A program made the translations under genes and the position numbers. 64,000 nt of DNA from a virus. Taxonomy: Duplodnaviria; Heunggongvirae; Uroviricota; Caudoviricetes. Shown here one piece after another: positions 1 through 64,000 of this stretch (its first letter is position 1; the number at the start of each line of letters is the position of its first letter). The DNA lies in IMG/VR virus record IMGVR_UViG_3300009502_000019. One strand, written 5' to 3'. Below the pieces are notes generated by a model. That model was not told the origin of the DNA. It searched no databases and saw only the letters and a list, made by a program, of their open reading frames with translations.

Positions 1-839
<839 letters not shown>

Positions 840-1017
840 TTATTACCACTCGTTGGCTTTATGCCCGAATAGGGCTTCCCACATACTTGGTGATTTGTTA
901 CTTTGAGTCTGCGTTATTGATATCCTTTGGTTCTTCAAAAGCTCAGCGATCTCACAAAGCTTGAGTGCTGTAAGCTTCTGCCTTCCCTCCTCAGTCTTGA
1001 GCATTTCCTCAACTTCT

Positions 1018-1320
1018 TTAGAGATTTTCATTCTGTTTCCGTATTGCAATAATGTTGTTCTCGCCCATGATAACAACGCTGTCCATGCCCTTAACAGCCA
1101 CAGGAGTGTAATACTTACTGAACAAAACCTTGTCACCAACATTCACCACAACCGGCTTAACACTACCGTCTTCCATATCAACACCCGGACCAACTGCAAG
1201 CACATCACCTTCTGACGGCTTTTCTCTTGTAGTCTCAGGCATGAATATGCCTCCGGCGGATGTCTCTTCCGCCTTGTCCATCTTGATTACTACATTGTCG
1301 CGTAACGGTATTAGGTTCAT
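1018..1320 (-). CDS. groS: Co-chaperonin GroES (Cpn10)
   Basis: 100 aa, MNLIPLRDNVVIKMDKAEETSAGGIFMPETTREKPSEGDVLAVGPG..., typical GroES mobile-loop and roof motifs. Immediately upstream of groEL on the same strand (groES-groEL order). Confidence 0.85.
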   Translation of the reverse strand: MNLIPLRDNVVIKMDKAEETSAGGIFMPETTREKPSEGDVLAVGPGVDMEDGSVKPVVVNVGDKVLFSKYYTPVAVKGMDSVVIMGENNIIAIRKQNENL

Positions 1321-1342
1321 TACTTCTTCCTCCCTTGTTTGG

Positions 1343-1987
1343 TTAGTCCCAAAGACTTTGGTAATATTTTATAAATAGCTGCATCCCTTCGTTGTACTTG
1401 TCGTCCTCTTCCTTGTTCATCAAGTGGACCTCCGGATACTTCTGCGACCACGGATTATCCCCATACTCAAGCAAGTGGACCTCTGGAGCATCTGGATGGG
1501 GCGTCCAAAATTCAGACTTACCATTCTCGGCATCGACAAGACACTGGAATGAGTAGATCATCTTGTCCATGATATCGTCCCAACGCTTCTGGCCGACTTC
1601 AAACGGCTCCGCGTCATTTATGCATCCGCATGGAACACCATGCTTGTTGATCTTTAGCCACTTGAGCATCCCGAGCGTCACGGACGATATGTGGTAGTAA
1701 GCCCCCCAAGCATCCTGGTTCGACCATCCCCTGATGCCACGTTGGATGAAGTACTTGATCTGGAAAGGAACGTCACTAAACCAACGCCAGAACCTACAGG
1801 ACGGATAGTAGACATTAGTCTTAAGCCACGCGAGAATAGGGTGCTTCCTTTTCCATTCCGCGTGGATAGCGTCCCACTCCTCGCTAGTCTTAACGCCCAG
1901 ATACGGATCGGGAGGCTTTGGCCTACGTGCCACTTCCTCAGGGCTAGCTGCTTTAAACACCGGCTCAGCACCATCACTCATCATCAA
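1343..1987 (-). CDS. Hypothetical protein; N-terminus carries the shared AASxEEVARRPKPP motif
   Basis: 214 aa ORF in the gene-dense minus-strand block. N-terminal PVFKAASPEEVARRPKPPDPY is shared with ORF 34636-34959. Confidence 0.5.
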   Translation of the reverse strand: MMMSDGAEPVFKAASPEEVARRPKPPDPYLGVKTSEEWDAIHAEWKRKHPILAWLKTNVYYPSCRFWRWFSDVPFQIKYFIQRGIRGWSNQDAWGAYYHISSVTLGMLKWLKINKHGVPCGCINDAEPFEVGQKRWDDIMDKMIYSFQCLVDAENGKSEFWTPHPDAPEVHLLEYGDNPWSQKYPEVHLMNKEEDDKYNEGMQLFIKYYQSLWD

Positions 1988-2303
1988 GGTAGTCCTCTTC
2001 GTCCAGCTCTCCGTGCATTGCCTGTTTTACGTCCACTATCTTAGGCTTACCTGACAGTTTTTCAGAGTGGCAGAGCCCGCATCGCGGATTTCCGCAGTCG
2101 TAAGGATGATGCTTACGCAGTCTTCCGGGCTCTGCCGCTATCTGCTCGTAGTAGGTCTTACCCGAGCTGTCTCTGAGCTTATTGTCGCGTTGTTTAACCA
2201 ATTTTAAACGCTTCGTTATTACCCGCTTATCCTGGTCCCTGCGATAGGCGCGATCCTTCATATCCTCTATCTCCCCTGAAGTAAGGTTTACAATCTTTTT
2301 CAT
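1974..2303 (-). CDS. Hypothetical basic protein
   Basis: 109 aa ORF, tightly packed between neighbouring genes. Confidence 0.4.
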   Translation of the reverse strand: MKKIVNLTSGEIEDMKDRAYRRDQDKRVITKRLKLVKQRDNKLRDSSGKTYYEQIAAEPGRLRKHHPYDCGNPRCGLCHSEKLSGKPKIVDVKQAMHGELDEEDYLDDE

Positions 2304-2717
2304 CTATTCCTTTATTGTAGCCAGAACATCAAGCACGTTCATCATGTCCACTGTATGTTTCTTACCGGACGAGTCCGCTACCTCAAGCTGCCATGGAACG
2401 TTCTTGTCGTAAGACAAAATGTCTCCGGGGGCAACCTTGGTCTTAACAAACTTCTTAGTCCTCTGCTCTATGCAGCCTCCTCCAGTGGACATAACCATAC
2501 AAACAGTGTCCTTAAACGTAGGCCGCAAATTCTCGGGGATATGAATCAATCCGTGAGTCTCCGGAACAGGCTTTGGCCACACCATTATTACCCCATTCAC
2601 AGCCTGGATCGGGAACGTCAACATCCCACAGGCACTGCACTTAAACGGAACTCCGTACTGCTTAACTTTTTCGATCATAATGCCGTCGGGCTCAAGACCA
2701 CACACGTTACATTTCAT
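2304..2717 (-). CDS. Hypothetical zinc-ribbon protein
   Basis: 137 aa. N-terminal CxxC...CxxC pairs (CNVCG...CSACG). Abuts the neighbouring genes with no gap. Confidence 0.5.
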   Translation of the reverse strand: MKCNVCGLEPDGIMIEKVKQYGVPFKCSACGMLTFPIQAVNGVIMVWPKPVPETHGLIHIPENLRPTFKDTVCMVMSTGGGCIEQRTKKFVKTKVAPGDILSYDKNVPWQLEVADSSGKKHTVDMMNVLDVLATIKE

Positions 2718-2869
2718 TTTGCTTCTCTCCCTCTAGGTGGTGTCTGCAAATAAAAATGTTACCAAGATTTGGATCCACTACCATTACACTGTGACCAGCA
2801 ATGAACTTGCCACAAAGCGGGCACAAGTCCTTCATAATCCGCTCTTTGGCAAGTTCAAGGCTAGTCATA

Positions 2870-3964
2870 CTATTTTTCCTTCAACCCATTCAAGTCGATC
2901 GCGTAAAAGAAAGTCATTATGCGGTCATCTGTAACCCCCCAGACACACTGAGTGGGCTCTGAGTACTTAGCCATGGACTCTGAAAGTCCGTCCCCCCCTA
3001 CAGTAGACCCTCCACGAAATACTCTGACACCATCAACGTCATCTACCGAGAAGTGATGAAAATGACCGTAGACAACTGCCTTTGCTTCGTTGGCCCGCGC
3101 CCACGCGTTAAACTTAACGCGTCCGGAAGGTGTCCCACCCTGCTCCGGGGCCCTGTGCATTGCTAGGTAGTTGTGCCCGCGGATCTTGAAGTTAAGAGCC
3201 TCGGTGTTTTCTGCATAATCTACTATAACCTTATTCGACAGCTTTTGTGTTTCAACCCAGAAATCCAAGATCTTGTAGATCATTATGTCCCAGTTTGAGG
3301 TGGGATCAGTCTCCTTGCCGGTCCTACCGTGGTTCCCACGAACACCGTAGAAGCTAACCGGGAGCTTCCTGTCCACAAATGCAAGCATCAGCTGTATGAG
3401 CACATCCACACAAAGCATTACCTGCTTTGGAGGCGGCATCTCTTGCTCGTAAGCCTGGGTGGCGTAAATGTCTTCGCCATTAGTTAGATCCCCGGTCGCT
3501 ATAATAACAACGTCAGTGATCGGAACTCCCTTACTGATATTGTTATCAAGTATCTTGAGGATATTCAAACAGAGGTGCTCGATCCTGTTACGAAAAATAT
3601 TTTCGTCGTATATTGTACCATCCTGGTCCTTGACTATTTTTCCAGCGTGAAAGTCCGTTAGGTGTACTACCAACGTGTCACCATTTTTAGGCGGCTTCCT
3701 ATCCTTTCTCTTAAGCTTATATGACTTAAGAGACTTCAGATGCTCGTTCATCTTGTCAATAAAACTAGACTCTTCCTCGTTCATGCCTTGATATGACTCC
3801 TGGCTCTTACACTCTCTCTGACACTTCGGTCTAGTACCACGTGTCTGATGCTCAACTGATCCTATTGTCCTGCCCATAATCCTTGCTATGGAGGAGTCGT
3901 TGTGCCCATCCCTAATCAACCGGTCCAACTGCTCTAAGTCCTGTGTTCCCCATTCTTTAGCCAT
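2870..3964 (-). CDS. Calcineurin-like metallophosphoesterase with N-terminal HTH region
   Basis: 364 aa. Motifs VHLTDFHAG, GDLTNGED, GNHG and GHFHH match the MPE D-x-H / GD / GNH(D/E) / GH-x-H signature. The N-terminus has an HTH-like SSIARIMGRTIGSV segment. Confidence 0.7.
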   Translation of the reverse strand: MAKEWGTQDLEQLDRLIRDGHNDSSIARIMGRTIGSVEHQTRGTRPKCQRECKSQESYQGMNEEESSFIDKMNEHLKSLKSYKLKRKDRKPPKNGDTLVVHLTDFHAGKIVKDQDGTIYDENIFRNRIEHLCLNILKILDNNISKGVPITDVVIIATGDLTNGEDIYATQAYEQEMPPPKQVMLCVDVLIQLMLAFVDRKLPVSFYGVRGNHGRTGKETDPTSNWDIMIYKILDFWVETQKLSNKVIVDYAENTEALNFKIRGHNYLAMHRAPEQGGTPSGRVKFNAWARANEAKAVVYGHFHHFSVDDVDGVRVFRGGSTVGGDGLSESMAKYSEPTQCVWGVTDDRIMTFFYAIDLNGLKEK

Positions 3965-3977
3965 ACTGCCGTCTCCC

Positions 3978-4493
3978 TTATTTTAGGCAGCACTTTTTGT
4001 GTTTTTTACCAGAACCACATGGACAAAGATCATTACGTCCAACCTTGTAAGCAGGCTTCGAAGCTCTGTCAAAGAGTGTCACCCCGTCAAGATGGTCACA
4101 TTCGTGCTGTAGTATAAAAGCCTCCATGCCGTAAAAGATTGCACGACGGCTCTCACCACTATCAAAGTCAAGCCACGAACATGTGACTTGCATGTACCGG
4201 TCCGTGCTCAAACGGACTCCGGGGAAGCTCAAGCAACCTTCGTTTTCACTAACAGTCGGAAAATGGGTTGCCTCTATCTTCGGATTGACCATGTTGACAA
4301 ATAAGCCGAGCTCCAGTTTCACAACACAAGCCCTAACGTCCAATCCGATTTGATTCGCGGAGAGCCCTACTCCTGGAACAGGGCTCTCCGCTAGTTCGCT
4401 AGATAGCTTTGAAAACACGTCAAGAGACTTACACTCTTCAATAGTGGTCTCCCTACATGGTATTGTAAGCTTCTCGCGATCCTGAACTATCAT
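3978..4493 (-). CDS. def: Peptide deformylase with C-terminal SEC-C zinc motif
   Basis: 171 aa. The three PDF motifs are present: [16 protein letters not shown] and HECDHLDG. C-terminal [13 protein letters not shown] is a SEC-C metal-binding tail. Confidence 0.85.
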
Positions 4494-4497
4494 GGGG

Positions 4498-4947
4498 CTA
4501 CTTACCTGGAGTTTCTTCTGGAAGTTTCGGATATCTCTTCAACGGATCGTCAATGAGAGCTGGAGAGGCATCTGGCGGAAGATCATCCTCAATGAAATCT
4601 TCCATAGTAACGATCTGAGTGGGTGTAAGACGAACGCCAGCGTCAGAGAGCTTGCTTAACGGGAGCTTCCACAGATCGAGCTCAACCTCGTTTGCAAGAA
4701 CGTCTCCATACTCCTTCTCGAACACTTCCATGTTTTCTTTCGTAACCTGCATACCACCGCTCTTCTCGTCAGGAGCACCATACTTGCGGATAAGATCCAT
4801 TCTGACCTTTTCCACGTCTTCCATCTCTGAGGCGATCTTCTTCAAGTTCCTACTAACCGCATACGCCAACTTAATGGGCATCTGTGCTTGCATAATGGCG
4901 ATAAATCCAGACTGCGCCCCCTTAATTGTTCCTAGTTTCACTTTCAT
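4498..4947 (-). CDS. Hypothetical protein with C-terminal PLKRYPKLP motif
   Basis: 149 aa. The C-terminal tail [17 protein letters not shown] matches motifs in the RecA-like and SSB-like proteins. Confidence 0.5.
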
Positions 4948-4960
4948 TTTCTAACCTCCG

Positions 4961-5167
4961 TTATATTTTGTCTGGGATATATTCACCGGCCATATCCCTT
5001 AAGCCGTCAAAACCAAGAAGCAGCCATCTCTGCTCAACGTTCAGCAGGTCAAACCTGTCTTCCTTAACCTTAATGTAATCGAGTATATGCTGAAGCTCCG
5101 CGAGATCACTCGCAATAACCTCTACCTGCTCATCATTAGTGCTGTCGTCAAGAGTAACGATCCACAT
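4961..5167 (-). CDS. Hypothetical acidic small protein
   Basis: 68 aa ORF in an operon-like array. Confidence 0.35.
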   Translation of the reverse strand: MWIVTLDDSTNDEQVEVIASDLAELQHILDYIKVKEDRFDLLNVEQRWLLLGFDGLRDMAGEYIPDKI

Positions 5168-5342
5168 AACTAGTCCTTTCGCTTAACCCTTATCCTGCGG
5201 CCGTTCTTACTGAGCTTGTATCCATTCTGGTAAAGGCATATTTGATAGTAGATGCACCGCGGCTGCCCAAACCCTCCTGAACATACCAACGGGTTTCTCG
5301 TAACCACCACGTTGGTTATGTAATGACCAGCAGCACAGTCGT

Positions 5343-5993
5343 TCATATGAAATCACAGGTGCAGTCATACTTAGCTTCAACATCTAAGGCGAACTTATCA
5401 ACCTTTTCCCGTTCTTCCTCCGTAAGGCCCATAAAATACACCACAATGCGCCCAAACTTTTCCTTCATCTGAATAACCTTGTTCTCCTTCTTAGCCAGTG
5501 GGGCGCCCCAGTTCTTAACGACCTCATGATCAGGGTTACTCTCCACACAAAACCCTGTCTTAATGCTTCCCTTAGAGATGTGCATAAGCCCACTTTTACG
5601 AAGCCACTTCTCTACATCATCAAAGATCTTGTCATACCACTTACCAACCTGCCCACGCATCCTGTTATAAATTTTGCTGTCAATCACCAGACGCTCGTAG
5701 TCGTCTGACTTGTACCCGAGCGCCTTAAGCTCGTTAGACTTATCCTCTGACCTGACCCACTCTGACAGGTAGTACTCCTCTCCAGCATCATCAACACCCT
5801 GCAAAACTTTCCCGTCGTTATCCCGCATTGAGAGCCTGTGAATAATATCACCGTGCTTAAACTCCCCGTCGTCCCCGTTCTCGCTGAACAGCAAAACATC
5901 CCTACTGGGTATGTACTTCTTCTTGACCCAACCATCCACCATCTTGTCCGAGACTATTGACACCCAGAACCCAAAATCAACTTGTGTGCTCAT
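5343..5993 (-). CDS. Hypothetical protein
   Basis: 216 aa ORF; no recognisable motif. Confidence 0.5.
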   Translation of the reverse strand: MSTQVDFGFWVSIVSDKMVDGWVKKKYIPSRDVLLFSENGDDGEFKHGDIIHRLSMRDNDGKVLQGVDDAGEEYYLSEWVRSEDKSNELKALGYKSDDYERLVIDSKIYNRMRGQVGKWYDKIFDDVEKWLRKSGLMHISKGSIKTGFCVESNPDHEVVKNWGAPLAKKENKVIQMKEKFGRIVVYFMGLTEEEREKVDKFALDVEAKYDCTCDFI

Positions 5994-6247
5994 TTCTGCT
6001 CCTCCTCAAGTTCAAATACAAGCTTGTGGGGGCTATGCGGACGACTGGCACCCTTAATAATAACCTCGCCATCATTGCACGCCTCACACACTTCAACCAA
6101 ACGTGCTTCCTTTGGAACGTTAGCCAAATCAGCCATCAAGTCCATAGCACGCGTATTGTTATAAAATTCAATGATATGCTTAGTCCTAACTATTCGCATC
6201 GTCAAATCCTTCTTGTAGCTCACTTTACCCTCCGATCTTTTCGGCAA
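5990..6247 (-). CDS. Hypothetical protein
   Basis: 85 aa ORF overlapping the upstream gene's stop by 4 nt, suggesting translational coupling. Confidence 0.4.
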   Translation of the reverse strand: MPKRSEGKVSYKKDLTMRIVRTKHIIEFYNNTRAMDLMADLANVPKEARLVEVCEACNDGEVIIKGASRPHSPHKLVFELEEEQK

Positions 6248-6383
6248 ACATTACTGCTGCAGATCTCTAGATACTTTGTACACAGCAAAATAGTTTCTGG
6301 GTACGTCCCGTAAACATTACTTATCTCCTTACGGGTTCCGTTATCCGCGCACTCTCTAAGCTGTGTAACAAACGGCTTGTGAC

Positions 6384-6908
6384 TCATTTTAGCCATTGAG
6401 CACCACCAAACCTTCTACCATACTCGGCCAGTAGAAGCCCATCTGCGTCATCGAACCCCGTAAAGTCAATCTTCGGAAACGTCCGCTTTCCCACAGCTAA
6501 AGAAGCCTTCTTGAGCTCCGGGCCCTTGAGCCCTTCCGGAAGCATCTTCTTCTGCCACTCCTTACTATCAACGACACGATACCCAATCTTAAGACGCTCA
6601 ATAACAATCAGAGTGGCCTCATACGACCGAACAGCGGACTCAGTGGCCTTAAACCGTGTTGGGTTCACCATGGGCCGCTCCAGAAGCACAAAAGCCGGCA
6701 AAAGAACCTTGTTCACAGACAAAGCATAGTCAAGTATCTTCGTAAAAGCAGCCTCAAGAGCCGGCGTGTCAATTCGTGTAAAATACTGCTTCTGCTTTGT
6801 ATAGTGCAGGAGCTTCATAGTAGGAGTGCGACACAAGTGTGCCTCGCCGTTATCGTACACAGCACCAATTTGTCCAGAAATTCCATTGTCGATCCCGATA
6901 ATGGTCAT
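6384..6908 (-). CDS. RuvC-like Holliday junction resolvase (phage type)
   Basis: 174 aa. N-terminal IIGIDNGISG (catalytic Asp) and C-terminal DDADGLLLAEYG match the RuvC/RNase H-fold resolvase pattern seen in lactococcal-phage-type RuvC. Confidence 0.7.
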   Translation of the reverse strand: MTIIGIDNGISGQIGAVYDNGEAHLCRTPTMKLLHYTKQKQYFTRIDTPALEAAFTKILDYALSVNKVLLPAFVLLERPMVNPTRFKATESAVRSYEATLIVIERLKIGYRVVDSKEWQKKMLPEGLKGPELKKASLAVGKRTFPKIDFTGFDDADGLLLAEYGRRFGGAQWLK

Positions 6909-9850
6909 GAATCTCTCCTGACGTTCAGCGTGCTAATGCCATGTTCCTTCTTGACCACCCACACCTGATCGGCATAGCTACTAAGATTAAGCGCATGATC
7001 TATTACAAACACATTGCGGCTCTTACCCTCGCTGTAGAGTAGATCCGCCACAGACTCCTCGCCTGATCTGTCCAAAAACGAAAACACCTCATCAAGAATA
7101 ACAATTCCAAGTATACCAGATGGTACCTGGTACTTCTCTGACACGAACTTATTTAGGCCAAAACACAGCGATACATCAACGCGTCTCTTCTCTCCGCCTG
7201 ACAACGCCTCATACTTAGTCTCGTTGCCATTAAGACGAATAAGCATCCCGATCTTGTTACGCTCCTCACCGGCCTTAGTGGTCTTAGTCGGAGTCATCAT
7301 GATGCTCATGGTCCCGCCACTCACCGTAGACAAATACCCGTTAATAGTCGCATTAATATCATTGCAGAACCTGTCCAGAAGAACCGACCGGATGCCCTTT
7401 GGTGAGAAGGCTGTCTTCCAGAAAGAAAGCTTCTCGATCTTCTCCTCGGACTGTCTGATACGCGTACTGAATCTGCCCATAACTTCTTCAAGTATTTTGA
7501 TGGCCTCTTCTTTATCGTCCCTGTCTACTGTAAGCCCATGCTTCTCCTTGCGGATACCGTCAGCGCGTACCGAATACTCGTCTATAAATGACTTATGTCG
7601 CTCAATTTCACCACGCATACGTTCTTGTGCCATCTCGAGCTCGTGCTGCTTCGACAGCTGCTCTGTCTTTAGGCGGTTAAGCCTGGACAGCTCTGGACCG
7701 ATCTCAGACTCCTGCGCCTTGAAGCCGTCCTCCTTTGCGTCAAGCTGAACTAGCCTAAGCATTACATCTTTTAAAGCAGCTTCCTTACCCTTTAACTCCG
7801 CCTCAATAACAGTCCTGTCAGCATCGATCTGAACAAGATCGGACTCCTTGTCATTGATAAAAGAGTCCACGCTGTCCTCTGACACTGTGGATCCGCACTT
7901 GTCACAGCGGACACCTACCTGTGCCCCTCTGAGAACGTTTATCTCGCTCTCAATCTTCTTCCTAGACGCTTTCAAAGAGTCGAGCTCCACCTTCAAAACA
8001 ACCATTTTAGCAGAGCAGTCCCCCTGCTCCTTATGAACTAAGTCAACCGTCTCACGGATAGCCTCAAGCTTCTTGTGGATAGTTTCCTTAGCCTCCTCTG
8101 TCTCTCGTATCTTTGAGTCGTAATCAACCTTCTCAAAGGAAAGCTTGACAACCCCGTTAGACTTAAGCTCAGCGATCCCGTCTTTGTGTGTATCTATCGC
8201 TGCCAGGCACTCCTTAACTTTGTGCGCCTTTTCTTCGATAGCCCTCAGAACCCCATCAAGAACTGCCCGGGCTACGGCAAGGTCCTTCTCGGACTCAGTC
8301 TTAGCCCGCTCGTCCTTTAATATGTCCCCGCTTATCTTGGTCGTCTTCTGAAGAACCAGCTCCTGCAAGTCGTCATACTGATCAAACCCAAGAAGGTCCG
8401 TTATCATGCTCGTCTTCTCGGTGTCAGACATCTTAGCCATCATAAGGAGATTTTCCTGGCTAAAGTATACTGACGACAGGAACACGCTCTTATCGAACCC
8501 AAGAATGCCCTCCAGTAGCTCCTGAGCCTGCTTCTGGAGCATCCCCTCGGTAGGGAGCTTCGCCTGACCATTCTCGATAACCATGACTGACAAACCGCTC
8601 TTGCGACTTCTCTTAACGATCACATTTGAACCTCCAGCGTCAAGAAGAAGTTCAACAGAGCAGTCGTTCTGACCATTTCGTATAACATCATCTCCAGTAA
8701 GTCCCTTTGTGGTCTCCCCAAATAGGGCCCAGCATATTGACTCGCCTATTATGGAGCTCTTGCCACTCCCATTACTGCTAAACCCATCCGACTCTCCAGT
8801 AATGAGCGTGAAGCCACTCTCCGGAACCTTGTACTCCGCGGACTGAATGGACAAAAAATCTTGAATGGAAACCTTAGCCAGCCTTCCCTTGTAAAAGCTC
8901 TTCACAAACGACATCTTCTCATCCAAGATGTCCTTAACAAGATCAAAATATGTGTCGTCTTTTCCGTTGAGCTCTATCCACTCGTGCACTATCCCATGAA
9001 AGTCCTGCGCCTTGATCCGCTCCTTGAATGTGTCTGGAGTAACCACAGATATCACGTTCTCGTTTTCTATCTTTAGTCTGGTTCCGAACAACTTGTAGTA
9101 GTTCCCATCATCCTTAATGTCTTCAGGGCTGTTGACAGTGATGAACTCTGGGTAATCAAGCTTGTGGAAGGTGCAGGTGCCCTCGTCCGTGTCGACCGTC
9201 CATACCCCGCGGCGCCCGTCATCTCCGAATGTAAATGGCATCGGAGCTCCAATGATGAAGCAGTTCTCGCTTAGCTTCTGCATTTGGTGGATATGCCCAA
9301 ACGCTACAAATTTATTTTGGGAGGCCAGCCGGCGCCAGTTAGTTCCCTCGCCAAAGGTGTAATTACCCAACTGAGCGCCGACTGGAGTCTTATGAACAAC
9401 AACTAGATCATACCCCTTGACCTTCTCGTAATCGATCTCGTCCTGAAAATTGATCAGACACAGCTTTCCCTTACCGAGACATTCTGCATTAGGGAAGTCG
9501 AGTGGAAATGTTGCCCGGAACCCTTCAAGTATGTTCGTGAGCAGGTGGTGATCTTTTGGTGCAGTTCTTATAGGTGTGTCGTGATTGCCGCAGACAAAGA
9601 GTATCGGTGTTTCAAAACTTCCAAGAAGGTCCTTGCTTAGGTTGAGAACCTCGTTACTAATAGTGCCGACTGAATGCCCCCAGTCGCCACCATGAATAAT
9701 ACAATCGACCCGCTCTCTCTTAAAAACAGATACTGCCTGAAGAAAATTATCCCGCTGCTTTAAGAGTCTCTTTGAGATCCTGTTCTCGTGACATTGGCCG
9801 AACGCTTGCCAATTCTGAAAATGGGTGTCCGATACAAGACCAAAACGCAC
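6905..9850 (-). CDS. Fused SbcD(Mre11)-SbcC(Rad50) nuclease-ATPase, single polypeptide
   Basis: 981 aa. N-terminal MPE motifs DTHF, GGDWGHS, GNHD and GHIHQ. Then Walker A GSGKSS, long coiled coils with a CDKCGS zinc-hook CxxC, ABC signature LSGGEKRRV, Walker B ILDEVFSFLD and an H-loop VIDHA. Confidence 0.85.
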   Translation of the reverse strand: MRFGLVSDTHFQNWQAFGQCHENRISKRLLKQRDNFLQAVSVFKRERVDCIIHGGDWGHSVGTISNEVLNLSKDLLGSFETPILFVCGNHDTPIRTAPKDHHLLTNILEGFRATFPLDFPNAECLGKGKLCLINFQDEIDYEKVKGYDLVVVHKTPVGAQLGNYTFGEGTNWRRLASQNKFVAFGHIHQMQKLSENCFIIGAPMPFTFGDDGRRGVWTVDTDEGTCTFHKLDYPEFITVNSPEDIKDDGNYYKLFGTRLKIENENVISVVTPDTFKERIKAQDFHGIVHEWIELNGKDDTYFDLVKDILDEKMSFVKSFYKGRLAKVSIQDFLSIQSAEYKVPESGFTLITGESDGFSSNGSGKSSIIGESICWALFGETTKGLTGDDVIRNGQNDCSVELLLDAGGSNVIVKRSRKSGLSVMVIENGQAKLPTEGMLQKQAQELLEGILGFDKSVFLSSVYFSQENLLMMAKMSDTEKTSMITDLLGFDQYDDLQELVLQKTTKISGDILKDERAKTESEKDLAVARAVLDGVLRAIEEKAHKVKECLAAIDTHKDGIAELKSNGVVKLSFEKVDYDSKIRETEEAKETIHKKLEAIRETVDLVHKEQGDCSAKMVVLKVELDSLKASRKKIESEINVLRGAQVGVRCDKCGSTVSEDSVDSFINDKESDLVQIDADRTVIEAELKGKEAALKDVMLRLVQLDAKEDGFKAQESEIGPELSRLNRLKTEQLSKQHELEMAQERMRGEIERHKSFIDEYSVRADGIRKEKHGLTVDRDDKEEAIKILEEVMGRFSTRIRQSEEKIEKLSFWKTAFSPKGIRSVLLDRFCNDINATINGYLSTVSGGTMSIMMTPTKTTKAGEERNKIGMLIRLNGNETKYEALSGGEKRRVDVSLCFGLNKFVSEKYQVPSGILGIVILDEVFSFLDRSGEESVADLLYSEGKSRNVFVIDHALNLSSYADQVWVVKKEHGISTLNVRRDS

Positions 9851-9867
9851 AGCGTCCTCCGGAATCG

Positions 9868-10638
9868 TCAGGCGAAACAGTACATTTCTTTCCTGACTAC
9901 TCTCTTTATGAATTTAACGGCGTTATAAAAACTGTAATGTGCTACTTCCTTGTAATGTGCTTCATTCCTCAGTTCGTTCCACTGGAGCTTCAAGTTCACC
10001 CTGTCCAAAAACATTTGCCTTGCCAGGGAGCTCTTCTGAGCCAACAGAATAGCTGTATGTGCCACTAGATCCTGATAGTACACCTCATCAAAGGGGCGCA
10101 TCTGAATAAGCGAATCCACGAGGTCAACGTCAAGGCTGATCGTGTCAGATTGGTAGGTCTTCTTACGTCGAATGGGTGCGTCCTTGGACGGCTTTGTTTT
10201 TAATAGCCTCCCATGCTCGCGTCTTTCAGCCATCTCGTCCTCAGTCTCGGTAACGATATAGCTTTTTCCGGACGTAAACCCGTATTCAGATTTCTTTCCA
10301 TCTTTATCAACAGAGGAATATTCCAAAATACCTTCCCAATCGTTCCGCTTGCGATAAAGGAGAGCATATAGAGACCTTTTAAAACTGTTCTGCTTGTGAG
10401 CTAGCGACTCGTACACTCTTTTTTTCATATCCCACTCAAGAATGTAGGCCTCTTGGAGAAAGTCAATTACGGATCGGTGGTACACGAAGGAGTATCTTAC
10501 GATTAGCTGCAGCCACTGCTTTGTTAGCGGGAACTTTTTTTCATCTACGTGCGGGATTGTTGCATTGCCGGCAGACTCCGGCATGAGTCCGTCTATCTGG
10601 TCAGTATCTTCGTAATCTGGGGGGTACGATATTGACAT
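9868..10638 (-). CDS. Hypothetical protein
   Basis: 256 aa ORF with an AT-rich promoter-like region upstream (10639-10810). Confidence 0.5.
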   Translation of the reverse strand: MSISYPPDYEDTDQIDGLMPESAGNATIPHVDEKKFPLTKQWLQLIVRYSFVYHRSVIDFLQEAYILEWDMKKRVYESLAHKQNSFKRSLYALLYRKRNDWEGILEYSSVDKDGKKSEYGFTSGKSYIVTETEDEMAERREHGRLLKTKPSKDAPIRRKKTYQSDTISLDVDLVDSLIQMRPFDEVYYQDLVAHTAILLAQKSSLARQMFLDRVNLKLQWNELRNEAHYKEVAHYSFYNAVKFIKRVVRKEMYCFA

Positions 10639-10810
10639 TATTCTACTCGCGAATTAAAAACCTATAATAAGAATATACTAACATCTAGTCCTAAAGAAAC
10701 TAAAAAGAGTTCGCCCCCCTTCTTTGCTGCTGAATGATCAAAGTTGTGCTATGAGAATTGCGTCATGCTAGCATAAAAACCAAAAAAGTCAAGGATCTTT
10801 TTAAATATTT

Positions 10811-11920
10811 TTAATCTTTTTCCTCTTCCTCGACCTTTTCCACTACAGGCGCCACAGTAGACAGAGAACTAAGCCTGTCCAGGTTCTTCTTTACATACTC
10901 CTTAAACTCACTCTTCCGGACCTGCTCTCCGGCGATCTCGACGTAACCACGCTTCTCACCGTCCTTAGCTATCCCATTCGTAATCATGTTTTCCAAGAGA
11001 CCGCTGAACGGATCCACACCCTTATTGAAATAGATATCCAAGCAAGACTCCTGAAACGGCATGGCGATGCGGTTCTTGGACCCCTTTGCTGTTGACATTA
11101 CGCCGACAACACGGTCCGGGTTGTCCACATCCTTGATCTTTCCGGAATAGTTCAGCTCAAGCCTCACAGACGCTGAAAAAGGCATACCAGAGCCTCCAGG
11201 AGTTGTCTTGGGGTTGCCGAACATTACACCAATCTTGGTGGTAACGTGGTTGGCCACTACGTGCATGATATTGCCCTTCTTCATGTACCTAGCAGAGTTC
11301 CTTAGAGCTGCCCGTATTTGCTTAGCCTTCGTCATATCGGGCTTCTCTAGCATCACCTCCTGCTCGTGCCTCGTAGACAACAGCGCAAGGCTGTCCAGAG
11401 CGATCAAAATAGGGCACTCAGTATCCTTCTCCCAAATAAGATCCACGAGCCCCGGCTTGCTCTTTCCGTTAGAGTCCTTCCACCCAAGAAAAACCTTCTC
11501 AAAGTGTTCCTCAACTGTAAGCGAGCTGAGAAGAATGAGCGCACTGCTGTCAATGCCGAGCATGGCCCCAAACTGCTCCGTGTAAGCGTCTTCGGTATCG
11601 TCCAAAATGGCAATGCCACCCATCTGCTGAACAGCGGCAATCCAGTGGTATATGAGAAGCGACTTACCTGTGGAAGGGTCACCAAACACTTCAATAACGC
11701 GCCCGAAAGGGAGCCCTCTAGTGTAGTCGCCTGAAATTACTTTGTTGAGAGCGTAGTTTCCGGAGTCAAGCCAGAAATCTACCTTAGACTCTGTGCCTGA
11801 CGCGACCCCCTCTACTTTGCTAATAAGGCTTGATATGAACTTCGGATCAATGCCTTTCACACCTTTATCGACCACCGGCAGCTTCGGATGTCTCTTCAAA
11901 GGCTCTTCGACCTGTGTCAT
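10811..11920 (-). CDS. RecA/UvsX-family recombinase
   Basis: 369 aa. Walker A GDPSTGKS in a RecA-like core. The N-terminus carries EEPLKRHPKLPVV. Confidence 0.85.
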   Translation of the reverse strand: MTQVEEPLKRHPKLPVVDKGVKGIDPKFISSLISKVEGVASGTESKVDFWLDSGNYALNKVISGDYTRGLPFGRVIEVFGDPSTGKSLLIYHWIAAVQQMGGIAILDDTEDAYTEQFGAMLGIDSSALILLSSLTVEEHFEKVFLGWKDSNGKSKPGLVDLIWEKDTECPILIALDSLALLSTRHEQEVMLEKPDMTKAKQIRAALRNSARYMKKGNIMHVVANHVTTKIGVMFGNPKTTPGGSGMPFSASVRLELNYSGKIKDVDNPDRVVGVMSTAKGSKNRIAMPFQESCLDIYFNKGVDPFSGLLENMITNGIAKDGEKRGYVEIAGEQVRKSEFKEYVKKNLDRLSSLSTVAPVVEKVEEEEKD

Positions 11921-11993
11921 TGTATCTCCTTGATTACGTTTATTGAATGGTTAGGGCGGGGATAGCTACCCCCGCCCAACTGCCAGCACCAAA

Positions 11994-12965
11994 CTACATA
12001 TTCAAAAACTTGTCCCTGCACGATGCCTTGAATGTGCACGGAACGCACTCAGGGCGCCTTGGTCCGTACAGCTCTCCGAAACACTCGGGGGTTTCTCCTC
12101 CTTCGTCCGAAGTACTCTCCACGGATTCGACAACAGGAAGCTTTTGGTGGGTCTTCAAAGGCTCTTCATGCTTCACCTCAGCCACTGGAACAGGAAGCTT
12201 TTGGTGTCTCCTCATTGGCTCTTCCTGATCAGCCGGGTGCTTCTCCACCGCAGCCGCAGCACGTACAGCACCAACATCAACGGCACCTTCGCCTCCCTCC
12301 AATGTAATCTTAAGCTCTTCATAAGATTTAGCTTTTGGAACCTCGTTTTTAAGAAGTTCTATCGCCTCCTTAAAGTTCTTCGGAAGATATCCACGTGCCG
12401 AAGACACTGACGGGTCTGGAGCCGCGCTGTAGCTTGCGTAGCCACTCTGGGATTGCTTGGCACTTACTTTTGTAATAACAACATCCCTACCAGTGTCCAA
12501 GTCGAGAATGTCGCCCCACTTTGGGTTCTCTATAAACCCCTTAAGATCCGTATGGACCTGAATACCGGCCTCCATAATCTGGATGCCTTTATCCTTGTTG
12601 TTCAAGTCAACTACGTTAAACAAATAACGAGTCTTCTTGCTGATCTTCCTGGCTAGCTTCTCGTCTTCGGGGTCTTTTGTCGCCCAAAGCTTTGCGGCGA
12701 CCTCACAGATAGGGCACCGTATCTTGGTTGTGACCGTCTCCCAAGTCTTGGGACACACCTCAGCCGTCTTGCTACCCTCAACACCAAGCTGGTAGTGCAT
12801 CATGTACTTGTACCCAAAGTACGGTATGTTGCTGGAGAAGTACTCAAGTGAAGGAGGCAGAATCCTAATGTTGTTGTCGCCATCCTGCAGCTCAAACCTG
12901 TTCTCCTTACCGGCCTTCTTTTCTGACTGCTCTCTCATCTTTACAATGTCTAAGCCCATCTGCAT
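11994..12965 (-). CDS. gp32-like single-stranded DNA-binding protein
   Basis: 323 aa. Collinear with T4 gp32: NNIRILPP, an H/C...C-x13-CPICE zinc subdomain and a KTRYLFNVVDL core. The C-terminal tail has tandem EEPMRRHQKLPVP / EEPLKTHQKLPVV repeats. Confidence 0.7.
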   Translation of the reverse strand: MQMGLDIVKMREQSEKKAGKENRFELQDGDNNIRILPPSLEYFSSNIPYFGYKYMMHYQLGVEGSKTAEVCPKTWETVTTKIRCPICEVAAKLWATKDPEDEKLARKISKKTRYLFNVVDLNNKDKGIQIMEAGIQVHTDLKGFIENPKWGDILDLDTGRDVVITKVSAKQSQSGYASYSAAPDPSVSSARGYLPKNFKEAIELLKNEVPKAKSYEELKITLEGGEGAVDVGAVRAAAAVEKHPADQEEPMRRHQKLPVPVAEVKHEEPLKTHQKLPVVESVESTSDEGGETPECFGELYGPRRPECVPCTFKASCRDKFLNM

Positions 12966-12974
12966 TACCCCCGT

Positions 12975-13448
12975 TTAATTGTTGTGTGCCCTAACTTTGT
13001 CAGTATTGATCCCGAAATCATGTAAGCTAATCTCCTGGCGTTTAGAAGCTCCGAGTTGAATCAGCATATCCTTCCGTTGCTCCAACGCCTTAACAAAAGA
13101 CTTGAGGATCCCGAGCTGGCGCTCTGCTTCAATGAGCTCTTCTGCCATCATCTGGTACCTCTTATCTCGTACAATGGCGGACTTAATAACAGCCTCAGTG
13201 ACCTTAGTCTCCTTTAGCTCGAGCCTCTTCTGAGCGTCAAGGTTCGCCTCCAAAACCGAAAAAGCTAACTTCTTCTGCTCAACGTCAGCTACTGCAAATT
13301 CGGAGAGAGCCGCAAAGTACGCATAAGTGCTGGGCTGCTTAATGAACTCGTCGTTGAGAGTCGCATCGTTTATCTGCATGACCTCTCTGAGAGTCCCGTC
13401 AAACACCTTATCACCAACATTGACTCTGACCTTCATGTTGAAATCCAC
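12975..13448 (-). CDS. Hypothetical protein, possibly a UvsY-like mediator (speculative); GTG start
   Basis: 157 aa, predicted helical. Sits between the SSB and DNA polymerase genes. Preceded by promoter-repeat copy 1 and a GGGGG RBS. Confidence 0.4.
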   Translation of the reverse strand: MDFNMKVRVNVGDKVFDGTLREVMQINDATLNDEFIKQPSTYAYFAALSEFAVADVEQKKLAFSVLEANLDAQKRLELKETKVTEAVIKSAIVRDKRYQMMAEELIEAERQLGILKSFVKALEQRKDMLIQLGASKRQEISLHDFGINTDKVRAHNN

Positions 13449-13475
13449 TGTTGCTACCCCCTGTTTGATCCTTCA

Positions 13476-13518
13476 CTCTATATTACGGCTGTTTACGTAA
13501 AAAATTATGATATTTTTT
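13476..13518 (-). promoter_or_regulatory. Conserved ~45 bp promoter-like repeat, copy 1 (AAATATCATAATTTTTTACGTAAACAGCCGTAATATAGAG on the minus strand)
   Basis: One of five near-identical copies (13476, 20666, 27862, 45084, 46578). Each sits 10-35 nt upstream of a start codon, oriented with the downstream gene. Confidence 0.6.
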
Positions 13519-13526
13519 TAAATATT

Positions 13527-15914
13527 TTAGTTCACCTTGACCTCCTCTAGTTCGCCCCAGTTCTTGCCGAACGAGTAATCAAACTTCATAGGCACTTTTA
13601 GCCACGAAAAGCTTCTAGGAAGGTCAATGGAACATACACTGTTCATCTCATGAGCAACATCGTAAAGAGGCTCCTCGGGGCCCTCAAACACTATTGAGTC
13701 ATGGACCGTAAGAATCGTCCTGACGGGTAGCTTATACTTGGCTATGATTCGTCGCATCCTTACCATCGTAAACAAAATCATGTCTGAACTACTGCCCTGA
13801 ACAGGACTGTTTACGGCCTGCCTAGTGATATCATCAGGTACATTGGTTGCTAATACGCCTTTTGCCTCTGGAAACCGGCGCATCCTTCCTGTAGGATACT
13901 CCACAAACCCGCATTTTGACAAAACACGTCTGGTCCTGGCGTACCAGGGTTCAAAACCCGTATACGTTGAGAAGTACGCGTTACGAAAAGCCCTACACTC
14001 TTCAATCGACAACTTAACCCCATACTTCGTCTCTGCGTACACCTGGAACCCTTCTGCAGACTGCCCGTAAACAAAGCCAAAATTGATCCCCTTAGCGATT
14101 TGACGCTGATCCTTGGTTACGTCCTTCTCTGCAACGTGGAGGGCCTTAGAGGCCGTTAAACGATGAATATCATGCCCATCCTGGTAGGCTTGTATCATTG
14201 TCGGCTCCGGAGCAACAGAACAAGCCACCCTGAGCTCCATCTGACTGGCATCTGCCTGAAGCAGAATACATCCGGGAGAGGCCACAAACATCTTCTTTAC
14301 AGCCTTGTCCCTAGGGATGTTCTGGAGGTTTGGCCCTGAGCTGGAAAGCCGTCCTGTGCGGGCACCACAGATATTGAAATTACCGTGAAGCCTACCATCG
14401 TCCTTTATAAGCCCCGGAAGCTTCTCCACATAGGTTGAAAGCATCTTCTCATGCTTACGTATTCTGATTAGATACGTCGCCAGCTTATACCCCTGCCTTG
14501 ACAGGTTCTCAAGAACCTCATTATCGGTACTTAGTAATCCAGACTCTGTCTTCTTGAGAACAGGATATTTCAGTACCTTAAACAAAAGATCACGTAACTG
14601 CTTAGTAGAGCTTAGGTTAACATCTTTTGACTCAGGGTATGTGTCAGCGATAGCCTCATACACGGCCTCGAGCCTTCTGTGAATATCTCCAGCAAGTGCT
14701 GTACTCGCGGCAGTGTCTATGAGAACCCCTTCAAGCTCCATACCAACAATAACCTCAATCATCGGCATCAAAACAGTCTCAAACAGGCTCCACATTACCG
14801 GGCTAAGCCGGATCTCGGGCTCAAACTTGCGAAACAGCCCCATGGTGTTGTTGCAGTCTTCACAGTTGTAAATGCACAGCTTTACCATGTCCTTCGTAAA
14901 CTCGAACATGCACCCATCCAGGTACTCTGCTGACAGCTGCTTAAGGCCTATCGAGTGCCTGTTCTCGTCAAGTAAAAACGCCATAACCATCGTATCAGCG
15001 TAAAAGTTCTTATAGGAAACCCCCATCTTCACGAGAACCTTAAGGTCAAACGCGGCATTGTGTGCGATCTTCTTAGACGGTCCTGACATGACAGTCCTCA
15101 CTAGATCCCAACACTTATCACGGAACTCAATGTTAACGTTCTCAGGATGGTCCAAAGGAACCGAGTAACACTTCCCTCCACCAAGGCCAAATCCGCAACT
15201 CCATAGATTCATCGCCTTGTCAAAAACGTCAAGCATCTCATTAGTCTCAACGTCAAAACTAATGAGCTCTGGTGAGGCCAACACAAGATCGCTATACGCC
15301 GCGGCAAGCTTATCTTCGGTGTCCACAACGATAAAGTTGTTATCCGAACCAAGATCGTTGTGCAGATACCGGTGGGCCGTATTAAGATCTTTTCTAAGCC
15401 TTGGTAGGGAAGTTGGATTACGAATACAATATGCCGGGTCGATAACAGGAAGAAAAGTCATGCCCATAGTCTGCATGAAATTACCGGCCCTACTCATGAT
15501 GCGTTCTTTGGGAAAAAACGCCTCCAGAGCTGCTGCTCCGACAAGCACAACAAGCTTCGGCTTTAGATCCTTTAGCTCATTAAAAAGATACATGCCAGTG
15601 CAAAGCTTCAGAGCCTTCTTCTTTGGAGGCTCATTCGCTGGCGGGTTGCACCGGCATGCGTTCGTAAAAGTTACTTGTGATACGTTAAAACCTACCTGTG
15701 ATAGTGTCTTTCTGAACAGCTTTCCGCTCTCACCGCCAAATGGAACCCCTTCAACAGCGTCAATCCCTGTTGGAGCATCACCAACAACAACTAAATCATT
15801 GTTGCAGGTGTACGAAGGAACAAAAATACGCGACAAGTATGGGCACTTGGCGCATTCTTCTCGCTTAGTTTTGTCTTCATTCTTAGCAGATATGAGCTTT
15901 GCAACATTGACCAC
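13527..15914 (-). CDS. Family A DNA polymerase with N-terminal UDG-like domain and 3'-5' exonuclease
   Basis: 795 aa. PolA motifs: ADASQMELRVAC (motif A), RQIAKGINFGFVYG (motif B), VHDSIVFE (motif C). Exonuclease motif ISFDVETNE. N-terminal ~170 aa has a family-4 UDG-like GDAPTG...GESGKLF motif. Confidence 0.9.
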   Translation of the reverse strand: MVNVAKLISAKNEDKTKREECAKCPYLSRIFVPSYTCNNDLVVVGDAPTGIDAVEGVPFGGESGKLFRKTLSQVGFNVSQVTFTNACRCNPPANEPPKKKALKLCTGMYLFNELKDLKPKLVVLVGAAALEAFFPKERIMSRAGNFMQTMGMTFLPVIDPAYCIRNPTSLPRLRKDLNTAHRYLHNDLGSDNNFIVVDTEDKLAAAYSDLVLASPELISFDVETNEMLDVFDKAMNLWSCGFGLGGGKCYSVPLDHPENVNIEFRDKCWDLVRTVMSGPSKKIAHNAAFDLKVLVKMGVSYKNFYADTMVMAFLLDENRHSIGLKQLSAEYLDGCMFEFTKDMVKLCIYNCEDCNNTMGLFRKFEPEIRLSPVMWSLFETVLMPMIEVIVGMELEGVLIDTAASTALAGDIHRRLEAVYEAIADTYPESKDVNLSSTKQLRDLLFKVLKYPVLKKTESGLLSTDNEVLENLSRQGYKLATYLIRIRKHEKMLSTYVEKLPGLIKDDGRLHGNFNICGARTGRLSSSGPNLQNIPRDKAVKKMFVASPGCILLQADASQMELRVACSVAPEPTMIQAYQDGHDIHRLTASKALHVAEKDVTKDQRQIAKGINFGFVYGQSAEGFQVYAETKYGVKLSIEECRAFRNAYFSTYTGFEPWYARTRRVLSKCGFVEYPTGRMRRFPEAKGVLATNVPDDITRQAVNSPVQGSSSDMILFTMVRMRRIIAKYKLPVRTILTVHDSIVFEGPEEPLYDVAHEMNSVCSIDLPRSFSWLKVPMKFDYSFGKNWGELEEVKVN

Positions 15915-16264
15915 TAGTTACCTGCTAGCTTGGCCAAAATGGGTGAAATAAGATGAAGAAGAAGGCAGGTCATAGCCGCGTAGAAACAGAACGCCGCGGC
16001 AAGACTCCACCACATCATCTGAGGACTTGACTCAGACCAAATCCACCACCATTGACTAATGGTATGTCCAGTGACACAATAAGACAATCCTTCAAACATT
16101 CCCACAAGAGCCGTGATCCCAATCCAAAAGAACGCCCACCAATACTGATGGCAAATGAAACAGATGGCAATCAGGCACACATCAAAAAAGATAAGCCCAA
16201 CCAACCCAATGGTGCTCAATATCGGCTTACTAAATATATTTTTTAGCTTTTCCCGTACGCTCAC
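15914..16264 (-). CDS. Small integral membrane protein
   Basis: 116 aa with about three hydrophobic helices. Confidence 0.45.
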   Translation of the reverse strand: MSVREKLKNIFSKPILSTIGLVGLIFFDVCLIAICFICHQYWWAFFWIGITALVGMFEGLSYCVTGHTISQWWWIWSESSPQMMWWSLAAAFCFYAAMTCLLLHLISPILAKLAGN

Positions 16265-16491
16265 GTGCGATCCTCCTTCTTTGGTATTATATTATTTATA
16301 GCTTCTTTTAGTTTTGCCCGGGCCCAATCCCGGTCCATCTCTACTGACTCCATGTACGAAAACAGACTGTCCTTAGCCGCCTCAGGATCCGTGCTGTACA
16401 GAGCAAACAAGCTGTCTATAAACCGCTCTGTCTTGTTTAGCCAACACGTAGGATCTCCGCCGCAGCATGAATACGGCTTTCGTTCACTCAC
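16261..16491 (-). CDS. Hypothetical small protein
   Basis: 76 aa; start overlaps the downstream gene's stop. Confidence 0.4.
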   Translation of the reverse strand: MSERKPYSCCGGDPTCWLNKTERFIDSLFALYSTDPEAAKDSLFSYMESVEMDRDWARAKLKEAINNIIPKKEDRT

Positions 16492-16667
16492 TTCGTTGCC
16501 TTACAGACGCAAAACTGCTCTACATCCTCTTCTACGCGCCGCTTAAACACAGCAACACCGGGCTCGTACTTCTCGATCTGATCAAAAGCAAACTGAAGCT
16601 CTCTCTTGTTCTCACACCACTCTGTCACCTGACGCACGCAACACCTCCGGTTGATTTATCCACGCAT

Positions 16668-18623
16668 CTATTTTACTAAAATCTTGACTATACTATCCTT
16701 GGCGATGTTCTCGTACGAAAGGTCTATGTCACAATGACCATTTTTAACCTGCTTCCCGTCTTCTAACGAGACGCCTGGGGTAGTGACAATCACAGCGCCA
16801 GCCTTTACGAGAACGTCTTTAAGGCTAATCATATTGGAGTAGAAGTGCAGCATGGACTTCCTGGCATCCTGCACGTAATCCGCTCCGTACGCCGTAATAG
16901 ACTTTCCTATGTACCCTTCGGCAAAATAGAACTTGTTTCCTTCTGGAGACGTTACCAAAAGACCGAGCATCTTCTGCTTATCCTTGATCTTTGACTTCGC
17001 GGTGCATACCACATTATTCGGGTTAACCACGTGGTTTCTTTCCATGCTCTTTGTCTTCTCTGATGCGACGATAATCGTAAACGGAACTTCAAGGCCGGAC
17101 TCGGTCTCACCCCACCCACCGTCACAGTTAAAGTAGTTGAGCATCACGATATACGACGCCTGCTTCTGGTTCTTTACATAAAACAGCTCAGACGCTCCAT
17201 TAGGCCCTGGCGCGTCAGTAACGTCTCCGGAAAACAAAACGTCGCTGTCTCCTGACCTGTAATAGCCATCCCATCCCATCTTGTCACCGTCGCAACGAAT
17301 TAAAGACAAGTCCAGATCAACTCGGTTTTTACCTACGTTACCCCAGTGAACACCTACAATGATATCCTTAGGAACAAACACGGAAGTTCCGGATGGAAGG
17401 TCCCCGGTAAACTGCTTCTCTGTCGTAGGAAGGGAGTACTGAACTCCAGTAGGCAGGTAAATCTTCTTTCCATCGACCTGTGGCTTGATGTCGTTAGCAA
17501 TAGAGTCGACAACCTTGGACAAAGCTGCATCGGCCACGTCCTGCTCTTGAAAGTCGAACTTCGTCGCGAAGCTCTTGCCATTGCGCACCTTATACAAGAT
17601 AGACTCCGCGTCCGTGGTCCGGTACTTTAGTGCATACGCAAGGCGTATTTTTCTGAAGATGTTTGCCTTAGACAGCTCAGCGTCCATAACCTTTGTATTA
17701 AGCCCCGTGCCGGACTTAATCTTTGCCGTTACTGAGTTCAAGTAATCCTCAGGCATAGGCTTGTGATTCTTCACAGCGAGCTTCCGGATCTTATTGATGA
17801 TTATCTTGAGCCCAGGCTTAGTCCTGAATGCCAGAAAGAGTGGCTTAAACCGATAAAAGATCTCAGCAAGCTTCTCAAGCCCATAGCTATCCTTGTACCT
17901 CTTCAGAAGCCCATATACGGCAAGGTTGTCCTTTGTCTTGATGTCAGCTATGGTCATCCTGTCCTTGATAAGCATAGTCGTATTAGTGGACTTGTAGACC
18001 AAGTACCGCAAAAACTCGGTCGGGTCCGAAGGAAGCACATTTGTGAGGTCATAGAGCGCGACCCGTACTTCCTTATTCTTAACTGCAAATATCTCCGCCT
18101 GGCTGAACCCGATGAACGTAATGAGGTCAATGACGTCAACCTTTGTATCATCGCTAAGAGCGATACCAGACCCAAGAAACGTAGTAAGCTTTTCTTTTAG
18201 CTCAGCCTTTGTGTACCCCTTAATTACAGTCAGGCTGACCTTGTCTAGCTTGACTTTAGGAATAGTGAGCTTCTCCGCCGGTATGTAGACAGAGTCCTGG
18301 CTGTACACACCCATGGCCTCAAATCCGTAAGTAGTTATGTAGTGAACAACCTGCTCAAGAAACAGCTGCTCAAGGCTCGCGTCACGGACCTTAGACCACG
18401 ACTTATGAAAAGACGCATTCATCTTGTCACCAGAGAGACCTACTTCTCGTGACACCACATCGACCAATTTCAAGAGCTCCTTTTCAGTGTAGTTACCGGC
18501 GACAACTGGAGAAAAGATAAAACCCTGCCGTACTGTAGCTGTCATAATCTCTTTACTGACGGCGCTTGCTAACCTGCTGTCGGAAACTGGAACTGCTTTG
18601 AACAACCGGATCGATGCTTTCAT
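16668..18623 (-). CDS. Large hypothetical protein; C-terminal region weakly TerD-like (speculative)
   Basis: 651 aa. The segment VDLDLSLIRCDGDKMGWDGYYRSGDSDVLFSGDVTDAPGPNGASE resembles the TerD-domain pattern DLD...SGD..TG.G.GDDE. Confidence 0.5.
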   Translation of the reverse strand: MKASIRLFKAVPVSDSRLASAVSKEIMTATVRQGFIFSPVVAGNYTEKELLKLVDVVSREVGLSGDKMNASFHKSWSKVRDASLEQLFLEQVVHYITTYGFEAMGVYSQDSVYIPAEKLTIPKVKLDKVSLTVIKGYTKAELKEKLTTFLGSGIALSDDTKVDVIDLITFIGFSQAEIFAVKNKEVRVALYDLTNVLPSDPTEFLRYLVYKSTNTTMLIKDRMTIADIKTKDNLAVYGLLKRYKDSYGLEKLAEIFYRFKPLFLAFRTKPGLKIIINKIRKLAVKNHKPMPEDYLNSVTAKIKSGTGLNTKVMDAELSKANIFRKIRLAYALKYRTTDAESILYKVRNGKSFATKFDFQEQDVADAALSKVVDSIANDIKPQVDGKKIYLPTGVQYSLPTTEKQFTGDLPSGTSVFVPKDIIVGVHWGNVGKNRVDLDLSLIRCDGDKMGWDGYYRSGDSDVLFSGDVTDAPGPNGASELFYVKNQKQASYIVMLNYFNCDGGWGETESGLEVPFTIIVASEKTKSMERNHVVNPNNVVCTAKSKIKDKQKMLGLLVTSPEGNKFYFAEGYIGKSITAYGADYVQDARKSMLHFYSNMISLKDVLVKAGAVIVTTPGVSLEDGKQVKNGHCDIDLSYENIAKDSIVKILVK

Positions 18624-18677
18624 TGTGTTTCTCCTGTTAGTGACGAGGCGAACGGTATTTTCTCAGATAGAAGTTTG

Positions 18678-18913
18678 TAGGAACCGTTTATGCCTCTGTG
18701 TTACTGGCGAGAGGTATTTATGCACCCCGAAGGGTGCGCCCATTTTTATTAGGAACCTCTTATGCCAGAAGTTATGCAGCGGGCTGTAGTTCGCTATGTA
18801 TCGAGGCCCCTAAGGGCCTCGTCTGATATGTTAGGAACAGCCTTTGCCGCAATACTGCTGGGGCGGGGAGTATCTCTTTGTCATAGTAAAGTGTATAGGA
18901 ACTCCCTATGCCC
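18678..18913. repeat. Array of four TAGGAAC-N5-T(A/T)TGCC repeats in an intergenic region
   Basis: Copies begin at 18678, 18750, 18832 and 18896 (gtaggaaccgtttatgcc, ttaggaacctcttatgcc, ttaggaacagcctttgcc, ataggaactccctatgcc). Two GC hairpins lie between them (gcaccccgaagggtgcgc followed by cattttta; gaggcccctaagggcctc). Confidence 0.6.
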
Positions 18914-18921
18914 CAAACTTG

Positions 18922-19485
18922 TTATTTTGCTGTCAATGTCAACACGGCCGGATTAACCACACCCTTTGACTCTTTAACTCCCCAGATCTTGTTATGTGCC
19001 TTCCTGATCTTCTCCGCGTTCTTCCTGTTCTTAGCCTTTGCTATCCCAAGAGCAAGTGCACACGCGTACGTGTTACCACTATGACCGTCATCAATAAGTG
19101 AGTCAATTTTCTTTAGTGACCTACCGTTGTCGATCAGTAACGCGATCTTATTACCCTCGTTTGTAATAAAATCATTGTACGCCTTGTCACCGGCCATACG
19201 CTCGTCCTTTGTCTGAAAGTCATTAGCAATACACCACACATGCTCAAATGTGTCGTCTGTGAACACCTCAAACCCGATTACAGTACTCCCCTGGACAGTC
19301 CAGGTCCTGATGAATGCCCCTGGAACTATAATCTTCTCCCAATCCTTCTCCGGATGCCAAAAGTCCTTGCGCTTAGCCCCACTCCAGCTACACCTGTCAA
19401 ACTCAAAGTCTACCTGGCCCTCTCCGTTCCACTGCACCTTAGTTATCTTCTCAATATGCGGTGTAAACATGCTAGATCCTTTCAA
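18922..19485 (-). CDS. Hypothetical protein
   Basis: 187 aa ORF. Confidence 0.5.
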   Translation of the reverse strand: MKGSSMFTPHIEKITKVQWNGEGQVDFEFDRCSWSGAKRKDFWHPEKDWEKIIVPGAFIRTWTVQGSTVIGFEVFTDDTFEHVWCIANDFQTKDERMAGDKAYNDFITNEGNKIALLIDNGRSLKKIDSLIDDGHSGNTYACALALGIAKAKNRKNAEKIRKAHNKIWGVKESKGVVNPAVLTLTAK

Positions 19486-20062
19486 GTATGTAATCTGTGG
19501 ACTTTTTCAAGTCCGTGTTGACCACTTCCTCGTACGGAATCTTGTATAAGCGCAGGAAGCCGCGTATGCTCTCGTCAATCCTCTTCTGAATCTCGTAATT
19601 GGAGTGCCTAAGGTTATCCTTGATCGGAAACTTTTTACCCGGCTTGATGTAAAATACCTTGTCATACGTCTGTGCGGACTCCAAAGTCATGTCTAAGAGC
19701 TCCCTAACCCACATGCGGTCCTTAGGGGACTTCATATCCGCCTTAAACACTCCATAAACGTATGATACGAACACAGGGCTGTCACATACGATGTAGTCAT
19801 ACTGTGTGCTGATGGCGTTTTCTAGAAGCCTGTTCCACGTTAAGAATATTAGCATCTGCTCCGATATGTGCTCAGGGTGCCCATACTTCTCGATGTAGTC
19901 CCTCGGATACTCCAGGATGTACTTCGCGTTCTTGTTCCTGACCTTCAACTGTGTGGCAAGGTTGAGGGCCAGTGTAGTCTTACCGGACGCTGGCGCCCCA
20001 ATCAATGCCACTATTTTTGATTTGGACTGCATAACACTCCTGGAGTAAACGAGTACCCGCAC
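19472..20062 (-). CDS. P-loop kinase, NadR-like ribosylnicotinamide kinase (or a polynucleotide/nucleoside kinase)
   Basis: Walker A IVALIGAPASGKTTLALNLA, then EYPRDYIEKYG and DYIVCDSPVFV. This resembles the NadR RNK-domain pattern SGKSTL...EYGRDYV...DTDFVTT. The true start is probably the internal Met (MQSKSK) near 20032. Confidence 0.45.
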   Translation of the reverse strand: MRVLVYSRSVMQSKSKIVALIGAPASGKTTLALNLATQLKVRNKNAKYILEYPRDYIEKYGHPEHISEQMLIFLTWNRLLENAISTQYDYIVCDSPVFVSYVYGVFKADMKSPKDRMWVRELLDMTLESAQTYDKVFYIKPGKKFPIKDNLRHSNYEIQKRIDESIRGFLRLYKIPYEEVVNTDLKKSTDYILERI

Positions 20063-20226
20063 TTAGGACAAAACTTGTGGTGCTCAAAGTGATCCGCGTT
20101 ACAGTCAGGGCACTTGTTAGACTCCCTAGACGACAAAACTGCTCCACACGTGTTACAAAACTTATCGCCGGACCACGCAAATCCGTGCTGCTTACATGTT
20201 TTTACCGGACAGTATTTCATCTTCAC
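20011..20226 (-). CDS. Cysteine-rich zinc-ribbon small protein
   Basis: 71 aa with multiple CxxC pairs (CPVKTC, CNTCG, CPDC, CPKCG). Confidence 0.4.
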   Translation of the reverse strand: MKMKYCPVKTCKQHGFAWSGDKFCNTCGAVLSSRESNKCPDCNADHFEHHKFCPKCGYSFTPGVLCSPNQK

Positions 20227-20365
20227 TTGGAACCGCTCCTTAACTTTCTGATACGTCTCTTGTATACAGGAGAATCTTTGTAAAACCTCTTATTACACAT
20301 ATAACAAACATAGTATGCGTCATTACTGTGGCCAACTATAAATAGCTTGTGACGCCTGCACCCTG

Positions 20366-20653
20366 TCATTTAAGCGTATACCCGCTGAGCTTCTCCGCTT
20401 TCTTTTTATCCATGAGCAACCACGTCTTTGGGCGCGTATCATCTGGGTTGCTGAACTCCAAAAACTCCCTTAAGTTATAGCAGTATCCGGCAGCGTCAAA
20501 AAGACCGTTATCGATCACACAAACAAGACCCATGTTATCAGGAACCTTAGCAAACACAGTCGGTCGCGGGATAATAAACGCTTCTTGATGCTCTTCGCAT
20601 ATCCTCTGCGCCTTACCCGTGTTATGCCCTGGAGTCTGAATGTAATAGCCCAT
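20366..20653 (-). CDS. Hypothetical protein
   Basis: 95 aa. Preceded by promoter-repeat copy 2 and a GAGGTGA RBS. Confidence 0.5.
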   Translation of the reverse strand: MGYYIQTPGHNTGKAQRICEEHQEAFIIPRPTVFAKVPDNMGLVCVIDNGLFDAAGYCYNLREFLEFSNPDDTRPKTWLLMDKKKAEKLSGYTLK

Positions 20654-20665
20654 ATCATCACCTCA

Positions 20666-20708
20666 CTCTATATTACGGCTGTTTTCGGAAAAAATTATGA
20701 TATTTTTT
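20666..20708 (-). promoter_or_regulatory. Conserved promoter-like repeat, copy 2
   Basis: ctctatattacggctgttttcggaaaaaattatgatattttt. Also shares the extended aaaatagttcaaaaaa flank with copy 5. Confidence 0.6.
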
Positions 20709-20742
20709 GAACTATTTTACACGTATAATAAACTAGCAATAA

Positions 20743-22185
20743 CTAGCAAAACTCTACTTCAAACTGCTCTTGCTTGTATATAGACATTCTTTCTTTCGAA
20801 TGCTTAAGTAAGTATTTATTACCGTGGTCGCAAAAATCGTACACCGACACAACATTTTCTCCCTCCTTACGGCGAAGACTCCTACCTATCCTCTGAAGCA
20901 ACTGCCGGCGCGACTTCTTACCAGCAAGAAGGATTAACACTTCAATCCGGCTGATGTCAATTCCCTCGTCAATGATGTTTGTACTAATAAGTATCTGTAG
21001 TTTACCGGCCTTGAAGTCAGACAACGCCTGAGCCCTGTGGGCAGCTTTTCCTGATATGAACACAGAACTTATCCCGTTATTACTTAGTAGCTGCTCAACA
21101 ATCTCCCCATGCTCAAGGTAGTCCACCACGATCAAAGTTGACTTACCTGGGTTGTTCTTGATGATCTCGACGGCCTTTCCGTTGCGCTCGCTGTTCTGCA
21201 CGATGCCGAGCTTGACTACCATCTCGTATACCTTCTTCATGAGCTGCTGGCCAGAATAGAGCTCGTCTTTGGCCTCGAGCTCCGCCTTGGCCATTCCGAT
21301 AACGCCGCGAACCTGGCTTGAGACGTCCATCTCATACATGAAGATCTTGGGCTTCGCTGACACGTCAAGCGCTATCAACTCGTCGTTTGAGATCTTGTAG
21401 ACCACGTCTCCCAAAAACTGCCTCACCAAAACTCCGTTGTATTCGTTGGCAGGTGGCACCGTGCCACTGAAGCCCCAGCGGTAAGGCGCCGGGCATGCTT
21501 CAAGTACAGCAGTGAACTGCGCCGCCTGAGCATGGTGAACCTCGTCCTGTATAACGCACTGGAGACTTTTAAAATAGTCATCAACCTCCTGGTCAGCTCC
21601 GAGTCTATTAACAAGAGTTGTAATCATAGCTACAGTAACTGGTCTTATAAGAATGTCTTTCGCCGTAATGAAGCCGCACTTAAGTCCCGTGTACCTTTCA
21701 ATATACTCCACAGTCTGCTTCAACAGCTCCGACCTGTGTGTTAACACGAGAGTTGGCGCCGGAGCAAGCTTCTTTATCAACCCTGAGAAAATGGCCGTCT
21801 TCCCAGCGTTTGTGGCAGCCTCAATTAAGCAGTTCTTGTTAGCAATGCACTCGTCGATCGCCTTTAGCTGGTAATGCCGATCAGGATCATTAACGTCAAT
21901 TGTGTTGAGCTCAAGGCGTCCCTGGTCCACCTTCGGAAACTTCCTATTATCCACAACGTCAATCTTACGGAGCTTCCCGGACCTTAGCACATAGGACAAC
22001 AGCCCTATCGGAAACACACCCGTCCTAATGTCAAACATCCGTTTCTTACCGTCCCACTGGCCTCTCTTGTACGCCATCGAGTACTTAGCCCCTGGAACGT
22101 CAAAAGTGAGCACACTCCTTATCCACATAAGCTCTTCCCTGGTTCCCTGAACAAAACACTTACTTGGGCATAATAGGATTATCAA
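20743..22185 (-). CDS. SF2 DEAD/DEAH-box helicase
   Basis: 480 aa. Walker A TNAGKTAIF, DEAH box DEVHHAQA and motif VI QRIGRSLRR. Confidence 0.8.
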   Translation of the reverse strand: MIILLCPSKCFVQGTREELMWIRSVLTFDVPGAKYSMAYKRGQWDGKKRMFDIRTGVFPIGLLSYVLRSGKLRKIDVVDNRKFPKVDQGRLELNTIDVNDPDRHYQLKAIDECIANKNCLIEAATNAGKTAIFSGLIKKLAPAPTLVLTHRSELLKQTVEYIERYTGLKCGFITAKDILIRPVTVAMITTLVNRLGADQEVDDYFKSLQCVIQDEVHHAQAAQFTAVLEACPAPYRWGFSGTVPPANEYNGVLVRQFLGDVVYKISNDELIALDVSAKPKIFMYEMDVSSQVRGVIGMAKAELEAKDELYSGQQLMKKVYEMVVKLGIVQNSERNGKAVEIIKNNPGKSTLIVVDYLEHGEIVEQLLSNNGISSVFISGKAAHRAQALSDFKAGKLQILISTNIIDEGIDISRIEVLILLAGKKSRRQLLQRIGRSLRRKEGENVVSVYDFCDHGNKYLLKHSKERMSIYKQEQFEVEFC

Positions 22186-22340
22186 CTGGTGGCTCCTCTT
22201 GTTTAGCTTGCGGTGCTGCCGGGGGACACCGCTGCATTACCTGCAGCAGCTGAATCCGGCGAATGATCATGTTGTTTAAATGAGCCAACTTGTTTACGTC
22301 GTCCTCAGATGACAGCTTGAATATCACAGCTGTTAAAAGA

Positions 22341-23216
22341 TCATCGTCTAGCATACAGGGCAAGCTCAAACTTGTCTTTAATACTGACTTCTGTAGGAGT
22401 TGTCAGGATCTTCCTCAAGTAGTCTCTGTCAGCCAGATAAAGCTCGTTAGGATCATCATTCCCAGGGAAAAAAACTATCTTCGTGTGCACACCAGCCACC
22501 TTTAACCGCGTATACATCGCAATAGCTTTGTCTTTGATGTCCCCGTCCAGAGCAACCACAACCTCTTTAAACCCTATCGTCTTAATCTTGTCCACCTGCT
22601 CGTCAGAAATCCCAGACCCAAGCAGCGGAGTAACCGTAAATCCAAGTTTGTGAACTGAAATCGCGTCAAAAGCTCCTTCAACAATATATAAGCGCAGTCT
22701 GTTAACACTCCCCAAGAAGTACGGAAGTATTTTCTTTTTATCTATGACCGGGTTCAAATATCTACCTCCGAAAAACATGTGGCGAGAAACAAAGTAAACT
22801 ACTTTACCTCCCTCATAAAGAGGGATAATGAGCTTACCCCTATAGCGCCCTTGAGTGGCTGTAAGAAGATTATAAGTACCTATGTCACTCGCTGTAAGAC
22901 CACGACTCTCCAAGTACTCTTTATTTTTCTCATAGTCAACCGGAACAAACCCGTCAAGACTAAGTTCTTCCTTGCTTACACTAACAACTGCTTCACTAGA
23001 CTTCCAGTCACTGTCGTCAAACTCAAGGTGTTGATCCTTAAAAAACTTCCTTACCGTTCCCTTAGCATCACAGACCCAACAGTGGAACACACCCCTACTT
23101 GAATGCACCTCAAGGTTGTACTTTGTACCACCACAGTACGGGCAGTCTTTTAAAATAATCTGCTCCCTATTGACCTTGTGCTTATACTGCCTCTTAAGAG
23201 TGTCCTGCCACATCAA
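22341..23216 (-). CDS. DNA primase (CHC2 zinc finger plus TOPRIM)
   Basis: 291 aa. Zinc finger CPYCGG...HCWVC. TOPRIM motifs EGAFDAIS and LDGD. Confidence 0.8.
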   Translation of the reverse strand: MMWQDTLKRQYKHKVNREQIILKDCPYCGGTKYNLEVHSSRGVFHCWVCDAKGTVRKFFKDQHLEFDDSDWKSSEAVVSVSKEELSLDGFVPVDYEKNKEYLESRGLTASDIGTYNLLTATQGRYRGKLIIPLYEGGKVVYFVSRHMFFGGRYLNPVIDKKKILPYFLGSVNRLRLYIVEGAFDAISVHKLGFTVTPLLGSGISDEQVDKIKTIGFKEVVVALDGDIKDKAIAMYTRLKVAGVHTKIVFFPGNDDPNELYLADRDYLRKILTTPTEVSIKDKFELALYARR

Positions 23217-23611
23217 GCAACCCCCTGTGTCCTAAATACAGTATGATCCTTTCCAGAAGCCTTGGCATACTCGATAGTCTTTCCGGTCCCAGAACTCTCC
23301 CCGTCCCAGAAAAATAGACACATGTCGGCCATATCCACCATTGCCCTGTTTCTCACATGGCCACCCGCCCTGCCGAGAGAGCTAACGTACGGAAACTTGC
23401 CAACCACCATACCTAGCCTCTCCGCCTCTTCACCTGCAATCCCATCCGGAGAGTCTGGACAATCTCCATGAATCAAGATCCACTCCTTATCAGAAAACCT
23501 TCGAACCATGCTGCGCACGCGTTCCGGACAGCAATACCCTCTCGATCCACTAACCATAAGTATGCTTTTCATTTTCTCTTCTTTGGCAAAAGCTTGAAAC
23601 AGCTGGCACAC
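23213..23611 (-). CDS. Hypothetical protein, possibly a SLOG/DprA-like Rossmann fold (weak)
   Basis: 132 aa. LMVSGSRG...IHGDC...GIAGE pattern. Confidence 0.35.
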   Translation of the reverse strand: MCQLFQAFAKEEKMKSILMVSGSRGYCCPERVRSMVRRFSDKEWILIHGDCPDSPDGIAGEEAERLGMVVGKFPYVSSLGRAGGHVRNRAMVDMADMCLFFWDGESSGTGKTIEYAKASGKDHTVFRTQGVA

Positions 23612-23711
23612 ATCGTCGGCTCAATTGCCGCAGGAACCTTAACAGGACATGAGCACTGTACACTAGTCTTATGCTTCTTGTGGGGTCGCCACACAGTGTA
23701 TTCCATTGATT

Positions 23712-24080
23712 TCATCTTGACGCCTTCCTCCTTAAAAATAACGGGGTTGTCTCACCAACCCATCCGCCTTCTACGTTAAAGGACATATGTTCGATCGCAT
23801 CCTCCTCTGTCATACCCTCTCCCACAAGGACCTTAATGCATTCGTCGTAGTCATAACACGCCAGAGGCTTATTGAACTGGCAGGCGATTCCTACAAAAGC
23901 GTCCTCAAACCCGTCGGCTAGCAGAATCCTGTCCTCTTCACTGTACCCTAAGTCTTCAATGAACTCGTTAATGGAATCCCGCTTCCTACCAGCAGTACCA
24001 CGAGGAATTACTTCCGGGATCTGTGGAGATACTTTTTTCTTCTTTTTCATCGTCGGAAGTGCTTTTTTATTCTTTTTCAT
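23712..24080 (-). CDS. Hypothetical protein with lysine-rich N-terminus
   Basis: 122 aa ORF. Confidence 0.4.
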   Translation of the reverse strand: MKKNKKALPTMKKKKKVSPQIPEVIPRGTAGRKRDSINEFIEDLGYSEEDRILLADGFEDAFVGIACQFNKPLACYDYDECIKVLVGEGMTEEDAIEHMSFNVEGGWVGETTPLFLRRKASR

Positions 24081-24501
24081 TAGATGCCTCCAAGTAACGT
24101 ACCGCTTCGTGTAAAACTAAAATAGAGTCGCCGCTGTACCCTAGCATAAAGTTGCACCGAGCGCATAGTAAGCCCCTGATAGCTCCAGTAGTATGGTTGT
24201 GATCAACGCTAAGCCGTTTTTTTCCTGGGCATGTTTCAAAACATATAGCACATCTACCACGCTGTTTATCAAACAGCCTATCATACTCTTCTAAACCTAT
24301 ACCATAGTTATACTTAAGAGCTTCTCTTCGTTTTGATTCGGCTCCTTTAAGCGACTTACGGTATTGACGCCTAAGTTCCTTACACTCCGGAGAACTATAG
24401 TATTTTCTCCTCAACTCTTTGACTCTATCAGTCCTCTGATACTGTCTTTCGCGCTCTTTTACCTCCGGCAATTTGCGGCGCTGTCTATTGTACTCTCGCA
24501 T
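24067..24501 (-). CDS. Endonuclease VII-family HNH nuclease
   Basis: 144 aa. CAICFETC...LSVDHNHTTGAIRGLLCARCNFMLG matches the Endonuclease_7 signature. Confidence 0.7.
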   Translation of the reverse strand: MREYNRQRRKLPEVKERERQYQRTDRVKELRRKYYSSPECKELRRQYRKSLKGAESKRREALKYNYGIGLEEYDRLFDKQRGRCAICFETCPGKKRLSVDHNHTTGAIRGLLCARCNFMLGYSGDSILVLHEAVRYLEASNEKE

Positions 24502-24678
24502 ATGTCAAGATTTATCTTCTCCTACAAGCACTTGATATGTGGTACTTGGTACATAGAGGGCACTTGTATATCTTTAGTTTTGGAGCGTCCTTATATGCCC
24601 TTGACCAGTCCACAACCTTCTGTGCCTCAGCAGCCGTACTGAACACCTCTTTTGAGAGGCACATGGTTACTGCGTAAC

Positions 24679-25059
24679 TCATCTTTTTACTGCTTCCACT
24701 TTAACCATGCTCTTCAAGTAGTCCTTCGCCATCTGGTAGATCTCCTTAGCATCCTGCGGCATCTCCTTGGCGATGTCGCTATTAGCTATCTTTGGGAAAA
24801 TCTTGATCATGGCGTACTGCTTTGACGTCGGAACAAAGTTTAGTGCAAGCGCTATCAGTAAAGCCGGAACAAACACACTTCGTACCCCGCCAACAGCCAT
24901 CTTAGCCGTCTTTCTATCAGAGTCAGAGTAGGACATAAAGCTGCACGCACTTGCTACGATCAACCCAATGCCTGAAAAAACGAATAACATAGTGGCAACC
25001 ATACCCCACCCCTGAAGATTGTCCAACATCAACCACCAATAAACCTGTCCCTCTGTCAT
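24679..25059 (-). CDS. Small membrane protein
   Basis: 126 aa with three hydrophobic segments. Confidence 0.45.
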   Translation of the reverse strand: MTEGQVYWWLMLDNLQGWGMVATMLFVFSGIGLIVASACSFMSYSDSDRKTAKMAVGGVRSVFVPALLIALALNFVPTSKQYAMIKIFPKIANSDIAKEMPQDAKEIYQMAKDYLKSMVKVEAVKR

Positions 25060-25080
25060 TTTATCCCCCTTTTATGTTAG

Positions 25081-25152
25081 TGCACCCACCAGGGCTCGAA
25101 CCTGGAACCAAAGGATTATGAGTCCTCTGCTCTACCATTGAGCTATGGGTGC
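25081..25152 (-). tRNA. tRNA-Met (anticodon CAT), or a lysidine tRNA-Ile
   Basis: Folds by hand: acceptor GCACCCA/TGGGTGC, D-arm GCTC-AATGGTA-GAGC, anticodon stem GAGGA/TCCTT with loop CTCATAA, T-arm CCAGG-TTCGAGC-CCTGG. CCA is not encoded. Confidence 0.8.
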
Positions 25153-25180
25153 AAGTGTTAACCCCCCGAAAGTGTGGGTT

Positions 25181-25414
25181 TTACTCAAACTCCTTTAACT
25201 CTTGATCCTTAATAACTACATGAATACGCTCATCATCGTGCTTTGACCCAAACATACCGAAGTGCTCCATAACCGCCCAAAGAAGCTTACGACCATTCCT
25301 GGCTTCCGAGGCATGCTCGTCATCTTCAACAGCAATAAACCTCTCGCTCTTAGTGTCAGCGTCCTCGTATCGCAAAACAAACCCGTTATCCGCGTCTTCA
25401 ATCGTAAGTCTCAC
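25181..25414 (-). CDS. Hypothetical small acidic protein
   Basis: 77 aa ORF. Confidence 0.4.
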   Translation of the reverse strand: MRLTIEDADNGFVLRYEDADTKSERFIAVEDDEHASEARNGRKLLWAVMEHFGMFGSKHDDERIHVVIKDQELKEFE

Positions 25415-26871
25415 CTAGTCCTCCTGTCTTGTGCTTCCCGTTCACGTACCCTGTTTAATGCTTCTACTCCAACAATGTCTATGATGTACTTTGGCCAGTT
25501 ATCAGATGCTACGGCCTCAGGGTCCTTCCACGGGTGTATCTTAACAAGATCCCACGGAGCACTATAGGACCTTAAACTCCTGTCAAAGTCGACAAGCCAT
25601 CCGTAAAAAGGGTCCCACCCGTTTCGAGACTTCCCGACACAAAATATAGTCGGGCTAACGTCTTTATTTGCCCCGTCGTACTGACGCACAATTAGAAGTG
25701 TTGTATCCGCGATCTTGGCGATATTGCTCGATCCGTGGAAATCATCATTGTCAGGCATCTTCTTGTCTCTTGCCTTACGGCGCAGGTGGGAGAACATAAG
25801 CACAGGAATGCCACGCGCCTGAGTTAGGTCCTTGACCTTCCGCATGATCCCAGAGAGCTGAGAAGCCTCGGACGAGTCGTCTTCCATTCCGAAGTAATGC
25901 AAGTGGTCTACGACGACAAGGTCTGCATCCTGTATCCTACCGAGCTGCTGGAGTAGCTTATCAATGCGAAGGTCTGACTCGTTCTTGCCGTAGATGACCA
26001 ACTTACCCCTAAGTGCTGCCAACTCCTTCTCAGCAATCGCCTCAAAGCGCTCAATCCCTCGCAACCCATTGGCAAGATAAAGCGGGTAGGACATTGGCAT
26101 CCCCTTATTGGGGTTCTCGGGTGAGAAGTATTCCCTGGCGATGATCTCGTACTTGAACCGAGATATAACCTCATTCTTTGAACCTTCCAAGCAAATCAAG
26201 TATGTCTTCTTCCCAGCCATCGCATTGATGCGTGCTGTGTCGGCGCCGAATTGAGTTTTCCCGACACCACTCTCGGCTCCTACTACAACAAGTTCCCCTG
26301 GAAATATTCCAAGCAAGCACTCATTCAAAGCCGGTACAGAGTACTTGACTAGTTTGTCCGGTGTAATCCTAGCTAGGTCCCTGTTCTGCCGGTCTATAGC
26401 CTGATCAATCTCCATGAAAAACGAGTTGTCAAACGAATCGCCAAGTGGCTTCCTGGGTGCCTTCTCAACCGTCTCCATGAACTGGTAAGCCAACTGCCTG
26501 TAGTCGCTCCCTGGAGTGATCTTGTTGACGATCTTGATGAGGTTGCGCTCAAATACGAACCGGCCAAGCTCTTGGTAGACCTTGTCGATCAGGACTTCTG
26601 TACTTACATCGGTTACTACGGCCGCGATATCGTTTAAGGTTTTCTCGTAGGTCTTAATATTAGCCTTCTCATGGTCCGGGAGATCCCCGAGCATCATGAG
26701 CATGTCGCCGAACGTAGGGCGTTTGAAGTACTTGTCGTCGAAGCGGTAGGCTAGCTCAAGCAGGTTGCTCTGCACGGCATTTTCGAAGATGTCCTTTGGG
26801 AGCTTCCCGCAGAACTCGGCAAATACAGCGTCGTCAGTAAGGAACTTCTGCCAGAATGGTAGCCAGTTCAT
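25411..26871 (-). CDS. DnaB-like replicative DNA helicase
   Basis: 486 aa. Walker A GAESGVGKTQF, Walker B LVVVDHLHY, RecA-like C-terminal domain and an N-terminal helical domain. Confidence 0.85.
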   Translation of the reverse strand: MNWLPFWQKFLTDDAVFAEFCGKLPKDIFENAVQSNLLELAYRFDDKYFKRPTFGDMLMMLGDLPDHEKANIKTYEKTLNDIAAVVTDVSTEVLIDKVYQELGRFVFERNLIKIVNKITPGSDYRQLAYQFMETVEKAPRKPLGDSFDNSFFMEIDQAIDRQNRDLARITPDKLVKYSVPALNECLLGIFPGELVVVGAESGVGKTQFGADTARINAMAGKKTYLICLEGSKNEVISRFKYEIIAREYFSPENPNKGMPMSYPLYLANGLRGIERFEAIAEKELAALRGKLVIYGKNESDLRIDKLLQQLGRIQDADLVVVDHLHYFGMEDDSSEASQLSGIMRKVKDLTQARGIPVLMFSHLRRKARDKKMPDNDDFHGSSNIAKIADTTLLIVRQYDGANKDVSPTIFCVGKSRNGWDPFYGWLVDFDRSLRSYSAPWDLVKIHPWKDPEAVASDNWPKYIIDIVGVEALNRVREREAQDRRTR

Positions 26872-27827
26872 TTTACCTTCAGTACCCGGTTGCCCGAGCG
26901 GTTTGGATTGATTTTAGATAAGTATTTATGAATCACTGACTTGAATAACCCTGTAGTGTATGTGCTGTTCTTAACAAACTCGTCCTCGTCTTCTTCAAAG
27001 AATGCATCAATGAGCACAGGTATCTTGGTCGGACCAAGCCCACCTGCTAGTAGGTCTTTAAAGATCCTACTGTCGTTGTTGAAGTTCTGTGCAAAGTACT
27101 TCTGGTTAAACTTGTGCTCGTACGACTTGTAGAAGTACTGCATTAGCTCGAGTACCTCTTGAGAAGGCCCAAGTTTGCGTTCTTTAGGTGGCTTGTCAGG
27201 AGACTCAACAGGTGTGTACTCGCCGTCAGGCGAACAATTTACTTTCTTTTCCTTTTCTTTCCTTTCCTTTACTTTACTTTGTGGCGTTTCAGCAGGGTTT
27301 CGGACGTCTGAAACCCCGCTGAAACCCTGCTGAAACCCTAGTTTCTGGAGGGTTTCGGGTGTCTGAAACCCCGCTGAAACCACATTTTCTAGTTTCTGGA
27401 GGGTTTCGGGTGTCTGAAACCCCGCTGAAACTCTAGTTTCTGTATTGTTTCTGCCGCCGTAAATAGCTCTGTTACTGTCTCTCTTCTTGTTTACCTCACC
27501 AATCCGCTTTTGTATGCCACCAGAAGTAAGGGTGCCATCCGAGTCATACCTACTCTGTGAAAACAGGCCAATGTGCAGCATGTATTCGACCATCCTTTTT
27601 AGTTTATCCTCTTCAATACCAGTCCGGCGTACCCACAAGGCCCATTTAGGGTTATGCTGATCGTTTATAACAACCTCACCAGATCTGTCCTTGTATGCCC
27701 ACTGTAGTATCCGCACATACAGCCCAAACCCTTCAAGCCCGTACTCTGCTTCTAGCTCCTCGAGTTTTTGGTCGATGTCGCAGTCCATAGGAAAATAGTC
27801 TAGTCCTTCTTTGATTGGTCTCGCCAT
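26868..27827 (-). CDS. Replisome organiser / helicase-loader-like protein with internal iteron array
   Basis: 319 aa. N-terminus resembles the phage replisome-organiser N-terminal domain (DYFPMDCD...GFGLYVRILQ). Contains tandem VSAGFQTPETLQKL repeats encoded by the DNA repeats at 27286-27440. Confidence 0.6.
   Translation of the reverse strand: MARPIKEGLDYFPMDCDIDQKLEELEAEYGLEGFGLYVRILQWAYKDRSGEVVINDQHNPKWALWVRRTGIEEDKLKRMVEYMLHIGLFSQSRYDSDGTLTSGGIQKRIGEVNKKRDSNRAIYGGRNNTETRVSAGFQTPETLQKLENVVSAGFQTPETLQKLGFQQGFSGVSDVRNPAETPQSKVKERKEKEKKVNCSPDGEYTPVESPDKPPKERKLGPSQEVLELMQYFYKSYEHKFNQKYFAQNFNNDSRIFKDLLAGGLGPTKIPVLIDAFFEEDEDEFVKNSTYTTGLFKSVIHKYLSKINPNRSGNRVLKVK
27286..27440. repeat. Iteron-like tandem repeats (GGGTTTCGGnnGTCTGAAACCCCGCTGAAAC x3) inside the organiser gene; candidate replication origin
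   Basis: Three ~52-57 bp direct repeats, each carrying an inverted GGGTTTC/GAAACCC pair and extra GTTTC/GAAAC half-sites. A CTTT-rich tract lies upstream at 27241-27285. Confidence 0.6.
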
Positions 27828-27861
27828 TAGTCACCTTTCTAGGGGGTTGTAGCATCACACA

Positions 27862-27903
27862 CTATATATTACGGCTGTTTCAAGAAAAAATTATGATATT
27901 TTT
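27862..27903 (-). promoter_or_regulatory. Conserved promoter-like repeat, copy 3
   Basis: ctatatattacggctgtttcaagaaaaaattatgatattttt, upstream of the organiser gene start (27827) with an AAAGGTGA RBS. Confidence 0.6.
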
Positions 27904-27955
27904 AATGAGCTTTTCAGACGCTGGTGAAACATCTGAGCAGTCCTTTTACCAATGA

Positions 27956-28507
27956 CTACCGGTAGCATTTGAGATACTGTATAGCAGACTCGAGGATCTC
28001 AATGTTGTCACCACATTGACCGAGTATGAAATTGCATTTGTCACATAGGAGCCCGCGTACCTGGCTTGACATATGGCAATGATCCACCGACAGCTGCCTT
28101 CCAGGAGTCTGAAGTTTGCTACAGATAGCACACTTTCCGTCTTGGTTTGTAAACATTGTGTCGTACCACTCTGAAGTAACGCCAAATTCTTTTTTTCGAT
28201 GGTAGTCTTGGTGTTTTCTCTTGTTATTTTTGTACCTGTCTTTTCCCTTCTTGTTAGAGCAGCCTTTACAGTAGCACGCCACTCCGAAAGCCGTGTGTAT
28301 GTCTTTACCAAACTCATCTAGAGGTTTTGTCTCATGACACTTTGGACAATATGACTTTCCTTCTTTAATGAGTTTTTCTCGCCGGGTCATTGGTAGCTCA
28401 TAGGATCCATGGCGACGCAATCTAAAATAATGCGCGTTACATAGGCCACTTCTTTTGCTTGCAGCTTCTTTCTCACAGTTTGGCACTTTGCATGGTATAG
28501 TACTCAT
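27956..28507 (-). CDS. Endonuclease VII-family HNH nuclease with N-terminal zinc-finger domain (paralog of 24067-24501)
   Basis: 183 aa. CAICSK...LSVDHCHMSSQVRGLLCDKCNFILG. The N-terminus has CKVPNC...CNAHY and CPKCH zinc motifs. Confidence 0.7.
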   Translation of the reverse strand: MSTIPCKVPNCEKEAASKRSGLCNAHYFRLRRHGSYELPMTRREKLIKEGKSYCPKCHETKPLDEFGKDIHTAFGVACYCKGCSNKKGKDRYKNNKRKHQDYHRKKEFGVTSEWYDTMFTNQDGKCAICSKLQTPGRQLSVDHCHMSSQVRGLLCDKCNFILGQCGDNIEILESAIQYLKCYR

Positions 28508-28586
28508 AGAATCCTCCTATTTTAAGTTATAGAGTATTATACCACGTTTTTGCAACTTTGTCAATACAAATTTTAACATTTTTTTG

Positions 28587-29534
28587 CTATTCATACAGGC
28601 TTTGTTTTATGTACTCTTTGAATATAAGTGCGGTCTTTTTTCCAATAGCAGTTTGGGCTTCTTTACTAAAAACAATTTCTCCGACACTCTCTTTAAGCAC
28701 GTCCTCAACCATTGCTTTTATAATAGCCCCTGTTTCTGTAATAGTAGCATCCGGAAACCTATCAAGCACATGCATGAGGCGTTGACGCGTGACCCACTCG
28801 TCCGCGATAGCCTGTGCCTCTGTGAGTACTTCAAGGCGCTCTTTAGACACCTCTCTTTTCTTGGCAGTCTCCTGGAACTTCTCATTCTTGTGCTTGGCTA
28901 TTATCCGCTCACCATTGTTCTTCCGGAGCTCAACAAGAGTCCGTAAAACCACACCTTCACGGATATGCCCGGGCCCAACACCATTCCGCACAGCCTGGAC
29001 AGAGTCTGCCTCGGAAAGTGCATTTAAAACATCAAGATCTGTGGCAACCTCTTCATAATGAACAAACTCAATGCCGAGCTGAGCACACACAGACTCCGCG
29101 TTAGGCACAGCAAGCCAGTTTCCACCAAGCTTGACGTCGAAGGCTATAAACTTAAGCTCTTTGCCGTATGTGCCAGACATGCCCTGCTGCTTGCCACCAT
29201 AAGCTTCCCCAAAAACAATGAGCTCCTTGATGTTCATGGCTCGAAACTTGTTTTCTAGGTCTTGGTGGTTAAACAGTTTTATAAAGTTTTCGTGCTTTTC
29301 ACCGCCGGAGAAAAAATGCAGTTCAATCTTGTCAGGCCAGCGTTCTTGCCATTCAGCCTCAGTGTACCGCCTCGCGTCCTCGTTAACACCAATGATAGGT
29401 CCAAACACAAGCTGCCTGGACCGGTCAAGGCTAATATGTGCTGATGTTCCGTGGATCTTCTCCATAGCGTAGCAGCGCTTGAACATAAGAATTTCCTGGT
29501 TCTTGTAAAGATTATCTATCCCGAGATAGCCCAT
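28587..29534 (-). CDS. RNA ligase, Rnl2 (T4 RnlB)-like
   Basis: 315 aa. Motif I EKIHGTSA (lysine nucleotidyltransferase), matching T4 Rnl2 EKIHGTN, plus the downstream nucleotidyltransferase core. Confidence 0.7.
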   Translation of the reverse strand: MGYLGIDNLYKNQEILMFKRCYAMEKIHGTSAHISLDRSRQLVFGPIIGVNEDARRYTEAEWQERWPDKIELHFFSGGEKHENFIKLFNHQDLENKFRAMNIKELIVFGEAYGGKQQGMSGTYGKELKFIAFDVKLGGNWLAVPNAESVCAQLGIEFVHYEEVATDLDVLNALSEADSVQAVRNGVGPGHIREGVVLRTLVELRKNNGERIIAKHKNEKFQETAKKREVSKERLEVLTEAQAIADEWVTRQRLMHVLDRFPDATITETGAIIKAMVEDVLKESVGEIVFSKEAQTAIGKKTALIFKEYIKQSLYE

Positions 29535-29745
29535 CGTGGTCCTCCTCTAGTAGTGTAAACATTCCCTGATGCCCACAGGAAAGGCAGCTTGCACGGATAG
29601 TATCCTCGTCTTCTTTGGACAGTACCTCGTACGCGCATGTGTAGTTACAGATCAGGCACTTCTGCAGCATTATCTTTGGCTGAGTATTACTCATAGTGGT
29701 TGCTTTTTTACATACTTTGTTAGGTTGTTCTGATCCGCCAGCCAC
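29512..29745 (-). CDS. Zinc-ribbon small protein
   Basis: 77 aa with CLICNYTC...CLSCGH. Confidence 0.4.
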   Translation of the reverse strand: MAGGSEQPNKVCKKATTMSNTQPKIMLQKCLICNYTCAYEVLSKEDEDTIRASCLSCGHQGMFTLLEEDHDGLSRDR

Positions 29746-29987
29746 GCCGGAACTTTTACAATAAATGTTTCAGGACTTAGGATGCATTGGCTCTTTGGAA
29801 GCCATACCGTTACTGTTTTCATTGGCTTAGCGCTGTAGAAGCTCACAAGCCAGGCCTTCTTTGTTGTGTGCTTTAAACAATGAAACTCAAGTGACATAAA
29901 CGTTACTTTGCTATATGCGTCCCCGCCGCTGTATTCTCCCCAGTCCTCAAAGTTATCATCTTCCCAATCATCACCCCATTGGCCCAT
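29691..29987 (-). CDS. Hypothetical protein
   Basis: 98 aa ORF. Confidence 0.35.
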   Translation of the reverse strand: MGQWGDDWEDDNFEDWGEYSGGDAYSKVTFMSLEFHCLKHTTKKAWLVSFYSAKPMKTVTVWLPKSQCILSPETFIVKVPAWLADQNNLTKYVKKQPL

Positions 29988-29988
29988 G

Positions 29989-30252
29989 TTAAATGCCCCA
30001 CGTGTACCGTGGGTCCTCCGACTTGTTGTACATGTCTTCTTCGTGTTGTTTACGGTGTTCGTCTAGGTGCTTGAAAAGAAGTTTCCATATGGTAAACTTT
30101 TTTCCGCATTCGGTGCAGGTGAACTCAGTGGAAGGGGCGTGGCAGTCACATGTGGTACATCCGCAGGACAGTATTCCGTAGTAGGGTTCTTCCGAGGTAT
30201 TTCTGCAAGAGGGGTACTCTTGGCAATGCACACACGTTTTTCGGGGGGTCAT
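29989..30252 (-). CDS. C2H2-like zinc-finger small protein
   Basis: 87 aa. CVHCQE...CTECGKKFTIWKLLFKHLDEH resembles a C2H2 finger. Confidence 0.45.
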   Translation of the reverse strand: MTPRKTCVHCQEYPSCRNTSEEPYYGILSCGCTTCDCHAPSTEFTCTECGKKFTIWKLLFKHLDEHRKQHEEDMYNKSEDPRYTWGI

Positions 30253-30997
30253 TTACTTCTCCTATTTAGTTGGAGCCGGCGAACGGGGCGGCGGGTTCTT
30301 CCACCATGTCCGTCCACTCAAGTGGTATTTCTCCTCATCTGAGGCGGGGTTTTTGGCCATCCCACTGCCGGTCAATTCTGAACAACCGGCCTCTCGCCCC
30401 ACTATCTGTGCGTGTAACACGCCACAGCTCCAAACGATTGGTGGTCTTGGTTCACTGGTTGCGGTCTTTCCCCAAGCATAGTTTAAAAACACCACCAACA
30501 TTAGTTTGTAGCCGTATAGATTGGTACGTTTTTACTTAGCCCCTCTGAGAGTAACGGCCGGGCGACGTTTCTTAGCTGATGGCTACTTCTAAGCCTACAG
30601 CCCAATCACTTTAGGGAGTTTATCCCCTAATAGCACGGTTTCCCGCTATTCGACTACGCAAATTAAAGAGTATCTCGACGTAGGTTTTTCGCTTTAAATT
30701 CCTGTATGAGCGAATAGCGCCTGTAACCTCGAGCTTCAACCCGCCGGCGTCCCGGAATACTCTTTGTCAAATTGTTACCCACAGCACCACATGAGGGTTC
30801 AGTTTCCCGGGGGTTTTATTCGTGCTAACCGGGTATTGGGGCTACGGATACTCTCGCGGGCTAGTTTGCGATCACCGCTGACCATTTCCGACTCCTGTGC
30901 CTACCCTCATACGCCAAGCCGCAACACCCAACGTATTACTCTGGCACGCCCTGATGCTGACACAACCCACCTTTGCCTCCTACGCAACTTTTGTTAT
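30253..30997. ncRNA. ORF-free, GC-rich, structured ~745 bp region; candidate large non-coding RNA of unknown class
   Basis: No convincing ORF on either strand in a genome that is otherwise >90% coding. Long-range complementary segments are visible (GCTATTCG...CGAATAGC, CCCGGG pairs). GC content is higher than the flanks. Confidence 0.3.
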
Positions 30998-31285
30998 TTA
31001 TGCTTTTGGTGTAATCGCTTCTTGACGAGCCTGCTGCCGCTGAGCTTTTTCCTTTTTAAGGTGCCTGAGGATCTCCTTAGCTTTTTTGATGTCTAAGTCG
31101 ATCTTGTCGATAACTTTGTCGCGAAAGTGATGCTTGTGGGCGATCACATATCGCGTCCCGTTTGCTCTGTGTGGGTACACAGCGGAGCTCTCCGCCAAGT
31201 TGATTTCAGAGACACTTATTCCCGCTAGGTCCGCGATTTGCTTAGCCGTTAGACCGAGTGGGTGGTTCTTCGTGTGCTTTACCAT
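30998..31285 (-). CDS. Small HTH DNA-binding protein
   Basis: 95 aa. LTAKQIADLAGISVSEINL helix-turn-helix and a basic C-terminus. Confidence 0.5.
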   Translation of the reverse strand: MVKHTKNHPLGLTAKQIADLAGISVSEINLAESSAVYPHRANGTRYVIAHKHHFRDKVIDKIDLDIKKAKEILRHLKKEKAQRQQARQEAITPKA

Positions 31286-31444
31286 GGTTCTTTTTCCTTA
31301 TGTTAGTTGTTGGTTATGCTGTGCGAGTAAATAGGCTGCTCGGGGACTGGCGAACAGTACTAGCAACACGCCAGTGGAGGTGCTGTTAACGAGGACTTCT
31401 CCCCGGCTAGTTTCCTCTTGAATCCCCCAAGCAGCCATTTCTTG

Positions 31445-32551
31445 CTACTCCTTCTTGCTTAACATCTTTCCGAACACCCCGGACACGTCCATAAGAGAGG
31501 TGTTGTTATTACCGACCGGAATACCCCAAATCTGCAACGTCGGAGACAGCTTCTCCGCAAACGCAAGGTTCACGACATTCTGACCACCACCAAGAGCCTC
31601 GGCAGACAGTTTCTTGCCTTCTGCTTCAGCCTTGTACCGAGCAAGGTTACCAGCAGCTTCAGCTTCAAGACGGTACCTATCGGCATCTGCTTTCAGCTTA
31701 ATAGCTGCGGCATTGCCCTCGGCTTCCGCTTTAAGAGACTCCCCACGACCCTGTGCTTGTTGGATCGCTTGGAACTTCTCCCCCTCGGCTTCCGCTTTAA
31801 GTTTCAAGGCGTTCTGTTCCGCAGCAGCAGCCAAGTTCTTGTTGACCTCAACTTGCTGTGAGGCCAGCTTCTTGGACTCAATAGCCTGTTGGAACTGGGC
31901 ATTCTGCCACCGGAAATCCCTCATTAAGGCATCCTGAATGTTAATGGCAGGATATTTGCTGAGAGCGTCTTGAAGTTTTGTTTTAATGGACTGTTGGATT
32001 TGTTCACGGATCTTACCATCGTACATCTGCTCAGCCGTGTATTGCCCGATCGCAATACGAGCCTCTGACCGGACCTGCGGAAGCAGAATCTGATCCTCGT
32101 ACCCAGGACCTACTGACGCGTGAAGCGCCGGCACGTCTTTGGCATTGAGCGAGTAAATGATCGTCATGTCAACGTCAATACCCTGACCGTCAATGGTCTT
32201 GAGTGACATATTCCACTCATTAGAGTGCTGGTCCGACTTCATGGAGTCATGTGGGAATGACCGTGCGGATATCTGGTAGATCACCATATCCGTCTGCCAA
32301 TGATTAAACAAGTGGTACCCAACCCCCCTGGGCTCTGGCACAACCTTACCGGCGAACTTGTTCACTTCAACAGCAACTTCTGTAGGATGGACATTTACAT
32401 AGCCGAATGTGAGCAATGCCACAAACAGTACGATAAATGCTACGACGGCTCCCCCTATTCCAAATACTTGTTTACTTTTTTCCATTTTAATTCCCCTTTT
32501 TCGTTGCTGGTTTGGTGCTTTGCTTCGACTCTTCTTGCATTTCTTTTGCAT
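31445..32551 (-). CDS. SPFH/band-7 (prohibitin/HflK/C-like) membrane protein
   Basis: 368 aa. N-terminal TM helix, an SPFH core (VHPTEVAVEV...) and a long alanine/glutamate-rich coiled-coil C-terminus. Confidence 0.75.
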   Translation of the reverse strand: MQKKCKKSRSKAPNQQRKRGIKMEKSKQVFGIGGAVVAFIVLFVALLTFGYVNVHPTEVAVEVNKFAGKVVPEPRGVGYHLFNHWQTDMVIYQISARSFPHDSMKSDQHSNEWNMSLKTIDGQGIDVDMTIIYSLNAKDVPALHASVGPGYEDQILLPQVRSEARIAIGQYTAEQMYDGKIREQIQQSIKTKLQDALSKYPAINIQDALMRDFRWQNAQFQQAIESKKLASQQVEVNKNLAAAAEQNALKLKAEAEGEKFQAIQQAQGRGESLKAEAEGNAAAIKLKADADRYRLEAEAAGNLARYKAEAEGKKLSAEALGGGQNVVNLAFAEKLSPTLQIWGIPVGNNNTSLMDVSGVFGKMLSKKE

Positions 32552-32702
32552 TTTTTATCCACCCACTTGACATTCCAAACAGGATATTGGACGGACCTTC
32601 ATATCCAGATGCTGTCCACACAATATAATGGACAAAATTCGCTACAAACCACAGCAGTATCAACATTCCGAACAGCTCGATGAATCTAAACACTTCTACC
32701 AC
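32487..32702 (-). CDS. Small membrane protein
   Basis: 71 aa with two TM segments. Confidence 0.35.
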   Translation of the reverse strand: MVEVFRFIELFGMLILLWFVANFVHYIVWTASGYEGPSNILFGMSSGWIKNAKEMQEESKQSTKPATKKGN

Positions 32703-32706
32703 CTCC

Positions 32707-32946
32707 TTATCTGATGATCCCTTTTGATTTGGCCCATGTCAGCCAGTTTGTTTCAAGTAAAGCCGTAAACTGTATGTTGCTCATCGGAGCTTGTGTTTTA
32801 CTTGCCGCTCCTTTAAGCGCCTCAGCTTCCAGGCTCTTCAGTATTTCCCTACGGTCGTTAAGAAACTGTTCCCACTTTTTCATGCCTTCTTGAAATCCAA
32901 AATACCCGAAGATTGCAAGAAGTAAAACAAACATCGCGCCTACCAT
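32707..32946 (-). CDS. Small membrane protein
   Basis: 79 aa with an N-terminal TM segment. Confidence 0.4.
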   Translation of the reverse strand: MVGAMFVLLLAIFGYFGFQEGMKKWEQFLNDRREILKSLEAEALKGAASKTQAPMSNIQFTALLETNWLTWAKSKGIIR

Positions 32947-32960
32947 GCTTCACCCCCCTG

Positions 32961-33185
32961 TTAAAATCCTCCTGATGCACCACCGCCTCCGAAACTACCA
33001 CCACCAAAACCTCCAAACCCACCACCGCCGTCTCCGTCATCACAGCCACCACCAAATATGCCATCATCGTCAGAGTTTGCAATGACATACAAGACAACAA
33101 TGACCACGGCGATGGCGATTACCCACGCTATTACAGGATGGGTGTGAAACAATATCGAGATTTGATCAGCGTCGCCTTTTGTCAT
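32961..33185 (-). CDS. TM protein with glycine-rich GGFGGFGGG tail
   Basis: 74 aa. TM helix followed by DDGIFGGGCDDGDGGGGFGGFGGGSFGGGGASGGF. Confidence 0.5.
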   Translation of the reverse strand: MTKGDADQISILFHTHPVIAWVIAIAVVIVVLYVIANSDDDGIFGGGCDDGDGGGGFGGFGGGSFGGGGASGGF

Positions 33186-33556
33186 TAGAAATCGCCCGTA
33201 GCGCCTCCGCCACTAAAATCACCTCCGCCAAATCCACCAAAGCCACTTCCGGAATCGTCGTCGCCGCTTCCGCCAAAGCTAGGACCTGAGGAGTCATCGT
33301 CTCTTCTTTGACGGTCTTCCTCTTCATCCTCTTCTTCTTTTCTTTTGCGACTGGACGCGAGCTCTTCTCCACACTCCTGGCATACTCTTTTGTCATCGGT
33401 GCTGCACATACGCAGCTCTAGCTCTCGCAATGTGTCCAGCTCGACTGAGGTTACCGGAATGTACTGTACGTTTACCATTTCTGCACCACACCCTGTGCAG
33501 GATTCAATGGTCACAGACTTGCCTGCCAACACAATTACGTCTCCGACTTCTTTCAT
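33185..33556 (-). CDS. Zinc-ribbon / acidic / glycine-rich tail protein
   Basis: 123 aa. CTGCG...CQECG zinc ribbon, a poly-E/D/R segment and a tail GGSGDDDSGSGFGGFGGGDFSGGGATGDF. Confidence 0.5.
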   Translation of the reverse strand: MKEVGDVIVLAGKSVTIESCTGCGAEMVNVQYIPVTSVELDTLRELELRMCSTDDKRVCQECGEELASSRKRKEEEDEEEDRQRRDDDSSGPSFGGSGDDDSGSGFGGFGGGDFSGGGATGDF

Positions 33557-34053
33557 TGTCTCACCTCCTTGTTGATTGCTTGAAGTCCCGCTACCATACC
33601 ACCCTTCCAGTCGCCCCGCTTAAAATGAGGCGCAATGATATCGTGGATGATGTTGCCTGCTTTAGCGTCAGGCAAGAACGCTTCGGCTCCGCGGCCGGCT
33701 TCGATGCGGATCTTCCGGTCACTCTTAGCCAGGATAACAATAACGCCATTATCCTTGCCCTTAAACCCAACCTTCCACTTCTCTGCTACCTTGATGCCGA
33801 ACTGCTCAATCGACCACGGCTGTGTGGAGTTCACGATCAGTACGGCAACCTGAAGTTGTGGTTCAACAGACTTGCAAAATGTTGTGATCTGATCCACAGC
33901 CGAAGAGTCTAACAAGCCAAGTTGGTCAACAACATAGCCGGTAGCTTCCGGGATAGTGGGCACTTTCTCCACAGCTGTAGTAGAGACATCGCAGCCACAG
34001 GCTATGAGAGCCCAAACACACATCATCGGTACTAACCAAACTCGCCGGCTCAT
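33553..34053 (-). CDS. TPM-domain (YgcG/TLP18.3-like) lipoprotein
   Basis: 166 aa. Signal peptide plus lipobox (LIACGC). TPM-domain core GYVVDQLGLL...VAVLIVNS...GVIVILAKSDRKIRIEAG. Confidence 0.7.
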   Translation of the reverse strand: MSRRVWLVPMMCVWALIACGCDVSTTAVEKVPTIPEATGYVVDQLGLLDSSAVDQITTFCKSVEPQLQVAVLIVNSTQPWSIEQFGIKVAEKWKVGFKGKDNGVIVILAKSDRKIRIEAGRGAEAFLPDAKAGNIIHDIIAPHFKRGDWKGGMVAGLQAINKEVRQ

Positions 34054-34634
34054 TTAGCCACCTCCAAATTAACTTGGGGGGGCAGTTCGGCACCCTTCTG
34101 ACTGGTGTACATCGTCTTGGCTTCAAAGTGGAAGAAGCCGGCGAAGATGTTGCCCGGGAATGACTGAATGGACGTGTCGTAGATCTGTACGGACTCGTTG
34201 TACCGCTGACGGGCAACATTGATGCGGTTCTCAGTGCCTGCAAGCTCATACATCAGCCCCTGAACGGTCTCATTGGCTTTTAAGTTTGGATAATTCTCCA
34301 TAATCACTAACAGTCTTGAGATAGCACCGTCCAACTCACCCTGGGCCTTAACCTTGTCGTCACCCTTAGATCCGGCGTAATTCTTACGAGCATCTGCTAT
34401 TGCCTTAAACACGACCTGCTCATGCTCCATATACCCACGAGCAGCATTCACGAGGTTCGGAATAAGATCGAACCGGCGCTGGTACTGTGTCTCGACCTGG
34501 CCCCACTGCGTAACGCACTCAATACGCTGCTGGACGAGTGAGTTGTAGTTCCCTGTGATAAACCCGAACACGCAGAGTGCTATAAAAGCAAGCACCCCTA
34601 AAACCACTGCCATTCCAATTAAAAACCCCTTCAT
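34050..34634 (-). CDS. LemA-family protein
   Basis: 194 aa. N-terminal TM helix and the LemA core (QVETQYQRRFDLIPNLV...LLVIMENYPNLKA). Confidence 0.75.
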   Translation of the reverse strand: MKGFLIGMAVVLGVLAFIALCVFGFITGNYNSLVQQRIECVTQWGQVETQYQRRFDLIPNLVNAARGYMEHEQVVFKAIADARKNYAGSKGDDKVKAQGELDGAISRLLVIMENYPNLKANETVQGLMYELAGTENRINVARQRYNESVQIYDTSIQSFPGNIFAGFFHFEAKTMYTSQKGAELPPQVNLEVAK

Positions 34635-34635
34635 T

Positions 34636-34959
34636 TTATTCCCCCTTGTTTGTTGTTGGTGCCACTTGGCACGTTATTGTAATAAACTCTGCTGGACAAA
34701 CCGGCTTTACAAACACATTTATATTGCGTTCGCCATTTGTTACGGCACAATCCACTCCAAAATACTCGGCGGATATTCCCAAGACTTCTACCATCCTTCG
34801 CCGTAACTCAGCAACGGCAAACTCGAAAGTAGTTTCAGGGGGTTTTGGCCTCCTAGCTACTTCCTCAAACGACGCCGCCCTGAATACGGGTCTCACTATG
34901 TATTCTCCGCTTCTTTCTCTTTTGGTGCTAACGTAACGCGAGTGTCCGTGGCAAACCAT
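34636..34959 (-). CDS. Hypothetical protein carrying the shared AASFEEVARRPKPP motif; start uncertain
   Basis: 107 aa ORF overlapping the upstream gene's 3' end. Motif PVFRAASFEEVARRPKPPE is shared with ORF 1343-1987. Confidence 0.35.
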   Translation of the reverse strand: MVCHGHSRYVSTKRERSGEYIVRPVFRAASFEEVARRPKPPETTFEFAVAELRRRMVEVLGISAEYFGVDCAVTNGERNINVFVKPVCPAEFITITCQVAPTTNKGE

Positions 34960-35465
34960 GTCTGGTAAGGGTCCTTGGCCACGGCTTCATTGAAGGCGAT
35001 AACGGCAGCTTCGAGATCAGCAGATGGGTCCCAGTCTTCGTGAACATCGTCTTCAAGGAACTCATACACGTTAAGGACACGGCGTCGGTTCTGTTTGCAG
35101 AGCACTAGCTGCAGTTCCTCTGGCTCCAACCCTTCATCGTCGCAGTAATCAAGCAGGTCCTGCTCGTCAAAGAAGTAGGTGTCCGTGTCATAGATGGAGA
35201 TTGGCGTCTTGTAGTCCCACTGAATGACCTTAAACTTCTCAAACTTCTCTTGCTTTGATTTCTCTCTGCAGGACTCGCACTTTGTCCACCCCTTTTCCAT
35301 GGTTGCTCCACACTCGCACTTCAAGTGAGTGCATCCGGACCAGCGGGCCATGTGCTCATTGTCTCCCCAAAAGTGACCGTCTTTAGACATCCATCCGGTC
35401 ACAGTTACTTTTTTTGCTGCTTCGTCAGAGCTGTATTCGATCATAACGCCCCCTACTTTATGCAC
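34896..35465 (-). CDS. Hypothetical protein with Cys cluster
   Basis: 189 aa. CTHLKCECG...CESC zinc-binding-like cluster and an acidic middle. Confidence 0.45.
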   Translation of the reverse strand: MHKVGGVMIEYSSDEAAKKVTVTGWMSKDGHFWGDNEHMARWSGCTHLKCECGATMEKGWTKCESCREKSKQEKFEKFKVIQWDYKTPISIYDTDTYFFDEQDLLDYCDDEGLEPEELQLVLCKQNRRRVLNVYEFLEDDVHEDWDPSADLEAAVIAFNEAVAKDPYQTWFATDTRVTLAPKEKEAENT

Positions 35466-36919
35466 CCGAGACGCTTGCGAATGTCTGCAAGTGTGTACTC
35501 GGTTACGATTTTGCCATCTTCAAATACGGTTGTAAGCAGCCCAAGATCCTCTTGTTCTGGCGTGACATCTTCAATCATCGTGAGCTCTCCGGTTGTAGCA
35601 TCTTGATTAACCTGCAAGAGCCCGCGGGCGGACTTCTTGATCCCGCTATCGGTTTTCGGGTCCTTGTAGATAGTCACAGGCTTTCCGTTGATGATGCCCC
35701 AGGTAGCTTTCATGGCAAACCCGAAGGTGTCACGTGTCACAAACTGGTAAGTGTAGCTTCCGATGCCAAACACCATGTTCGTGGACGCAAACCCCTTTCG
35801 TGCAAGACCTTCACAAATGGCTTCGCACCGCTCAAGTGTGATGCTGTCGCCATAGATTACCCCAATGTGCTTGTCGAGTTGCTTGAACCCTTTAGCGTTT
35901 GTGTAGCCGCCAAAGGTGTTCCACAGAAGCTCAACAGTGCCGGCTTTGGCTGCTGGATCATCACTCACAGCGTCGCCACAGATGATCTTCACAGGATCAC
36001 CACTGTCGGGGCGAACCACAAGCCGACCGTTCCGGTTCATAATTACATCTTTTAGAGCCGGAAGGGTCTTCGTGATCACATTCCAGTAGTCCCATGTGTC
36101 AGACACAACAGAGACAATGCCAGTAGGATAGATCTCAGTAAGGAGCCTGCGAAACGTCTCTTCTTCTGACAGAAGACCACCGAGGCACATGACCGAGTGC
36201 TCCGTTGCCGGAACACTGCCACCTACCATCTCCTTGTCAGAGTCAGCGCCGTAATATTCTTCAAGGAAGTCGATCGCTGGGACCGTGTCCGTGCCCGTAA
36301 AGCTAAGCAGATGGCCAGCAGCAGACATTAGGGCTCCCTCAATCCCAAATATTCCTCGCATCGAGAAGTCATGGCCCTGCCAGTTGACAAACTCCGGAAT
36401 GTCAGATGTCCTTGCCGCGTACCCATCCAGCATCTTTCTGTAGGCGTAGGCTGTAGATGCTGAAGTGGTTGGGCCCCACACGATATTACACATGACTGTT
36501 TCCATGAAGTTTGTTAGCCAAAAAAACTTCGGGTGGGTGTTCCGGATCGTTAGGATCGGAATACGCATCGGACACAGAGTTCCTTCTGGAAGAGCTTTGA
36601 GCAGAATAGGAAGGTATCCAAGATCATGAAGCTCCCCAACGTGCTCAATGGGAACAGAGTCTTTTCCAAGAGCATTATCAAGGCGCCGTTTGTACTTGCG
36701 AACAACCTCGTCTTTTGGTTGGTTGAAAAAGTCCTCATTCCACCGCTTAATCAAGTACTCTTTGACAAAATACTGGATTCCAAACACGACCACGTGGTCG
36801 ACCCCAGGCACACGGCTCCCGCGAGGCGTTAGATTGGAGTACACGATCTCAGTTCCTGTCGGGTACTGCCTTCTATGGTCTGTTTTGTAGAAATCCTTGA
36901 GTACAATGGGTGAAATCAT
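35453..36919 (-). CDS. nadV: Nicotinamide phosphoribosyltransferase (NAMPT/NadV)
   Basis: 488 aa, collinear with NAMPT/PBEF family proteins (length and core GIQYF...DSGDP...GVIYGD). Confidence 0.8.
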   Translation of the reverse strand: MISPIVLKDFYKTDHRRQYPTGTEIVYSNLTPRGSRVPGVDHVVVFGIQYFVKEYLIKRWNEDFFNQPKDEVVRKYKRRLDNALGKDSVPIEHVGELHDLGYLPILLKALPEGTLCPMRIPILTIRNTHPKFFWLTNFMETVMCNIVWGPTTSASTAYAYRKMLDGYAARTSDIPEFVNWQGHDFSMRGIFGIEGALMSAAGHLLSFTGTDTVPAIDFLEEYYGADSDKEMVGGSVPATEHSVMCLGGLLSEEETFRRLLTEIYPTGIVSVVSDTWDYWNVITKTLPALKDVIMNRNGRLVVRPDSGDPVKIICGDAVSDDPAAKAGTVELLWNTFGGYTNAKGFKQLDKHIGVIYGDSITLERCEAICEGLARKGFASTNMVFGIGSYTYQFVTRDTFGFAMKATWGIINGKPVTIYKDPKTDSGIKKSARGLLQVNQDATTGELTMIEDVTPEQEDLGLLTTVFEDGKIVTEYTLADIRKRLGCIK

Positions 36920-37341
36920 TTTTCTTGTATCCTTTCCTTTTCAATTTCGTTCACTACAGCCTCCAGTACGATATACGCCTGCCCGAGACCGGCGCGGTCG
37001 TCAAGCAGGGTGCTAAAAAATGGCTTTCCGCCGTCTTTAAGCAGCGGACTCTCATTGGTGAAGCTTGGCATAAACCCAAGCGAGTACCTACAGTAATCCT
37101 GCTTAAACTTAAGCTTGTCAGGATTAGACTCGTTAGTATACAAGCACATTGTGAGCCCAAGTTTACTGCATCGGCGGAGCAGCTCCATAACAGCGGTGTA
37201 GCAGTGTCCCTGGTGGTGGTAGTCAAAGATCGTTTCATCGAAGTCGAACCCGATAACAAGGTTACCGTACTTTTTGAACTCGTTACGGAGGCGTTCGATG
37301 CACCTATTTACATCGCAATATGGATCAACGACTTGGCTCAT
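36916..37341 (-). CDS. HAD-like small hydrolase (possible nucleotidase)
   Basis: 141 aa with HAD motif I VIGFDFDETIFD. Confidence 0.4.
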   Translation of the reverse strand: MSQVVDPYCDVNRCIERLRNEFKKYGNLVIGFDFDETIFDYHHQGHCYTAVMELLRRCSKLGLTMCLYTNESNPDKLKFKQDYCRYSLGFMPSFTNESPLLKDGGKPFFSTLLDDRAGLGQAYIVLEAVVNEIEKERIQEK

Positions 37342-37769
37342 TTCCCCTCCTTCTCAAGAGTGGACAGGCGGTTCTGGAGTTCTTTGTTTTCAGCCTCCAG
37401 TTTTTCAAATGCACAATCAAACGCATAATCTCCTTTTGAAGCATCCTCCATAATCTTTTCCAACTCAGCGTTACGAGTGCGGAGTTCTTCCATTTCCTTA
37501 TCCTTGCGCTCAATACATTTTTTGACTTGAACAAACTGCCAATCATTTTCTTTCAGCCTTTCTTCCAACTCTGCGTTCTCACGCTTGAGGTCGGCTATCG
37601 CATCCAAGGCATTCTCGCCGGTTACTTCCTTCGAGTGCCCCGTTATGCCCAGAGCTTCCTCGATTTCTTCTATCAGCTGATCTTTCAGCGTTAGGATGAT
37701 ATCCAAACTTTCAACACGGGCCTTAAACTCCCCAAGTTGCCTGTTCATGTCTTTTTCCTTATCGCTCAT
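37338..37769 (-). CDS. Coiled-coil protein (segmentally paralogous to 58864-59643)
   Basis: 143 aa, heptad-rich. Shares NKELQNRLSTLEKEGK / EELRTRNAELEK with the plus-strand protein at 58864. Confidence 0.5.
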   Translation of the reverse strand: MSDKEKDMNRQLGEFKARVESLDIILTLKDQLIEEIEEALGITGHSKEVTGENALDAIADLKRENAELEERLKENDWQFVQVKKCIERKDKEMEELRTRNAELEKIMEDASKGDYAFDCAFEKLEAENKELQNRLSTLEKEGK

Positions 37770-38527
37770 TTCACTTTACCTTTCAGTGTGTATATCTCGT
37801 CGATAATGCCGTCGAAGACTTCCATTCCTTTGGTGAAAAAGCCATGTGACACCATGAGAATGACCTTCTTGGCACCCTTTTCACGAAGGACCTTGGCGAT
37901 CTCAATGAAAGTCTTGCCTCCGTCGCAAATATCGTCAACAATTACACAGGTGTCCCCTTCCAATGAGTCGGCATAGACAACCGTTCCGGTGATGGCTCCT
38001 GTCCGCGGCTCCCGTTTCTTCGAACACTCAACAACACCCAAGATCCGGTTGGTCATAGAAGGAAGGTCGCTGATCTTGTTGATCTTCTTCCTGGCACCGC
38101 CATCCGGGCAGATCAACTTAAACGGCTCTATCTCCCTAAGCATCGGTTCAAAGATCTCATGCTGATGTATTACAAGGCAGTTGTGGATAAGGGCTGTTGA
38201 AACGTCCGAGTGTGGGTCAGCGATCTCCACGACAACCCCCAGCGAGTTGATAATGCCGGCGAATACCTCCAAGGAGAAGCACTCCCCTGATACAGCGACC
38301 CTATCCTGCCTTCCAAAAGGAACATACGGCATAAATATTCGTTCAAGGGTTAGACCAGCATGCTTTAGGGCATTGGCAATGAGCATAAGCTCAACCAGCT
38401 CCTCGGTCCTCTCGAAGTAGAACTCAATCGCAACTTCGTCGTTCGGGGTGTAACTGTGCACCTTAACGTGCATTTCTCCAACCGGAAACTTGAATGTTTC
38501 GTGTGTAAACCCAAGACCCTTAATCAT
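37766..38527 (-). CDS. prs: Ribose-phosphate pyrophosphokinase (PRPP synthetase)-like
   Basis: 253 aa. PRTase-type PRPP-binding loop VIVDDICDGGKT and an N-terminal Prs fold. Confidence 0.75.
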   Translation of the reverse strand: MIKGLGFTHETFKFPVGEMHVKVHSYTPNDEVAIEFYFERTEELVELMLIANALKHAGLTLERIFMPYVPFGRQDRVAVSGECFSLEVFAGIINSLGVVVEIADPHSDVSTALIHNCLVIHQHEIFEPMLREIEPFKLICPDGGARKKINKISDLPSMTNRILGVVECSKKREPRTGAITGTVVYADSLEGDTCVIVDDICDGGKTFIEIAKVLREKGAKKVILMVSHGFFTKGMEVFDGIIDEIYTLKGKVK

Positions 38528-38994
38528 GTTCCCTCCCCCATTTGGTTATGTTTTTATTTCTCGTAGTTTTCAAGGTAGCGCATTGCTTCTTGGAGAGCTA
38601 ACACGGAGTCTCCTAAATACCCTATTCCAAGGTTGCATCTTCTGCACAGCAGTCCTCTGAAATGGCGATTGCCCGGTCTTCACGGATCTTGCTATTGTTG
38701 CGCTTCAAGGAAGCAATGAACGCTCCCGGTGCTGGTGTTTTCGCTTCTTCTGACATTGTGTTCCCCCTTGTTGTTGGTTGTTGTTAAAAAAGTTTGAAAA
38801 TACTAAGCCAGAGGTGGTGCGCACTGTCTCAGCAGGTGACCCCACCGAGCACCTCAGCCCGATAACCTCCATGGAGGTCGTCAGGTTTATCAATTGCCAC
38901 CGAGTTAGTTGTTGTTACTGTTAGTCCGGCCTATTGGCCGGTGTGGTCAAGTTGTCCCGGATCCCACCCAGCAACGCTCTATGGTGTGACAAGC

Positions 38995-39234
38995 CTAGAT
39001 TTTCAAAAAACGTTTGATATCTGACTCTTTTGGTTCCCCTAAAGCAAGCTCGTACACGTCCCCGTGACCACCAACACTGTGCTTTGTTCCACGCGGTACA
39101 AATATTACCCAGATCTCGTCACGATTCTTGTGAGTCTGGATTGATGTGGATTTGCCGTCCTGAAATGCAAGCCGCTTGACCCAGAATCCCTTTCCTTTCA
39201 GAAGAACCTTGTAGTAGCCCCACTTCTTTCTCAT
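38995..39234 (-). CDS. Hypothetical basic small protein
   Basis: 79 aa ORF. Confidence 0.4.
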   Translation of the reverse strand: MRKKWGYYKVLLKGKGFWVKRLAFQDGKSTSIQTHKNRDEIWVIFVPRGTKHSVGGHGDVYELALGEPKESDIKRFLKI

Positions 39235-39395
39235 GTATGACTCCTATATGCCAATTGCCAGTAAAAAAGAGGCTACCGTAGCGCAGCCCCATCCTCTGAC
39301 CGCGTGCGGGTTACTGTCTTGAGCCCAGATGTTCAGCATAAGACATGAAAATATTAGTACAAATCCGGTCCATTTTGCAATTTTAGTTGTAGTGT

Positions 39396-40082
39396 TCATT
39401 TGTACCGTCCTCCCACCATGTGTACAATGTTGTCAAAGACCTGGTCCATGATGGTTTCAGAGATCAGATCAATCTTGCCGTCATTTCTTCCGCAATGCTG
39501 TGCTTCAAAGATGTTGTGTATGAGTGACTCTTTACGCTTTCCTGTAAGGATCAGTATGTTAGGCACTCTGTAGTTGTTTAGAATATAGCTGTCACTAAAA
39601 GGAATGTGCTTAAAGAGCTCAAACGACTCCGGTATTGGAAACGTACTAACGGCTCCGTACTGTTCATAGAAGATCTTTTCACCGAGGCCAACAACGTCAA
39701 CGTTGATGGCTTCCTTAGGTCGGCATGAGTGTTCGAGGTAGTACCGGCATCCCTGACCGCCGCGCTCCTCTCCGTCTGTAAACACAAGTTCAACGTTGTC
39801 AGGCACAGAGTCTTGGAGCTTTAAGAGTGTAGCGACACCGGTCGAGTTGTCGTTGTACCCAAGCGAGTTAGGAAAGACATCGTGGTGGGCAAAGATGGAG
39901 AGTTTATTCTTTTGTACTTTCGCGGGAATGACGATGTTAATTAGGTCATTAGACGTAGGGAACACGTCGGTAGATTTTGCTACCTGGATCTCATAATTTT
40001 TTGTGATAAGCCCAAGGATCTTGTTGATTCGTTTCTCCTTGTTCCTATCGGTGATGCTGAGAATCAATTCCTTGTTTGTCAT
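39396..40082 (-). CDS. M28-family zinc peptidase-like protein
   Basis: 228 aa. HHDVFPNSLGYNDNSTGVATLLKL...TDGEERGGQG matches the M28 metal-ligand pattern (H-x-D ... D ... EE). Confidence 0.5.
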   Translation of the reverse strand: MTNKELILSITDRNKEKRINKILGLITKNYEIQVAKSTDVFPTSNDLINIVIPAKVQKNKLSIFAHHDVFPNSLGYNDNSTGVATLLKLQDSVPDNVELVFTDGEERGGQGCRYYLEHSCRPKEAINVDVVGLGEKIFYEQYGAVSTFPIPESFELFKHIPFSDSYILNNYRVPNILILTGKRKESLIHNIFEAQHCGRNDGKIDLISETIMDQVFDNIVHMVGGRYK

Positions 40083-40237
40083 GTTACTCCCCTAAAATAA
40101 AGATGGCCGCTTTCGGTGGCTTGGAAGAGACAGCGACGCCTCTACACCTACTAACGGCCAAGACTAATATTCTAGGCATAAAAAGCTGTCCTCCCAAGCA
40201 AAGCAAATCTAGCAGAAACTGATTTCAAAGTCAACAA

Positions 40238-40606
40238 CTATCTTTTAGGATATTCTGGGTACAATTCTTTTACAACAAATGATCTCGCATTCTTTCCATT
40301 GTGTGTGAACAACAATGTGCTGCTGTTGCTAAAGCGAGTAATCCAGTCTAGGCATGCTCCGCATGGAGTAAAGTTAACTCCTTCTGCGTAAACAGCGATC
40401 TCAGCAATTCTGTCTAAAAACGGGCCAGTCATCCTTGATATTGCTCCGACTTCCGCGTGTATTGACGTCATCCATGGGCCTTCGATGTTCCATCCGGTGT
40501 ACACTTTTTTAAAAACAGTGCGAATGGCACACCCAACGTGTATTCCGCTGTGCGGCGCAATCGCGTTTTTGCTGGCTGCACGTGCTTGTTTCATGAGGCT
40601 GTGCAT
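40238..40606 (-). CDS. Cytidine/deoxycytidylate deaminase-family zinc enzyme
   Basis: 122 aa with HAE...PCGAC zinc-ligand motifs. Confidence 0.65.
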   Translation of the reverse strand: MHSLMKQARAASKNAIAPHSGIHVGCAIRTVFKKVYTGWNIEGPWMTSIHAEVGAISRMTGPFLDRIAEIAVYAEGVNFTPCGACLDWITRFSNSSTLLFTHNGKNARSFVVKELYPEYPKR

Positions 40607-40607
40607 G

Positions 40608-40805
40608 CTATCTGCTAACTCCGGCGATTGCCCCTAAGCACTGTGTAATACGAACGTCAAAGTAGACGGCCCATACACCACTCAACAGCCACATAAGTGT
40701 GCCGTGCCATGTTTCTGTTTTAAGTCTACCCCAAACCCAGAACCAAAGTAGGACTGTCACGCTATTTCTCCATTTGTATTTAGAACGCATCCGCACCACG
40801 GGCAA
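40608..40805 (-). CDS. Small membrane protein
   Basis: 65 aa, Trp-rich hydrophobic. Confidence 0.3.
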   Translation of the reverse strand: MPVVRMRSKYKWRNSVTVLLWFWVWGRLKTETWHGTLMWLLSGVWAVYFDVRITQCLGAIAGVSR

Positions 40806-40908
40806 TACACAAACTGTTCGCCCGCATACCTGACTCCATGTGTTGCCAACATGACGAACGCGTCGTCTATGTGTTTGATGTTAGTATTCCATCTATCACA
40901 CGAGCACC

Positions 40909-41226
40909 TCATTTAGGATCCTCCCGCTCTTCTTTTACCCACCGCTTGTTTCCACTACCGTCATCAGCCACCTTCCAGAAGTCTTTTTCAATGTAGAGGT
41001 TGACGCCGGTACACCGATGATGACTGCCATCAAGTTCGTATTTTATTAGCCCGGCTTCGCCACCCTCCGGGTCGTAAATTTCCTGTATTGACGAGTCGTT
41101 CATGCACTTTAGCACCCAGTCCCTTAGCTCGTCAGCAGTTTCAAAGAATTGTATGCTACCTGTGAACCCACCATCATGAACGCGACAGTTAGGAAAGTAT
41201 TCAGTTGAGCAGATGTACTTTTTCAT
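40909..41226 (-). CDS. Hypothetical protein
   Basis: 105 aa ORF. Confidence 0.4.
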   Translation of the reverse strand: MKKYICSTEYFPNCRVHDGGFTGSIQFFETADELRDWVLKCMNDSSIQEIYDPEGGEAGLIKYELDGSHHRCTGVNLYIEKDFWKVADDGSGNKRWVKEEREDPK

Positions 41227-41705
41227 TACGATTCCTGTGCCTTATGCTGGACCTGCAGATCATCAAGCCACTTCGCAGTGTTCTTCAATATAGATACGAG
41301 CTGCGGCTCCATGTTGAACCGCGTGGTGTTGATCTCGATACTCTTCAATATATTGCCGTCGTTGTGGCGCATACTGCTCGACTTCCAGTCACAGAGCATT
41401 TCAAGCACGTCAATGAGGGTCATGTCACTTACACCACCTGGGAAGTGCTCTGGATGATGTCTGCCGTGTGCATAATGGTGCTGCAGCGCCGGATCCATCT
41501 CCTTGAGATACTGTTTATAGGTGTCTGACCCATAGGTACACTTACGCAGTTTCTTAGTGTACAGCTCAAATATCTCAAACTCCGGAGATTCAAGCTTAGT
41601 TTGATCATGCGTTTCCTGACGTTCTAGAAGCTCCCTAATACACGTGTTTAGGTAGTTTCGTACAGTTTCAATATGCCGCATTGTTTTAAACTTAGCTGAA
41701 CTCAT
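41226..41705 (-). CDS. Putative HD-domain-like phosphohydrolase (weak)
   Basis: 159 aa with a His/Asp-rich HHYAHGRHHPEHF region. Confidence 0.35.
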   Translation of the reverse strand: MSSAKFKTMRHIETVRNYLNTCIRELLERQETHDQTKLESPEFEIFELYTKKLRKCTYGSDTYKQYLKEMDPALQHHYAHGRHHPEHFPGGVSDMTLIDVLEMLCDWKSSSMRHNDGNILKSIEINTTRFNMEPQLVSILKNTAKWLDDLQVQHKAQES

Positions 41706-41853
41706 GTTTGATCGTCCTCATGACTAGACTTGAACCTCTGGTTCCACTCCCAGCACGACTTTTTACGCTCATACTCGCGTACGTCGAAGTGGATTGTCAC
41801 ATACTGAGTGTATACGGATTTTGACGGCAGGCAGCTGTTGCTTGTATCAGCGT

Positions 41854-42084
41854 TCATTTTATGCTCTCGGCAGTCTTTCTACCAGCTAGAATAACTTCTT
41901 TAACACGACGCTTTGCCTCATAGAACATGTAATCTATGACGCGTCCTTGAATATCACTGTCGTACTCCTTAGGAACAAGCTCTCTGAGTTCATAGGCCGC
42001 TCCAAGAACAAGCTCATCAATGTGTATTATGAACTCTGTGGCCCGACCACGGTCGCTTATCTCACTTCTGAATGTTATCTTCAC
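41854..42084 (-). CDS. Hypothetical small protein
   Basis: 76 aa ORF. Confidence 0.35.
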   Translation of the reverse strand: MKITFRSEISDRGRATEFIIHIDELVLGAAYELRELVPKEYDSDIQGRVIDYMFYEAKRRVKEVILAGRKTAESIK

Positions 42085-42262
42085 TCTTAGCTCCTTCTAA
42101 ACGTGCAAGTACTTTGGCGCTGTAGACATGCAAAACTCCACGGTCATCTTCAACAACAAAGCGCTCTACTCCAGAGATCTTGTTAAAAGCAGCCACTACC
42201 GTGCCCTCAAATGTGTAGTCTCCGCCGACTTTCTTAACTTTGTCTCCTAGTTTATAATTCAT
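42062..42262 (-). CDS. Hypothetical small protein
   Basis: 66 aa ORF. Confidence 0.35.
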   Translation of the reverse strand: MNYKLGDKVKKVGGDYTFEGTVVAAFNKISGVERFVVEDDRGVLHVYSAKVLARLEGAKSEDNIQK

Positions 42263-42397
42263 TATGCCTTCTTTCCGCCGGAACCCTTGTGGTGGTTTCC
42301 GTCTTCGTGGTACCCCTTGGCACCCTTACGGTTGCGGTACCCGCATGAACACCACTTCTTGCTTGTTCTCTTCAACGGCTCTGCCATAATACCTCCA

Positions 42398-42700
42398 TTA
42401 TTTTGTACAAATAGCTCCACTTTTAAGTATGGTCATTCCCTCAATAGTGACGTCGCATCCGAAGTTAGTTGTACCACCCCCAAGAAACGCTGCGTTCTTA
42501 AGTTTTAGCTTGTTTCCAGTGACTATAGTTACGGGACTGAAGAAGAACTCGTGCCGTTCCTTGTTTTCAAGGAGAACCTTTACGTCCTCGATCCCGCTCC
42601 TGTATCCTTCGGAGTGACTCTTGTGTTTAACGTCTCTTAGTTCTACGTCCGTAAACACGTTGAGACCGAATATCTTCATGCCATCTCCTCCGGACACCAC
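42398..42700 (-). CDS. Hypothetical protein
   Basis: 100 aa ORF. Confidence 0.4.
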   Translation of the reverse strand: MVSGGDGMKIFGLNVFTDVELRDVKHKSHSEGYRSGIEDVKVLLENKERHEFFFSPVTIVTGNKLKLKNAAFLGGGTTNFGCDVTIEGMTILKSGAICTK

Positions 42701-42808
42701 GGGTTAGAGCATATATCATCGAGAGTCCAGTACTCGCCGCATTTGTTGCAGAACTTTACGATTCGCTTAGCTTTGTTAACGTAAGCCTCATGCCACAGTT
42801 TTGTGCGC

Positions 42809-43036
42809 TCAAGCTTCTTTCTTTTCACCACACTCGATCTCCTCTTCTGACTTTAAAATAGTGTCAAAGTGCTCTTTGCAGACAAACATGAAGTCGTTAT
42901 TGTAATCATTCCACCAAACCCTGTAGCACGCCGGATCACCACAGTCAGACCACCCCTCAGGTCCATTGAAAGGAACACCGTACTGGCACTTAGCTAGTGG
43001 CTCAAAATCACAAAAATGATCAGAGTCTTTCGTCAT
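42809..43036 (-). CDS. Cys-rich small protein
   Basis: 75 aa ORF. Confidence 0.35.
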   Translation of the reverse strand: MTKDSDHFCDFEPLAKCQYGVPFNGPEGWSDCGDPACYRVWWNDYNNDFMFVCKEHFDTILKSEEEIECGEKKEA

Positions 43037-43367
43037 TTGCGATCTTTTCCCTTGTCACGTAGCTCGCAGCGGCATCCGTACTCGCAGTGCTCCATGCCGC
43101 ACTCTGGGCATTCACAAAATGAATGTGCCTCTTCGCGGTGTCCGCAAGAGCAGTACTTTTTCTTACACTTACCTAGCTTCTTCATTTAAGACTGCCTCCG
43201 ATCGACTCCGTGTCGCTTCCTCTTGGAGATCTTAATGAAGGTTCCGTCAAAGAGCCTAGGGTTTACCCCGGATTTAGCTATGAACCTGTTTACTATCAGG
43301 CGGAGCTTCTTGTCCCTATCAAAGGCATTCTTTATCTTAAGAGCTTCTGATACACGCTCGCGGAAGG

Positions 43368-43691
43368 TCATCGTGACACCGACACGTCTGCATCCGGGTT
43401 ATCCCGGCAAGCAGCAAGGTACTTCTCAACGAAAGGAACAAAGTTTACGTACAACCCCCAGCCGTTACCTGAGTCAAACCTCTTAAAGTACTCAGGATCC
43501 TTCTTTAAACCCTCAAGGCCAGTCTCAAGTGGGGCTATAAGCTGTGATGCTTTAGTTATGCCGATCTCTTCAGGGCGCCACATACACTCGTAAATACCAG
43601 CCTCTCTAGCCATCTTACCGAGGTTATGTGTAATGTTAGCCGAGTAAACGTCTGTTGGCATGACTTTGGTTAGACGTACGTCGAGGCTCAT
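43368..43691 (-). CDS. Hypothetical protein
   Basis: 107 aa ORF. Confidence 0.4.
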   Translation of the reverse strand: MSLDVRLTKVMPTDVYSANITHNLGKMAREAGIYECMWRPEEIGITKASQLIAPLETGLEGLKKDPEYFKRFDSGNGWGLYVNFVPFVEKYLAACRDNPDADVSVSR

Positions 43692-43850
43692 TTTGTCTTG
43701 TCCTTTATTTTGTACTTGCTGGCTTCCTCTATCAAGTCAATGAGCGTATCCGCAACTGGCCGGCCCATCGCAATGATCTCTTCAAGCTTCTTGGCATACT
43801 CTTTATATGATATTGTCTTTTGCTTTTGTTTTCTCATCCGTTTAGGCATG

Positions 43851-44300
43851 TTATCCTTGATTCGAGGTATTTTTTAGAGGATCCGGTGGCTCGGGGTTGT
43901 GCAGTGTCGGAGGCTCTTTTGCTCGTAGCACTGCATCGTTCATTTCATTCAGTATTCCACCGTTGTACGGGTACGTTGTTGTTCCTACTTGTGTAACAAT
44001 TTTTAGCCTCTGTATGTCGTATCCAGACTGCCCGGTAAGATTTTTTGATAGTTCTGCCAGCATAGCGTCGGCCCAGATGGCTCTTGCTTTAGCTATACAC
44101 ACCGCGCAGTGCTCTCTTGTCCATGCACTAGTATCCACACCTATCCATTTAGCTTTGTCTTCCCACCCTTCCGGCATAATGAAGTGAATCTCTTCAACTG
44201 GGGCAGTGGAGGCCAAGTAGCAACGAAGAGTCTCACCAGTCATGTTCTGCCATGGAAATGGAGATAGGTTTATCATTAGCAGCCTCCTAGGAGCGTGCAC
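43851..44300 (-). CDS. Hypothetical protein
   Basis: 149 aa ORF. Confidence 0.45.
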   Translation of the reverse strand: MHAPRRLLMINLSPFPWQNMTGETLRCYLASTAPVEEIHFIMPEGWEDKAKWIGVDTSAWTREHCAVCIAKARAIWADAMLAELSKNLTGQSGYDIQRLKIVTQVGTTTYPYNGGILNEMNDAVLRAKEPPTLHNPEPPDPLKNTSNQG

Positions 44301-44393
44301 ATGGCCACAGCAAGGACTAAAGTAACAATGTCACCTTTAGTCGCAAACGCCTGGAGCACCAGCACAACACCGATAATGGCCGCCGAGATCTGC

Positions 44394-44633
44394 TTATAGC
44401 TCACGAGGGGTCCTGTCCAGAGAGCACTGGCAGCACATCTGTCTTTTTGTGTTAACCGACTTGATTATCTTTCCGTCAAATCCTCCAGAGCACACTCCGT
44501 AGTCCCCAACTTTTTTCTGGAGACACACACGCTCGGTCACTTCTACGGTGTCATGCCAGCAATGTTTTTTACAACTTGATCTGGTGTCTCTCATCGAATG
44601 ATACTGACCTCTGTGATGTGATACAGCTTGCAC
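44394..44633 (-). CDS. Cys/His-rich small protein
   Basis: 79 aa ORF. Confidence 0.3.
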   Translation of the reverse strand: MQAVSHHRGQYHSMRDTRSSCKKHCWHDTVEVTERVCLQKKVGDYGVCSGGFDGKIIKSVNTKRQMCCQCSLDRTPREL

Positions 44634-44767
44634 TGATTAGTGAAAAAGCGAGTCTTGATGGCTCCTTCTACATTGGTACTCCACACGATCATCATAATAG
44701 CCACCCCAATAACGAGTCCGCCTATAAAAAGCATCGCTGCTACAAATCCATCGTTCATTGTGTTCTC

Positions 44768-45082
44768 CTAATCATTGTTTGGTGGTAGATCAACATCTTC
44801 GAGTCCGCCACTTGTGTTGTTCCACTCATCTGGGAAGAAGTCAGGGATTTCGTCTTTGTTGATAAACCCTTTCCAGAAGTTTGGACCATGTGCTTCGGCA
44901 AATTCTACGATCCACTTTTCCCAAAGTTCAATGCACTCAATTCTTCGTGGATTAAATCTTGCATACTGCACCATTCCATCCGAGTTCGCGTGCATTATAA
45001 GGAAGCCGTTTGGAAACATCTTCTCGAGCGTTGTAAAATCTTTGAAACTGAATCCGGTGTCGTCTTTCATGTGTGCCCTCAT
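44768..45082 (-). CDS. Hypothetical protein (first gene of the minus-strand block)
   Basis: 104 aa. Promoter-repeat copy 4 abuts its start codon. Confidence 0.45.
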   Translation of the reverse strand: MRAHMKDDTGFSFKDFTTLEKMFPNGFLIMHANSDGMVQYARFNPRRIECIELWEKWIVEFAEAHGPNFWKGFINKDEIPDFFPDEWNNTSGGLEDVDLPPNND

Positions 45083-45083
45083 C

Positions 45084-45122
45084 CTATATTACGGCTGTTT
45101 CAAGAAAAAATTATGATATTTC
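45084..45122 (-). promoter_or_regulatory. Conserved promoter-like repeat, copy 4
   Basis: ctatattacggctgtttcaagaaaaaattatgatatttc, immediately upstream of the start at 45082. Confidence 0.55.
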
Positions 45123-45219
45123 TTATTTTTATTTGAATATATTTTTAACTATTTTTTGTAGTAATTGTAACTCGTTATGTATCAACAAGATACAGATACG
45201 AAATAATTAACGATATATG

Positions 45220-45248
45220 TTGACAGTAAGGGCTTACCATGCTAGTAT
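45220..45248 (+). promoter_or_regulatory. Near-consensus sigma70-type promoter TTGACA-N17-TAGTAT
   Basis: ttgacagtaagggcttaccatgctagtat, about 85 nt upstream of the plus-strand gene at 45333. Has the same TTGACAgTAAG core as the promoters at 50336 and 57730. Confidence 0.7.
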
Positions 45249-45332
45249 CCTCTCACGGTCAAGGTTGACCGGGCAAAGCAGTACAGCGGCACGGTAGGGG
45301 TAATCCCCACAGTAGCCAAAAGGAGAAACACA

Positions 45333-46508
45333 ATGGAGCTCTTCAAAGCGTCAAATCAGTGGGCAACACGTCCGTCAGATGAACGTTTCTGGGACCTCAA
45401 CGAAATGCAGCAAGCGTGTGAAGGGTACAAGCAGTCCGCGCAAGAAGTGCAAGTGAAGTATTCAGACCTACGGTTTGAAGCAGACGGCAGCGAGATCTTT
45501 GTTTCCGGAAAAGCTCGTATACCAGCCAAGCTTACGAACTGGGCGTTCGGCCAGGTCTGTCAGAAGGTTAACGCTCCTGCAAGCTATCTCCGCACACTCC
45601 CATCAACCCTCGCAGTCCAAAACCTTAACCATGGCTTTACCAAGCCAATTGATGAGGAAGAAAACTACGCCAAGCTTATGTTCCATAAAAATGGCAGCTT
45701 GGTTCTTCGTGCAGCAACTTCGCTCAAGTACAAGCGCGTTTGGAACGCGGACATTATCAGCAGCCTCCAGAGGTATGTTCCGATGGGGTGGCAGGTTCCG
45801 CCGGCACGTCCTGCCGGTGTTAAGAACGAACGTACCCGTATCGCAACAAGCGCAGACGTTCTCCGTCTGCAGAAGGGTGGCTTGTCCATCAATGAAGGTG
45901 ACACGATCGCACCGGCCGGACTCTACGCCTCCGATCACGACATGTTCGTGTTCATGGTTAACGAGACTAATCCGGTAAACGATGGTACCGGTCACGGCCT
46001 CGGGCGCGGGTTCTTCCTCTGGAACTCTGAGGTTGGTGCTGCCAGCGTAGGTGTCATGTCGTTCCTGTACGACGCGGTGTGCGGGAACCACATTGTTTGG
46101 GGTGCCAAAAACGTCGAAGAGGTCCGCATCCGCCACATCGGCAATGCCGACACCAAGGCGTTTTCGAGCATTCGCGCTGAGTTGATCAGCTACGCCAACT
46201 CTTCGGTATCTGATCTTGAGGCACAGATCCGCAAGGCACGTGCTTTTGAGTTCGCCGGACCTGGTGCCAGCAAGGAAGCGGTTGTTGAGGCTGTTATCGC
46301 GTTTGCCGTGAAGGCCAAGGCCCCACTCTCTCAGAAGATCATTGCCGATGCCTACGATGTGGCCGTCAAAGAAGAGCGCTACGGCTCTCCTCGGTCAGCG
46401 TGGGCGATCGCCAATGGCCTCACTGAGCTCTCTCAGGAGTGCACTTACACTGACGAAAGGATCAAGATCGACAGGGCTGCCGGCAAGGTCCTGGAAATGG
46501 TGTTTTAA
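45333..46508 (+). CDS. DUF932-family (phage/plasmid-like) protein
   Basis: 391 aa and GC-richer than its surroundings. Pattern resembles the DUF932/TIGR03299 family (…GFFLWNSEVGAASVGV…). Confidence 0.6.
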   Translation: MELFKASNQWATRPSDERFWDLNEMQQACEGYKQSAQEVQVKYSDLRFEADGSEIFVSGKARIPAKLTNWAFGQVCQKVNAPASYLRTLPSTLAVQNLNHGFTKPIDEEENYAKLMFHKNGSLVLRAATSLKYKRVWNADIISSLQRYVPMGWQVPPARPAGVKNERTRIATSADVLRLQKGGLSINEGDTIAPAGLYASDHDMFVFMVNETNPVNDGTGHGLGRGFFLWNSEVGAASVGVMSFLYDAVCGNHIVWGAKNVEEVRIRHIGNADTKAFSSIRAELISYANSSVSDLEAQIRKARAFEFAGPGASKEAVVEAVIAFAVKAKAPLSQKIIADAYDVAVKEERYGSPRSAWAIANGLTELSQECTYTDERIKIDRAAGKVLEMVF

Positions 46509-46517
46509 TAGTTAGGC

Positions 46518-46567
46518 CAAATCGTCTGCGGGGTATCGGGGGGTGCCCCGCAGACGATTTGGCCTAT
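46518..46567. terminator. Perfect 19-bp-stem hairpin (GGCCAAATCGTCTGCGGGG...CCCCGCAGACGATTTGGCC); likely terminator or RNA-processing site
   Basis: Perfect inverted repeat with an 11-12 nt loop, directly after the DUF932 stop. Confidence 0.7.
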
Positions 46568-46577
46568 CAAAATAGTT

Positions 46578-46620
46578 CAAAAAATATCATAATTTTTTCC
46601 GTAAACAGCCGTAATATAGA
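46578..46620 (+). promoter_or_regulatory. Conserved promoter-like repeat, copy 5 (plus orientation)
   Basis: aaaatatcataattttttccgtaaacagccgtaatataga, upstream of 46635 with a GAGGGGAAG RBS. Confidence 0.6.
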
Positions 46621-46634
46621 ATGCGAGGGGAAGT

Positions 46635-46856
46635 ATGAAGATCAATGTTGTTAAGCGCAGCAAGAATGTGAACCGTTTCGGAGCGAGAAAGTACACCAAA
46701 GTACCTTCTGAAACCGATCCGACAAAGTCTTACGATGTGGCTAAAATCCGGGTGCATGGGACGAAGAATTACAAGTATGTGTGCTCCTGCCCAAGCTTCT
46801 TGTTCAGACAAACCGCTTGTAAACATATAGCTTTGTTCAAGCAGAAGGAGTTCTAA
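46635..46856 (+). CDS. SWIM-type zinc-finger small protein
   Basis: 73 aa. CSCPSFLFRQTACKHI matches the SWIM CxC...CxH pattern. Confidence 0.5.
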   Translation: MKINVVKRSKNVNRFGARKYTKVPSETDPTKSYDVAKIRVHGTKNYKYVCSCPSFLFRQTACKHIALFKQKEF

Positions 46857-47041
46857 TGTCGTACATCAGCAAACCGAAAGTTAAGAAGTTTTTCAACGAG
46901 CGCGGCCGGCAGACTTCTCCGGATGGAATACACGCGATCGAAGTAAAGCTTGTGGAGTTTCTCGAGAAGATCGAGTCAAAGTGCGCTGGCCATAAGTGGC
47001 GTGTCAACGCGTCAATTGTCAACGTAACGAACATAAACTAG
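46856..47041 (+). CDS. Hypothetical small protein
   Basis: 61 aa ORF. Confidence 0.35.
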   Translation: MSYISKPKVKKFFNERGRQTSPDGIHAIEVKLVEFLEKIESKCAGHKWRVNASIVNVTNIN

Positions 47042-47053
47042 GAGACAGCGGCA

Positions 47054-47311
47054 ATGAACAACGTTCTTGAGCTTGGCATAGAGCGGTGTAGGCACGGGGT
47101 GAATGCAGAGTTTTGTTGTCAATGCAGGTACGGCAAGATCCGTGAGACAGCCGGAGAGAGGGGCGTTCCTGATACGGTTACACTGATCCTCAGGAATCAC
47201 ATGTTTATACGGCAGGTGATCCCGCGTAGGCCGGATCATCCAGATGTGTACGTTGAGAAGTGGTTGCATGGAAGCGAAACCGGCGGTTACTTCAACAAGA
47301 GAATGCGATAA
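47054..47311 (+). CDS. Hypothetical Cys-rich small protein
   Basis: 85 aa ORF. Confidence 0.4.
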   Translation: MNNVLELGIERCRHGVNAEFCCQCRYGKIRETAGERGVPDTVTLILRNHMFIRQVIPRRPDHPDVYVEKWLHGSETGGYFNKRMR

Positions 47312-47312
47312 A

Positions 47313-47651
47313 ATGGGAAAATCCAGGTGGTTGAGTGAGAGTACGGTTATCCGGTTCTTCACCAAGCTTGGTGGTAAGCTCGACTACTCAGCCACCTGGA
47401 TCTATCTTCCTGTCCGGTACGGAACAATTGTAATGAACTTATACAGGCAGTCTGAGTTACCAGGAAAAAGATCACTAAGCCTTGAAATACACGACGCTAG
47501 GTGGACCAAGCGCGGAAACGTTCATATTGTGTCTTACTGGGGCTGGCCAAGGAGTATGAAAGAGCTACAGGAGATCTGGAACGGTATACGTGAGACATAT
47601 GGAATACTTGGCGGCGTAGCATGGTTTGCAAGAAGCCCGCTACTATCTTGA
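47313..47651 (+). CDS. Hypothetical protein (internal Met start, MGKSRWLSE)
   Basis: Part of ORF 47244-47651; the start is chosen to avoid overlapping the upstream gene. Confidence 0.4.
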   Translation: MGKSRWLSESTVIRFFTKLGGKLDYSATWIYLPVRYGTIVMNLYRQSELPGKRSLSLEIHDARWTKRGNVHIVSYWGWPRSMKELQEIWNGIRETYGILGGVAWFARSPLLS

Positions 47652-47679
47652 AACACGCCTAACTCTGGAGGAACACAAA

Positions 47680-48207
47680 ATGGGATTTGATCTATACGGA
47701 GTACTTCCTGGAAAAGAGAAACCGACATTCGACTTCAAAGACAAGGAGAGCACTGACGCGTATTTCAAGTGGCAGCAGGACACTAAGGGGTCCTACTTCA
47801 GGAACAACGTGTGGTGGTGGCGGCCTCTTTGGAAGTACGTGTGCACCACATGCGGCGACATCCTAAGCGATCGTGACATGGAGCGCGGTAGCTACAATGA
47901 CGGGCATCTAATCGTCTCTAGCAAGGCCAGTAAGCTCTCAGACCGTCTCCAGAGCCTCATTGACTCAGGTGAAGTGAAAAAGTACGCTGACGCGTACAAA
48001 AAACACTTAGAAAGCCTTCCGAAGAAGAAATGTTGGCTGTGCAAGGGGACTGGCAAACGGAACGACATGGAAGTTAAGGACGGATGCAACTCATGCAGCG
48101 GTACAGGATTTACCGACGACGAAGATAAGAGTTACCCATTCAATGAAGAAAACGTTCAAGAGTTCGCTTGGTTCTGTGCGGCCAGTGGCGGATTTGAGAT
48201 CAGCTAA
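47680..48207 (+). CDS. Hypothetical Cys-rich protein
   Basis: ATG at 47680 preceded by a GGAGGAAC RBS. Several CxxC pairs (CTTCG, CWLCKGTG, CNSCSGTG). Confidence 0.5.
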   Translation: MGFDLYGVLPGKEKPTFDFKDKESTDAYFKWQQDTKGSYFRNNVWWWRPLWKYVCTTCGDILSDRDMERGSYNDGHLIVSSKASKLSDRLQSLIDSGEVKKYADAYKKHLESLPKKKCWLCKGTGKRNDMEVKDGCNSCSGTGFTDDEDKSYPFNEENVQEFAWFCAASGGFEIS

Positions 48208-48217
48208 GGAGAAACAG

Positions 48218-48754
48218 ATGCTAGTACAGGAAGCTCGGAAGTTAATGAGGAAGTATGGCCCTAGTTCGGCCATGTACCAGGGTAGTGAGAAGCAGAAGGG
48301 CGTTATTCGTCAGCTGTGTCTTTACAATCCAGATCTTACATTCCAGGAGAACATGAGGATTCTTGGGGTTAAGCAGTATAAGTCACTGCGCGATCTTGTA
48401 CTCAGGTATAAGCTTCCTAAGTACACGAATGTGAAGGTGGCAAAGAACTACCAAAGGCTTTGGGATGAGACCAAGTCCATTAGCGAGAACGCGGAAAGAC
48501 TGGGCATTAACTATGGATGCGCCAATTCAGTGAAAGCAAGGTTTAAGTTCGCTGCAAAAAGGTATAAACAGCACACCAAAACTCGTGCCAAGTGCAACCG
48601 CTTAGAGGTTATATTCCTCAGGAATCGCGGGTACACGTGGGACAGCATCGCGAGGCTCTTTGGAGTGACCCGCCAGTGTGTCCACAGCCTATTCAATTCC
48701 TCTGTCAGCTTGCTTCCTAAGGAAGCGCTGCTGCGGAAAGAAGGAACTGCTTAG
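48218..48754 (+). CDS. Putative HTH transcriptional regulator
   Basis: C-terminal GYTWDSIARLFGVTRQCVHSLF helix-turn-helix. Confidence 0.45.
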   Translation: MLVQEARKLMRKYGPSSAMYQGSEKQKGVIRQLCLYNPDLTFQENMRILGVKQYKSLRDLVLRYKLPKYTNVKVAKNYQRLWDETKSISENAERLGINYGCANSVKARFKFAAKRYKQHTKTRAKCNRLEVIFLRNRGYTWDSIARLFGVTRQCVHSLFNSSVSLLPKEALLRKEGTA

Positions 48755-48755
48755 A

Positions 48756-49265
48756 ATGATATTCTTCACGTCTGATCACCACTTCAACCACAAGAACGTT
48801 ATTAAGTACTGTGACAGGCCTTTTAGTGACGTTACGGAGATGAACGAGGCCATGATCGCTAACTGGAATGGTGTGGTGCGGCCTACGGACAGTGTGTACC
48901 ACTTAGGGGACTTCTGCTTTGGTGATGCCGGCAAGATCCTGGACCGGCTAAACGGAAAGATTCACATGGTTGTAGGAAGCCATGACAAGCAGATCTGGGA
49001 TTACAAAAGCAGGTTCGCTGAAATAGGTCGCATTTTAGAGTTTGAGGAGTTCACACTCTGCCATTATGCAATGCGGGTGTGGCCGCGGTCTCACTACAAT
49101 ACCTGCCATTTGTTTGGCCACAGCCACGGCCACCTGGAGGGGCAGGGAAAGAGCTTTGATATCGGAGTTGATTCCTGGGAGTTTACGCCGGTGTCTTTGG
49201 AGCGAGTACGAGAAGAAATGGCCAAAAGGCCTGACAACTTTAACCTAGTACAAAACAGGAGATAG
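48756..49265 (+). CDS. Calcineurin-like metallophosphoesterase
   Basis: MIFFTSDHHFNH, GDFCFG, GSHD and GHSHGH motifs. Confidence 0.7.
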   Translation: MIFFTSDHHFNHKNVIKYCDRPFSDVTEMNEAMIANWNGVVRPTDSVYHLGDFCFGDAGKILDRLNGKIHMVVGSHDKQIWDYKSRFAEIGRILEFEEFTLCHYAMRVWPRSHYNTCHLFGHSHGHLEGQGKSFDIGVDSWEFTPVSLERVREEMAKRPDNFNLVQNRR

Positions 49266-49450
49266 CAATGCATCTTACAGCAGAGCAAAAGCAGGAAGTA
49301 CACAAGGCGAAATTTAACCTGCGCGGACGGCGTGGAAAGAGGAATTGGCAAATGCGCACCAAGGAGGTCGCAGCGGCTAAGGAGGTATTGTCGAAATATG
49401 ACATTGAGTATACGCCGAAGTGGATGAAGGACGGGAAGTTATAACCGATT

Positions 49451-49669
49451 ATGGCTAATCCGATTGATAACGCTTCAGCCAGGTTCATGCTTAAAGAAGT
49501 GGATGATAGGGTATCGAGAGGGGCAAAGAGGATCCAAGTTGACGCGGCACTCAGGCTCGAGCGAGTTCGAGCTAAAGTAGTTTCGTGCCGCAGTCTTTCG
49601 AAAGACGAAGGAGTGTTTTTGCAGCAGCTGTATGAACGGTGCACAGAACTTACACGTATAAAATGGTAG
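49451..49669 (+). CDS. Hypothetical small protein
   Basis: 72 aa ORF. Confidence 0.4.
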   Translation: MANPIDNASARFMLKEVDDRVSRGAKRIQVDAALRLERVRAKVVSCRSLSKDEGVFLQQLYERCTELTRIKW

Positions 49670-49678
49670 GAGAAATAA

Positions 49679-49999
49679 ATGGGCAGAGTGGAGTACACTT
49701 TTGAAGATCTTGATCGTGTTAAGCAGCAGTACCGGACAAACTTTGAGCGCCTTATGAGCTCTGTCAGTAACATTCAGCGCAAGAAGCACCAGAAAGAGGA
49801 GAGCAGGCTCGTTAAGCTCGAAACATCCATTCAAAAGCAGCTTGGCGTGTTCATCCATGGGCCATCATGTCCCGGGAACACATCTCACTGCGGAAAGTGT
49901 AACAAGACTGATTGCGGGTTTCGGTATGTCCCGAAGAACCCGATAGAAGACGCGGGTACGAGAAAGAAATACGCGAAGAGAACGACGAAAGTAGCATGA
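49679..49999 (+). CDS. Hypothetical protein with C-terminal Cys cluster
   Basis: 106 aa ORF. Confidence 0.45.
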   Translation: MGRVEYTFEDLDRVKQQYRTNFERLMSSVSNIQRKKHQKEESRLVKLETSIQKQLGVFIHGPSCPGNTSHCGKCNKTDCGFRYVPKNPIEDAGTRKKYAKRTTKVA

Positions 50000-50205
50000 C
50001 GAGTCCAAACATAGTATTTACAACAGAGAACTTTAAAAAGTTCAAGCAGCTGTACGCGGCTACACAGAAAGGTGACGTTTTTGTGTTTGAGGGCCGCGAA
50101 GTTCTGCATGACTACGCTAAGTACGTAATTGAGTATCTAGAACCGAAGTTTAGAAAAGGAGGTACATATGGTGCACAAAAAAGCGAAGAATACATCAACA
50201 ACTAA
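49996..50205 (+). CDS. Hypothetical small protein
   Basis: Internal Met of ORF 49912-50205, overlapping the upstream stop (ATGA). Confidence 0.4.
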   Translation: MTSPNIVFTTENFKKFKQLYAATQKGDVFVFEGREVLHDYAKYVIEYLEPKFRKGGTYGAQKSEEYINN

Positions 50206-50335
50206 GCCAGTTGCCGGAACGTGCTTTTGCTGTATGGCCGACATGGTTCTTTCAGTAAGCAAGAACAAGAGATTTGCCCTTGGAATATGTGAAGTTCTGT
50301 ACGACAAGAAGCACTCTAAAGTACAAAAATAGTTA

Positions 50336-50364
50336 TTGACAATAATAAGTCGTAATGATAGAGT
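50336..50364 (+). promoter_or_regulatory. Sigma70-type promoter TTGACA-N17-TAGAGT with AAATAGTT upstream box
   Basis: aaaatagttattgacaataataagtcgtaatgatagagt, upstream of the gene at 50404. Confidence 0.65.
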
Positions 50365-50403
50365 TATGTGTAGTCACAGCAGTTCATACAAAGGAGAAAT
50401 TAC

Positions 50404-50874
50404 ATGGACGAGTTAATTAGTCATCTGTTGAAGCTTACGAATGTTCTCGAGGCACGCGGAGGCCAGATTGTGTTTCCGAATGCCATTGTTGCAACTCACT
50501 CGGCACTTCCTGGAGAGCCAGAGCACCTCGGAGTTTGGTGGTACCACTTGCCGTCAAAGAGAATGGTCTACTCCAAGGACGCGGAGACCCATCTTGACTC
50601 TGAGTTTAGAGACTCAGTTCCAGAGCTATACGCGGCAAGAATACCCAATAAAGTATTAGCGAATCGTGCCGGCTGGATAAGCGGACGGCTCGGGTACGAC
50701 AACGCCAAAAATGTGTTCGCGTTTGTATATTTACAGGAGCTCAACGGGCACTTGCCTGGATCTGTTGCGGCCGACATCCTGCAGCAGCTTCGCCGCAAGT
50801 CCGGTCACAGTATTCTCAACCTTACTGATGAAGACGGGTACTCACTCGCTGAGAGGCGTGGGAAGGCGGTTTAA
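50404..50874 (+). CDS. Hypothetical protein
   Basis: 156 aa with an AAAGGAGAAATTAC RBS. Confidence 0.5.
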   Translation: MDELISHLLKLTNVLEARGGQIVFPNAIVATHSALPGEPEHLGVWWYHLPSKRMVYSKDAETHLDSEFRDSVPELYAARIPNKVLANRAGWISGRLGYDNAKNVFAFVYLQELNGHLPGSVAADILQQLRRKSGHSILNLTDEDGYSLAERRGKAV

Positions 50875-50877
50875 TTC

Positions 50878-51606
50878 ATGGAGAACTTTCCATTCAGGGC
50901 GCCACTAGTAGTCGGCTACAAGGGCGAGATAGGGTCGTTCATACTGCAAGGGCTTCTAAGGCACATGCCTAAGGCATTAGATATCTATTGTGTAGACAAG
51001 AACGAAAGCCACGACGAGGTGACAGACCGGATTAAGCGTTCCGATGTTATCTTTCTGTGTGTTCCCATCAAAGAGACTGTGCACTGGCTCATACAGTACA
51101 GAGCACTGCTTAAAGGTAAGGTGGTATACGAGCAGACATCTTTAAAGAGCACTGTGTACAAAAACATTAACAAGATATTCGCATACAAGGCGAATTTCGA
51201 GCTCAAGTCCATGCACATTCTCTTTAGGCCGTCCGCAACGCCGAACAAGAGTGACCGAAAGGTCGCTATCATAGATCCTACCAAGTTTGGTCCAGAGGAG
51301 ACGGCGGCTATTGCAGCAATTACTGAATCGGACATACAGTGGATCGTCAACCACGCGATGCATGATCTTATTATGGCCAGGCAGCAGGCCTTAATGCACA
51401 GAGTGCTTCTTACGCTCGATCGTACTGTTGGCAACAACCCTAAGACGTACATAAGCCTTAAAGTCCGTGAGCTGTGCGATAGGATCCTGTCCGGAGACGC
51501 TGGACTATACGAGAGCATTCAGAACAACCACTACCTGCCGAAAGCTCTTAACGAGTTTAAGAGAAATCTCAGGAAGTTTAACATCAAAAACGAGTTCAAA
51601 ACATGA
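50878..51606 (+). CDS. Putative NAD(P)-binding Rossmann-fold dehydrogenase (prephenate-dehydrogenase-like, weak)
   Basis: 242 aa. N-terminal VVGYKGEIGSFILQGL resembles a GxGxxG dinucleotide-binding motif. Confidence 0.35.
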   Translation: MENFPFRAPLVVGYKGEIGSFILQGLLRHMPKALDIYCVDKNESHDEVTDRIKRSDVIFLCVPIKETVHWLIQYRALLKGKVVYEQTSLKSTVYKNINKIFAYKANFELKSMHILFRPSATPNKSDRKVAIIDPTKFGPEETAAIAAITESDIQWIVNHAMHDLIMARQQALMHRVLLTLDRTVGNNPKTYISLKVRELCDRILSGDAGLYESIQNNHYLPKALNEFKRNLRKFNIKNEFKT

Positions 51607-51756
51607 GCCTATCTGACTGTGCACACTGTTGGGAAACACCATGTTGCTGTGGGTATAGCTATAAAGACTGGTCTAAACAACGGCTGGAGGAGCAGATCGA
51701 AATGCTCAAAAGCGTACTTGCGGGAACGAACGTCTACTGCAATAAGAAGGCACAAA

Positions 51757-52218
51757 ATGGCTGATCTGTATTTGCATAGGCTTGTAAGCAATCATAGAAT
51801 CGTTGGATACGAAGCAGCAATTCAGCAGCCGGATGGCACAATTAAATGGATGTATCGGCGCTGCCACCCGAGAAGAGGTGAGCTACCAGGTTTGTTTGAC
51901 TGGAGTTTTGAGGGACTGTCTCATGACACAAAAAATATAGCCGCTGGAGTAATTGATGGTAAATTTCGGGATCAGAAACTACAAATATATGAAGGAGACA
52001 TTTTACAGTGCTACCCAAGCACGCGTGACGAGGGGCTTTATGTAGTGACATCATATGAGTACGCCGACGGGATAGATTCCAGAAGAGGTTTAAAATTTGG
52101 TAAATATGAGTTCACGCCGTGCACGCTGGTAGGAAATATCTACAATAATCTTGATTTCTATAACTCAAAATGCCGCAAAAAAGAGAGAATAAATCCATAT
52201 GTACAAGTTCAAAAATGA
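51757..52218 (+). CDS. YopX-like protein
   Basis: C-terminal LVGNIYNNLDFY resembles the YopX family GNI(Y/H)ENPELL ending. Internal Met start chosen. Confidence 0.45.
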   Translation: MADLYLHRLVSNHRIVGYEAAIQQPDGTIKWMYRRCHPRRGELPGLFDWSFEGLSHDTKNIAAGVIDGKFRDQKLQIYEGDILQCYPSTRDEGLYVVTSYEYADGIDSRRGLKFGKYEFTPCTLVGNIYNNLDFYNSKCRKKERINPYVQVQK

Positions 52219-54358
52219 AGAAATGAAAGTCCCGGCATTCATATGGTCTGCGGAGGGATCGATCGAGGAGTCTGCTCTGTCACAGATCAGCAACCTCTCG
52301 AAGCTCCCATTCGCGTTCCACCACATCGCGATCATGCCGGACTGCCACTCTGGATATGGCATGCCAATCGGTGGCGTGTTGGCCGCGGAGCGTGTGGTTA
52401 TTCCTAACGCGGTTGGTGTGGATATCGGTTGTGTTGACAAAGATACAGAGTTTCTTACTGGTTTTGGATGGAAGAAAATTTCGGAGTACAAGGATGAAAA
52501 AGTAATGGAGTACTGTCCAGATACTGGGGCAGCTAGACTTGTTACGCCTGAGAACTACATAAAGGTGCCGTGCGAAAAATTTATACATTTTAAAACAAAA
52601 TATGGCATTGACCAAATGGTTAGTGAAGATCACAGATGTTTAGTATTCCTTAACGATAGGAAGACCAACTTCTCTAAGTATCAAGTAGACTTGGCTTCTG
52701 AAATACTTCAAAAGCACTTGTCCACAAAAACAGGATACAGGCATAGATTTGTAACAACATTTACTCCGGAATTAATAACACGTGTTAGTCTTACAGACGC
52801 CGAGCTAAGAGTAATGGTAATGTTCTGTGCCGACGGCTACATAGACAGAACTCGGGGGCTACTCAGGGTCAAAAAAGATAGGAAAGTTAAGCGTGCAATA
52901 AAGCTACTGAATGATGCTAATATAAAATATATACAAAGTGTCAATAAGTATGATGGTGTAACTCATATACGATTTTCTCCTCCTATTCTTGAGAAAGGTC
53001 TAAAGCAATTTTGGAATGCTAGTTTTGAGCAGCTTCTTGTAGTAAATGATGAAGTGCTACATTGGGACGGTAACGAGAAAGATCAAGTATTCTTTACTCG
53101 GAATCGGGAAGACGCTGATTTTGTTCAATACGTCTTCTCCTCGTGTGGATTTAGGAGTGTTCTTCGGACAGATATTGGGAGAAGCGGGCTAGATAGTGAA
53201 TTAGACTATCGAGTATTTAGATCAACTAGCACTAAAATAGGAATGAACGGGTACCCAAAAACTAAAATGTCGTATGCTAAAAGTGAAGACGGGTTTAAGT
53301 ATTGCTTTACAGTCCCGTCTGGATTTTTTATCGCAAGAAGAAACGGGAACGTGTTTGCAACAGGAAACTGTGGTATGTGCGCTCTAAAGACTCCGTGGAC
53401 AACTGAGTGGATCACCAAAGAGGTCATTAAGAAGCTCTTTGGAGGCTCGAAGGAGCATCACGGCGGCATCAGAACGGTTGTACCGGTAGGGTTTAGTCAC
53501 CACGGTGAAAAACAGAACGAGCAGCTTATGCCTGAAACGCGATCAATTCGCCAGGCTTTCCTAGTCGACTCAAGTATTGTTGAGCAGGAGTACCAGTCTG
53601 CCTTGAAGCAGATTGGGACGCTCGGCGGTGGGAACCATTTTATCGAAATACAGAAGGATCAGACTGGGTTTATTTGGATCATGATTCACTCGGGAAGTAG
53701 GAACATTGGCTTTAAGGTTGCTAAGCACTACAATGACCTCGCTAAGGAAATGACTGCAAAGTGGTTTTCGTCAGTTCCAAAGGAGTCTGACTTGGCATTT
53801 CTTCCTATAGACAGCACTGAAGGTCAGAAGTACCTACTTGAAATGCAATACTGTGTCGAGTTTGCGCTGGCTAACCGCAAGCTAATGATGGAGCGCATTG
53901 TAAATGTGTTTAACAGCACTCTTGGTGGCAGCATCGACATGAGCGGAATGATAAACATTGCTCACAACTACGCCACTGTCGAAAGCCATTTTGGAAAGAA
54001 CGTTATGGTTCACAGGAAGGGAGCGACTTTAGCCAGAGAAAACACTATCGGCATCATCCCTGGATCTCAGGGCACCAAGAGCTACATCGTCAAGGGTAAA
54101 GGTAATCAAGAGAGCTTTATGTCCTGCTCACACGGCGCCGGCAGGACTATGAGCCGTACCAAGGCTGAGAACACCCTAAACCTTGAGGAAGAGCAGAGGC
54201 GTCTGGACGATCAGGGCATCATTCACGGTATCCGGACAGCAAAGGACCTTGATGAAGCTGCGGGCGCGTACAAGCCGATTGATCAGGTAATGAAGAACCA
54301 GGAAGATCTCGTCGAGATCGTGGTTGAACTGCAGCCTTTAGGGGTCATTAAAGGCTGA
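52199..54358 (+). CDS. rtcB: RtcB RNA ligase interrupted by an intein (precursor)
   Basis: Exteins match RtcB: HHIAIMPDCHSGYGMP..GVDIG|CGM...NHF...HNYA...SHGAGR. Insertion is precisely at the conserved GVDIG-CGM site. Confidence 0.85.
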   Translation: MYKFKNEEMKVPAFIWSAEGSIEESALSQISNLSKLPFAFHHIAIMPDCHSGYGMPIGGVLAAERVVIPNAVGVDIGCVDKDTEFLTGFGWKKISEYKDEKVMEYCPDTGAARLVTPENYIKVPCEKFIHFKTKYGIDQMVSEDHRCLVFLNDRKTNFSKYQVDLASEILQKHLSTKTGYRHRFVTTFTPELITRVSLTDAELRVMVMFCADGYIDRTRGLLRVKKDRKVKRAIKLLNDANIKYIQSVNKYDGVTHIRFSPPILEKGLKQFWNASFEQLLVVNDEVLHWDGNEKDQVFFTRNREDADFVQYVFSSCGFRSVLRTDIGRSGLDSELDYRVFRSTSTKIGMNGYPKTKMSYAKSEDGFKYCFTVPSGFFIARRNGNVFATGNCGMCALKTPWTTEWITKEVIKKLFGGSKEHHGGIRTVVPVGFSHHGEKQNEQLMPETRSIRQAFLVDSSIVEQEYQSALKQIGTLGGGNHFIEIQKDQTGFIWIMIHSGSRNIGFKVAKHYNDLAKEMTAKWFSSVPKESDLAFLPIDSTEGQKYLLEMQYCVEFALANRKLMMERIVNVFNSTLGGSIDMSGMINIAHNYATVESHFGKNVMVHRKGATLARENTIGIIPGSQGTKSYIVKGKGNQESFMSCSHGAGRTMSRTKAENTLNLEEEQRRLDDQGIIHGIRTAKDLDEAAGAYKPIDQVMKNQEDLVEIVVELQPLGVIKG
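52430..53368 (+). mobile_element. Intein (313 aa) with LAGLIDADG-like homing endonuclease domain inside rtcB
   Basis: Begins with Cys (CVDKDTEFLTG) and ends ...VFATGN, followed by the extein Cys (CGM). Internal LTDAELRVMVMFCADGYI resembles a LAGLIDADG motif. Confidence 0.75.
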
Positions 54359-54359
54359 T

Positions 54360-54863
54360 ATGACACAGACTAAAGAATGTTGTTGTTGTAAAAAAATTTT
54401 GGAACTTAGCTGTTTCTGCAAACAGCAGCACGGAAAACTTGGAGTACGTGGGCAGTGCAGAGAGTGCTCAAAGAAATACTCGTACAAATTCAAAAAGGTA
54501 TGCAAGGTTTGCCACAAAAGGTTTACTGGATGTAAGAAGTCTATCTATTGCTCAAAGATTTGCTGTGGAGCAGACTTTAAAAACTACTTGGATCGAAATC
54601 ATAAAGTATCTGTATCCAAGCTCAATGAATTAAATCCACAGTGGAGGGGTGATGATGTTGGTTATGCCTCACTACACGCCTGGGTGAGACGTAAGTTAAA
54701 AAAACCTAGTAGGTGTATATGCTGTCAAAAAGTAAAACCTCGTGATGTCGCAAACATAAGTGGAAAATATAAAAGAGATCTTACTGACTGGGAATGGCTT
54801 TGCCGAAGATGCCATATGGAAACTGACGGAAGAATGATGAACTTAAAAAGGAGCAAAAAATGA
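54360..54863 (+). CDS. HNH endonuclease-like, Cys-rich (probable free-standing homing endonuclease)
   Basis: 167 aa and AT-rich relative to its neighbours. Many CxxC pairs; C-terminal DVANISGKY...WEWLCRRCHMETDG is HNH-like. Confidence 0.5.
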   Translation: MTQTKECCCCKKILELSCFCKQQHGKLGVRGQCRECSKKYSYKFKKVCKVCHKRFTGCKKSIYCSKICCGADFKNYLDRNHKVSVSKLNELNPQWRGDDVGYASLHAWVRRKLKKPSRCICCQKVKPRDVANISGKYKRDLTDWEWLCRRCHMETDGRMMNLKRSKK

Positions 54864-55126
54864 AGATGGTGTGTGCCGAATGTAATTTTGAGCTTAGTAC
54901 CGAGCAAAACGGGATCTTTGTGATCGAAATGGCTGACTTCGGGCCCTACAAGATCTACTCAGCGGACCTGTATAAATGTGCTGGGTGTGGCAAAGAAACT
55001 GTGGCTGGCTTTGCAACTAACCCGTATTCGGAGCACTTCGAAGATGGGTTCCAGAATGTTTTGGAGAGGGTTAAAAGTGGCAGGCATTTCTACAACTACG
55101 GGCGGACCGGGAGATACAAGAAATGA
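54860..55126 (+). CDS. Zinc-ribbon small protein
   Basis: 88 aa with CAECN...CAGCG. Confidence 0.4.
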   Translation: MKMVCAECNFELSTEQNGIFVIEMADFGPYKIYSADLYKCAGCGKETVAGFATNPYSEHFEDGFQNVLERVKSGRHFYNYGRTGRYKK

Positions 55127-55704
55127 GTAATACCGAAAGTAAAACATGTCAAAATTGCTTCTACGCTGACGGTGGAACATGTGGAAACTGCTCTGCACAG
55201 CCGGAAGGAGCAACTACAGAGATTTCCGCTGGGTTTGTCTGCGACAACTGGAAACATCAGTTAGCTAAAGTCATTTTCCTGGATGTAGATGGTGTAATCA
55301 ATTCGCGTAGAACGTGTATAGCGTACGACGGATACCCCTGGGAAGTAGATAAGCAGGGTTTAAAGATGTTTGACCACGTTGCTATAGATCTTATTAGAGT
55401 TGCATGCGAGAAAACTGGGGCCAGGATAATCCTATCCTCTACATGGCGGCGCTCGACAGGGCACGTGAACATGGCAGTAGCAATGCATCTTCCGATGATG
55501 GATTCTACGCCTGAAAAGCTGTCCTCAGCGCGTGGCGAGGAGATCGCTATGTGGCTTCGGGACCACCCAGAAGTGGAGCAATACGCTATTGTAGACGACG
55601 ACAGCGACATGTTAGATGGACAGCTTCCATACTTTGTCAAGGTAGATCCGGATAATGGGCTGTCTTATAAGAACTACCTAAAAATATTGGAGCTGCTCAA
55701 ATGA
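55123..55704 (+). CDS. HAD-family hydrolase with N-terminal Cys cluster (possible polynucleotide 3'-phosphatase or nucleotidase)
   Basis: 193 aa with HAD motif I VIFLDVDGVIN and a C-terminal IVDDDSD. Confidence 0.5.
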   Translation: MSNTESKTCQNCFYADGGTCGNCSAQPEGATTEISAGFVCDNWKHQLAKVIFLDVDGVINSRRTCIAYDGYPWEVDKQGLKMFDHVAIDLIRVACEKTGARIILSSTWRRSTGHVNMAVAMHLPMMDSTPEKLSSARGEEIAMWLRDHPEVEQYAIVDDDSDMLDGQLPYFVKVDPDNGLSYKNYLKILELLK

Positions 55705-55934
55705 AAAAGCAATACTACATCGAGAACATTGAGCGTGGATGTGTTGGAAACTGCCTTCTGTGGTGGGTTAAGGACGGCCACGGGTACCATTGTGATATCC
55801 GTAAAGCCCACAAGTTCTCGTATAAAGAGGCCAGAGAGCTCTGCCGCGGTAGGAAGAAGTATAGGATGTGGGAAGTTTCGTACATTGACGCACACACGAG
55901 GCCACACGTAGACATACAGGGGCTGTTAAAGTGA
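55701..55934 (+). CDS. Hypothetical small protein
   Basis: 77 aa ORF. Confidence 0.4.
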   Translation: MKKQYYIENIERGCVGNCLLWWVKDGHGYHCDIRKAHKFSYKEARELCRGRKKYRMWEVSYIDAHTRPHVDIQGLLK

Positions 55935-56116
55935 CTCTGGACGACTACTGGGACGATGAAGAAGATGAGGATGATGACGACTATGAGGACGCTCCGGAAC
56001 TTGTGGACGCCATCCACAGTCACTGCATACGGTGCGCTGGAACTCTTTTTGAGCCCAGTAAATGCCAGTTTAACAAATGCCCACTGTTCGCGTATAAGCC
56101 GCAGAGAACAACATGA
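55931..56116 (+). CDS. Acidic small protein with C-terminal Cys motif
   Basis: 61 aa, DDYWDDEEDEDDDDYED. Confidence 0.35.
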   Translation: MTLDDYWDDEEDEDDDDYEDAPELVDAIHSHCIRCAGTLFEPSKCQFNKCPLFAYKPQRTT

Positions 56117-56222
56117 TCCGTAAGCTTATGTGCTTGTTCGGGCTTCACAGTAAGCACCGCTCGTTTAAGATCGTTAAAGGAGTACGACGATACTACTGCT
56201 GGAGCTGCGGTAGGAGGATAAA

Positions 56223-56486
56223 GTGAGGTTGTATAAAGTGCTTCACATTCCTTCTGAGCTGTACTGGAAACCGTCGACGCACGCGAACAAGCGAAACCTT
56301 AGTCCAAAAGGAAAAGTGTACCAATCAAAACCTAGCATTGAGTCTTGGTTAAATAGTTGTGGGAGGTTGTCGTACACAGAGTATGAGCAGTATCTTGATG
56401 GAATGGTTTGGAGAGAACGTGTAATACAAGTCCCGACTCAACTAAAGGATTGGAAGATTATTGAACTGAACATTTCGGAGGAATGA
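56223..56486 (+). CDS. Hypothetical protein
   Basis: 87 aa ORF. Confidence 0.4.
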   Translation: MRLYKVLHIPSELYWKPSTHANKRNLSPKGKVYQSKPSIESWLNSCGRLSYTEYEQYLDGMVWRERVIQVPTQLKDWKIIELNISEE

Positions 56487-56722
56487 TAATGGGATGCTAC
56501 GAGACAATAACGTTTAAGTGCCCGAATTGCGGGGAAGAGCTGGCGGCACAAAGTAAGAGTGGCCCTTGTGCGCTTGGAGTCTACTCCCATGAAAGTGTCC
56601 CTATAAATGTTGCCATGGACGCCAACCGACATGCTCCATTCTTATGCTCGTGTGGCAAATCATGGCAGTTTGTGACTGCTAGTCCTGAGGGACGCATATT
56701 TCTACCAATTGAGGAGGTGTAG
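56483..56722 (+). CDS. Zinc-ribbon small protein
   Basis: 79 aa with CPNCG...CSCG. Confidence 0.4.
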   Translation: MIMGCYETITFKCPNCGEELAAQSKSGPCALGVYSHESVPINVAMDANRHAPFLCSCGKSWQFVTASPEGRIFLPIEEV

Positions 56723-56725
56723 GAA

Positions 56726-57019
56726 ATGAGCGACTTTGAAATCACACCTGAGGCGATCATCACTGGCAGACCCGTTATCAAAACACAATGCAAGACGTGT
56801 CAATACAGAAAAGCTGACATCATGGATCGTGACGGAAGGTTTGACACATGCCGAGTTCCCGGTCCGGCTACAGGGTTGGCGGAAGCAGCTATGTATTGCT
56901 CCGTTAAACGTCGGTATGACTACCCAGGAGAGTGCCCTGAATGGGCTAAGAGGGAGCTTCCCGTTAGCATATTCGAGGTTTTGTTTAAAAAGTTGTTCGG
57001 TGGTAAGAATGGCAAATAA
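56726..57019 (+). CDS. Hypothetical Cys-containing protein
   Basis: 97 aa ORF. Confidence 0.4.
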   Translation: MSDFEITPEAIITGRPVIKTQCKTCQYRKADIMDRDGRFDTCRVPGPATGLAEAAMYCSVKRRYDYPGECPEWAKRELPVSIFEVLFKKLFGGKNGK

Positions 57020-57192
57020 GAATGCTTTAGACGACTGGTGCAGTGGCTCACAGCCGAAGTGCCCGCTTCCATCTGACATGATCTCGCGGCTACGCGACAT
57101 GCCGTCTTGGGAAGAGCGCGAGAAACGTAAGCAGCAAATGATTGATCACGGGGACGTTGATCCCGACTACTTCAACAGATAATGAGGACCAC

Positions 57193-57726
57193 ATGGCAAA
57201 CCACGAAGATCGCGAATACACAGACGCACTAGACATCTATCTGGCGCTATCAAGAACTAAGGACGGCCAGGAAGCTCGGTGCTTTCGCGTTGTTGCAAAG
57301 CGTCCAGAAGAGGATCTAGCTATGCTCGAGGCACGCGTGCGGCTGCTTGGCGGCAAGTGGAGGATCCATAAAACTGTTAACAAGCGTGACGCGGAGAAAG
57401 CTCGTATCTGGCTTATCCACAAACTAATCGACTTTCCTGAGGGCCGCGGGTTTGTGGACTCTCTCTGGAGGACCGCTCTGCTCCAGTCCGGATGTATTTA
57501 CGGGGAGAAAAAGTTTCTGCTTGACGTCGACACGAAAGAGCAGAGCAAGCTAGATGTTGTCGGAAAGTACATACCACACGAAGTTATGCTGGAAAGTGTG
57601 GAGACAGAAAACGGATGGCACTTCATTACAAGGCCATTTGACACCAGAGAGGTGTGTTCGCTTCCATACGTGTCGCTGCAGCGTGACGGGTACGTGTATG
57701 TCAAAACAGTCAACGATCAAAAATAG
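57193..57726 (+). CDS. Hypothetical protein
   Basis: Internal Met start (MANHEDREY) with a GAGGACCAC RBS. Confidence 0.45.
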   Translation: MANHEDREYTDALDIYLALSRTKDGQEARCFRVVAKRPEEDLAMLEARVRLLGGKWRIHKTVNKRDAEKARIWLIHKLIDFPEGRGFVDSLWRTALLQSGCIYGEKKFLLDVDTKEQSKLDVVGKYIPHEVMLESVETENGWHFITRPFDTREVCSLPYVSLQRDGYVYVKTVNDQK

Positions 57727-57729
57727 TTG

Positions 57730-57758
57730 TTGACAGTAAGCACTTATAGTGCTAGATT
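57730..57758 (+). promoter_or_regulatory. Sigma70-type promoter TTGACA-N17-TAGATT with AAATAGTT box
   Basis: aaatagttgttgacagtaagcacttatagtgctagatt, nearly identical in architecture to the promoter at 45220. Confidence 0.7.
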
Positions 57759-57925
57759 GGGGGAACAGTGAAGAACAAATTCGCACAGGCGCTCGGTAAG
57801 CTTGCGAGGGGAGTACCGAAGAATTACTCTCCGGAAGAGCGCAGGAAGAGATCGGACAGAATGAAAGAAATGAATAGGCTGAGGCGCGAAGCATCGCGTG
57901 CATCCAAACGCAGGAAGGAGGCGTA

Positions 57926-58147
57926 GTGAGGGATACAAAACTCGAGTTCATGGCTCACACAGTTGTTGGCGTTATTCTTAGCACCATCAGGAGGAATGGA
58001 CTTGAGAAGACCCTTGAAGATCTGCATGCGAGTTGCCAACACATGCCAGAGAGCGACGAACTAGTCTACCAGGGGCTGCTCAAGATCATTAGCAACATCA
58101 CAGACGAACACAAGCGTATCGCAGAAGCAAAACGAAGCTCAAACTAA
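57926..58147 (+). CDS. Hypothetical small protein
   Basis: 73 aa ORF. Confidence 0.4.
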   Translation: MRDTKLEFMAHTVVGVILSTIRRNGLEKTLEDLHASCQHMPESDELVYQGLLKIISNITDEHKRIAEAKRSSN

Positions 58148-58175
58148 ACCAAACAAGAAATAGGGGGAAGCAAGA

Positions 58176-58613
58176 ATGAAAACCAAAACGTTATCAGTGG
58201 CGAAGATCGAAGACAAGCACGTTCGGGAGTACCTTCAAAAGGTGTATCCTGGTTCACAGATCTATGTCCGCAAGGCAGATCATCAAAAGGCAAAGAGCAT
58301 TCGGGATGGAATAAAGACGTTTCTCGCCGCCAATTTCAACGAGGAGGACATCTGCCGGCTTCTTAAAATTGGTCCGGCGAAGTATAAGTGTATGTCTGAA
58401 GAGATCCTCAAAGACAGCCCGAACATCCGCCGCCAGGCCATGACGACTATTGCCAAAGAGAGCATTCCGGAAGAAAAGAAGACACGCCGGTACGTGAGAA
58501 GGAACAAAGCGTACTGGGCCAAGCACTCCGGAAAGAAGCAAACGCGGCAATACATTAAAAGAGATGTCGCATTCTGGTCCAATCACCCAGGTAAAAAGCT
58601 GGCCGCATCCTAA
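58176..58613 (+). CDS. Hypothetical basic protein
   Basis: 145 aa with a GGGAAGCAAGA RBS. Confidence 0.45.
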   Translation: MKTKTLSVAKIEDKHVREYLQKVYPGSQIYVRKADHQKAKSIRDGIKTFLAANFNEEDICRLLKIGPAKYKCMSEEILKDSPNIRRQAMTTIAKESIPEEKKTRRYVRRNKAYWAKHSGKKQTRQYIKRDVAFWSNHPGKKLAAS

Positions 58614-58675
58614 GTCGCCGGTTGTGCCTCCAAAAGGGGGTATAAGGGGGCAAAACACCCTCTAATACCCCTAAT

Positions 58676-58885
58676 TTGGGGCGCAAACGGGCTCAGGAGA
58701 GGCTATCAAACCTAGGAGGGGAAATGAAGTTTAAGTGTCCTGCTTGCGGTGACATAGTAGAAAGAGATATGCGGCAGCTCATGTCTCGCCAAGAAGCCAT
58801 CTATCGAAACGGAATCATTGTCGCTTACACTTCTTATTGCGACAAAAAAGGACGAACAGCTAGGTGCAAGAAAGTAACCCGATAA
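58676..58885 (+). CDS. Zinc-ribbon small protein
   Basis: 69 aa with CPACG...C-x-C. Confidence 0.4.
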   Translation: MGRKRAQERLSNLGGEMKFKCPACGDIVERDMRQLMSRQEAIYRNGIIVAYTSYCDKKGRTARCKKVTR

Positions 58886-59643
58886 CGGAGGGTGATGCGA
58901 TGGATGGGGAGATTCAAAGAACGACTATAAGCGGAGGAAACGAAACGATTCAAAGGCTTGAGCAAGAGAACAAGGAACTCCGCACTCGTGTGGCTGAGCT
59001 TACGAAATGGAACGACAACATCGCTTGTGACAGGAATCAAGCTGAACATGACAATGCTTTGCTTTTGAATAGTGTGGTAGAGCTTGGGGGACAAGTAAAA
59101 ACTCTCGAAGATGTTAAAGAACATGCTATGACAGATATTGTTCGGCTGGCAGATGAAAACAAGGAACGCCAGAACCGCCTGTCCACTCTTGAGAAGGAGC
59201 GTGGTAATATGGATGAGATCGGACGTACGGCGATATTTTCAGGAAAAGTGCCTCGTAGGCAGATAGCAGCGCTCTTGAAAGTAACGCCACAGTGGATGGA
59301 AAAGGCTGTGCGGCTACTTGGCCTAGGCAAGGGGCGTCAAGGAAGCAGGCAGTTTTTCACCAATGAGCACATTGAGGTCTTCCGGACAGCGATGCTTCTC
59401 CGAGCGTGTAACGTGTCATGGGAAGACATAAGAGGCGTACGTGAGTGTCAGCTTAATGGAGTCGGCGAGACAACGTTTACAAAAGAAGTTAGTGGTCAGC
59501 TGGCGTTACTAAACTCAGAAGTACAGAAACGAATAGAGTTTTTGATTTCTGAGCTTGAGCAGTTCAAACATAAACCGGTACAGTTAATAACTTCTGGAGA
59601 GCAGCATGAGAATGTACATACTGGTAAGAAGCAAGTCACCTAA
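58864..59643 (+). CDS. Coiled-coil protein (shares a segment with 37338-37769)
   Basis: 259 aa containing ENKELRTRVAELTKWN and NKERQNRLSTLEKERGN. Confidence 0.45.
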   Translation: MQESNPITEGDAMDGEIQRTTISGGNETIQRLEQENKELRTRVAELTKWNDNIACDRNQAEHDNALLLNSVVELGGQVKTLEDVKEHAMTDIVRLADENKERQNRLSTLEKERGNMDEIGRTAIFSGKVPRRQIAALLKVTPQWMEKAVRLLGLGKGRQGSRQFFTNEHIEVFRTAMLLRACNVSWEDIRGVRECQLNGVGETTFTKEVSGQLALLNSEVQKRIEFLISELEQFKHKPVQLITSGEQHENVHTGKKQVT

Positions 59644-59908
59644 GGGCTGGGGCGTGAACGGTGTTGGTCACGTCGCGCTCATGTGCTACCTCAAGTTCAA
59701 GAAGGATCCGCGGATGAAGTGGTGGCTCAAGAACTCATTCCGTAAAGTAACCTGCCTTGTGTCTGATGAAGAGTTCAAACTCGCTAAAAAGGCCGGCGAC
59801 TATGTGGTCTTTGTGGAAGATGATTTGGATGATATGCCACTCACAATGGCGTTTTGTCCTCGGAAAGAGTACCCGTGCTTCTTCAACGGGTTTAAACTTT
59901 ATTCATAA
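59606..59908 (+). CDS. Hypothetical protein
   Basis: 100 aa ORF. Confidence 0.4.
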   Translation: MRMYILVRSKSPKGWGVNGVGHVALMCYLKFKKDPRMKWWLKNSFRKVTCLVSDEEFKLAKKAGDYVVFVEDDLDDMPLTMAFCPRKEYPCFFNGFKLYS

Positions 59909-59917
59909 GGAGGAATT

Positions 59918-60136
59918 GTGCCAAGCTGGCAGTTTCTGTGGACAGAGAAAGTAGGTCGTGGATTTGTTATAAAAGCAAAAAGCCGAAAAGAGGCGTGTGA
60001 GATCTTTCGTAAACGGGTTCATAATGGGTCACACTACAAACCTTGCATAATGCCTTACGGTAGCGGTCCTATTGGTGATGGAAGGTTTATCGGTGGTGGA
60101 ACATATGATAAAGATGGCGTATACGAGCTGACATAG
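59918..60136 (+). CDS. Hypothetical small protein
   Basis: 72 aa ORF. Confidence 0.4.
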   Translation: MPSWQFLWTEKVGRGFVIKAKSRKEACEIFRKRVHNGSHYKPCIMPYGSGPIGDGRFIGGGTYDKDGVYELT

Positions 60137-60156
60137 CAACACATAGGAGCGGAGGA

Positions 60157-60585
60157 ATGAATGCTTTTGGGTATTACAGGAAGTGTAGTGAGTGCAAGTT
60201 CCATGAGCGAAGCCGGGCAGCCTTCGGGTTTAGCCCTTGTAAAAAGCAACCAGATCCAGGTTCCGAGCAGCACAATAGCGGGGGAAACTGCCAACTATTT
60301 CAGCGAAAGTGGCTTGGGACTATCGGTCCGGCAATAGCTGTTGTCGCTATTACAAGCATGAACGTGTGGCTCGGCTCCTCAAGTAGGTGGGACTGGTGCG
60401 AGAATATGCTTGTTAAGCGGCTGTTAGGCAACAAGCTCGCTAGGCAGCTTGACGATGCGGGAGATCCATACTGGGCTGAGTATTACCGGGATAAGGGACG
60501 GATTGTACCTAAGAAAGAGTACAACGCAGACGGGGCATGTATGTACTATAAGAGGAAATGGTGGAAGTTCTGGGCACCACGGTGA
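60157..60585 (+). CDS. Hypothetical protein with internal TM segment
   Basis: 142 aa ORF. Confidence 0.4.
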   Translation: MNAFGYYRKCSECKFHERSRAAFGFSPCKKQPDPGSEQHNSGGNCQLFQRKWLGTIGPAIAVVAITSMNVWLGSSSRWDWCENMLVKRLLGNKLARQLDDAGDPYWAEYYRDKGRIVPKKEYNADGACMYYKRKWWKFWAPR

Positions 60586-60776
60586 TGCGTCTTGAGGAGT
60601 GGGAAGTCCTCATAGCTTCGAGAATAGAGAGGCTTGAGGCTGCTGTTGGCGGGGAACTGTCACCAAGAGAACACCTAATCTTTAAGTCAGCCTTTTTTAG
60701 CGCGTTAGCTGATCTCGATAGACTTCAAATAAAAGAACTTACAAAAAAGATAGGTTATTTAAGTGATAGAACTTGA
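60558..60776 (+). CDS. Hypothetical small protein
   Basis: 72 aa ORF. Confidence 0.35.
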   Translation: MVEVLGTTVMRLEEWEVLIASRIERLEAAVGGELSPREHLIFKSAFFSALADLDRLQIKELTKKIGYLSDRT

Positions 60777-60922
60777 GATTCTGGAGCAGCGGATCGAGGA
60801 GCTGGAGAAGCGTCTAGTTGATCAAGCCATAACGATCTGCTCGATGGCCAGGATCATGACTCAGCTCAAGCGTGAGAATGAGAACTTAACAACTAATCAG
60901 ACCAGCTAAGATAGGAGGGCTT

Positions 60923-61468
60923 GTGAAGTACTGTAACGAGCGGTACATTAAAAAAAGCCATACGCAATTACGAAAGTGTTTGCGTAATTGGGAGTTTAAG
61001 TCCGCATTAGAGCACCTAGCACCTGAACCGAACTGGATTAAGTGGACTGTGCAGGCGTTAGCCGAGCTATACGGAAATGCTGCTAGAAGCTCTGTTAGGC
61101 ATGCGGAACTTGTTGTAATTCAATCCGCTGTGCACGACATCACGGGTGTCCACCCGCATCCTCCAGACCATAAACAAGAGACAGTAGTCGATACACCATT
61201 GCGAAAGTGTACTGTGCCATCATGTCTTCCGCATGCTCGTGTCGGTCTTCGAGTTGTATCAAACCGCGGTAGACGAGCACTGGAGCACAATGGGATCAAG
61301 ACTATTGGGGAAGCCTTTGCGTGCGGACCAAAAAAGATTATGTCACTTACACAAGTAGGTAAAAAGACATTTTGGGAACTTGTGACATTATTTAATGCAG
61401 CTGGGCTAGATGGGAACAAGTGGTCTGAGCAGTATGAGTATCTGGATGAAATACAACCAGGTATTTAA
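60923..61468 (+). CDS. Protein with RNA polymerase alpha C-terminal domain (alphaCTD)-like HhH module
   Basis: 181 aa. LRVVSNRGRRALEHNGIKTIGEAFACGPKKIMSLTQVGKKTFWELVTLFNAAG follows the RpoA CTD pattern L.LS.R..N.L...GI.TIG.L......L......GKKS..E....L. Confidence 0.45.
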   Translation: MKYCNERYIKKSHTQLRKCLRNWEFKSALEHLAPEPNWIKWTVQALAELYGNAARSSVRHAELVVIQSAVHDITGVHPHPPDHKQETVVDTPLRKCTVPSCLPHARVGLRVVSNRGRRALEHNGIKTIGEAFACGPKKIMSLTQVGKKTFWELVTLFNAAGLDGNKWSEQYEYLDEIQPGI

Positions 61469-61724
61469 AGCAGCTTCTCAGACAGAAGTCACTAAGAGGC
61501 AAGAGCGATACCCATTCAGTGCTTGTGAAGGTGCCGGGCTTCCGGTCATTATGACACTGCTGCCAAGCCTTGTACTTGATCAGGTAAGTGAGTGCCAGCC
61601 GCTAGAGAGCTGCAAAAGCACTGTGTTCTATGTGGATGTCATACACCGCGGATGGAATTGGAGGTATGTTCGGAGTCAGATCAGGTACTACTGGGCCAAG
61701 TGGACCGGTAGGATAATGCACTAA
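61446..61724 (+). CDS. Small protein, paralog of 62321-62530
   Basis: MKYNQVFKAASQTEVTKRQERYPFSAC aligns with MNHVFKAATQDEVRKRIFACVDC. Confidence 0.4.
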   Translation: MKYNQVFKAASQTEVTKRQERYPFSACEGAGLPVIMTLLPSLVLDQVSECQPLESCKSTVFYVDVIHRGWNWRYVRSQIRYYWAKWTGRIMH

Positions 61725-61736
61725 ACAGGGGGTAAC

Positions 61737-62057
61737 ATGAAATTAAGTAGGCACATGAAGTTAGCAAAGATCACGGCTAAGATAAGAGAGCAGCTACACG
61801 CAATAGACGATAGCTTGCTGACTCCTAAATCAAGAAAGTCATGGAAAGCCTTAAGAATGGCACGACTTAAGTTTGATGCACTTAGGAGTGAGTTGGATTA
61901 TGATTATCATTCGGTAATCACTGACAAGCAGTTTAAGGAGCTGGGGCACATTTATTACGGTGGGAAAACAAAACAGGAGATGTTATGTACAAAGCAGCAG
62001 CGAAAAGAAAGTTCAAATACGCAGAGTGGATTCACGGAGACGGAGAGTACGCTCTAG
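61737..62057 (+). CDS. Hypothetical protein
   Basis: 106 aa ORF. Confidence 0.4.
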   Translation: MKLSRHMKLAKITAKIREQLHAIDDSLLTPKSRKSWKALRMARLKFDALRSELDYDYHSVITDKQFKELGHIYYGGKTKQEMLCTKQQRKESSNTQSGFTETESTL

Positions 62058-62224
62058 CAGCGAGATGCGGGTGTTTGACAGTTACTCTTCACAAAACACT
62101 TGAAGATGCTAGGAAGAGTAAATCTCAAATTGATAGTACCGGCTGTGGTCATGCATGCGTATGTAGAAATACCGATCCAATTAGACTATCTATGGTACAC
62201 AAGATAGTCAAGTTACAGAAGTAG
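61985..62224 (+). CDS. Cys-rich small protein
   Basis: 79 aa ORF. Confidence 0.35.
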   Translation: MYKAAAKRKFKYAEWIHGDGEYALAARCGCLTVTLHKTLEDARKSKSQIDSTGCGHACVCRNTDPIRLSMVHKIVKLQK

Positions 62225-62225
62225 C

Positions 62226-62311
62226 TGGTGGCCGAGGCGGGACTTGAACCCGCACGTCCTTTCGGACACAAGCCCCTCAAACTTGCGCGGCTGCCATTAC
62301 GCCACTCGGCC
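62226..62311 (-). tRNA. tRNA-Leu (anticodon GAG), class II with long variable arm, CCA encoded
   Basis: Hand fold: acceptor GGCCGAG/CTCGGCC, D-arm GTGGCGTAATGGCAGCCGC, anticodon stem CAAGT/GCTTG with loop TTGAGGG, variable stem-loop GTCCGAAAGGAC, T-arm GCGGG-TTCAAGT-CCCGC, 3' ACCA. Confidence 0.7.
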
Positions 62312-62320
62312 AATAAAATT

Positions 62321-62530
62321 ATGAATCACGTTTTTAAAGCTGCTACTCAAGACGAAGTACGAAAGCGTATATTCGCGTGTGTTGACTGCAACTACTTCTT
62401 AGATAACTTAGGTGGTATACAAAGCGTGTGTTCGAAGTTTTACCCAAGCATATCCATACAACTTACGGATCCGAACAGCTCTGTTCCAAAGTGGTGCCCG
62501 TTAAAAGATGGTGGGCACGGTAGGACTTGA
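62321..62530 (+). CDS. Small protein between tRNA genes (paralog of 61446-61724); 3' end overlaps the tRNA on the opposite strand
   Basis: ATG at 62321. CVDC and Cys/Pro-rich. Confidence 0.3.
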   Translation: MNHVFKAATQDEVRKRIFACVDCNYFLDNLGGIQSVCSKFYPSISIQLTDPNSSVPKWCPLKDGGHGRT

Positions 62531-62592
62531 ACCTACACGTCCGAAGACACAGGCTTCTAAGACCTGCGCGGCTGCCATTACGCCACGTGCCC
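62509..62592 (-). tRNA. tRNA-Leu (anticodon TAG), class II
   Basis: Same D-arm as the other Leu tRNAs. Anticodon stem CAGGT/GCCTG with loop CTTAGAA. T-arm GTAGG-TTCAAGT-CCTAC. CCA encoded. Confidence 0.7.
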
Positions 62593-62670
62593 TTGGTACC
62601 GGATGAGGGAATCGCACCCACACTTTACGGCTTTTAAGACCGTCGCCTCTGCTATTGGGCTAATCCGGCT

Positions 62671-62756
62671 TGGTGCGAGTGGAGGGACTCGAACCCCCAC
62701 ATCCTTTCGGACATCGGCTTTTGAGACCGACGCGGCTGCCATTACGCCACACTCGC
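62671..62756 (-). tRNA. tRNA-Leu (anticodon CAA), class II
   Basis: Anticodon stem TCGGT/GCCGA with loop CTCAAAA; variable arm GTCCGAAAGGAT; CCA encoded. Confidence 0.7.
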
Positions 62757-62761
62757 TTGAT

Positions 62762-62846
62762 TGGTGCGATCGGCAGGACTTGAACCTGCACGGGGTTGAC
62801 CCATAAGCTTCTGAGGCTTACGCGGCTGCCATTACGCCACGATCGC
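62762..62846 (-). tRNA. tRNA-Leu (anticodon CAG), class II
   Basis: Anticodon stem TAAGC/GCTTA with loop CTCAGAA; T-arm GCAGG-TTCAAGT-CCTGC; CCA encoded. Confidence 0.7.
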
Positions 62847-62847
62847 T

Positions 62848-62926
62848 TGGTCTCTCTGGTCAGGGTCGAACTGACATGATATCCTGTTTAGAAGACAGGT
62901 GGACTATCCAATTATCCCACAGAGAG
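62848..62926 (-). tRNA. tRNA-Arg (anticodon TCT)
   Basis: Acceptor CTCTCTG/CAGAGAG. Anticodon stem CCTGT/ACAGG with loop CTTCTAA. T-arm GTCAG-TTCGACC-CTGAC. CCA encoded. Confidence 0.65.
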
Positions 62927-62927
62927 G

Positions 62928-63611
62928 TTAGAACTTCATTCTTCTTCCCGGCATCCATCCTTTTGATAAATATGACATAAAATCTGATTCTGTTACTTTT
63001 ATGGATTTTTTAAGGCCAGGATTGTAAATCCACTTTTTCCCATATTGGGAATTTCCTTTCCCGGACTGTGCTTTTGATACTATTGACCCAATATATTTTT
63101 TATGCTCTTCTGTGTGATGTTTATTTTTGAACCTCATTCCATCTTTTAGGCTAAAAAATCCAGACTTGTTTTTCCGTTGAGTTTCTATACTTTTCTTATG
63201 TGCTGGCTTGCGAAGTTTTTCATTATTAAATCCAATTCCCTTCTCTTTGCACATATTACCAATAGCAACCATCTTCTTTCTTGTTTCTTCTTTATTTGGA
63301 TTATTTGTAAAATAATCTCCACCCTCGCCACCCGGTGTTATGTTGTATCCCTTAGACCAGGTACAGCCTACATCAGCTATCCAAGCTATTTCTAATTCAT
63401 TTAGCTCTGCTTTACTATAAGCACAATCAATGGGTCGTATCTTAAATCTACCTTGACCGTACTTTTTCATAACACGTCTTATTATGACACCACTTGGTTT
63501 GTATTTTGGATCAAACCTACTTCCTTTGTGTTGACCAATGTATCTCATATTGGTCACCAAATCAGTTACCAAGTAAATGTAACCATAACAATTTTCTAAT
63601 ATCCTGTTCAT
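62928..63611 (-). CDS. GIY-YIG homing endonuclease (SegB/I-TevI-like) inserted in the tRNA cluster
   Basis: 227 aa and AT-rich. N-terminal GIY-YIG core YGYIYLVTDLVTNMRYIGQHKG. NUMOD-like HTEEHKKYIGS repeats. Basic DNA-binding C-terminus. Confidence 0.8.
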   Translation of the reverse strand: MNRILENCYGYIYLVTDLVTNMRYIGQHKGSRFDPKYKPSGVIIRRVMKKYGQGRFKIRPIDCAYSKAELNELEIAWIADVGCTWSKGYNITPGGEGGDYFTNNPNKEETRKKMVAIGNMCKEKGIGFNNEKLRKPAHKKSIETQRKNKSGFFSLKDGMRFKNKHHTEEHKKYIGSIVSKAQSGKGNSQYGKKWIYNPGLKKSIKVTESDFMSYLSKGWMPGRRMKF

Positions 63612-63624
63612 ACTTACTCCAGGT

Positions 63625-63700
63625 TGGTACCTCTACTCAGATTCAAACTGAGATGTGTAGTTTCGAAGACTACCGCCTTATTCAATTAGGCCATAGAGGT
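63625..63700 (-). tRNA. tRNA-Arg (anticodon TCG), tentative
   Basis: Acceptor ACCTCTA/TAGAGGT. D-arm GCC-TAATTGAATAA-GGC. Anticodon stem GTAGT/ACTAC with loop CTTCGAA. T-arm CTCAG-TTTGAAT-CTGAG. 3' ACCA. The A1 start and the T-loop are atypical. Confidence 0.5.
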
Positions 63701-63705
63701 ATGAT

Positions 63706-63930
63706 TTAATAGAGCTCTTCCCACTTGTTCTGATCGTAGCTCCAGTGCCGTACATCGTACACTGACAACTCTGCAAAAAACCCAAATACTTCTAAGAAAA
63801 GCCTAAAGCCGGCATGATCACAGTTGCGAGTAAGCTCGAGATTAAACCGAAACCAGCACCACTCCTCGAACTTGTCCAACTGAAGCTCCCATGCTTTGTT
63901 CTTTGAGATCTTCCAACCGATGTCTGTCAT
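63706..63930 (-). CDS. Hypothetical small protein
   Basis: 74 aa ORF downstream of the tRNA array. Confidence 0.35.
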   Translation of the reverse strand: MTDIGWKISKNKAWELQLDKFEEWCWFRFNLELTRNCDHAGFRLFLEVFGFFAELSVYDVRHWSYDQNKWEELY

Positions 63931-64000
63931 GTCGCCCCCACACGATGCAATTTATTCCATATCTTTATTATAACATCACCATGGCAATGCTTGGGTTTGC

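Follow-up and report, generated by a model that had tools for sequence, protein, structure and literature searches.

Iteron-like half-sites and a conserved pentamer tract form a candidate replication origin inside the replisome-organizer gene of a large uncultured phage

In phage lambda, the origin of replication lies midway along the initiator gene O, where repeated initiator sites precede an AT-rich tract. For unwinding, two iterons and this AT-rich region are enough, O binds A/T-rich single-stranded DNA, and in lambda and Stx phage variants additional iterons mean additional residues in the protein (PMC7466680). The oriL of the Bacillus phage SPP1, inside gene 38, combines direct repeats bound by G38P with an AT-rich unwinding element, and replication uses the DnaB-family helicase gp40 (PMC6316719). 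In the lactococcal P335 phages, Rep2009 of Tuc2009 and ORF13 of TP901-1 are reported to bind repeat-rich regions in their own genes, and such in-gene regions to act as ori and provide phage-encoded resistance when supplied in trans (PMC8965321). DnaA, RctB, and plasmid Rep proteins bind DUE repeats as single-stranded DNA; the DUE repeats of RK2 and F are bound by TrfA and RepE, and in the case of RepE the T residues of the DUE are important (PMC10797057).

Here, we analyzed a 64-kb stretch of DNA (the window) that is part of the genome, of at least 120 to 200 kb, of a large uncultured phage. Organizer genes of the Lin1244_N/DUF4373 type occur commonly in phages and prophages whose hosts are gut, dairy, or soil bacteria; the literature searched contained no experimental report of binding or origin activity for the Lin1244_N family, and no paper in it linked these organizers to an origin. 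On sequence grounds, the window carries one such replisome-organizer gene (Table 1). Its N terminus matches PF14297 with 56.5 bits (the Pfam gathering score is 25) over residues 11 to 105, covering the full profile, and its PHROG annotation is “replication initiation protein,” in agreement with the original prediction that this gene is organizer-like. In the AlphaFold2 model, residues 13 to 126 (pLDDT of >90) form a predicted winged helix like those of ORC/Cdc6, the DnaD N-terminal domain, and plasmid Rep proteins, residues 131 to 209 have a pLDDT of <50, and residues 223 to 306 are helical. The repeats and the tract described below encode residues 126 to 196, with the repeat array falling in the predicted disordered linker. 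A DnaB-like helicase gene lies directly downstream, with a 4-nt overlap between its start codon and the organizer stop codon, and a helicase-loader gene of its own was not recognized.

Table 1. Features of the candidate origin and the surrounding genes (positions refer to the window)
Feature	Position	Strand	Remarks
DnaB-like replicative helicase gene	25411..26871	-	PF03796 DnaB_C, E = 7.9e-22; phrog_19
Replisome-organizer gene	26868..27827	-	319 aa
Helical C-domain of organizer	aa 223-306 (26910-27161)	-	
Linker of organizer, predicted disordered	aa 131-209 (27201-27437)	-	
N-domain of organizer	aa 1-126 (27450-27827)	-	
Pentamer tract, ~8 (AAAGN) units on coding strand	27238..27281	-	proposed DNA-unwinding/loading element
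Iteron unit C, adjoining tract	27282..27336	.	five 11-bp half-site units
Iteron unit B	27337..27380	.	four 11-bp half-site units, two per orientation
Iteron unit A	27388..27431	.	palindrome at 27401-27422
Two further distal half-sites	27432..27453	.	GTTTC at 27436, 27447; CAGAAAC on coding strand
Promoter-like element upstream of organizer gene	27886..27917	-	promoter function putative

The repeats that the original prediction had placed inside the organizer gene are real. Tandem Repeats Finder reported a repeat at 27286-27431 (period of 51, 2.8 copies, 86% matches) whose score of 197 was the top of the window, and a repeat search gave three 51-nt copies, at 27283, 27338, and 27389 (75, 100, and 92% identity, respectively). 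These copies are built from smaller elements. We counted 15 GTTTC/GAAAC half-sites at 27282-27453, in runs spaced exactly 11 bp, and CTGAAACC(C) was present in seven copies, 11 nt apart inside the runs. Fifteen such pentamers per 170 bp compare with an expectation of 0.38; the second densest 170-bp segment contained 4, and there was no second cluster elsewhere in the 64 kb. A minor GTTTC/GAAAC cluster at 41.5 kb was discarded, since its pentamers were scattered and did not constitute an array. The inverted GGGTTTC-N8-GAAACCC pairs described before correspond to three 22-bp palindromes, at 27295, 27350, and 27401, the only places in the window where the 22-mer GGGTTTCGGGTGTCTGAAACCC was found with up to 3 mismatches (0 expected). 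This 22-mer is the palindrome of unit B (27350-27371), while that of unit C reads GGGTTTCGGACGTCTGAAACCC (27295-27316). On the coding strand, unit C consists of three GTTTCAG units and then two CNGAAAC units; units A and B have an identical 44-bp core and are separated by a 7-bp spacer (27381-27387). A fourth half-site, GTTTCAGC, was indeed present, at 27286-27293 rather than at 27287-27294. Similarly, repeats do occupy 27286-27440, the extent first given, but two more half-sites, at 27436 and 27447, which continue the register of unit A at a distance of 11 bp from each other, move the end of the array to 27453.

All three reading frames are used by the half-sites, with GTTTC being read as VSA, GFQ, GFS, or VSD and GAAAC as ETL, QKL, RNP, RNN, ETR, or ETP. 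Together, the 11-bp spacing and the use of three frames indicate that the repeat unit is a DNA motif and not a peptide. The tandem peptide announced for the three repeats, VSAGFQTPETLQKL, is encoded twice and not three times, the third unit giving GFQQGFSGVSDVRNPAETP. The repeats could nevertheless be a mere duplication of a low-complexity linker, with selection seeing the Lys/Glu-rich peptide QSKVKESK. Array and tract do encode a predicted disordered segment, linkers of this kind often expand by duplication, and the 51-nt period preserves the reading frame. We consider this very improbable given that a single DNA half-site yields ten different tripeptides, that the units are palindromes, and that the codons of the adjoining tract, described below, follow the opposite of the pattern that selection on the peptide would leave.

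The array is adjoined by a tract of AAAGN pentamers, the last half-site ending 4 nt before it, for which Tandem Repeats Finder gave periods of 5, 10, and 15. Its 24-mer core in the window is CAAAGTAAAGTAAAGGAAAGGAAA (27258-27281), identical to the consensus CAAAGTAAAGTAAAGGAAAGTAAA at 23 of 24 positions and located at nt 546 of the gene, where the domains join, in frame 0 and with CAA read as a codon. The tract pattern was found nowhere else in the window (6 overlapping matches versus 0.12 expected). No other 44-mer of the 64 kb is as purine/pyrimidine-asymmetric as the tract, which ranks among the 0.8% least stable 40-mers of the window; at 44 nt it is short, and AT content is higher and stability lower in several intergenic stretches. 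The original prediction did not include this tract, which is the most conserved part of the locus and the strongest evidence it offers.

Conservation was analyzed in a set of 77 homologous genes gathered through the N-terminal peptide only. The 24-mer CAAAGTAAAGTAAAGGAAAGTAAA was present with up to 3 mismatches in 53 of them, and the homologues carrying it, with a protein identity of only 30 to 40%, came from phages and prophages of at least six bacterial phyla (Bacillota, Bacteroidota, Ignavibacteriota, Elusimicrobiota, and Chloroflexota among others). Codon differences within the tract were synonymous in 4 cases and nonsynonymous in 100, versus 259 synonymous and 86 nonsynonymous in the N-terminal 13 codons of the same genes, so that the constraint on the tract acts on the nucleic acid. 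Of its 111 changed bases, 81 were purines. Eight residues of the tract were encoded by identical codons in 19/19 diverged representatives (background frequencies of these codons, 0.19 to 0.68), and at the invariant N-terminal residues of those genes all synonymous codons were in use. The A triplets of the tract were 98 to 100% invariant across phyla.

The exact 24-mer was found in at least 120 viral contigs, with one copy per contig and always in phase 0, and 113 of 119 exact copies were located inside an ORF matching the N-domain HMM. Among isolated phages, the tract was present with 0 or 1 mismatch in Enterococcus phiFL1A, Listeria B054, Lactococcus bIL286, Lactobacillus iLp84, and Paenibacillus PG1. 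In the 120 nt upstream of the tract, perfect palindromes were detected in 44 of 92 genes versus 6 of 92 and 8 of 90 control segments, and repeated 8-mers upstream of the tract in 63 of 92 homologous genes; the repeats of the homologues have sequences of their own. A scan of viral contigs with the bare palindrome GGGTTTC-N8-GAAACCC gave single chance matches only, and megablast of the locus against isolated phages gave no match. Several genomes have a second palindrome, the same or near-identical, inside the N-domain coding region; this second copy changes from one iteron class to another together with the copy in the linker. Covariation of iteron class and N-domain sequence was not counted as evidence of binding, since shared ancestry would give the same pattern. 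Four near-identical contigs, including the metagenomic L003-L005, were 100% identical over the array and thus gave no within-lineage variation signal. L004 was 100% identical to the window; the different endonuclease that it appeared to have upstream of the organizer was dismissed, the shorter gene call being a truncation at the contig end.

Right after the tract, the C-terminal domains diverge across the family (DnaB_2, Phg_2220_C, PF25200, or none), and the exact 24-mer is also carried by L219, a non-Lin1244 organizer with a different N-domain, which argues against recognition dependent on the Lin1244_N fold specifically. Both observations would be expected as well if the tract were kept mainly as a recombination junction for swapping the N- and C-terminal modules of organizers, the repeats being incidental. 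We find this quite improbable. Selection for recombinability is second-order and weak, unlikely to hold A triplets at such levels of invariance, and it would leave unexplained both the repeats adjoining the tract and the analogous, non-homologous tracts of Tuc2009 and r1t (see below). More probably, modules are exchanged as a side effect of a functional element that is conserved. For isolated Enterococcus phages, we also considered that the gene might be split at the tract and rejected this, as the break in phiFL2A is at residue 89, inside the N-domain.

Nucleotide-level conservation is also expected of an element that acts as RNA, with hairpins and an unstructured purine stretch tuning translation, pausing, or mRNA stability. 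In a variant of this explanation, the purine-rich transcript would form an R-loop on the pyrimidine-rich template strand, and the formation of such an R-loop at the tract would in itself provide a means of opening an origin. The coding-strand RNA had a predicted fold of -76.1 kcal/mol (z = -6.0 versus shuffled controls) in which the tract was unpaired, but any palindrome yields a strong fold z-score, and the single-stranded DNA fold was better still (z = -9.6). At the locus, no Rfam 15 family reached its gathering score, the best matches being two miRNA-precursor models with 19 to 20 bits versus gathering scores of 49 and 100, and there were no terminator-like sites in 26700-28100. In addition, the host phyla differ in their translation-initiation signals, and direct sub-repeats at 11-bp spacing, two or three to a run, are better explained by binding to one face of duplex DNA than by an RNA fold. 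Taken jointly, the hairpin and R-loop versions appear improbable.

The promoter-like element upstream of the organizer gene belongs to a set of five exact 16-mer copies in the window and coincides in part with a weak sigma-70-like match (CTGAAA-16-CATAAT). Judging by this arrangement, transcription started there would cross both the array and the tract, and the palindromes on their helical lattice, ca. 400 to 550 nt downstream of the element and upstream of the helicase gene, might be sites where the organizer or another DNA-binding protein binds for autoregulation or for a transcriptional roadblock in the organizer-helicase operon, without any start of replication. Any protein on the sites would stand in the path of RNA polymerase, and the GC skew does not point to an origin at the array. 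Nonetheless, we regard this explanation as unlikely. Operators usually overlap promoters, and the half-site motif was found at no promoter in the 64-kb window; moreover, neither the cross-phyla conservation of the tract at the nucleotide level nor the layout shared with the in-gene origin of Tuc2009 (PMC8965321) would be accounted for. Autoregulation and origin function can also coexist.

The original prediction had suggested GC skew as a check. Cumulative GC skew showed no inflection at 27.3 kb, and its minimum at ca. 45 kb lies where the genes change orientation, which indicates that skew tracks transcription here and is uninformative about the origin. The same region contains the least stable 60-mer of the window (45105-45164). 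The main origin might be elsewhere, in this divergent AT-rich region at 45.1 kb or beyond the window, leaving the element at 27.3 kb as secondary or vestigial; with 64 kb of a larger genome covered, replication from other origins, or of the recombination-dependent kind, may predominate. The 45.1-kb region, however, has no iteron-like repeats, carries a copy of the promoter-like 16-mer besides the orientation flip, and has no replication-initiator gene beside it among the ORFs examined, while the 27.3-kb element is intact and strongly constrained. An origin elsewhere, with only a subordinate role for the array and tract, is distinctly unlikely in our estimate.

Our best reading, to which we assign a probability of roughly 60%, is that 27238-27453 is the replication origin, or one of several, of this phage, and would be an in-gene origin of the lambda/SPP1 type, composed of iterons and an unwinding tract. 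The in-gene origin that was originally proposed is supported by every prediction that could be tested computationally, namely, the organizer family, the adjacent helicase gene, the position in the linker, the lattice at the DNA level, the tract, the homologues, and the layout of Tuc2009. In the mechanism that we propose, the winged-helix N-domain would bind the half-sites, (C/G)NGAAAC and its complement in alternating orientation, in dimeric or oligomeric form along one face of the duplex, with three 22-bp palindromes and flanking sites being available. Organizer molecules on the array would build a nucleoprotein complex like the lambda O-some, the duplex would open at the AAAGN tract, which is T-rich on the other strand, and the product of the next gene, the DnaB-like helicase, would be recruited by the organizer C-domain and loaded there as the origin fires.

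Given its exact nucleotide conservation across phyla, the tract is probably recognized in a sequence-specific manner and is not merely easy to melt, possibly as single-stranded DNA. We propose tentatively, at somewhat less than even odds, that the (AAAGN) tract of 5 to 8 pentamers represents a previously undescribed initiation signal recognized by its exact sequence; the 24-mer string was absent from the papers in the literature searched. It could be the phage counterpart of the DnaA-trio and of plasmid DUE repeats inside a coding sequence, with single-stranded DNA binding by the organizer, helicase loading, or R-loop seeding as possible roles, while the lineage-variable palindromes beside it would supply specificity.

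For this phage, the outcome is a defined candidate origin of 216 bp together with a model for the start of replication. A cis element that can be found by one short pattern would allow the annotation of origins in thousands of uncultured phage genomes, and it would point to origin-decoy (Per-type) constructs as a means of making dairy starter strains phage resistant. The tract is also a clean example of a nucleic acid signal that overrides codon choice inside a gene. The hypothesis is directly testable in the culturable phages that carry the tract (phiFL1A, B054, bIL286, iLp84, and PG1).

In order to put the locus into perspective, we compared it with the described systems. As in lambda, the repeats precede an A-rich tract along the gene, and a helicase-related gene comes next. 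However, the organizer is a Lin1244_N winged-helix protein and not a member of the lambda O family, in place of four 19-bp iterons there are 11-bp units that form palindromes with flanking sites, and the next gene encodes a DnaB-like helicase itself instead of a P-type loader. The A-rich tract is an exact pentamer repeat across phyla, and the AT-rich region of lambda is not so described in PMC7466680. The window resembles SPP1 in having repeats and an AT-rich element inside the organizer's own gene, while differing in the organizer family and in the repeat sequences; SPP1 also has the loader gp39 and a second origin, oriR, whereas no second iteron cluster was found in the 64 kb.

The short repeat adjoining the last half-site, with one T-rich strand, is reminiscent of DnaA-trios and DUE repeats, short motifs that adjoin the last duplex binding site and of which one strand is recognized in a sequence-specific manner. 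Its period is 5 nt versus 3 or 13 nt in those elements, it is translated, its binding as single-stranded DNA is putative, and, in contrast to those systems, there are no DnaA boxes nearby: TTATNCACA with up to 1 mismatch was absent between 22173 and 29101, and the whole window had 61 matches versus 52 ± 7 by chance. The P335 phages offer the closest parallel in layout. In both Tuc2009 and ORF11 of r1t, a putative organizer, the repeats keep to an 11-bp lattice and a purine-rich tract with 5/15-nt periodicity comes directly after them, by sequence the same arrangement as in the window, although Rep2009 is an unrelated organizer. The N-domains of the Tuc2009, TP901-1, and r1t organizers gave no match to the Lin1244_N HMM, and the AAAGN 24-mer was absent from these three phages (best match with 7 to 10 mismatches). 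On sequence comparison, the Tuc2009 and r1t tracts are analogous, not homologous, to that of the window, and the C-terminal modules of the P335 organizers, DnaB_2 and Phg_2220_C, are also found fused to Lin1244_N.

The organiser ORF (319 aa) carries a Lin1244_N/DUF4373 domain (PF14297, 56.5 bits versus a cut-off of 25) and matches PHROGs labelled replication initiation protein or replisome organizer. Its stop codon is overlapped by a DnaB-like helicase gene, and an identical contig shows genes for a Toprim primase and for a UvsW-like helicase further downstream. The phage is uncultured; 13 metagenomic contigs, the longest of ~200 kb, encode the same organiser protein, and no DNA similarity to the locus was found among isolated phages. 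Two distantly related Endonuclease VII-type genes (PF02945) bracket the organiser-helicase pair and may encode homing endonucleases, one on each side of the replication module. Elsewhere, an RNA ligase gene and two NAD-salvage-type genes seen through the near-identical metagenomic copy L003 (one for a NAMPT/NAPRTase-like protein of 488 aa and, upstream of it, a ribose-phosphate pyrophosphokinase-like gene) fit a large phage with auxiliary metabolic genes.

Coordinates of genes, repeat units, palindrome pairs and promoter-like copies
Feature	Position	Strand	Arrangement
NAMPT/NAPRTase-like gene	35453-36919	-	
RNA ligase gene	28587-29534		
PF02945 gene	27956-28507	-	
Organiser ORF	26868-27827	-	
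Helicase gene	25411-26871		
PF02945 gene	24067-24501	-	
Distal half-sites	27432-27453	read on coding (-)	two CAGAAAC units, 11 bp each
Unit A	27388-27431	read on coding (-)	GTTTCAG x2, then CNGAAAC x2
Spacer between A and B			7 bp
Unit B	27337-27380	read on coding (-)	as unit A
Unit C	27282-27336	read on coding (-)	three units, then two
Pentamer tract	27238-27281	-	CAAAGTAAAGTAAAGGAAAGGAAAGAAAAGGAAAAGAAAGTAAA (coding strand)
Palindrome pair (L129, L132, L136)	gene nt 165 and ~390-401		
Palindrome pair (L145, L199)	gene nt 199 and 424		
AAAAATTATGATATTT copies	13500-13515, 20690-20705, 27886-27901, 45106-45121	+	exact
AAAAATTATGATATTT copy	46582-46597	-	exact

The tandem repeats that the original prediction placed in this gene were confirmed. 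Tandem Repeats Finder gave 27286-27431 the top score of the window (197; period 51, 2.8 copies, 86% matches), and a repeat search recovered three 51-nt copies starting at 27283, 27338 and 27389, as well as seven copies of CTGAAACC(C) with 11-nt spacing inside runs. The 22-bp palindrome GGGTTTCGGGTGTCTGAAACCC matches solely at 27295, 27350 and 27401 in the window (chance expectation, 0), and GTTTC/GAAAC pentamers reach 15 per 170 bp versus 0.38 expected, the runner-up window having 4. The predicted coordinates were correct within 1 nt, except that the array extends further out, to 27453, and the peptide thought to recur three times is a 14-residue peptide present only twice. Across the array, GTTTC is translated in four ways (VSA, GFQ, GFS and VSD) and GAAAC in six (ETL, QKL, RNP, RNN, ETR and ETP). 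Since the half-site motif occurs in all three reading frames, the repeated entity is a DNA motif on a one-helical-turn lattice, not a peptide.

Separated from the last half-site by 4 nt is a tract of about eight AAAGN pentamers, unique in the window. No other 44-mer of the 64 kb is as purine/pyrimidine-asymmetric, and in stability the tract ranks within the lowest 0.8% of 40-mers. Aligning 40 homologues (25 to 40% identity) showed that the peptide encoded here, PQSKVKE(S/R)K, hardly varies, and conservation of the tract DNA is far above what that peptide needs. Eight codons (CAA AGT AAA GTA AAG GAA/AAA AGT/AGG AAA), whose background usage is just 0.19 to 0.68, were identical in 19/19 diverged representatives; N-terminal residues that do not vary in these genes (A2, P4, G8, L9, Y11, F12 and P13) use every one of their synonymous codons. 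Because a tract-derived pattern had helped to assemble the initial set of loci, homologues were re-ascertained by aligning the N-domain only against one genome per species, yielding 77 unique genes. The conserved 24-mer core of the tract was exact in 15 of them, had one mismatch in 19 and three or fewer in 53, with carriers from Clostridia, Bacilli, Negativicutes, Bacteroidota, Ignavibacteriota, Elusimicrobiota, Chloroflexota, Bdellovibrionales and others. Among the 63 genes with a recognisable tract, codon differences from the consensus were synonymous in 4 cases versus nonsynonymous in 100, while the N-terminal 13 codons had 259 and 86, respectively. Purines made up 81/111 changed tract bases; the A-triplets were 95 to 100% invariant, the next G 76 to 95%, and the fifth base was T or a purine, with conservation fading by ~+40. 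Such a pattern marks selection that acts on the nucleic acid and not on the protein. The identical codons, the 4-to-100 count and the three frames of the half-site contradict a repeat that exists purely at the protein level. A less likely reading is an RNA element, which would give the same nucleotide-level constraint, but the locus had no Rfam match and no terminator-like site, and direct sub-repeats at 11 bp fit such an element poorly.

The exact 24-mer occurs once per contig, always in frame 0, in at least 120 viral contigs, and the surrounding ORF matches the N-domain HMM in 113/119 (of the six exceptions, four are truncated by the end of the locus). Among isolated phages, the tract has zero or one mismatch in Enterococcus phiFL1A, Lactobacillus iLp84, Paenibacillus PG1, Listeria B054, Lactococcus bIL286 and Latilactobacillus TMW 1.2272 P1; it is degenerate in Bacillus phage Pavlov and Bacteroides phage BF1-TP2 and absent from BS-TP4. 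A recombination junction at the tract is suggested by the variability of C-domains across the family and by locus L219, where another organiser type carries the exact tract, although this is more likely a by-product. The L219 gene (L219:2804-3682; IMG/VR UViG_3300029288_001145) has the 24-mer in its linker, lacks Lin1244_N or any other Pfam match, and hits phrog_10469 and phrog_5968; its palindrome TCGTACGA (three copies) sits downstream of the tract, not upstream. In L230 (IMG/VR UViG_3300020050_009634, minus strand, ~6670), the N-domain ORF is broken to a 77-aa fragment, but a GTTTCTGTCACAGAAAC palindrome and the exact tract persist ~280 nt downstream, within an open stretch of 63 codons of their own; a pseudogene or a misassembly could explain this. 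In one metagenomic variant, from an ENA contig of 2672 bp, the organiser is split within the tract (~27258-27270) into P0053 (200 aa, ending ...SKVKEKERKGKESKLFA) and P0054 (91 aa, beginning at an internal Met of the C-domain). A 1-nt insertion in an A-run would fit these protein sequences; it may reflect either an error in sequencing or a naturally occurring form in which the two domains are separate.

Homologues bear their own short repeats directly upstream of the tract, making such repeats a family feature. Within the 120 nt before it, perfect palindromes (arms of at least 7 nt) were present in 44/92 genes versus 6/92 and 8/90 for two control segments, and repeated 8-mers in 63/92. Common types are GTTAATGNNNACATTAAC (translated VNxDIN) and GTTTCTGACGCAGAAAC (VSDAET), the latter present in the closest relatives of the window, which share with it the half-site core (A/T)GAAAC and the junction GAAACGCCA|CAAAG. 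A third control segment (codons 50 to 90) was unexpectedly palindrome-rich because many genomes hold a second, identical or near-identical copy of the linker palindrome in the N-domain coding region (nt 165 or 198), ~225 bp upstream of the linker copy in many members; no such copy was seen in the organiser gene of the window. Both copies differ in step between iteron classes, and this covariation within genomes points to recognition by one factor.

The 16-mer AAAAATTATGATATTT has five exact copies in the window versus 0.02 expected, several of which share a longer flank (...TATATTACGGCTGTTT...). The copies at 27886 and 45106, the two compared with gene starts, each lie just upstream of one, the former 59 nt before the organiser ATG. 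The reverse complement contains a -10-like CATAAT, and the 16-mer probably serves the phage as a promoter or regulatory element. The array could possibly be an autoregulatory operator, which might coexist with origin function.

We consider it fairly probable (roughly 0.6) that this element serves as a replication origin to which the organiser binds, a reading that the available computational tests, GC skew apart, all supported. Winged-helix N-domains, as dimers or oligomers, would occupy the half-site lattice and destabilise the adjoining tract, which may be recognised sequence-specifically, possibly as single-stranded DNA (T-rich or A-rich strand), and the C-domain would deliver the DnaB-like helicase, the product of the adjacent downstream gene. 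Transcription starting at the promoter-like element would traverse the origin and could help opening; since the organiser mRNA is purine-rich at the tract, an R-loop there is a possible variant of this step. Cumulative GC skew, proposed as a check, leaves 27.3 kb unmarked and has its minimum at ~45 kb, where gene orientation reverses and a promoter-like element lies; no repeats were found there. The analysis covered 64 kb, and the genome has at least 120 to 200 kb, so other origins may exist.

Origins inside organiser genes are a known kind of element. What appears new is a candidate one in the DUF4373 family and, above all, a pentamer tract near-invariant in nucleotides across phyla, with a reversed synonymous/nonsynonymous pattern; neither a description of such a tract nor the 24-mer string was found in the literature searched. 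The lambda origin lies mid-gene in O, with iterons and an AT-rich tract; added iterons lengthen O by residues, and O binds A/T-rich single-stranded DNA (PMC7466680). SPP1 oriL, inside gene 38, combines gp38-bound repeats with an AT-rich unwinding element (PMC6316719). TP901-1 ORF13 and Tuc2009 Rep2009 are reported to bind repeat-rich regions of their own genes; these regions function as ori and, in trans, make cells resistant (PMC8965321). Unlike the window gene, the organisers of TP901-1, Tuc2009 and r1t lack a Lin1244_N HMM match and the 24-mer, but the layout is common to both. In r1t ORF11, a putative organiser, four GGAACC on an 11-bp lattice are followed immediately by three 15-nt purine-rich repeats (L417:7251-7291, AGATAAGAATAGATT x3). 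Tuc2009 has CAACCA on an 11-bp lattice and then a purine tract of GATAG/GTTAG/GTAAG pentamers (L416:7487-7538). The linker tracts of these two phages have 5/15-nt periodicity; TP901-1 has an A-rich run of 15-nt periodicity. Since the lactococcal C-terminal modules DnaB_2 and Phg_2220_C are elsewhere fused to Lin1244_N, these genes appear modular, with an origin-binding N-domain, an origin-holding linker and a recruiting C-domain. Given that the purine tracts of Tuc2009 and r1t each follow 11-bp-lattice repeats, in-gene organiser origins may generally include such a tract.

Follow-up and report, generated by a model that had tools for sequence, protein, structure and literature searches.

The window, that is, the whole 64-kb stretch of DNA analysed here, comes from an uncultured jumbo (giant) phage. 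Contigs bearing exactly these proteins reach up to 202,599 bp, so that the genome measures at least 200 kb, and the DNA polymerase encoded in the window shows at most 33% identity to any GenBank phage. The window-wide Pfam picture is the precomputed annotation of identical public contigs. The features under discussion are collected in Table 1. They include a replication and recombination module (with genes for a fused SbcCD, RecA, gp32, UDG-PolA, an AAA_28 kinase, the UvsW helicase, a Toprim primase, DnaB, two endonuclease VII proteins and an Rnl2-like ligase), a block with genes of NAD and nucleotide supply, a run of small genes holding RtcB and a HAD phosphatase, and an array of tRNA genes.

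Table 1. Position, strand and basis of the features discussed (numbering of the 64-kb window)
Feature	Position	Strand	Size and basis
Replication and recombination module	~6.9-29.5 kb	minus	Pfam on identical contigs
NadR-RNK-like P-loop nucleoside/nucleotide kinase	19472-20032	minus	186 aa; reassigned from polynucleotide kinase
tRNA-Met, apart from the array	25080-25152		ARAGORN/Rfam
Rnl2-family ATP-dependent RNA ligase	28587-29534	minus	315 aa; nucleotidyltransferase domain and probable C-terminal Rnl2-like domain
Block with Band_7, TPM, LemA, NAMPT and PRPP synthetase	31-38.5 kb		Pfam on identical contigs
NAMPT/NadV	35453-36919	minus	Pfam NAMPT_N and NAPRTase; NCBIfam PRK09198, 568.7 bits (cutoff 405)
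PRPP synthetase	37766-38527	minus	Pfam Pribosyltran/Pribosyl_synth; NCBIfam ribP_PPkin, 110.7 (cutoff 113)
Run of small genes including RtcB and HAD	45-62 kb	plus	
RtcB 3'-P/5'-OH RNA ligase precursor	52199-54358	plus	719 aa; predicted spliced extein 406 aa
Predicted intein in RtcB	52430..53368	plus	313 aa, RtcB residues 78-390; directly before Cys of DIGCGM
Small ORF between RtcB and HAD	54360-54863	plus	167 aa
Small ORF between RtcB and HAD	54860-55126	plus	88 aa
Standalone 'Swiss-army-knife' (SAK) HAD phosphatase	55123-55704	plus	193 aa; Pfam HAD_SAK_2 (PF18143)
tRNA array: Leu GAG, TAG, TAA, CAA, CAG and Arg TCT, TCG	62226..63700	minus	ARAGORN; Rfam tRNA 48-73 bits

A preliminary description of this DNA had recognized an Rnl2-like ligase with an EKIHGTSA motif I, and the ORF is present where it was placed, with EKIHGTSA at residues 25-32. 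It matches Pfam RNA_ligase (6.3e-13, 49.7 bits for a cutoff of 27) and PHROG 548 'RNA ligase' (7.8e-30). The ligase motifs follow in order, namely I (K26, H28, G29), III (E110), IIIa (F129/F132), IV (E193/G194) and V (K214/K216). Their residues are invariant both in a three-way alignment with T4-like RnlB and across 39 family members. The sole sequence relative in the PDB is T4 Rnl2 (2hvq), aligned from motif IV through the C-domain (phmmer, residues 180-294 of the ligase with 190-309 of T4 Rnl2, E 3.2e-5). Because the score with the NCBIfam Rnl2 equivalog TIGR02307 (2.4e-14, 53.6 bits) lies far under its cutoff of 197.15, and the match to Pfam T4_Rnl2_C (0.016, 16 bits) is likewise under its cutoff of 27, the protein is, as judged from its sequence, a member of a divergent Rnl2-family clade and not an ortholog of T4 Rnl2. 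This clade is very large in metagenomes (4352 homologs of ~285 aa, the top 120 with identities of 51-69%) and has no characterised member. Among GenBank phages, the closest homolog is found in LR745208.1 (a 485-kb phage), relative to which the window ligase has ~29 additional residues inserted behind motif I; no other gene of the window occurs in the 40 kb around the ligase of LR745208.1.

The neighbours of the ligase family were surveyed in 67 loci (141 ORFs), where DNA ligase was found 12 times, Metallophos seven times, Thg1 five times, DnaB four times and further RNA ligases three times. Thg1 is an RNA 5'-end repair enzyme. Adjacency of the ligase to DnaB is seen in the window and twice elsewhere, but the idea that it is in general a gene of replication modules was rejected on the basis of these four DnaB neighbours and is kept only as part of a minor rival explanation. 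According to the latter, the genes considered here are unconnected and belong to general nucleic-acid and nucleotide metabolism: RtcB alone would repair tRNA, the ligase would act in replication and recombination (e.g. on RNA 3'-OH nicks in RNA:DNA hybrids) and the HAD protein would be a nucleotide or protein phosphatase. This explanation is judged unlikely, if still worth carrying along. The scarcity of DnaB in the survey indicates that the replication link is not general, and the presence of Thg1 and of further RNA ligases in the same survey tells against this explanation, as does locus L131, where the ligase family stands beside a genuine Pnk in a canonical Rnl1-Rnl2-Pnk cluster. In addition, no solved enzyme of the ligase's clade is known to act on DNA-only nicks.

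The second ligase announced by the preliminary description, RtcB, is confirmed as well. Its match to Pfam RtcB (9.1e-108, 361.6 bits) is split into two stretches, and the match to the PHROG 'tRNA splicing ligase' reaches 1.2e-113. The translation contains DCHSGYG, DIGC/GM, GGGNHF, HSGSRNIG, AHNY and SHGAGR; the roles of DIGCGM, GNHF, HSGSR and SHGAGR as metal-ligand and His-nucleophile motifs are presumed after the P. horikoshii and E. coli enzymes. Of 50,697 GenBank phage records, 708 contain a homolog of RtcB. No gene for the RtcB partners Archease or RtcA was seen in the 64-kb window.

An intein inside RtcB was missed in the preliminary description. The insert that separates the two stretches begins with a cysteine (C78) and finishes in ...ATGN (N390), directly followed by Cys391, and lies in frame within DIGC/GM. 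Once residues 78-390 are taken out, the remaining extein aligns with phiRSL1 RtcB in one piece (1-406, 39.6% identity). An element 36% identical to the insert interrupts the ribonucleotide reductase ORF of another locus (L061) with the same ends (G/CVDASTEF...ITGN/T). Furthermore, PHROG matches to PhoH-like proteins (phrog_32482) and to the large terminase (phrog_979) are confined to the insert, and we read them as probable intein-bearing members of those families. From its termini and from the homolog in the reductase gene, the insert can be concluded to be an intein and, given the same element in that gene and the PHROG matches to other host families, a mobile one.

The contrary explanation, that the insertion is not a splicing intein and RtcB is a disrupted pseudogene, which would leave the phage with only one working RNA ligase, finds some footing in the insert itself, which lacks the usual penultimate His (it ends in ...TGN), has no match at E<=1 to the curated Pfam models for inteins, Hint/intein-splicing domains and LAGLIDADG/homing endonucleases, and no match in a sequence search of the PDB. 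However, the reading frame is open across all 719 codons and the identical RtcB protein recurs on many contigs, 18 of which were examined and have an adjacent, equally conserved HAD gene. The Cys at the start, the Asn at the end and the Cys that follows also argue against disruption, as does the homolog with the same termini that lies in frame in the reductase gene. Finally, NCBIfam has dedicated models for RtcBs of this kind, and one of them ('intein-containing RtcB family protein') is the best NCBIfam match of the ORF, albeit with a score below the cutoffs (NF052663 and NF038162; 333.7 versus 1050). A pseudogene is hardly credible in view of these points. With the insert taken as an intein, it sits against the Cys of DIGCGM, presumably a metal ligand, and because of this position the ligase activity of RtcB must depend on the predicted protein splicing.

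Downstream of RtcB, two small ORFs precede the HAD gene. The first encodes a Cys-rich HNH/EndoVII-like protein (weak match to phrog_1035, endonuclease VII, 0.007) and the second a zinc-ribbon-like protein (weak matches to zinc-ribbon models, 0.04-0.07); they are regarded as context, and a repair role is assigned to neither. Since the successive genes abut or overlap by 4 nt and no terminator-like site is predicted on the plus strand between 50404 and 57500, RtcB and HAD are probably co-transcribed, which holds equally for the entire gene block.

The preliminary description had noted a HAD-family hydrolase with a DVDGV motif two genes beyond RtcB, and FLDVDGV is indeed found at residues 52-58. 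HAD_SAK_2 is the sole Pfam family that this protein matches (2.5e-23, 83.4 bits, gathering threshold 27.5). Its core spans residues 48-193 (55264-55704), preceded by a Cys-rich stretch of 47 residues (CxxC...CxxC) that is seen in few homologs only. The catalytic motifs I-IV are complete, with D54/D56, S106, R137 and D158/D159 invariant and S105 and D160 nearly so, and the predicted structure has the HAD Rossmannoid fold (pLDDT >90). SAK proteins were reportedly defined by Burroughs and Aravind in 2016. In jumbo phages, SAK HADs are mostly encoded as single-domain proteins, with a predicted function in clearing linear phosphates ahead of ATP-dependent RNA ligases (Iyer et al. 2021, PMC7824862). 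No report of a biochemical characterisation of HAD_SAK_2 was found in the literature, and the RNA-repair label of the family is a computational one.

How far this label holds was assessed from gene neighbourhoods. A scan of viral contigs with the HAD sequence alone found nothing, and an alignment-based scan succeeded. Within 10 kb, the 80 viral HAD_SAK_2 loci contain a single RtcB (L057, likewise two genes away) and a single AAA_28-like kinase, and a relative as close as 54% identity has no RtcB within 10 kb. Among 136 large neighbours of HAD_SAK_2, RNA_ligase and TROVE appear twice each, the commoner ones being DnaB, terminase, Metallophos and NAD synthase. BLAST clustering of the neighbours gave no family recurring in more than seven of the 80 loci. 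One copy of HAD_SAK_2 is located in a 60-kb integrase-bearing (temperate) phage or prophage without repair genes. RNA ligases near HAD_SAK_2 are rare in other phages (roughly 5 of 74 loci), and a conserved tie of the family to RNA ligases or RNA repair genes is not borne out in the viral loci surveyed. Because HAD_SAK_2 only rarely adjoins RNA ligases in other phages, a role of the window protein in RNA end healing is put forward tentatively and may be wrong.

The P-loop kinase of the preliminary description, given there as the minus-strand ORF 19472-20062, is present and reads 196 aa from a GTG, with the Walker A sequence GAPASGKT; on identical public contigs, the start is an internal ATG. 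The interpretation of this ORF as a polynucleotide 5'-kinase is not supported. The protein matches Pfam AAA_28 (1.4e-15), with AAA_33 matching the P-loop alone. PHROG ranks 'thymidylate kinase' first, and the JGI label on its homologs is 'nicotinamide riboside kinase'. It aligns to positions 162-321 of the 325 positions of the NCBIfam NadR model TIGR01526, which we take to be the ribosylnicotinamide-kinase half. In a search with a profile of 80 family members, NadR structures are the only full-domain matches among the best 60 of 116 (6gye 1.4e-11, 1lw7 3.6e-11, 9x6f and 8x7f), followed by deoxynucleoside kinase, and no polynucleotide kinase figures among these best 60. The best match of the predicted fold is again the NadR ribosylnicotinamide-kinase domain. 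These matches in HMM, profile and predicted fold, and the genes for NAMPT and PRPP synthetase in the window, argue against the polynucleotide 5'-kinase; specific similarity of the kinase to proteins of nucleotide or NAD metabolism, which the preliminary description itself had named as telling against its scheme, is what was found.

Published work provides a setting for such a kinase. NadV is present in 33% of jumbo phages, the P-loop domain of NadR phosphorylates nicotinamide riboside, and NadR can be found together with NadM, with NadV or with the two of them (PMC9503650). In the window, the kinase is standalone, with no fusion to an NMN adenylyltransferase, and no NMNAT was found. In longer proteins of the family (320-400 aa), the kinase forms the C-terminal part, and searches of Pfam (1e-5) and the PDB gave no match that would make their N-terminal half an NMNAT. 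Nine neighbourhoods of the family (seven distinct) reveal no consistent partner (SmpB three times, NADAR once, YAcAr once). On sequence and predicted structure, the protein resembles a NadR-type kinase that would serve NAD or nucleotide supply with NAMPT and PRPP synthetase rather than RNA end healing. Its gene lies between UvsW and PolA, 15 kb from NAMPT; because of this location in the replication module and of the PHROG label, nicotinamide riboside is no more plausible as its substrate than a dNMP or a nucleoside.

With the ligases, the kinase and the HAD protein in hand, the central proposal of the preliminary description can be weighed, namely that the genes reconstitute healing and sealing in the style of T4 Pnk plus Rnl. 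This proposal is unsupported, the kinase being NadR-like and no T4 Pnk-like gene being detectable in the window. A search of all 804 window ORFs with T4 Pnk (query sequence verified as 100% identical) gave nothing significant. As for the HMM searches that had been suggested as a check, the RNA_ligase and RtcB models recovered their genes with the E-values given above, which, like those of HAD_SAK_2 and AAA_28, lie well outside what chance would give, whereas the precomputed Pfam annotation of the whole window holds no HAD_PNKP, AAA_33 or Zeta_toxin gene. As a positive control, the genuine Pnk of L131 is matched by HAD_PNKP at 8e-48 and by AAA_33 at 1e-17. Pnk homologs are known from 2293 of 50,697 GenBank phage records, and a Pnk may be encoded elsewhere in this genome, of which the window covers 64 kb. 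A 364-aa Metallophos protein (2870-3964) was also considered as a Pnkp-type phosphatase and discarded, as it matches phage exonuclease families (phrog_284, 1.5e-45).

A T4 Pnk function could in principle be split between non-orthologous proteins, the AAA_28 protein acting as 5'-kinase and the HAD protein as 3'-phosphatase on tRNA ends to be sealed by the Rnl2-like ligase, and RtcB providing a separate route. All four genes do exist, the HAD family bears an RNA-repair name with a published prediction of phosphate clearing for ATP-dependent RNA ligases, HAD_SAK_2 comes within 6 kb of the ligase family at three loci out of 80 and has RNA_ligase among its large neighbours in the two cases mentioned, and the ligase family can adjoin a real Pnk (L131). 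Yet the likeness of the kinase to T4 Pnk is confined to 23 P-loop columns, and its closest relative in profile and fold is the NadR ribosylnicotinamide kinase. For the HAD protein, hhalign to the T4 Pnk phosphatase covers 56 columns (motifs I-II) with a probability of 36%. The kinase and the HAD protein are unfused and encoded on opposite strands ~32-35 kb apart, the kinase within the replication module and 9 kb from the ligase, so that kinase, ligase and HAD are spread over different strands and modules. Moreover, neither RNA ligases nor HAD proteins are encoded next to the kinase at any of the seven distinct loci of its family. A split Pnk is quite improbable on this evidence. A bolder version, in which a NadR-fold kinase and a Zn-ribbon-tagged SAK HAD together replace T4 Pnk and feed the Rnl2-like ligase, and in which RtcB is gated by splicing of the intein at its catalytic Cys, has a slighter chance still. 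If this version were true, the kinase would represent a new family of polynucleotide 5'-kinases derived from a nucleoside-kinase fold.

The explanation that we consider probable is that the window holds part of the known RNA-repair repertoire of jumbo phages, with two parallel sealing routes, and does not encode a T4-style heal-and-seal pathway. RtcB would be translated as a precursor and become active only after splicing of its intein. The spliced enzyme would then directly join 2',3'-cyclic-phosphate or 3'-phosphate ends to 5'-OH ends with no need for end healing, and its substrates would be the products of metal-independent anticodon nucleases. In parallel, the Rnl2-like ligase would seal 3'-OH/5'-P nicks in duplex RNA regions, such nicks being left by metal-dependent nucleases or produced when enzymes of the host, or encoded outside the window, have healed the ends. 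These substrates and in vivo targets are those that we infer, as is, more tentatively, the role of the capless SAK HAD: its gene is probably transcribed together with RtcB, and the protein may take terminal phosphates off RNA ends. The standalone kinase of NadR type (ribosylnicotinamide or nucleoside kinase) would serve the supply of NAD+ and nucleotides together with NAMPT and PRPP synthetase. Beside repair, the tRNA array would possibly supply replacement tRNAs.

A function commonly ascribed to RNA ligases of phages is to undo the anticodon-nuclease defences of the host, and the end chemistries that a phage can repair predict which defences it can escape. For the annotation of such genes, the present case provides a plausible-looking 'kinase' that fits NAD or nucleotide salvage rather than a repair pathway, and a SAK HAD family whose association with RNA ligases across phage genomes is loose.

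Compared with known systems, the window ligase has the motif order and invariant residues of T4 RNA ligase 2 (gp24.1, PDB 2HVQ), and its putative C-terminal helical domain aligns to the corresponding part of Rnl2, but it is only ~28% identical to the T4 enzyme and stays far under the Rnl2 equivalog cutoff. The RtcBs of the cultured jumbo phages phiRSL1, Ea35-70 and Psa21 are ~40% identical to the window extein and, in contrast to the window protein, are intein-less. With the intein-containing RtcBs of NCBIfam, the window RtcB shares the full domain, all conserved motifs and the predicted intein at the DIGC/GM Cys, although this intein escapes the curated models and the scores fall under the cutoffs. 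As for T4 Pnk (PseT), the window HAD has in common with it the superfamily motif DxDGT/V and a small cap-less architecture, and the window kinase the P-loop, but neither displays Pnk-specific similarity. The HAD protein is like the other jumbo-phage SAK HADs (PF18143) in its standalone form and complete catalytic motifs, and differs from most homologs by its 47-aa Cys-rich N-terminal extension. The NadR RNK domain (PDB 1LW7, 6GYE and 8X7F) gives the best whole-domain match of the kinase in profile and fold, and the kinase co-occurs with NadV/NAMPT; unlike NadR, it is standalone; its identity to the solved domains is only 18-19%, and it is located in the replication module.

At the level of whole repertoires, no Pnk, 2H, RlaP, KptA or TROVE gene is found in this 64-kb window, whereas RtcB with an ATP-dependent RNA ligase, a tRNA array and a HAD phosphatase are shared with other jumbo phages. 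The preliminary description had regarded two ligase chemistries in one phage as unusual; the pairing is indeed uncommon but already documented in giant phages, the Burkholderia phages BcepSauron and BcepSaruman having RtcB together with Rnl1 and Rnl2 (PMC7824862). With the window, an uncultured jumbo phage that has RtcB and an Rnl2-like ligase joins this documented repertoire.

The canonical end-healing enzyme adjoins the ligase in at least some members of the clade to which the Rnl2-like ligase of the window belongs, since the viral contig locus L131 (4882-7802) carries a contiguous textbook cluster of Rnl1, an Rnl2-like ligase of that clade and Pnk, in which Rnl1 is assigned by RNA_lig_T4_1 and Pnk by HAD_PNKP (8e-48) and AAA_33 (1e-17). 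In a census of 80 viral loci of the clade (L089-L168), comprising 141 large neighbour ORFs, the most frequent neighbours were ATP-dependent DNA ligases (12 ORFs), followed by Metallophos phosphoesterases (7), Thg1-like proteins (5; tRNA-His guanylyltransferase family in Pfam) and DnaB (4).

Both RNA ligase genes of the window have an endonuclease VII/HNH-like neighbour, the one on the RtcB side being a weak match. Such free-standing genes and the intein in RtcB, taken together, are signs of intense selfish-element traffic. The RtcB insert has no match among curated intein models; an element 36% identical to it splits the ribonucleotide reductase (1135-5319) of L061, an unrelated viral contig, and the two share their ends (Cys...TGN|nucleophile). 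A second intein-like insert is also present in the L061 reductase (…NPC|FTGG…VVHN|CSEAL). The NUMOD3 ORF lying within the tRNA array resembles a homing endonuclease. The features of the window are compiled below.

Features of the window, with coordinates and strand
Feature	Position	Strand	Remarks
GroES	1018-1320		
Peptide deformylase	3978-4493		SEC-C motif
981-aa protein, Metallophos + SMC_N + AAA_23	6905-9850		SbcC- and SbcD-like, single polypeptide
Uracil-DNA glycosylase–DNA polymerase A fusion	13527-15914		
651-aa protein	16668-18623	-	Replication module
Endonuclease VII/HNH-like, free-standing	24067-24501		Inside replication module
tRNA-Met, single	25080-25152	-	Inside replication module
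Endonuclease VII/HNH-like, free-standing	27956-28507		Adjoins Rnl2-like ligase gene
Conserved 189-aa protein without known function	34896-35465	-	phrog_11053, 4.6e-43
NAMPT/NadV	35453-36919	-	NAD+ salvage
PRPP synthetase	37766-38527	-	NAD+ salvage
Intein in RtcB, 313 aa	52430-53368	+	Directly before Cys of DIGCGM motif
Endonuclease VII/HNH-like, free-standing (weak match)	54360-54863		Between RtcB and HAD
tRNA array	62226-63700	-	Leu x5 (GAG, TAG, TAA, CAA, CAG), Arg x2 (TCT, TCG)
ORF with NUMOD3 motif, 227 aa	62928-63611		Breaks up tRNA array

Two NAD+ salvage genes are present, and no NMN adenylyltransferase was detected within the 64-kb window. The phrog_11053 gene overlaps the NAMPT stop codon, and its product could be a partner of NAMPT. 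The SbcC/SbcD-like and glycosylase–polymerase proteins are unusual fusions, and the window also has host-like genes. GroES is accompanied by GroEL, and the latter extends past the window start. No Pfam or PHROG family was assigned to the 651-aa protein, the sole match of which, a weak one (residues 409-483, 1.6e-7), is to the MXAN_6230/SCO0854 RING-domain family.

As to the HAD_SAK_2 phosphatase, its metagenomic homolog P0036 has an N-terminal DUF488-N3a domain fused to HAD_SAK_2, a fusion that might be a clue to the real substrate of the family. Among 80 loci, the sole other neighbourhood combining HAD_SAK_2 and RtcB is found in the viral contig locus L057 (9998-12971), where HAD is followed by a gene for an unknown protein of 183 aa, one for an SMC/AAA-like ATPase of 259 aa, and then RtcB; two genes thus separate HAD from RtcB in L057 as in the window, but the order is reversed in L057.

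Follow-up and report, generated by a model that had tools for sequence, protein, structure and literature searches.

The seven genes at positions 31,445 to 34,634 on the minus strand of the viral DNA IMGVR_UViG_3300009502_000019 (the whole 64,000-nt stretch analysed is referred to as the window) constitute a phage-borne, split version of the bacterial LemA/YgcG-type TPM inner-membrane module, together with a prohibitin-like SPFH scaffold that has a small transmembrane (TM) partner of its own. All open reading frames (ORFs) of the first-pass annotation were recovered at the same positions (Table 1). The genes are tightly packed: from LemA to SPFH the intergenic spacing is -4, -4, -1, +14, +4, and +1 nt, a Shine-Dalgarno-like sequence precedes every start, and a 159-nt gap follows the SPFH gene. 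A chance grouping can be set aside because canonical TPM-TM-tail proteins share the tail motif of the cluster, 18 distinct contigs repeat the gene order, and dN/dS is low. Among close relatives dN/dS was 0.05-0.15 for the LemA, TPM, and zinc-ribbon tail genes, and in comparison with contig L007 it was about 0.24 for the TM-tail gene and about 0.14 for the 71-aa ORF; these ratios indicate that the cluster genes are under purifying selection.

Table 1. Genes of the LemA-TPM-SPFH cluster, in order from LemA to SPFH (positions counted from the first nucleotide of the window).
Product	Position	Strand	Features
LemA-family protein, 194 aa	34050..34634	-	N-terminal membrane anchor, then four-helix-bundle domain; PF04011
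Short TPM-domain lipoprotein, 166 aa	33553..34053	-	Signal peptide with lipobox LIA|C, then TPM; PF04536
Soluble zinc-ribbon tail protein, 123 aa	33185..33556	-	CxxC...CxxC, acidic linker, YgcG-type C-terminal Gly/Phe tail
TM-tail protein, 74 aa	32961..33185	-	One hydrophobic helix, acidic stretch, Gly/Phe tail like that of the zinc-ribbon protein
79-aa small protein	32707..32946	-	N-terminal hydrophobic helix; module membership uncertain
71-aa one-helix protein	32487..32702	-	Directly upstream of the SPFH gene; likely SPFH partner
SPFH/Band_7 protein, 346 aa from M23	31445..32485	-	N-terminal TM anchor, SPFH domain, Ala/Glu-rich coiled coil; PF01145

The three Pfam assignments made in the first-pass annotation were upheld with scores far above the cut-offs. 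The LemA product matched PF04011 with E 4e-52 and 176.4 bits (cut-off 26.2; profile positions 1-148 of 149) and the PDB entry 2etd with E 3.6e-42; the TPM product matched TPM_phosphatase (PF04536) with E 3e-33 and 114.8 bits (cut-off 22.1; positions 1-124 of 125) and PDB entries 7tbr, 2kw7, and 5anp with E about 1e-19; the SPFH product matched Band_7 (PF01145) with E 9e-23 and 81.7 bits (cut-off 23.6). The hydrophobic segment of LemA spans residues 4-22, and the same anchor-then-domain layout was seen in 60 LemA proteins, several of the bacterial ones carrying a lipobox in place of the anchor helix. Because of these lipobox variants and of the charge bias around the anchor (K/R residues of the N-flank 2.9 vs. 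C-flank 1.4 in the 60 proteins), the LemA domain is predicted to lie outside, facing the periplasm. The TPM product begins with MSRRVWLVPMMCVWALIAC, within which the lipobox lies, and stops at the end of the domain; after the signal peptide it has neither TM helix nor tail and is thus not a YgcG-type single polypeptide. It also matched the Psb32 NCBIfam model weakly (E 1.4e-5). The TPM protein always carries an export or anchor signal, either of lipobox type, type IV pilin-like, or plain. The LemA and TPM genes are co-oriented and overlap by 4 nt, and they are neighbours in 16 of the 16 contexts whose sequence reaches LemA, with one ORF between them in L007 and L114.

The glycine-rich tail had been described as split off from the TPM protein onto two small proteins, and our searches bear this out. 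The zinc-ribbon tail protein ends in GFGGFGGGDFSGGGATGDF and the TM-tail protein in GFGGFGGGSFGGGGASGGF, and both extreme C-termini follow the consensus (F/W)GGGxF(S/G)GGG(A/S)Sxx(F/W)-COOH. Over the last 14 residues the phage tail proteins share one consensus with 17 of 20 canonical TPM-TM-tail proteins; canonical proteins have one or three TM helices between TPM and tail, often with a basic stop-transfer. When 1.84e9 proteins were searched with the phage profile, its tail part picked out 16 long proteins, each matched at its exact C-terminus, and an N-terminal TPM domain was present in nine of the ten tested. Judged by these matches, the phage tails and the motif at the C-terminus of bacterial YgcG-type TPM proteins are truly homologous. 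The TM-tail protein, with a hydrophobic segment at residues 18-36 and homologues in L004, L005, and L007, gave phmmer cross-matches to the C-termini of canonical TPM-TM-tail proteins (E 1e-5 to 7e-7) and is similar to the C-terminal half of a YgcG-type protein.

Neither a hydrophobic segment nor a signal is present in the zinc-ribbon tail protein. Profile searches gave only sub-threshold zinc-ribbon domain matches, and some members of the family are missing Cys ligands; in the AF2 model the N-domain is folded (pLDDT about 75) and the tail disordered. The 170 homologous clusters all encode proteins of 111-139 aa, and the family profile found 78 matches among 1.84e9 representatives. The members come from metagenomes only, none being named from an isolate genome, and no homologue was present in 50,697 GenBank phage records (INPHARED). 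We concluded that this is a small family without a description in the literature searched.

The SPFH product was further matched to phrog_200 (E 5e-29), and its nearest solved relatives are the prohibitins (prohibitin-1 and -2; 8rrh, E 4.6e-7) and QmcA. Its start is most likely M23 (32485), which is preceded by a Shine-Dalgarno sequence, and not 32551; by sequence the protein is membrane-anchored and probably periplasm-facing. The earlier label "HflK-like" was not sustained: the HflK model TIGR01933 scored 17.3 bits (cut-off 159.4) and the HflC model TIGR01932 17.4 bits (cut-off 134.4), and the cluster holds just one SPFH gene, not an HflK/HflC pair. Since the protein is not specifically HflK/HflC-like, the argument drawn from FtsH and phage lambda has no specific basis here. 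The association of SPFH with the module is meaningful, as first proposed, because it recurs in six contexts in differing orders: an SPFH gene lies within 2 kb of the LemA-TPM-zinc-ribbon trio, upstream or downstream, in 6/18 contexts, the others with a divergent SPFH being L007, L090, L094, L104, and L111. The SPFH proteins beside the trio are mutually distant (E 1e-11 to 1e-14), in contrast to LemA at 53-70% identity in five IMG/VR relatives. SPFH genes were also seen near a lone LemA (L032) and near a canonical LemA-TPM pair (L026).

Three small TM proteins had been placed beside the scaffold. Each does have one hydrophobic segment, but apart from the TM-tail protein a clear homologue was found only for the 71-aa and not for the 79-aa protein. 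The 71-aa protein (hydrophobic segment at residues 10-28) has its homologue in L007 (E 1e-26), likewise directly upstream of SPFH; small TM ORFs precede SPFH in L090 and L094 as well, and the 71-aa protein is likely an SPFH partner. The 79-aa protein (hydrophobic segment at residues 1-19) is called as a gene on identical contigs; beyond these it resembles, weakly and locally (FQEGMKK; E 0.015), only the 46-aa ORF that takes its place in L090. Neither protein matched a Pfam, NCBIfam, or PHROG family, and neither is an NfeD partner by that search.

A co-occurrence survey, suggested in the first-pass annotation, found the LemA, TPM, and zinc-ribbon tail genes collinear in 18 of 18 distinct phage-like contigs, and this trio is the core of the module. 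Both tail proteins had been counted as members; this stands for the zinc-ribbon tail protein, present in all 18 contexts, but the TM-tail gene was found in only four. In the window the cluster sits among same-strand replication, recombination, and nucleotide-metabolism genes. The window encodes PolA, DnaB, primase, UvsX-like and gp32-like proteins, SbcCD, endonuclease VII, RNA ligase, RtcB, and a tRNA array, and its gene content falls mostly into PHROG families or is of unknown type; the accessory region in which the cluster lies is next to a NAMPT and a PRPP-synthetase-like gene. NAPRTase- and nicotinamidase-like ORFs, named by sequence appearance only, adjoin the module in L007 and L004, and in L085 a NAMPT gene lies 2 kb from a lone LemA. 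INPHARED contained no short-TPM arrangement, and full-text literature searches returned nothing on a LemA-TPM pair in phages. No description of a phage system of this composition was found in INPHARED or in the literature searched, in agreement with the first-pass annotation, although a precedent in kind exists in Bacillus subtilis, as described below.

The bacterial LemA and YgcG-type TPM pair (COG1704/COG1512; L001, L002, and many IMG/VR loci) consists of the same two Pfam families, adjacent and in the same order, with LemA and TPM both extracytoplasmic and a C-terminal Gly/Phe motif ending in F or W. The difference lies in the division of the parts: in bacteria a single polypeptide comprises TPM, one or three TM helices, and tail, and a second TPM gene often comes next, whereas the phage tail is always on the soluble zinc-ribbon protein and sometimes on a one-helix protein too. 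Huge uncultivated phages (e.g., LR745206, 635 kb) have LemA followed by TPM with the tail, in the unsplit bacterial architecture, and Enterococcus, Listeria, and Lactococcus phages have LemA alone; the zinc-ribbon tail protein was found in neither group. No demonstrated function of the bacterial pair was found in the literature searched. Membrane stress in an sppA mutant of Flavobacterium is accompanied by induction of lemA and of a TPM gene (PMC13236525). The TPM protein Psb32 has been described as a late-acting photosystem II assembly and repair factor, and the glycine-rich extension is absent from it and present in its non-photosynthetic homologues (bioRxiv 10.1101/2025.05.08.652833). Like the phage protein, Psb32/TLP18.3 has its TPM domain on the side of a membrane away from the cytoplasm, anchored close to a membrane complex, but no photosystem is involved in the phage case. 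The phage SPFH protein likewise has the N-terminal anchor, SPFH domain, coiled coil, and probable outer-face location of the HflK/C, prohibitin, and QmcA cages; it differs in being encoded by a single SPFH gene with a 71-aa TM partner, without an HflK/HflC pair or NfeD partner.

The closest studied analogue is the YdjG/H/I (SamGHI) set of B. subtilis, encoded by the envelope-stress operon pspA-ydjGHI, in which a zinc-ribbon, a TPM-TM-tail, and an SPFH protein are the three partners of PspA (PMC8581546; PMC11237479; bioRxiv 10.64898/2026.02.06.704340). TPM, band-7, and zinc-ribbon domains are recorded as PspA partners (PMC11237479); the Ydj proteins form, by experiment, a mutually dependent membrane complex, in which YdjG and YdjH anchor the SPFH protein YdjI and PspA to the stressed membrane (PMC8581546), and SamI restrains SamGH signalling (bioRxiv 10.64898/2026.02.06.704340). 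In the sequences at locus L096, YdjG reads as zinc ribbons, a TM helix, and a terminal MMGGGF, and YdjH as TPM-TM with a terminal SGSRGSF. The likeness is one of domain composition only (zinc-ribbon protein ending GGGF, TPM-TM protein, SPFH protein), and given this composition the phage module is not unprecedented in kind. Orthology was rejected: BLASTP of the phage TPM against YdjH gave E 0.14, SPFH had no similarity to YdjI, and hhalign of the zinc ribbon against YdjG gave a probability of 42% over the Cys knuckles only, a generic match. The phage has LemA where B. subtilis has PspA, and no PspA match was found among the seven products and three flanking ORFs scanned; the phage zinc-ribbon protein lacks the TM helix and NTF2-like domain; YdjI belongs to Band_7_1, is cytosolic, and carries a zinc ribbon, whereas the phage SPFH protein is a membrane-anchored Band_7 protein, probably periplasm-facing; and the YdjH tail is shorter and Ser-rich.

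Our best guess, by analogy, is a complex, made by the phage, that gives order or stability to the inner membrane of the host. In the predicted layout the helical bundle of LemA, the SPFH domain, and the lipid-anchored TPM domain would be located at the outer surface of the cytoplasmic membrane, and the C-terminal Gly/Phe motif would act on the cytoplasmic side, tethered to TPM by one or three TM helices in bacteria and carried by the soluble zinc-ribbon and one-helix proteins in the phage. In the infected cell the proteins may come together as a membrane-microdomain complex, through which the inner membrane would be stabilised, repaired, or reorganised and the cell kept energised until lysis. 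The tail could serve as a portable peptide bringing cytoplasmic partners to the complex or the membrane, and the putative SPFH cage, where present, may fence off or regulate the patch, as SamI restrains SamG-SamH in B. subtilis. The mechanism is drawn by analogy, the literature searched having given no demonstrated function for the bacterial LemA-TPM pair. Several observations go against it. Among them are the failed orthology to YdjG/H/I, the cytosolic location of YdjI, the lack of PspA in the cluster, and the zinc-ribbon family members missing Cys ligands. L114 encodes an in-frame TPM::tail fusion without a TM helix between the parts; if functional, its tail would be outside, which counts against a cytoplasmic tail. 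Where the TM-tail protein is absent, there is no evident physical link across the membrane between LemA/TPM outside and the zinc-ribbon tail inside, and most contexts lack SPFH beside the trio, with the TM-tail gene in only four. As a whole, the split module, its layout, and the microdomain mechanism form the best explanation, held tentatively as one that may well be right but falls short of probable. We give a rather small chance to a broader proposal, in which the Gly/Phe motif would be a portable targeting peptide docking unrelated cytoplasmic carriers (zinc-ribbon, coiled-coil, small Cys-rich) on a trans-membrane LemA/TPM platform, with or without SPFH, and a clade of large groundwater and sediment phages would have dismantled and redeployed that platform as a new membrane-protection or counter-defence system.

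Among the alternatives to general membrane stabilisation, a counter-defence role is its special case: the complex would specifically neutralise those abortive-infection effectors of the host by which the inner membrane is perforated or depolarised. NAD+ salvage genes are a known type of phage counter-defence, and the cluster lies in an accessory region beside such genes; the membrane location of all products fits as well. However, none of the seven products matched a PADLOC-DB 2.0 model at E <= 0.01, no defence system was identified as the target, we know of no anti-defence family that a module component matches, and the wide occurrence of the bacterial LemA-TPM pair points to a role in housekeeping or stress and not to one specific to conflict, which leaves this reading unlikely. 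Slightly less likely still is superinfection exclusion or envelope remodelling, in which the periplasm-facing LemA, TPM lipoprotein, and SPFH protein would block DNA delivery by later phages. Exclusion factors are usually lipoproteins or small inner-membrane proteins encoded by a phage, the family PHROG 200 matched by SPFH is labelled "lipoprotein," and relatives differ in whether TPM has a lipobox, a pilin-like signal, or a plain signal, a variation that adaptation to differing host envelopes would predict; yet exclusion proteins are usually single and fast-evolving, whereas here a three-gene core of housekeeping type evolves at the low dN/dS given above, and the cytoplasmic zinc-ribbon tail protein would have no obvious role.

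Protease control is a reading that we consider improbable. In it the SPFH protein would work on the FtsH of the host in the manner of HflK/C and make proteins of phage or host more or less stable, with accessory parts for LemA and TPM. The anchored, probably periplasmic Band_7 domain of the SPFH protein resembles HflK/C, and a Vibrio phage has a similar gene with the annotation "putative modulator of FtsH protease," but the HflK/HflC scores, the prohibitin and QmcA relatives, and the single SPFH gene speak against it, and the conserved core lacks SPFH in most contexts. A lysis or virion role is very doubtful; several small one-helix proteins plus a lipoprotein could look holin- or spanin-like, and phrog_1383, matched by LemA, is labelled "virion structural protein" (as in some Enterococcus phage records) and could suggest a virion or ejection protein, but no endolysin is adjacent, the same-strand neighbours serve replication, recombination, and nucleotide metabolism, LemA, TPM, and SPFH are conserved bacterial membrane proteins, and the virion term is an annotation label. 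That the contigs are fragments of small-celled bacteria or plasmids with an ordinary host operon is equally far-fetched: one contig is binned as an Elusimicrobia MAG, several come from 0.1-um groundwater fractions, and the window contains no structural genes, but against this stand the phage-type replication and recombination genes, tRNA array, and PHROG or unknown content of the window, the five relatives that are IMG/VR viral contigs, the phage-like neighbours of the other loci, whose flanks, as far as read, contain no core metabolic or ribosomal genes, and the zinc-ribbon tail family without a member named from an isolate genome.

The carriers of the split module are a group of large uncultivated phages. 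Their copy rearranges a set of inner-membrane genes that is common in bacteria and comprises LemA, a TPM-domain protein, a glycine-rich tail, and often an SPFH scaffold, and the points at which the phage module has been cut suggest how the bacterial version spans the membrane.

Membrane proteins of the LemA and YgcG-type TPM families are very common in bacteria, and their domain structures have been solved. In the window, LemA and a TPM-domain protein are encoded in a cluster of seven minus-strand ORFs (31445-34634) with successive gaps, from first to last gene, of -4, -4, -1, +14, +4 and +1 nt, a Shine-Dalgarno-like sequence ahead of every start codon, and a 159-nt gap after the last gene, which encodes an SPFH protein. 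The longer form of the SPFH ORF would share 65 nt with the gene ahead of it; a separate ribosome-binding site precedes M23 (32485), which is most likely the true start. The first-pass annotation had described the ORFs, coordinates, domains and glycine-rich tails of this module and assigned LemA, TPM and Band_7 domains to it. The Pfam search returned all three domains well over their cut-offs (table), and these matches, together with the ORF features, confirm everything it had observed. Comparison with solved structures gave 2etd for LemA (E 3.6e-42), 7tbr, 2kw7 and 5anp for the TPM domain (each ~1e-19), and prohibitins (4.6e-7) and also QmcA for the SPFH protein. We concluded that the domain identities of the module are established. 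The further description of the SPFH protein as 'HflK-like' was not upheld, since the protein scored 17 bits with the HflK and HflC models, whose cut-offs are 159 and 134. A promoter and terminator scan of 29500-38600 yielded no more sites than shuffled sequence; a single weak terminator-like hairpin lies 3' of the SPFH gene at 31336-31357.

Features of the LemA-TPM-SPFH module and of other genes in the window
Feature	Coordinates	Strand	Remarks
LemA	34050-34634	minus	PF04011, 176 bits vs cut-off 26
TPM domain	33553-34053	minus	PF04536, 115 bits vs cut-off 22
Zinc-ribbon tail protein, 123 aa	33185-33556	minus	two CxxC knuckles, acidic linker, C-terminus …GFGGFGGGDFSGGGATGDF
TM-tail protein, 74 aa	32961-33185	minus	one hydrophobic helix, DDD, C-terminus …GFGGFGGGSFGGGGASGGF
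Two small ORFs (79 and 71 aa)	32707-32946 and 32487-32702	minus	single hydrophobic segment each
Band_7/SPFH	31445-32551	minus	PF01145, 82 bits vs cut-off 24
NAMPT and PRPP-synthetase-like gene	35453-36919 and 37766-38527	minus	directly upstream of the LemA module
RNA ligase	28587-29534	minus	
RtcB ligase fused to PhoH-like domain, 719 aa	52199-54358	plus	
tRNA array	62226-63700	minus	
Lone tRNA-Met	25080-25152	minus	among replication genes

The canonical neighbour of LemA is a TPM protein that continues beyond its domain with a transmembrane helix and then a Gly-rich tail. Such pairs were found at many IMG/VR loci, in a huge phage of 635 kb and in a mislabelled Acinetobacter contig whose TPM gene bears the annotation ygcG. 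The TPM product of the window has an N-terminal signal peptide with a lipobox (…ALIA/C), and its chain ends where the TPM domain ends; the zinc-ribbon tail protein has no hydrophobic segment or signal. AF2 modelled the latter with a mean pLDDT of 64, and Foldseek comparison of this low-confidence model with the PDB gave no match below E 0.5.

Contexts of the module were collected from IMG/VR scans, a search of 5.8 billion proteins with contig look-ups, and one metagenome scan, which gave 18 distinct contexts in total. In every one of the 18, the zinc-ribbon tail gene is immediately preceded by the short TPM gene, and LemA lies upstream of TPM in all 16 whose sequence reaches that far (with one ORF between in contig L007). 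The TM-tail gene was present in four contexts (the window and contigs L004, L005 and L007), so that the earlier picture of a LemA-TPM pair with its tail split onto two proteins holds throughout for the zinc-ribbon carrier and in only 4/18 contexts for the other. The dN/dS ratios were 0.05-0.15 for TPM, LemA and the zinc-ribbon tail gene among close relatives, and ~0.14-0.24 for the 71-aa ORF and the TM-tail gene compared with L007; these genes are under purifying selection. In the 5.8-billion-protein search, the zinc-ribbon N-domain matched 170 clusters, every one 111-139 aa long and metagenomic, and the exact protein was found on 20 metagenomic contigs, the longest of 202.6 kb, from samples ERZ1426631 and relatives. 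All long contexts (contigs of 52-215 kb) are phage-like, with GroEL/ES, RecA, Ro60, RNA ligase, PolA and HNH genes, and several short contigs came from 0.1-µm groundwater filtrates. No match to the zinc-ribbon N-domain was obtained by tblastn against 50,697 GenBank phage records, and a second IMG/VR scan with this domain added no contigs to those already known. We concluded that the trio of LemA, short TPM and zinc-ribbon tail protein is conserved and confined to metagenomic, phage-like contigs, and that the zinc-ribbon tail protein represents a small family not found described in the searchable literature. In five members (P0122, P0125, P0148, P0149 and P0158) few or none of the four Cys ligands are left, and the remainder of the N-domain and the tail are retained; zinc binding is therefore not essential to the family.

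TPM genes among GenBank phages were restricted to huge uncultivated phages and mislabelled contigs. Two entries of the phage collection, L001 (CAKLQH020000003.1, 'Acinetobacter phage MD-2021a') and L002 (MT835515.1), look like bacterial chromosome fragments: L001 has annotated genes for glutamate synthase, bacterioferritin, O-antigen ligase and a prepilin, and the unannotated L002 has ORFs recognized by eye as UDP-glucose epimerase, thymidine phosphorylase and thioredoxin reductase. Their matches should not be counted as phage occurrences. A profile comparison on L001 spoke against the idea that the short TPM corresponds to the second, tail-less TPM gene of bacterial triads: the phage TPM profile matched the YgcG-type protein there (E 2e-29) but gave no match to the second TPM gene, which makes descent of the short phage TPM from a YgcG-type protein more likely.

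The tails themselves connect the two arrangements. The last 14 residues of 36 phage zinc-ribbon tail proteins have the consensus GGGxF(S/G)GGGAS(R/G)x(F/W), and 17 of 20 canonical TPM-TM-tail proteins end in GGGx(F/S)GGGG(A/S)SGx(W/F); the two groups have the same C-terminal consensus. In a blind test, a profile of the phage tail proteins was run against 1.84 billion representative proteins and gave 78 matches. About 45 of these have the zinc-ribbon N-domain, all in proteins of 71-181 aa, while 16 longer proteins were matched by the tail part of the profile only, always at the exact C-terminus (16/16), and nine of the ten long proteins scanned have an N-terminal TPM domain. We concluded that the tails of the module are homologous to the YgcG-type tail and that the phage module arose by fission of the bacterial LemA-YgcG module. 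The acidic run and Gly/Phe motif also end proteins unrelated to either carrier (P0164, P0170, P0173 and P0193), namely two coiled-coil proteins (267 and 282 aa) and two small proteins rich in Cys (73 and 97 aa). Its occurrence at the C-termini of TPM, coiled-coil and Cys-rich proteins suggests that the Gly/Phe tail behaves as a portable C-terminal module.

Membrane topology was predicted from charge bias and signals. In 60 LemA proteins the short N-terminal flank of the helix is basic (2.9 K/R and 0.25 D/E), the 15 residues after it have 1.4 K/R and 2.0 D/E, and in several bacterial LemA proteins a lipoprotein signal (…SGC/GYN) takes the place of the helix; these features point to an extracytoplasmic LemA bundle, and TPM is probably located likewise. 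In canonical TPM proteins, TPM and tail are separated by one or three hydrophobic segments, after which a basic stop-transfer sequence often comes, and the zinc-ribbon tail protein would be soluble in the cytoplasm, which suggests that the tail works on the cytoplasmic side. In the phage SPFH protein a single helix follows a basic N-terminus, so that the SPFH domain is predicted to face the periplasm, like that of HflK/C and prohibitins. In contexts without the TM-tail protein, no obvious link connects the zinc-ribbon tail protein in the cytoplasm with LemA and TPM in the periplasm; the Gly/Phe stretch, which is uncharged, may associate with either the membrane or the helix of LemA. The TPM anchor differs among relatives: a lipobox is present in the window, L090 and L094, a type IV pilin-like N-methylation signal (class III) in L004 (8669-9223), L005 (8585-9148), L006 (8587-9138), L091 (5474-6001), L093 (5465-6001), L103, L104, L106 and L112, and a plain signal or anchor in L007, L011, L092, L111 and L113. 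One locus from a single sample, L114 (3378-3986), is at odds with the predicted topology: it encodes a direct in-frame fusion in which a pilin-like signal and a TPM domain shortened at its C-terminus are joined to the portion of the zinc-ribbon tail protein that comprises helix, acidic run and Gly/Phe tail, without the zinc ribbon and without a transmembrane helix in between. This fusion may be a defective or deletion variant, or a misassembly artefact.

An SPFH gene adjoins the trio in six contexts. It lies downstream in the window (after two small transmembrane ORFs), in L090 (after a 46-aa transmembrane ORF) and, directly, in L111; it lies upstream in L094 (directly, after a 64-aa two-helix ORF), in L104, and in L007 at a distance of 1.5 kb, where a clear homologue of the 71-aa ORF of the window precedes it. 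Except for that of L007, these SPFH proteins are distant from that of the window (E 1e-11 to 1e-14), while the LemA proteins of five IMG/VR relatives are 53-70% identical, which argues for a repeated or long-maintained association and not for inherited synteny alone. SPFH genes also occur near a lone LemA (L032) and near a canonical LemA-TPM pair (L026). We concluded that the association with the trio is recurrent, and that the link is real but facultative. SPFH genes of T4-like phages have been listed since 2006 without an assigned function; in Aeromonas phage 44RR, an SPFH ORF (098c) and a pilin-like ORF (097c) are numbered consecutively (PMC1524935), resembling the order in L007, where a separate small pilin-like protein (4567-4923) directly follows the SPFH gene.

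The window is from a phage remote from cultured ones. It encodes PolA, a DnaB-like helicase, primase, UvsX-like recombinase, gp32-like SSB, SbcCD-like nuclease and endonuclease VII; among the 50,697 GenBank phage records its PolA reaches no more than 33% identity, and a near-identity DNA search of the region against the same records gave no match. Eight tRNAs are present, and the array comprises five tRNA-Leu with five anticodons (GAG, TAG, TAA, CAA and CAG) and two tRNA-Arg (TCT and TCG). Related contigs have further RNA-repair genes (L090 317-6127 and 18741-20165; L092 7099-8571): PNKP, Thg1, 2'-5' RNA ligase and Ro60/TROVE-vWA. Between the RNA ligase gene and an ORF-poor stretch lie three consecutive small Cys-rich minus-strand ORFs (29512-30252; 77, 98 and 87 aa), one with a C2H2 zinc-finger score of 23.8 bits, just under the Pfam cut-off of 25.2. 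The stretch itself (30253-30998, ~740 nt) has slightly raised GC and no convincing coding-strand ORF; evidence for a structured RNA there was not obtained, with no Rfam match even at E 1 and a fold z-score of -0.7.

The closest studied system is SamGHI of B. subtilis, whose operon, pspA-ydjGHI (samGHI), is controlled by σW. The membrane proteins YdjG (zinc ribbons and TM) and YdjH (TPM, TM and a low-complexity tail) depend on each other and recruit the SPFH protein YdjI and, via YdjI, PspA; on loss of the SPFH protein, SamGH signals constitutively (PMC8581546; PMC11237479; bioRxiv 10.64898/2026.02.06.704340). With the help of a published primer sequence, we retrieved the ydjGHI locus of a genome of the B. 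subtilis group: YdjG ends in …MMGGGF and the TPM protein YdjH in …SGSRGSF, and YdjI has Band_7_1 and a zinc ribbon. Both systems thus combine zinc-ribbon, TPM and SPFH proteins with F-terminated Gly/Ser tails; the phage module, however, has LemA in place of PspA, and its SPFH protein is of a different subfamily from YdjI and probably on the opposite membrane face. Direct comparison with YdjG/H/I revealed no orthology; membership of SamGHI was therefore rejected and the system retained as an analogue, like which the phage module may work.

Full-text searches of the searchable literature turned up no functional study of the LemA-TPM pair. Circumstantial support for a membrane role comes from the TPM protein Psb32, which is described as acting late in the assembly and repair of photosystem II and whose non-photosynthetic homologues carry a glycine-rich extension (bioRxiv 10.1101/2025.05.08.652833), and from a membrane-stressed Flavobacterium mutant in which lemA and a TPM gene are induced (PMC13236525). 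We tentatively propose that the module proteins would assemble into a complex that organizes or stabilizes the host inner membrane during infection, a reading we rate as possible and somewhat short of probable. The main rivals are that the module acts in counter-defence, in superinfection exclusion or in protease control; a PADLOC scan of the module gave no match. The NAD+ salvage genes beside the module could form an accessory or anti-defence island for NAD+ reconstitution. NAPRTase- and nicotinamidase-like ORFs were seen by eye in L007 (10-726 and 2290-2973) and L004 (6601-7287), and NAMPT lies 2 kb from a lone LemA on the unrelated contig L085 (8618-10084).

The phages offer a naturally dissected version of the LemA-TPM module. 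It indicates that LemA, TPM and tail belong together and that the SPFH scaffold is a repeated addition; that the glycine-rich tail forms a conserved C-terminal motif in its own right and is not mere low complexity; and that the covalent link to TPM is dispensable for the tail, which a soluble cytoplasmic protein can carry, suggesting on which side of the membrane the tail would act. The domain logic ties the LemA-TPM pair to the studied SamGHI/PspA envelope-stress system and leads to directly testable hypotheses, and a conserved membrane module is added, beside NAD+ salvage, to the accessory genes of large uncultivated phages. These findings overturn nothing; they provide unusually direct structural clues to a very common and uncharacterised bacterial gene pair.
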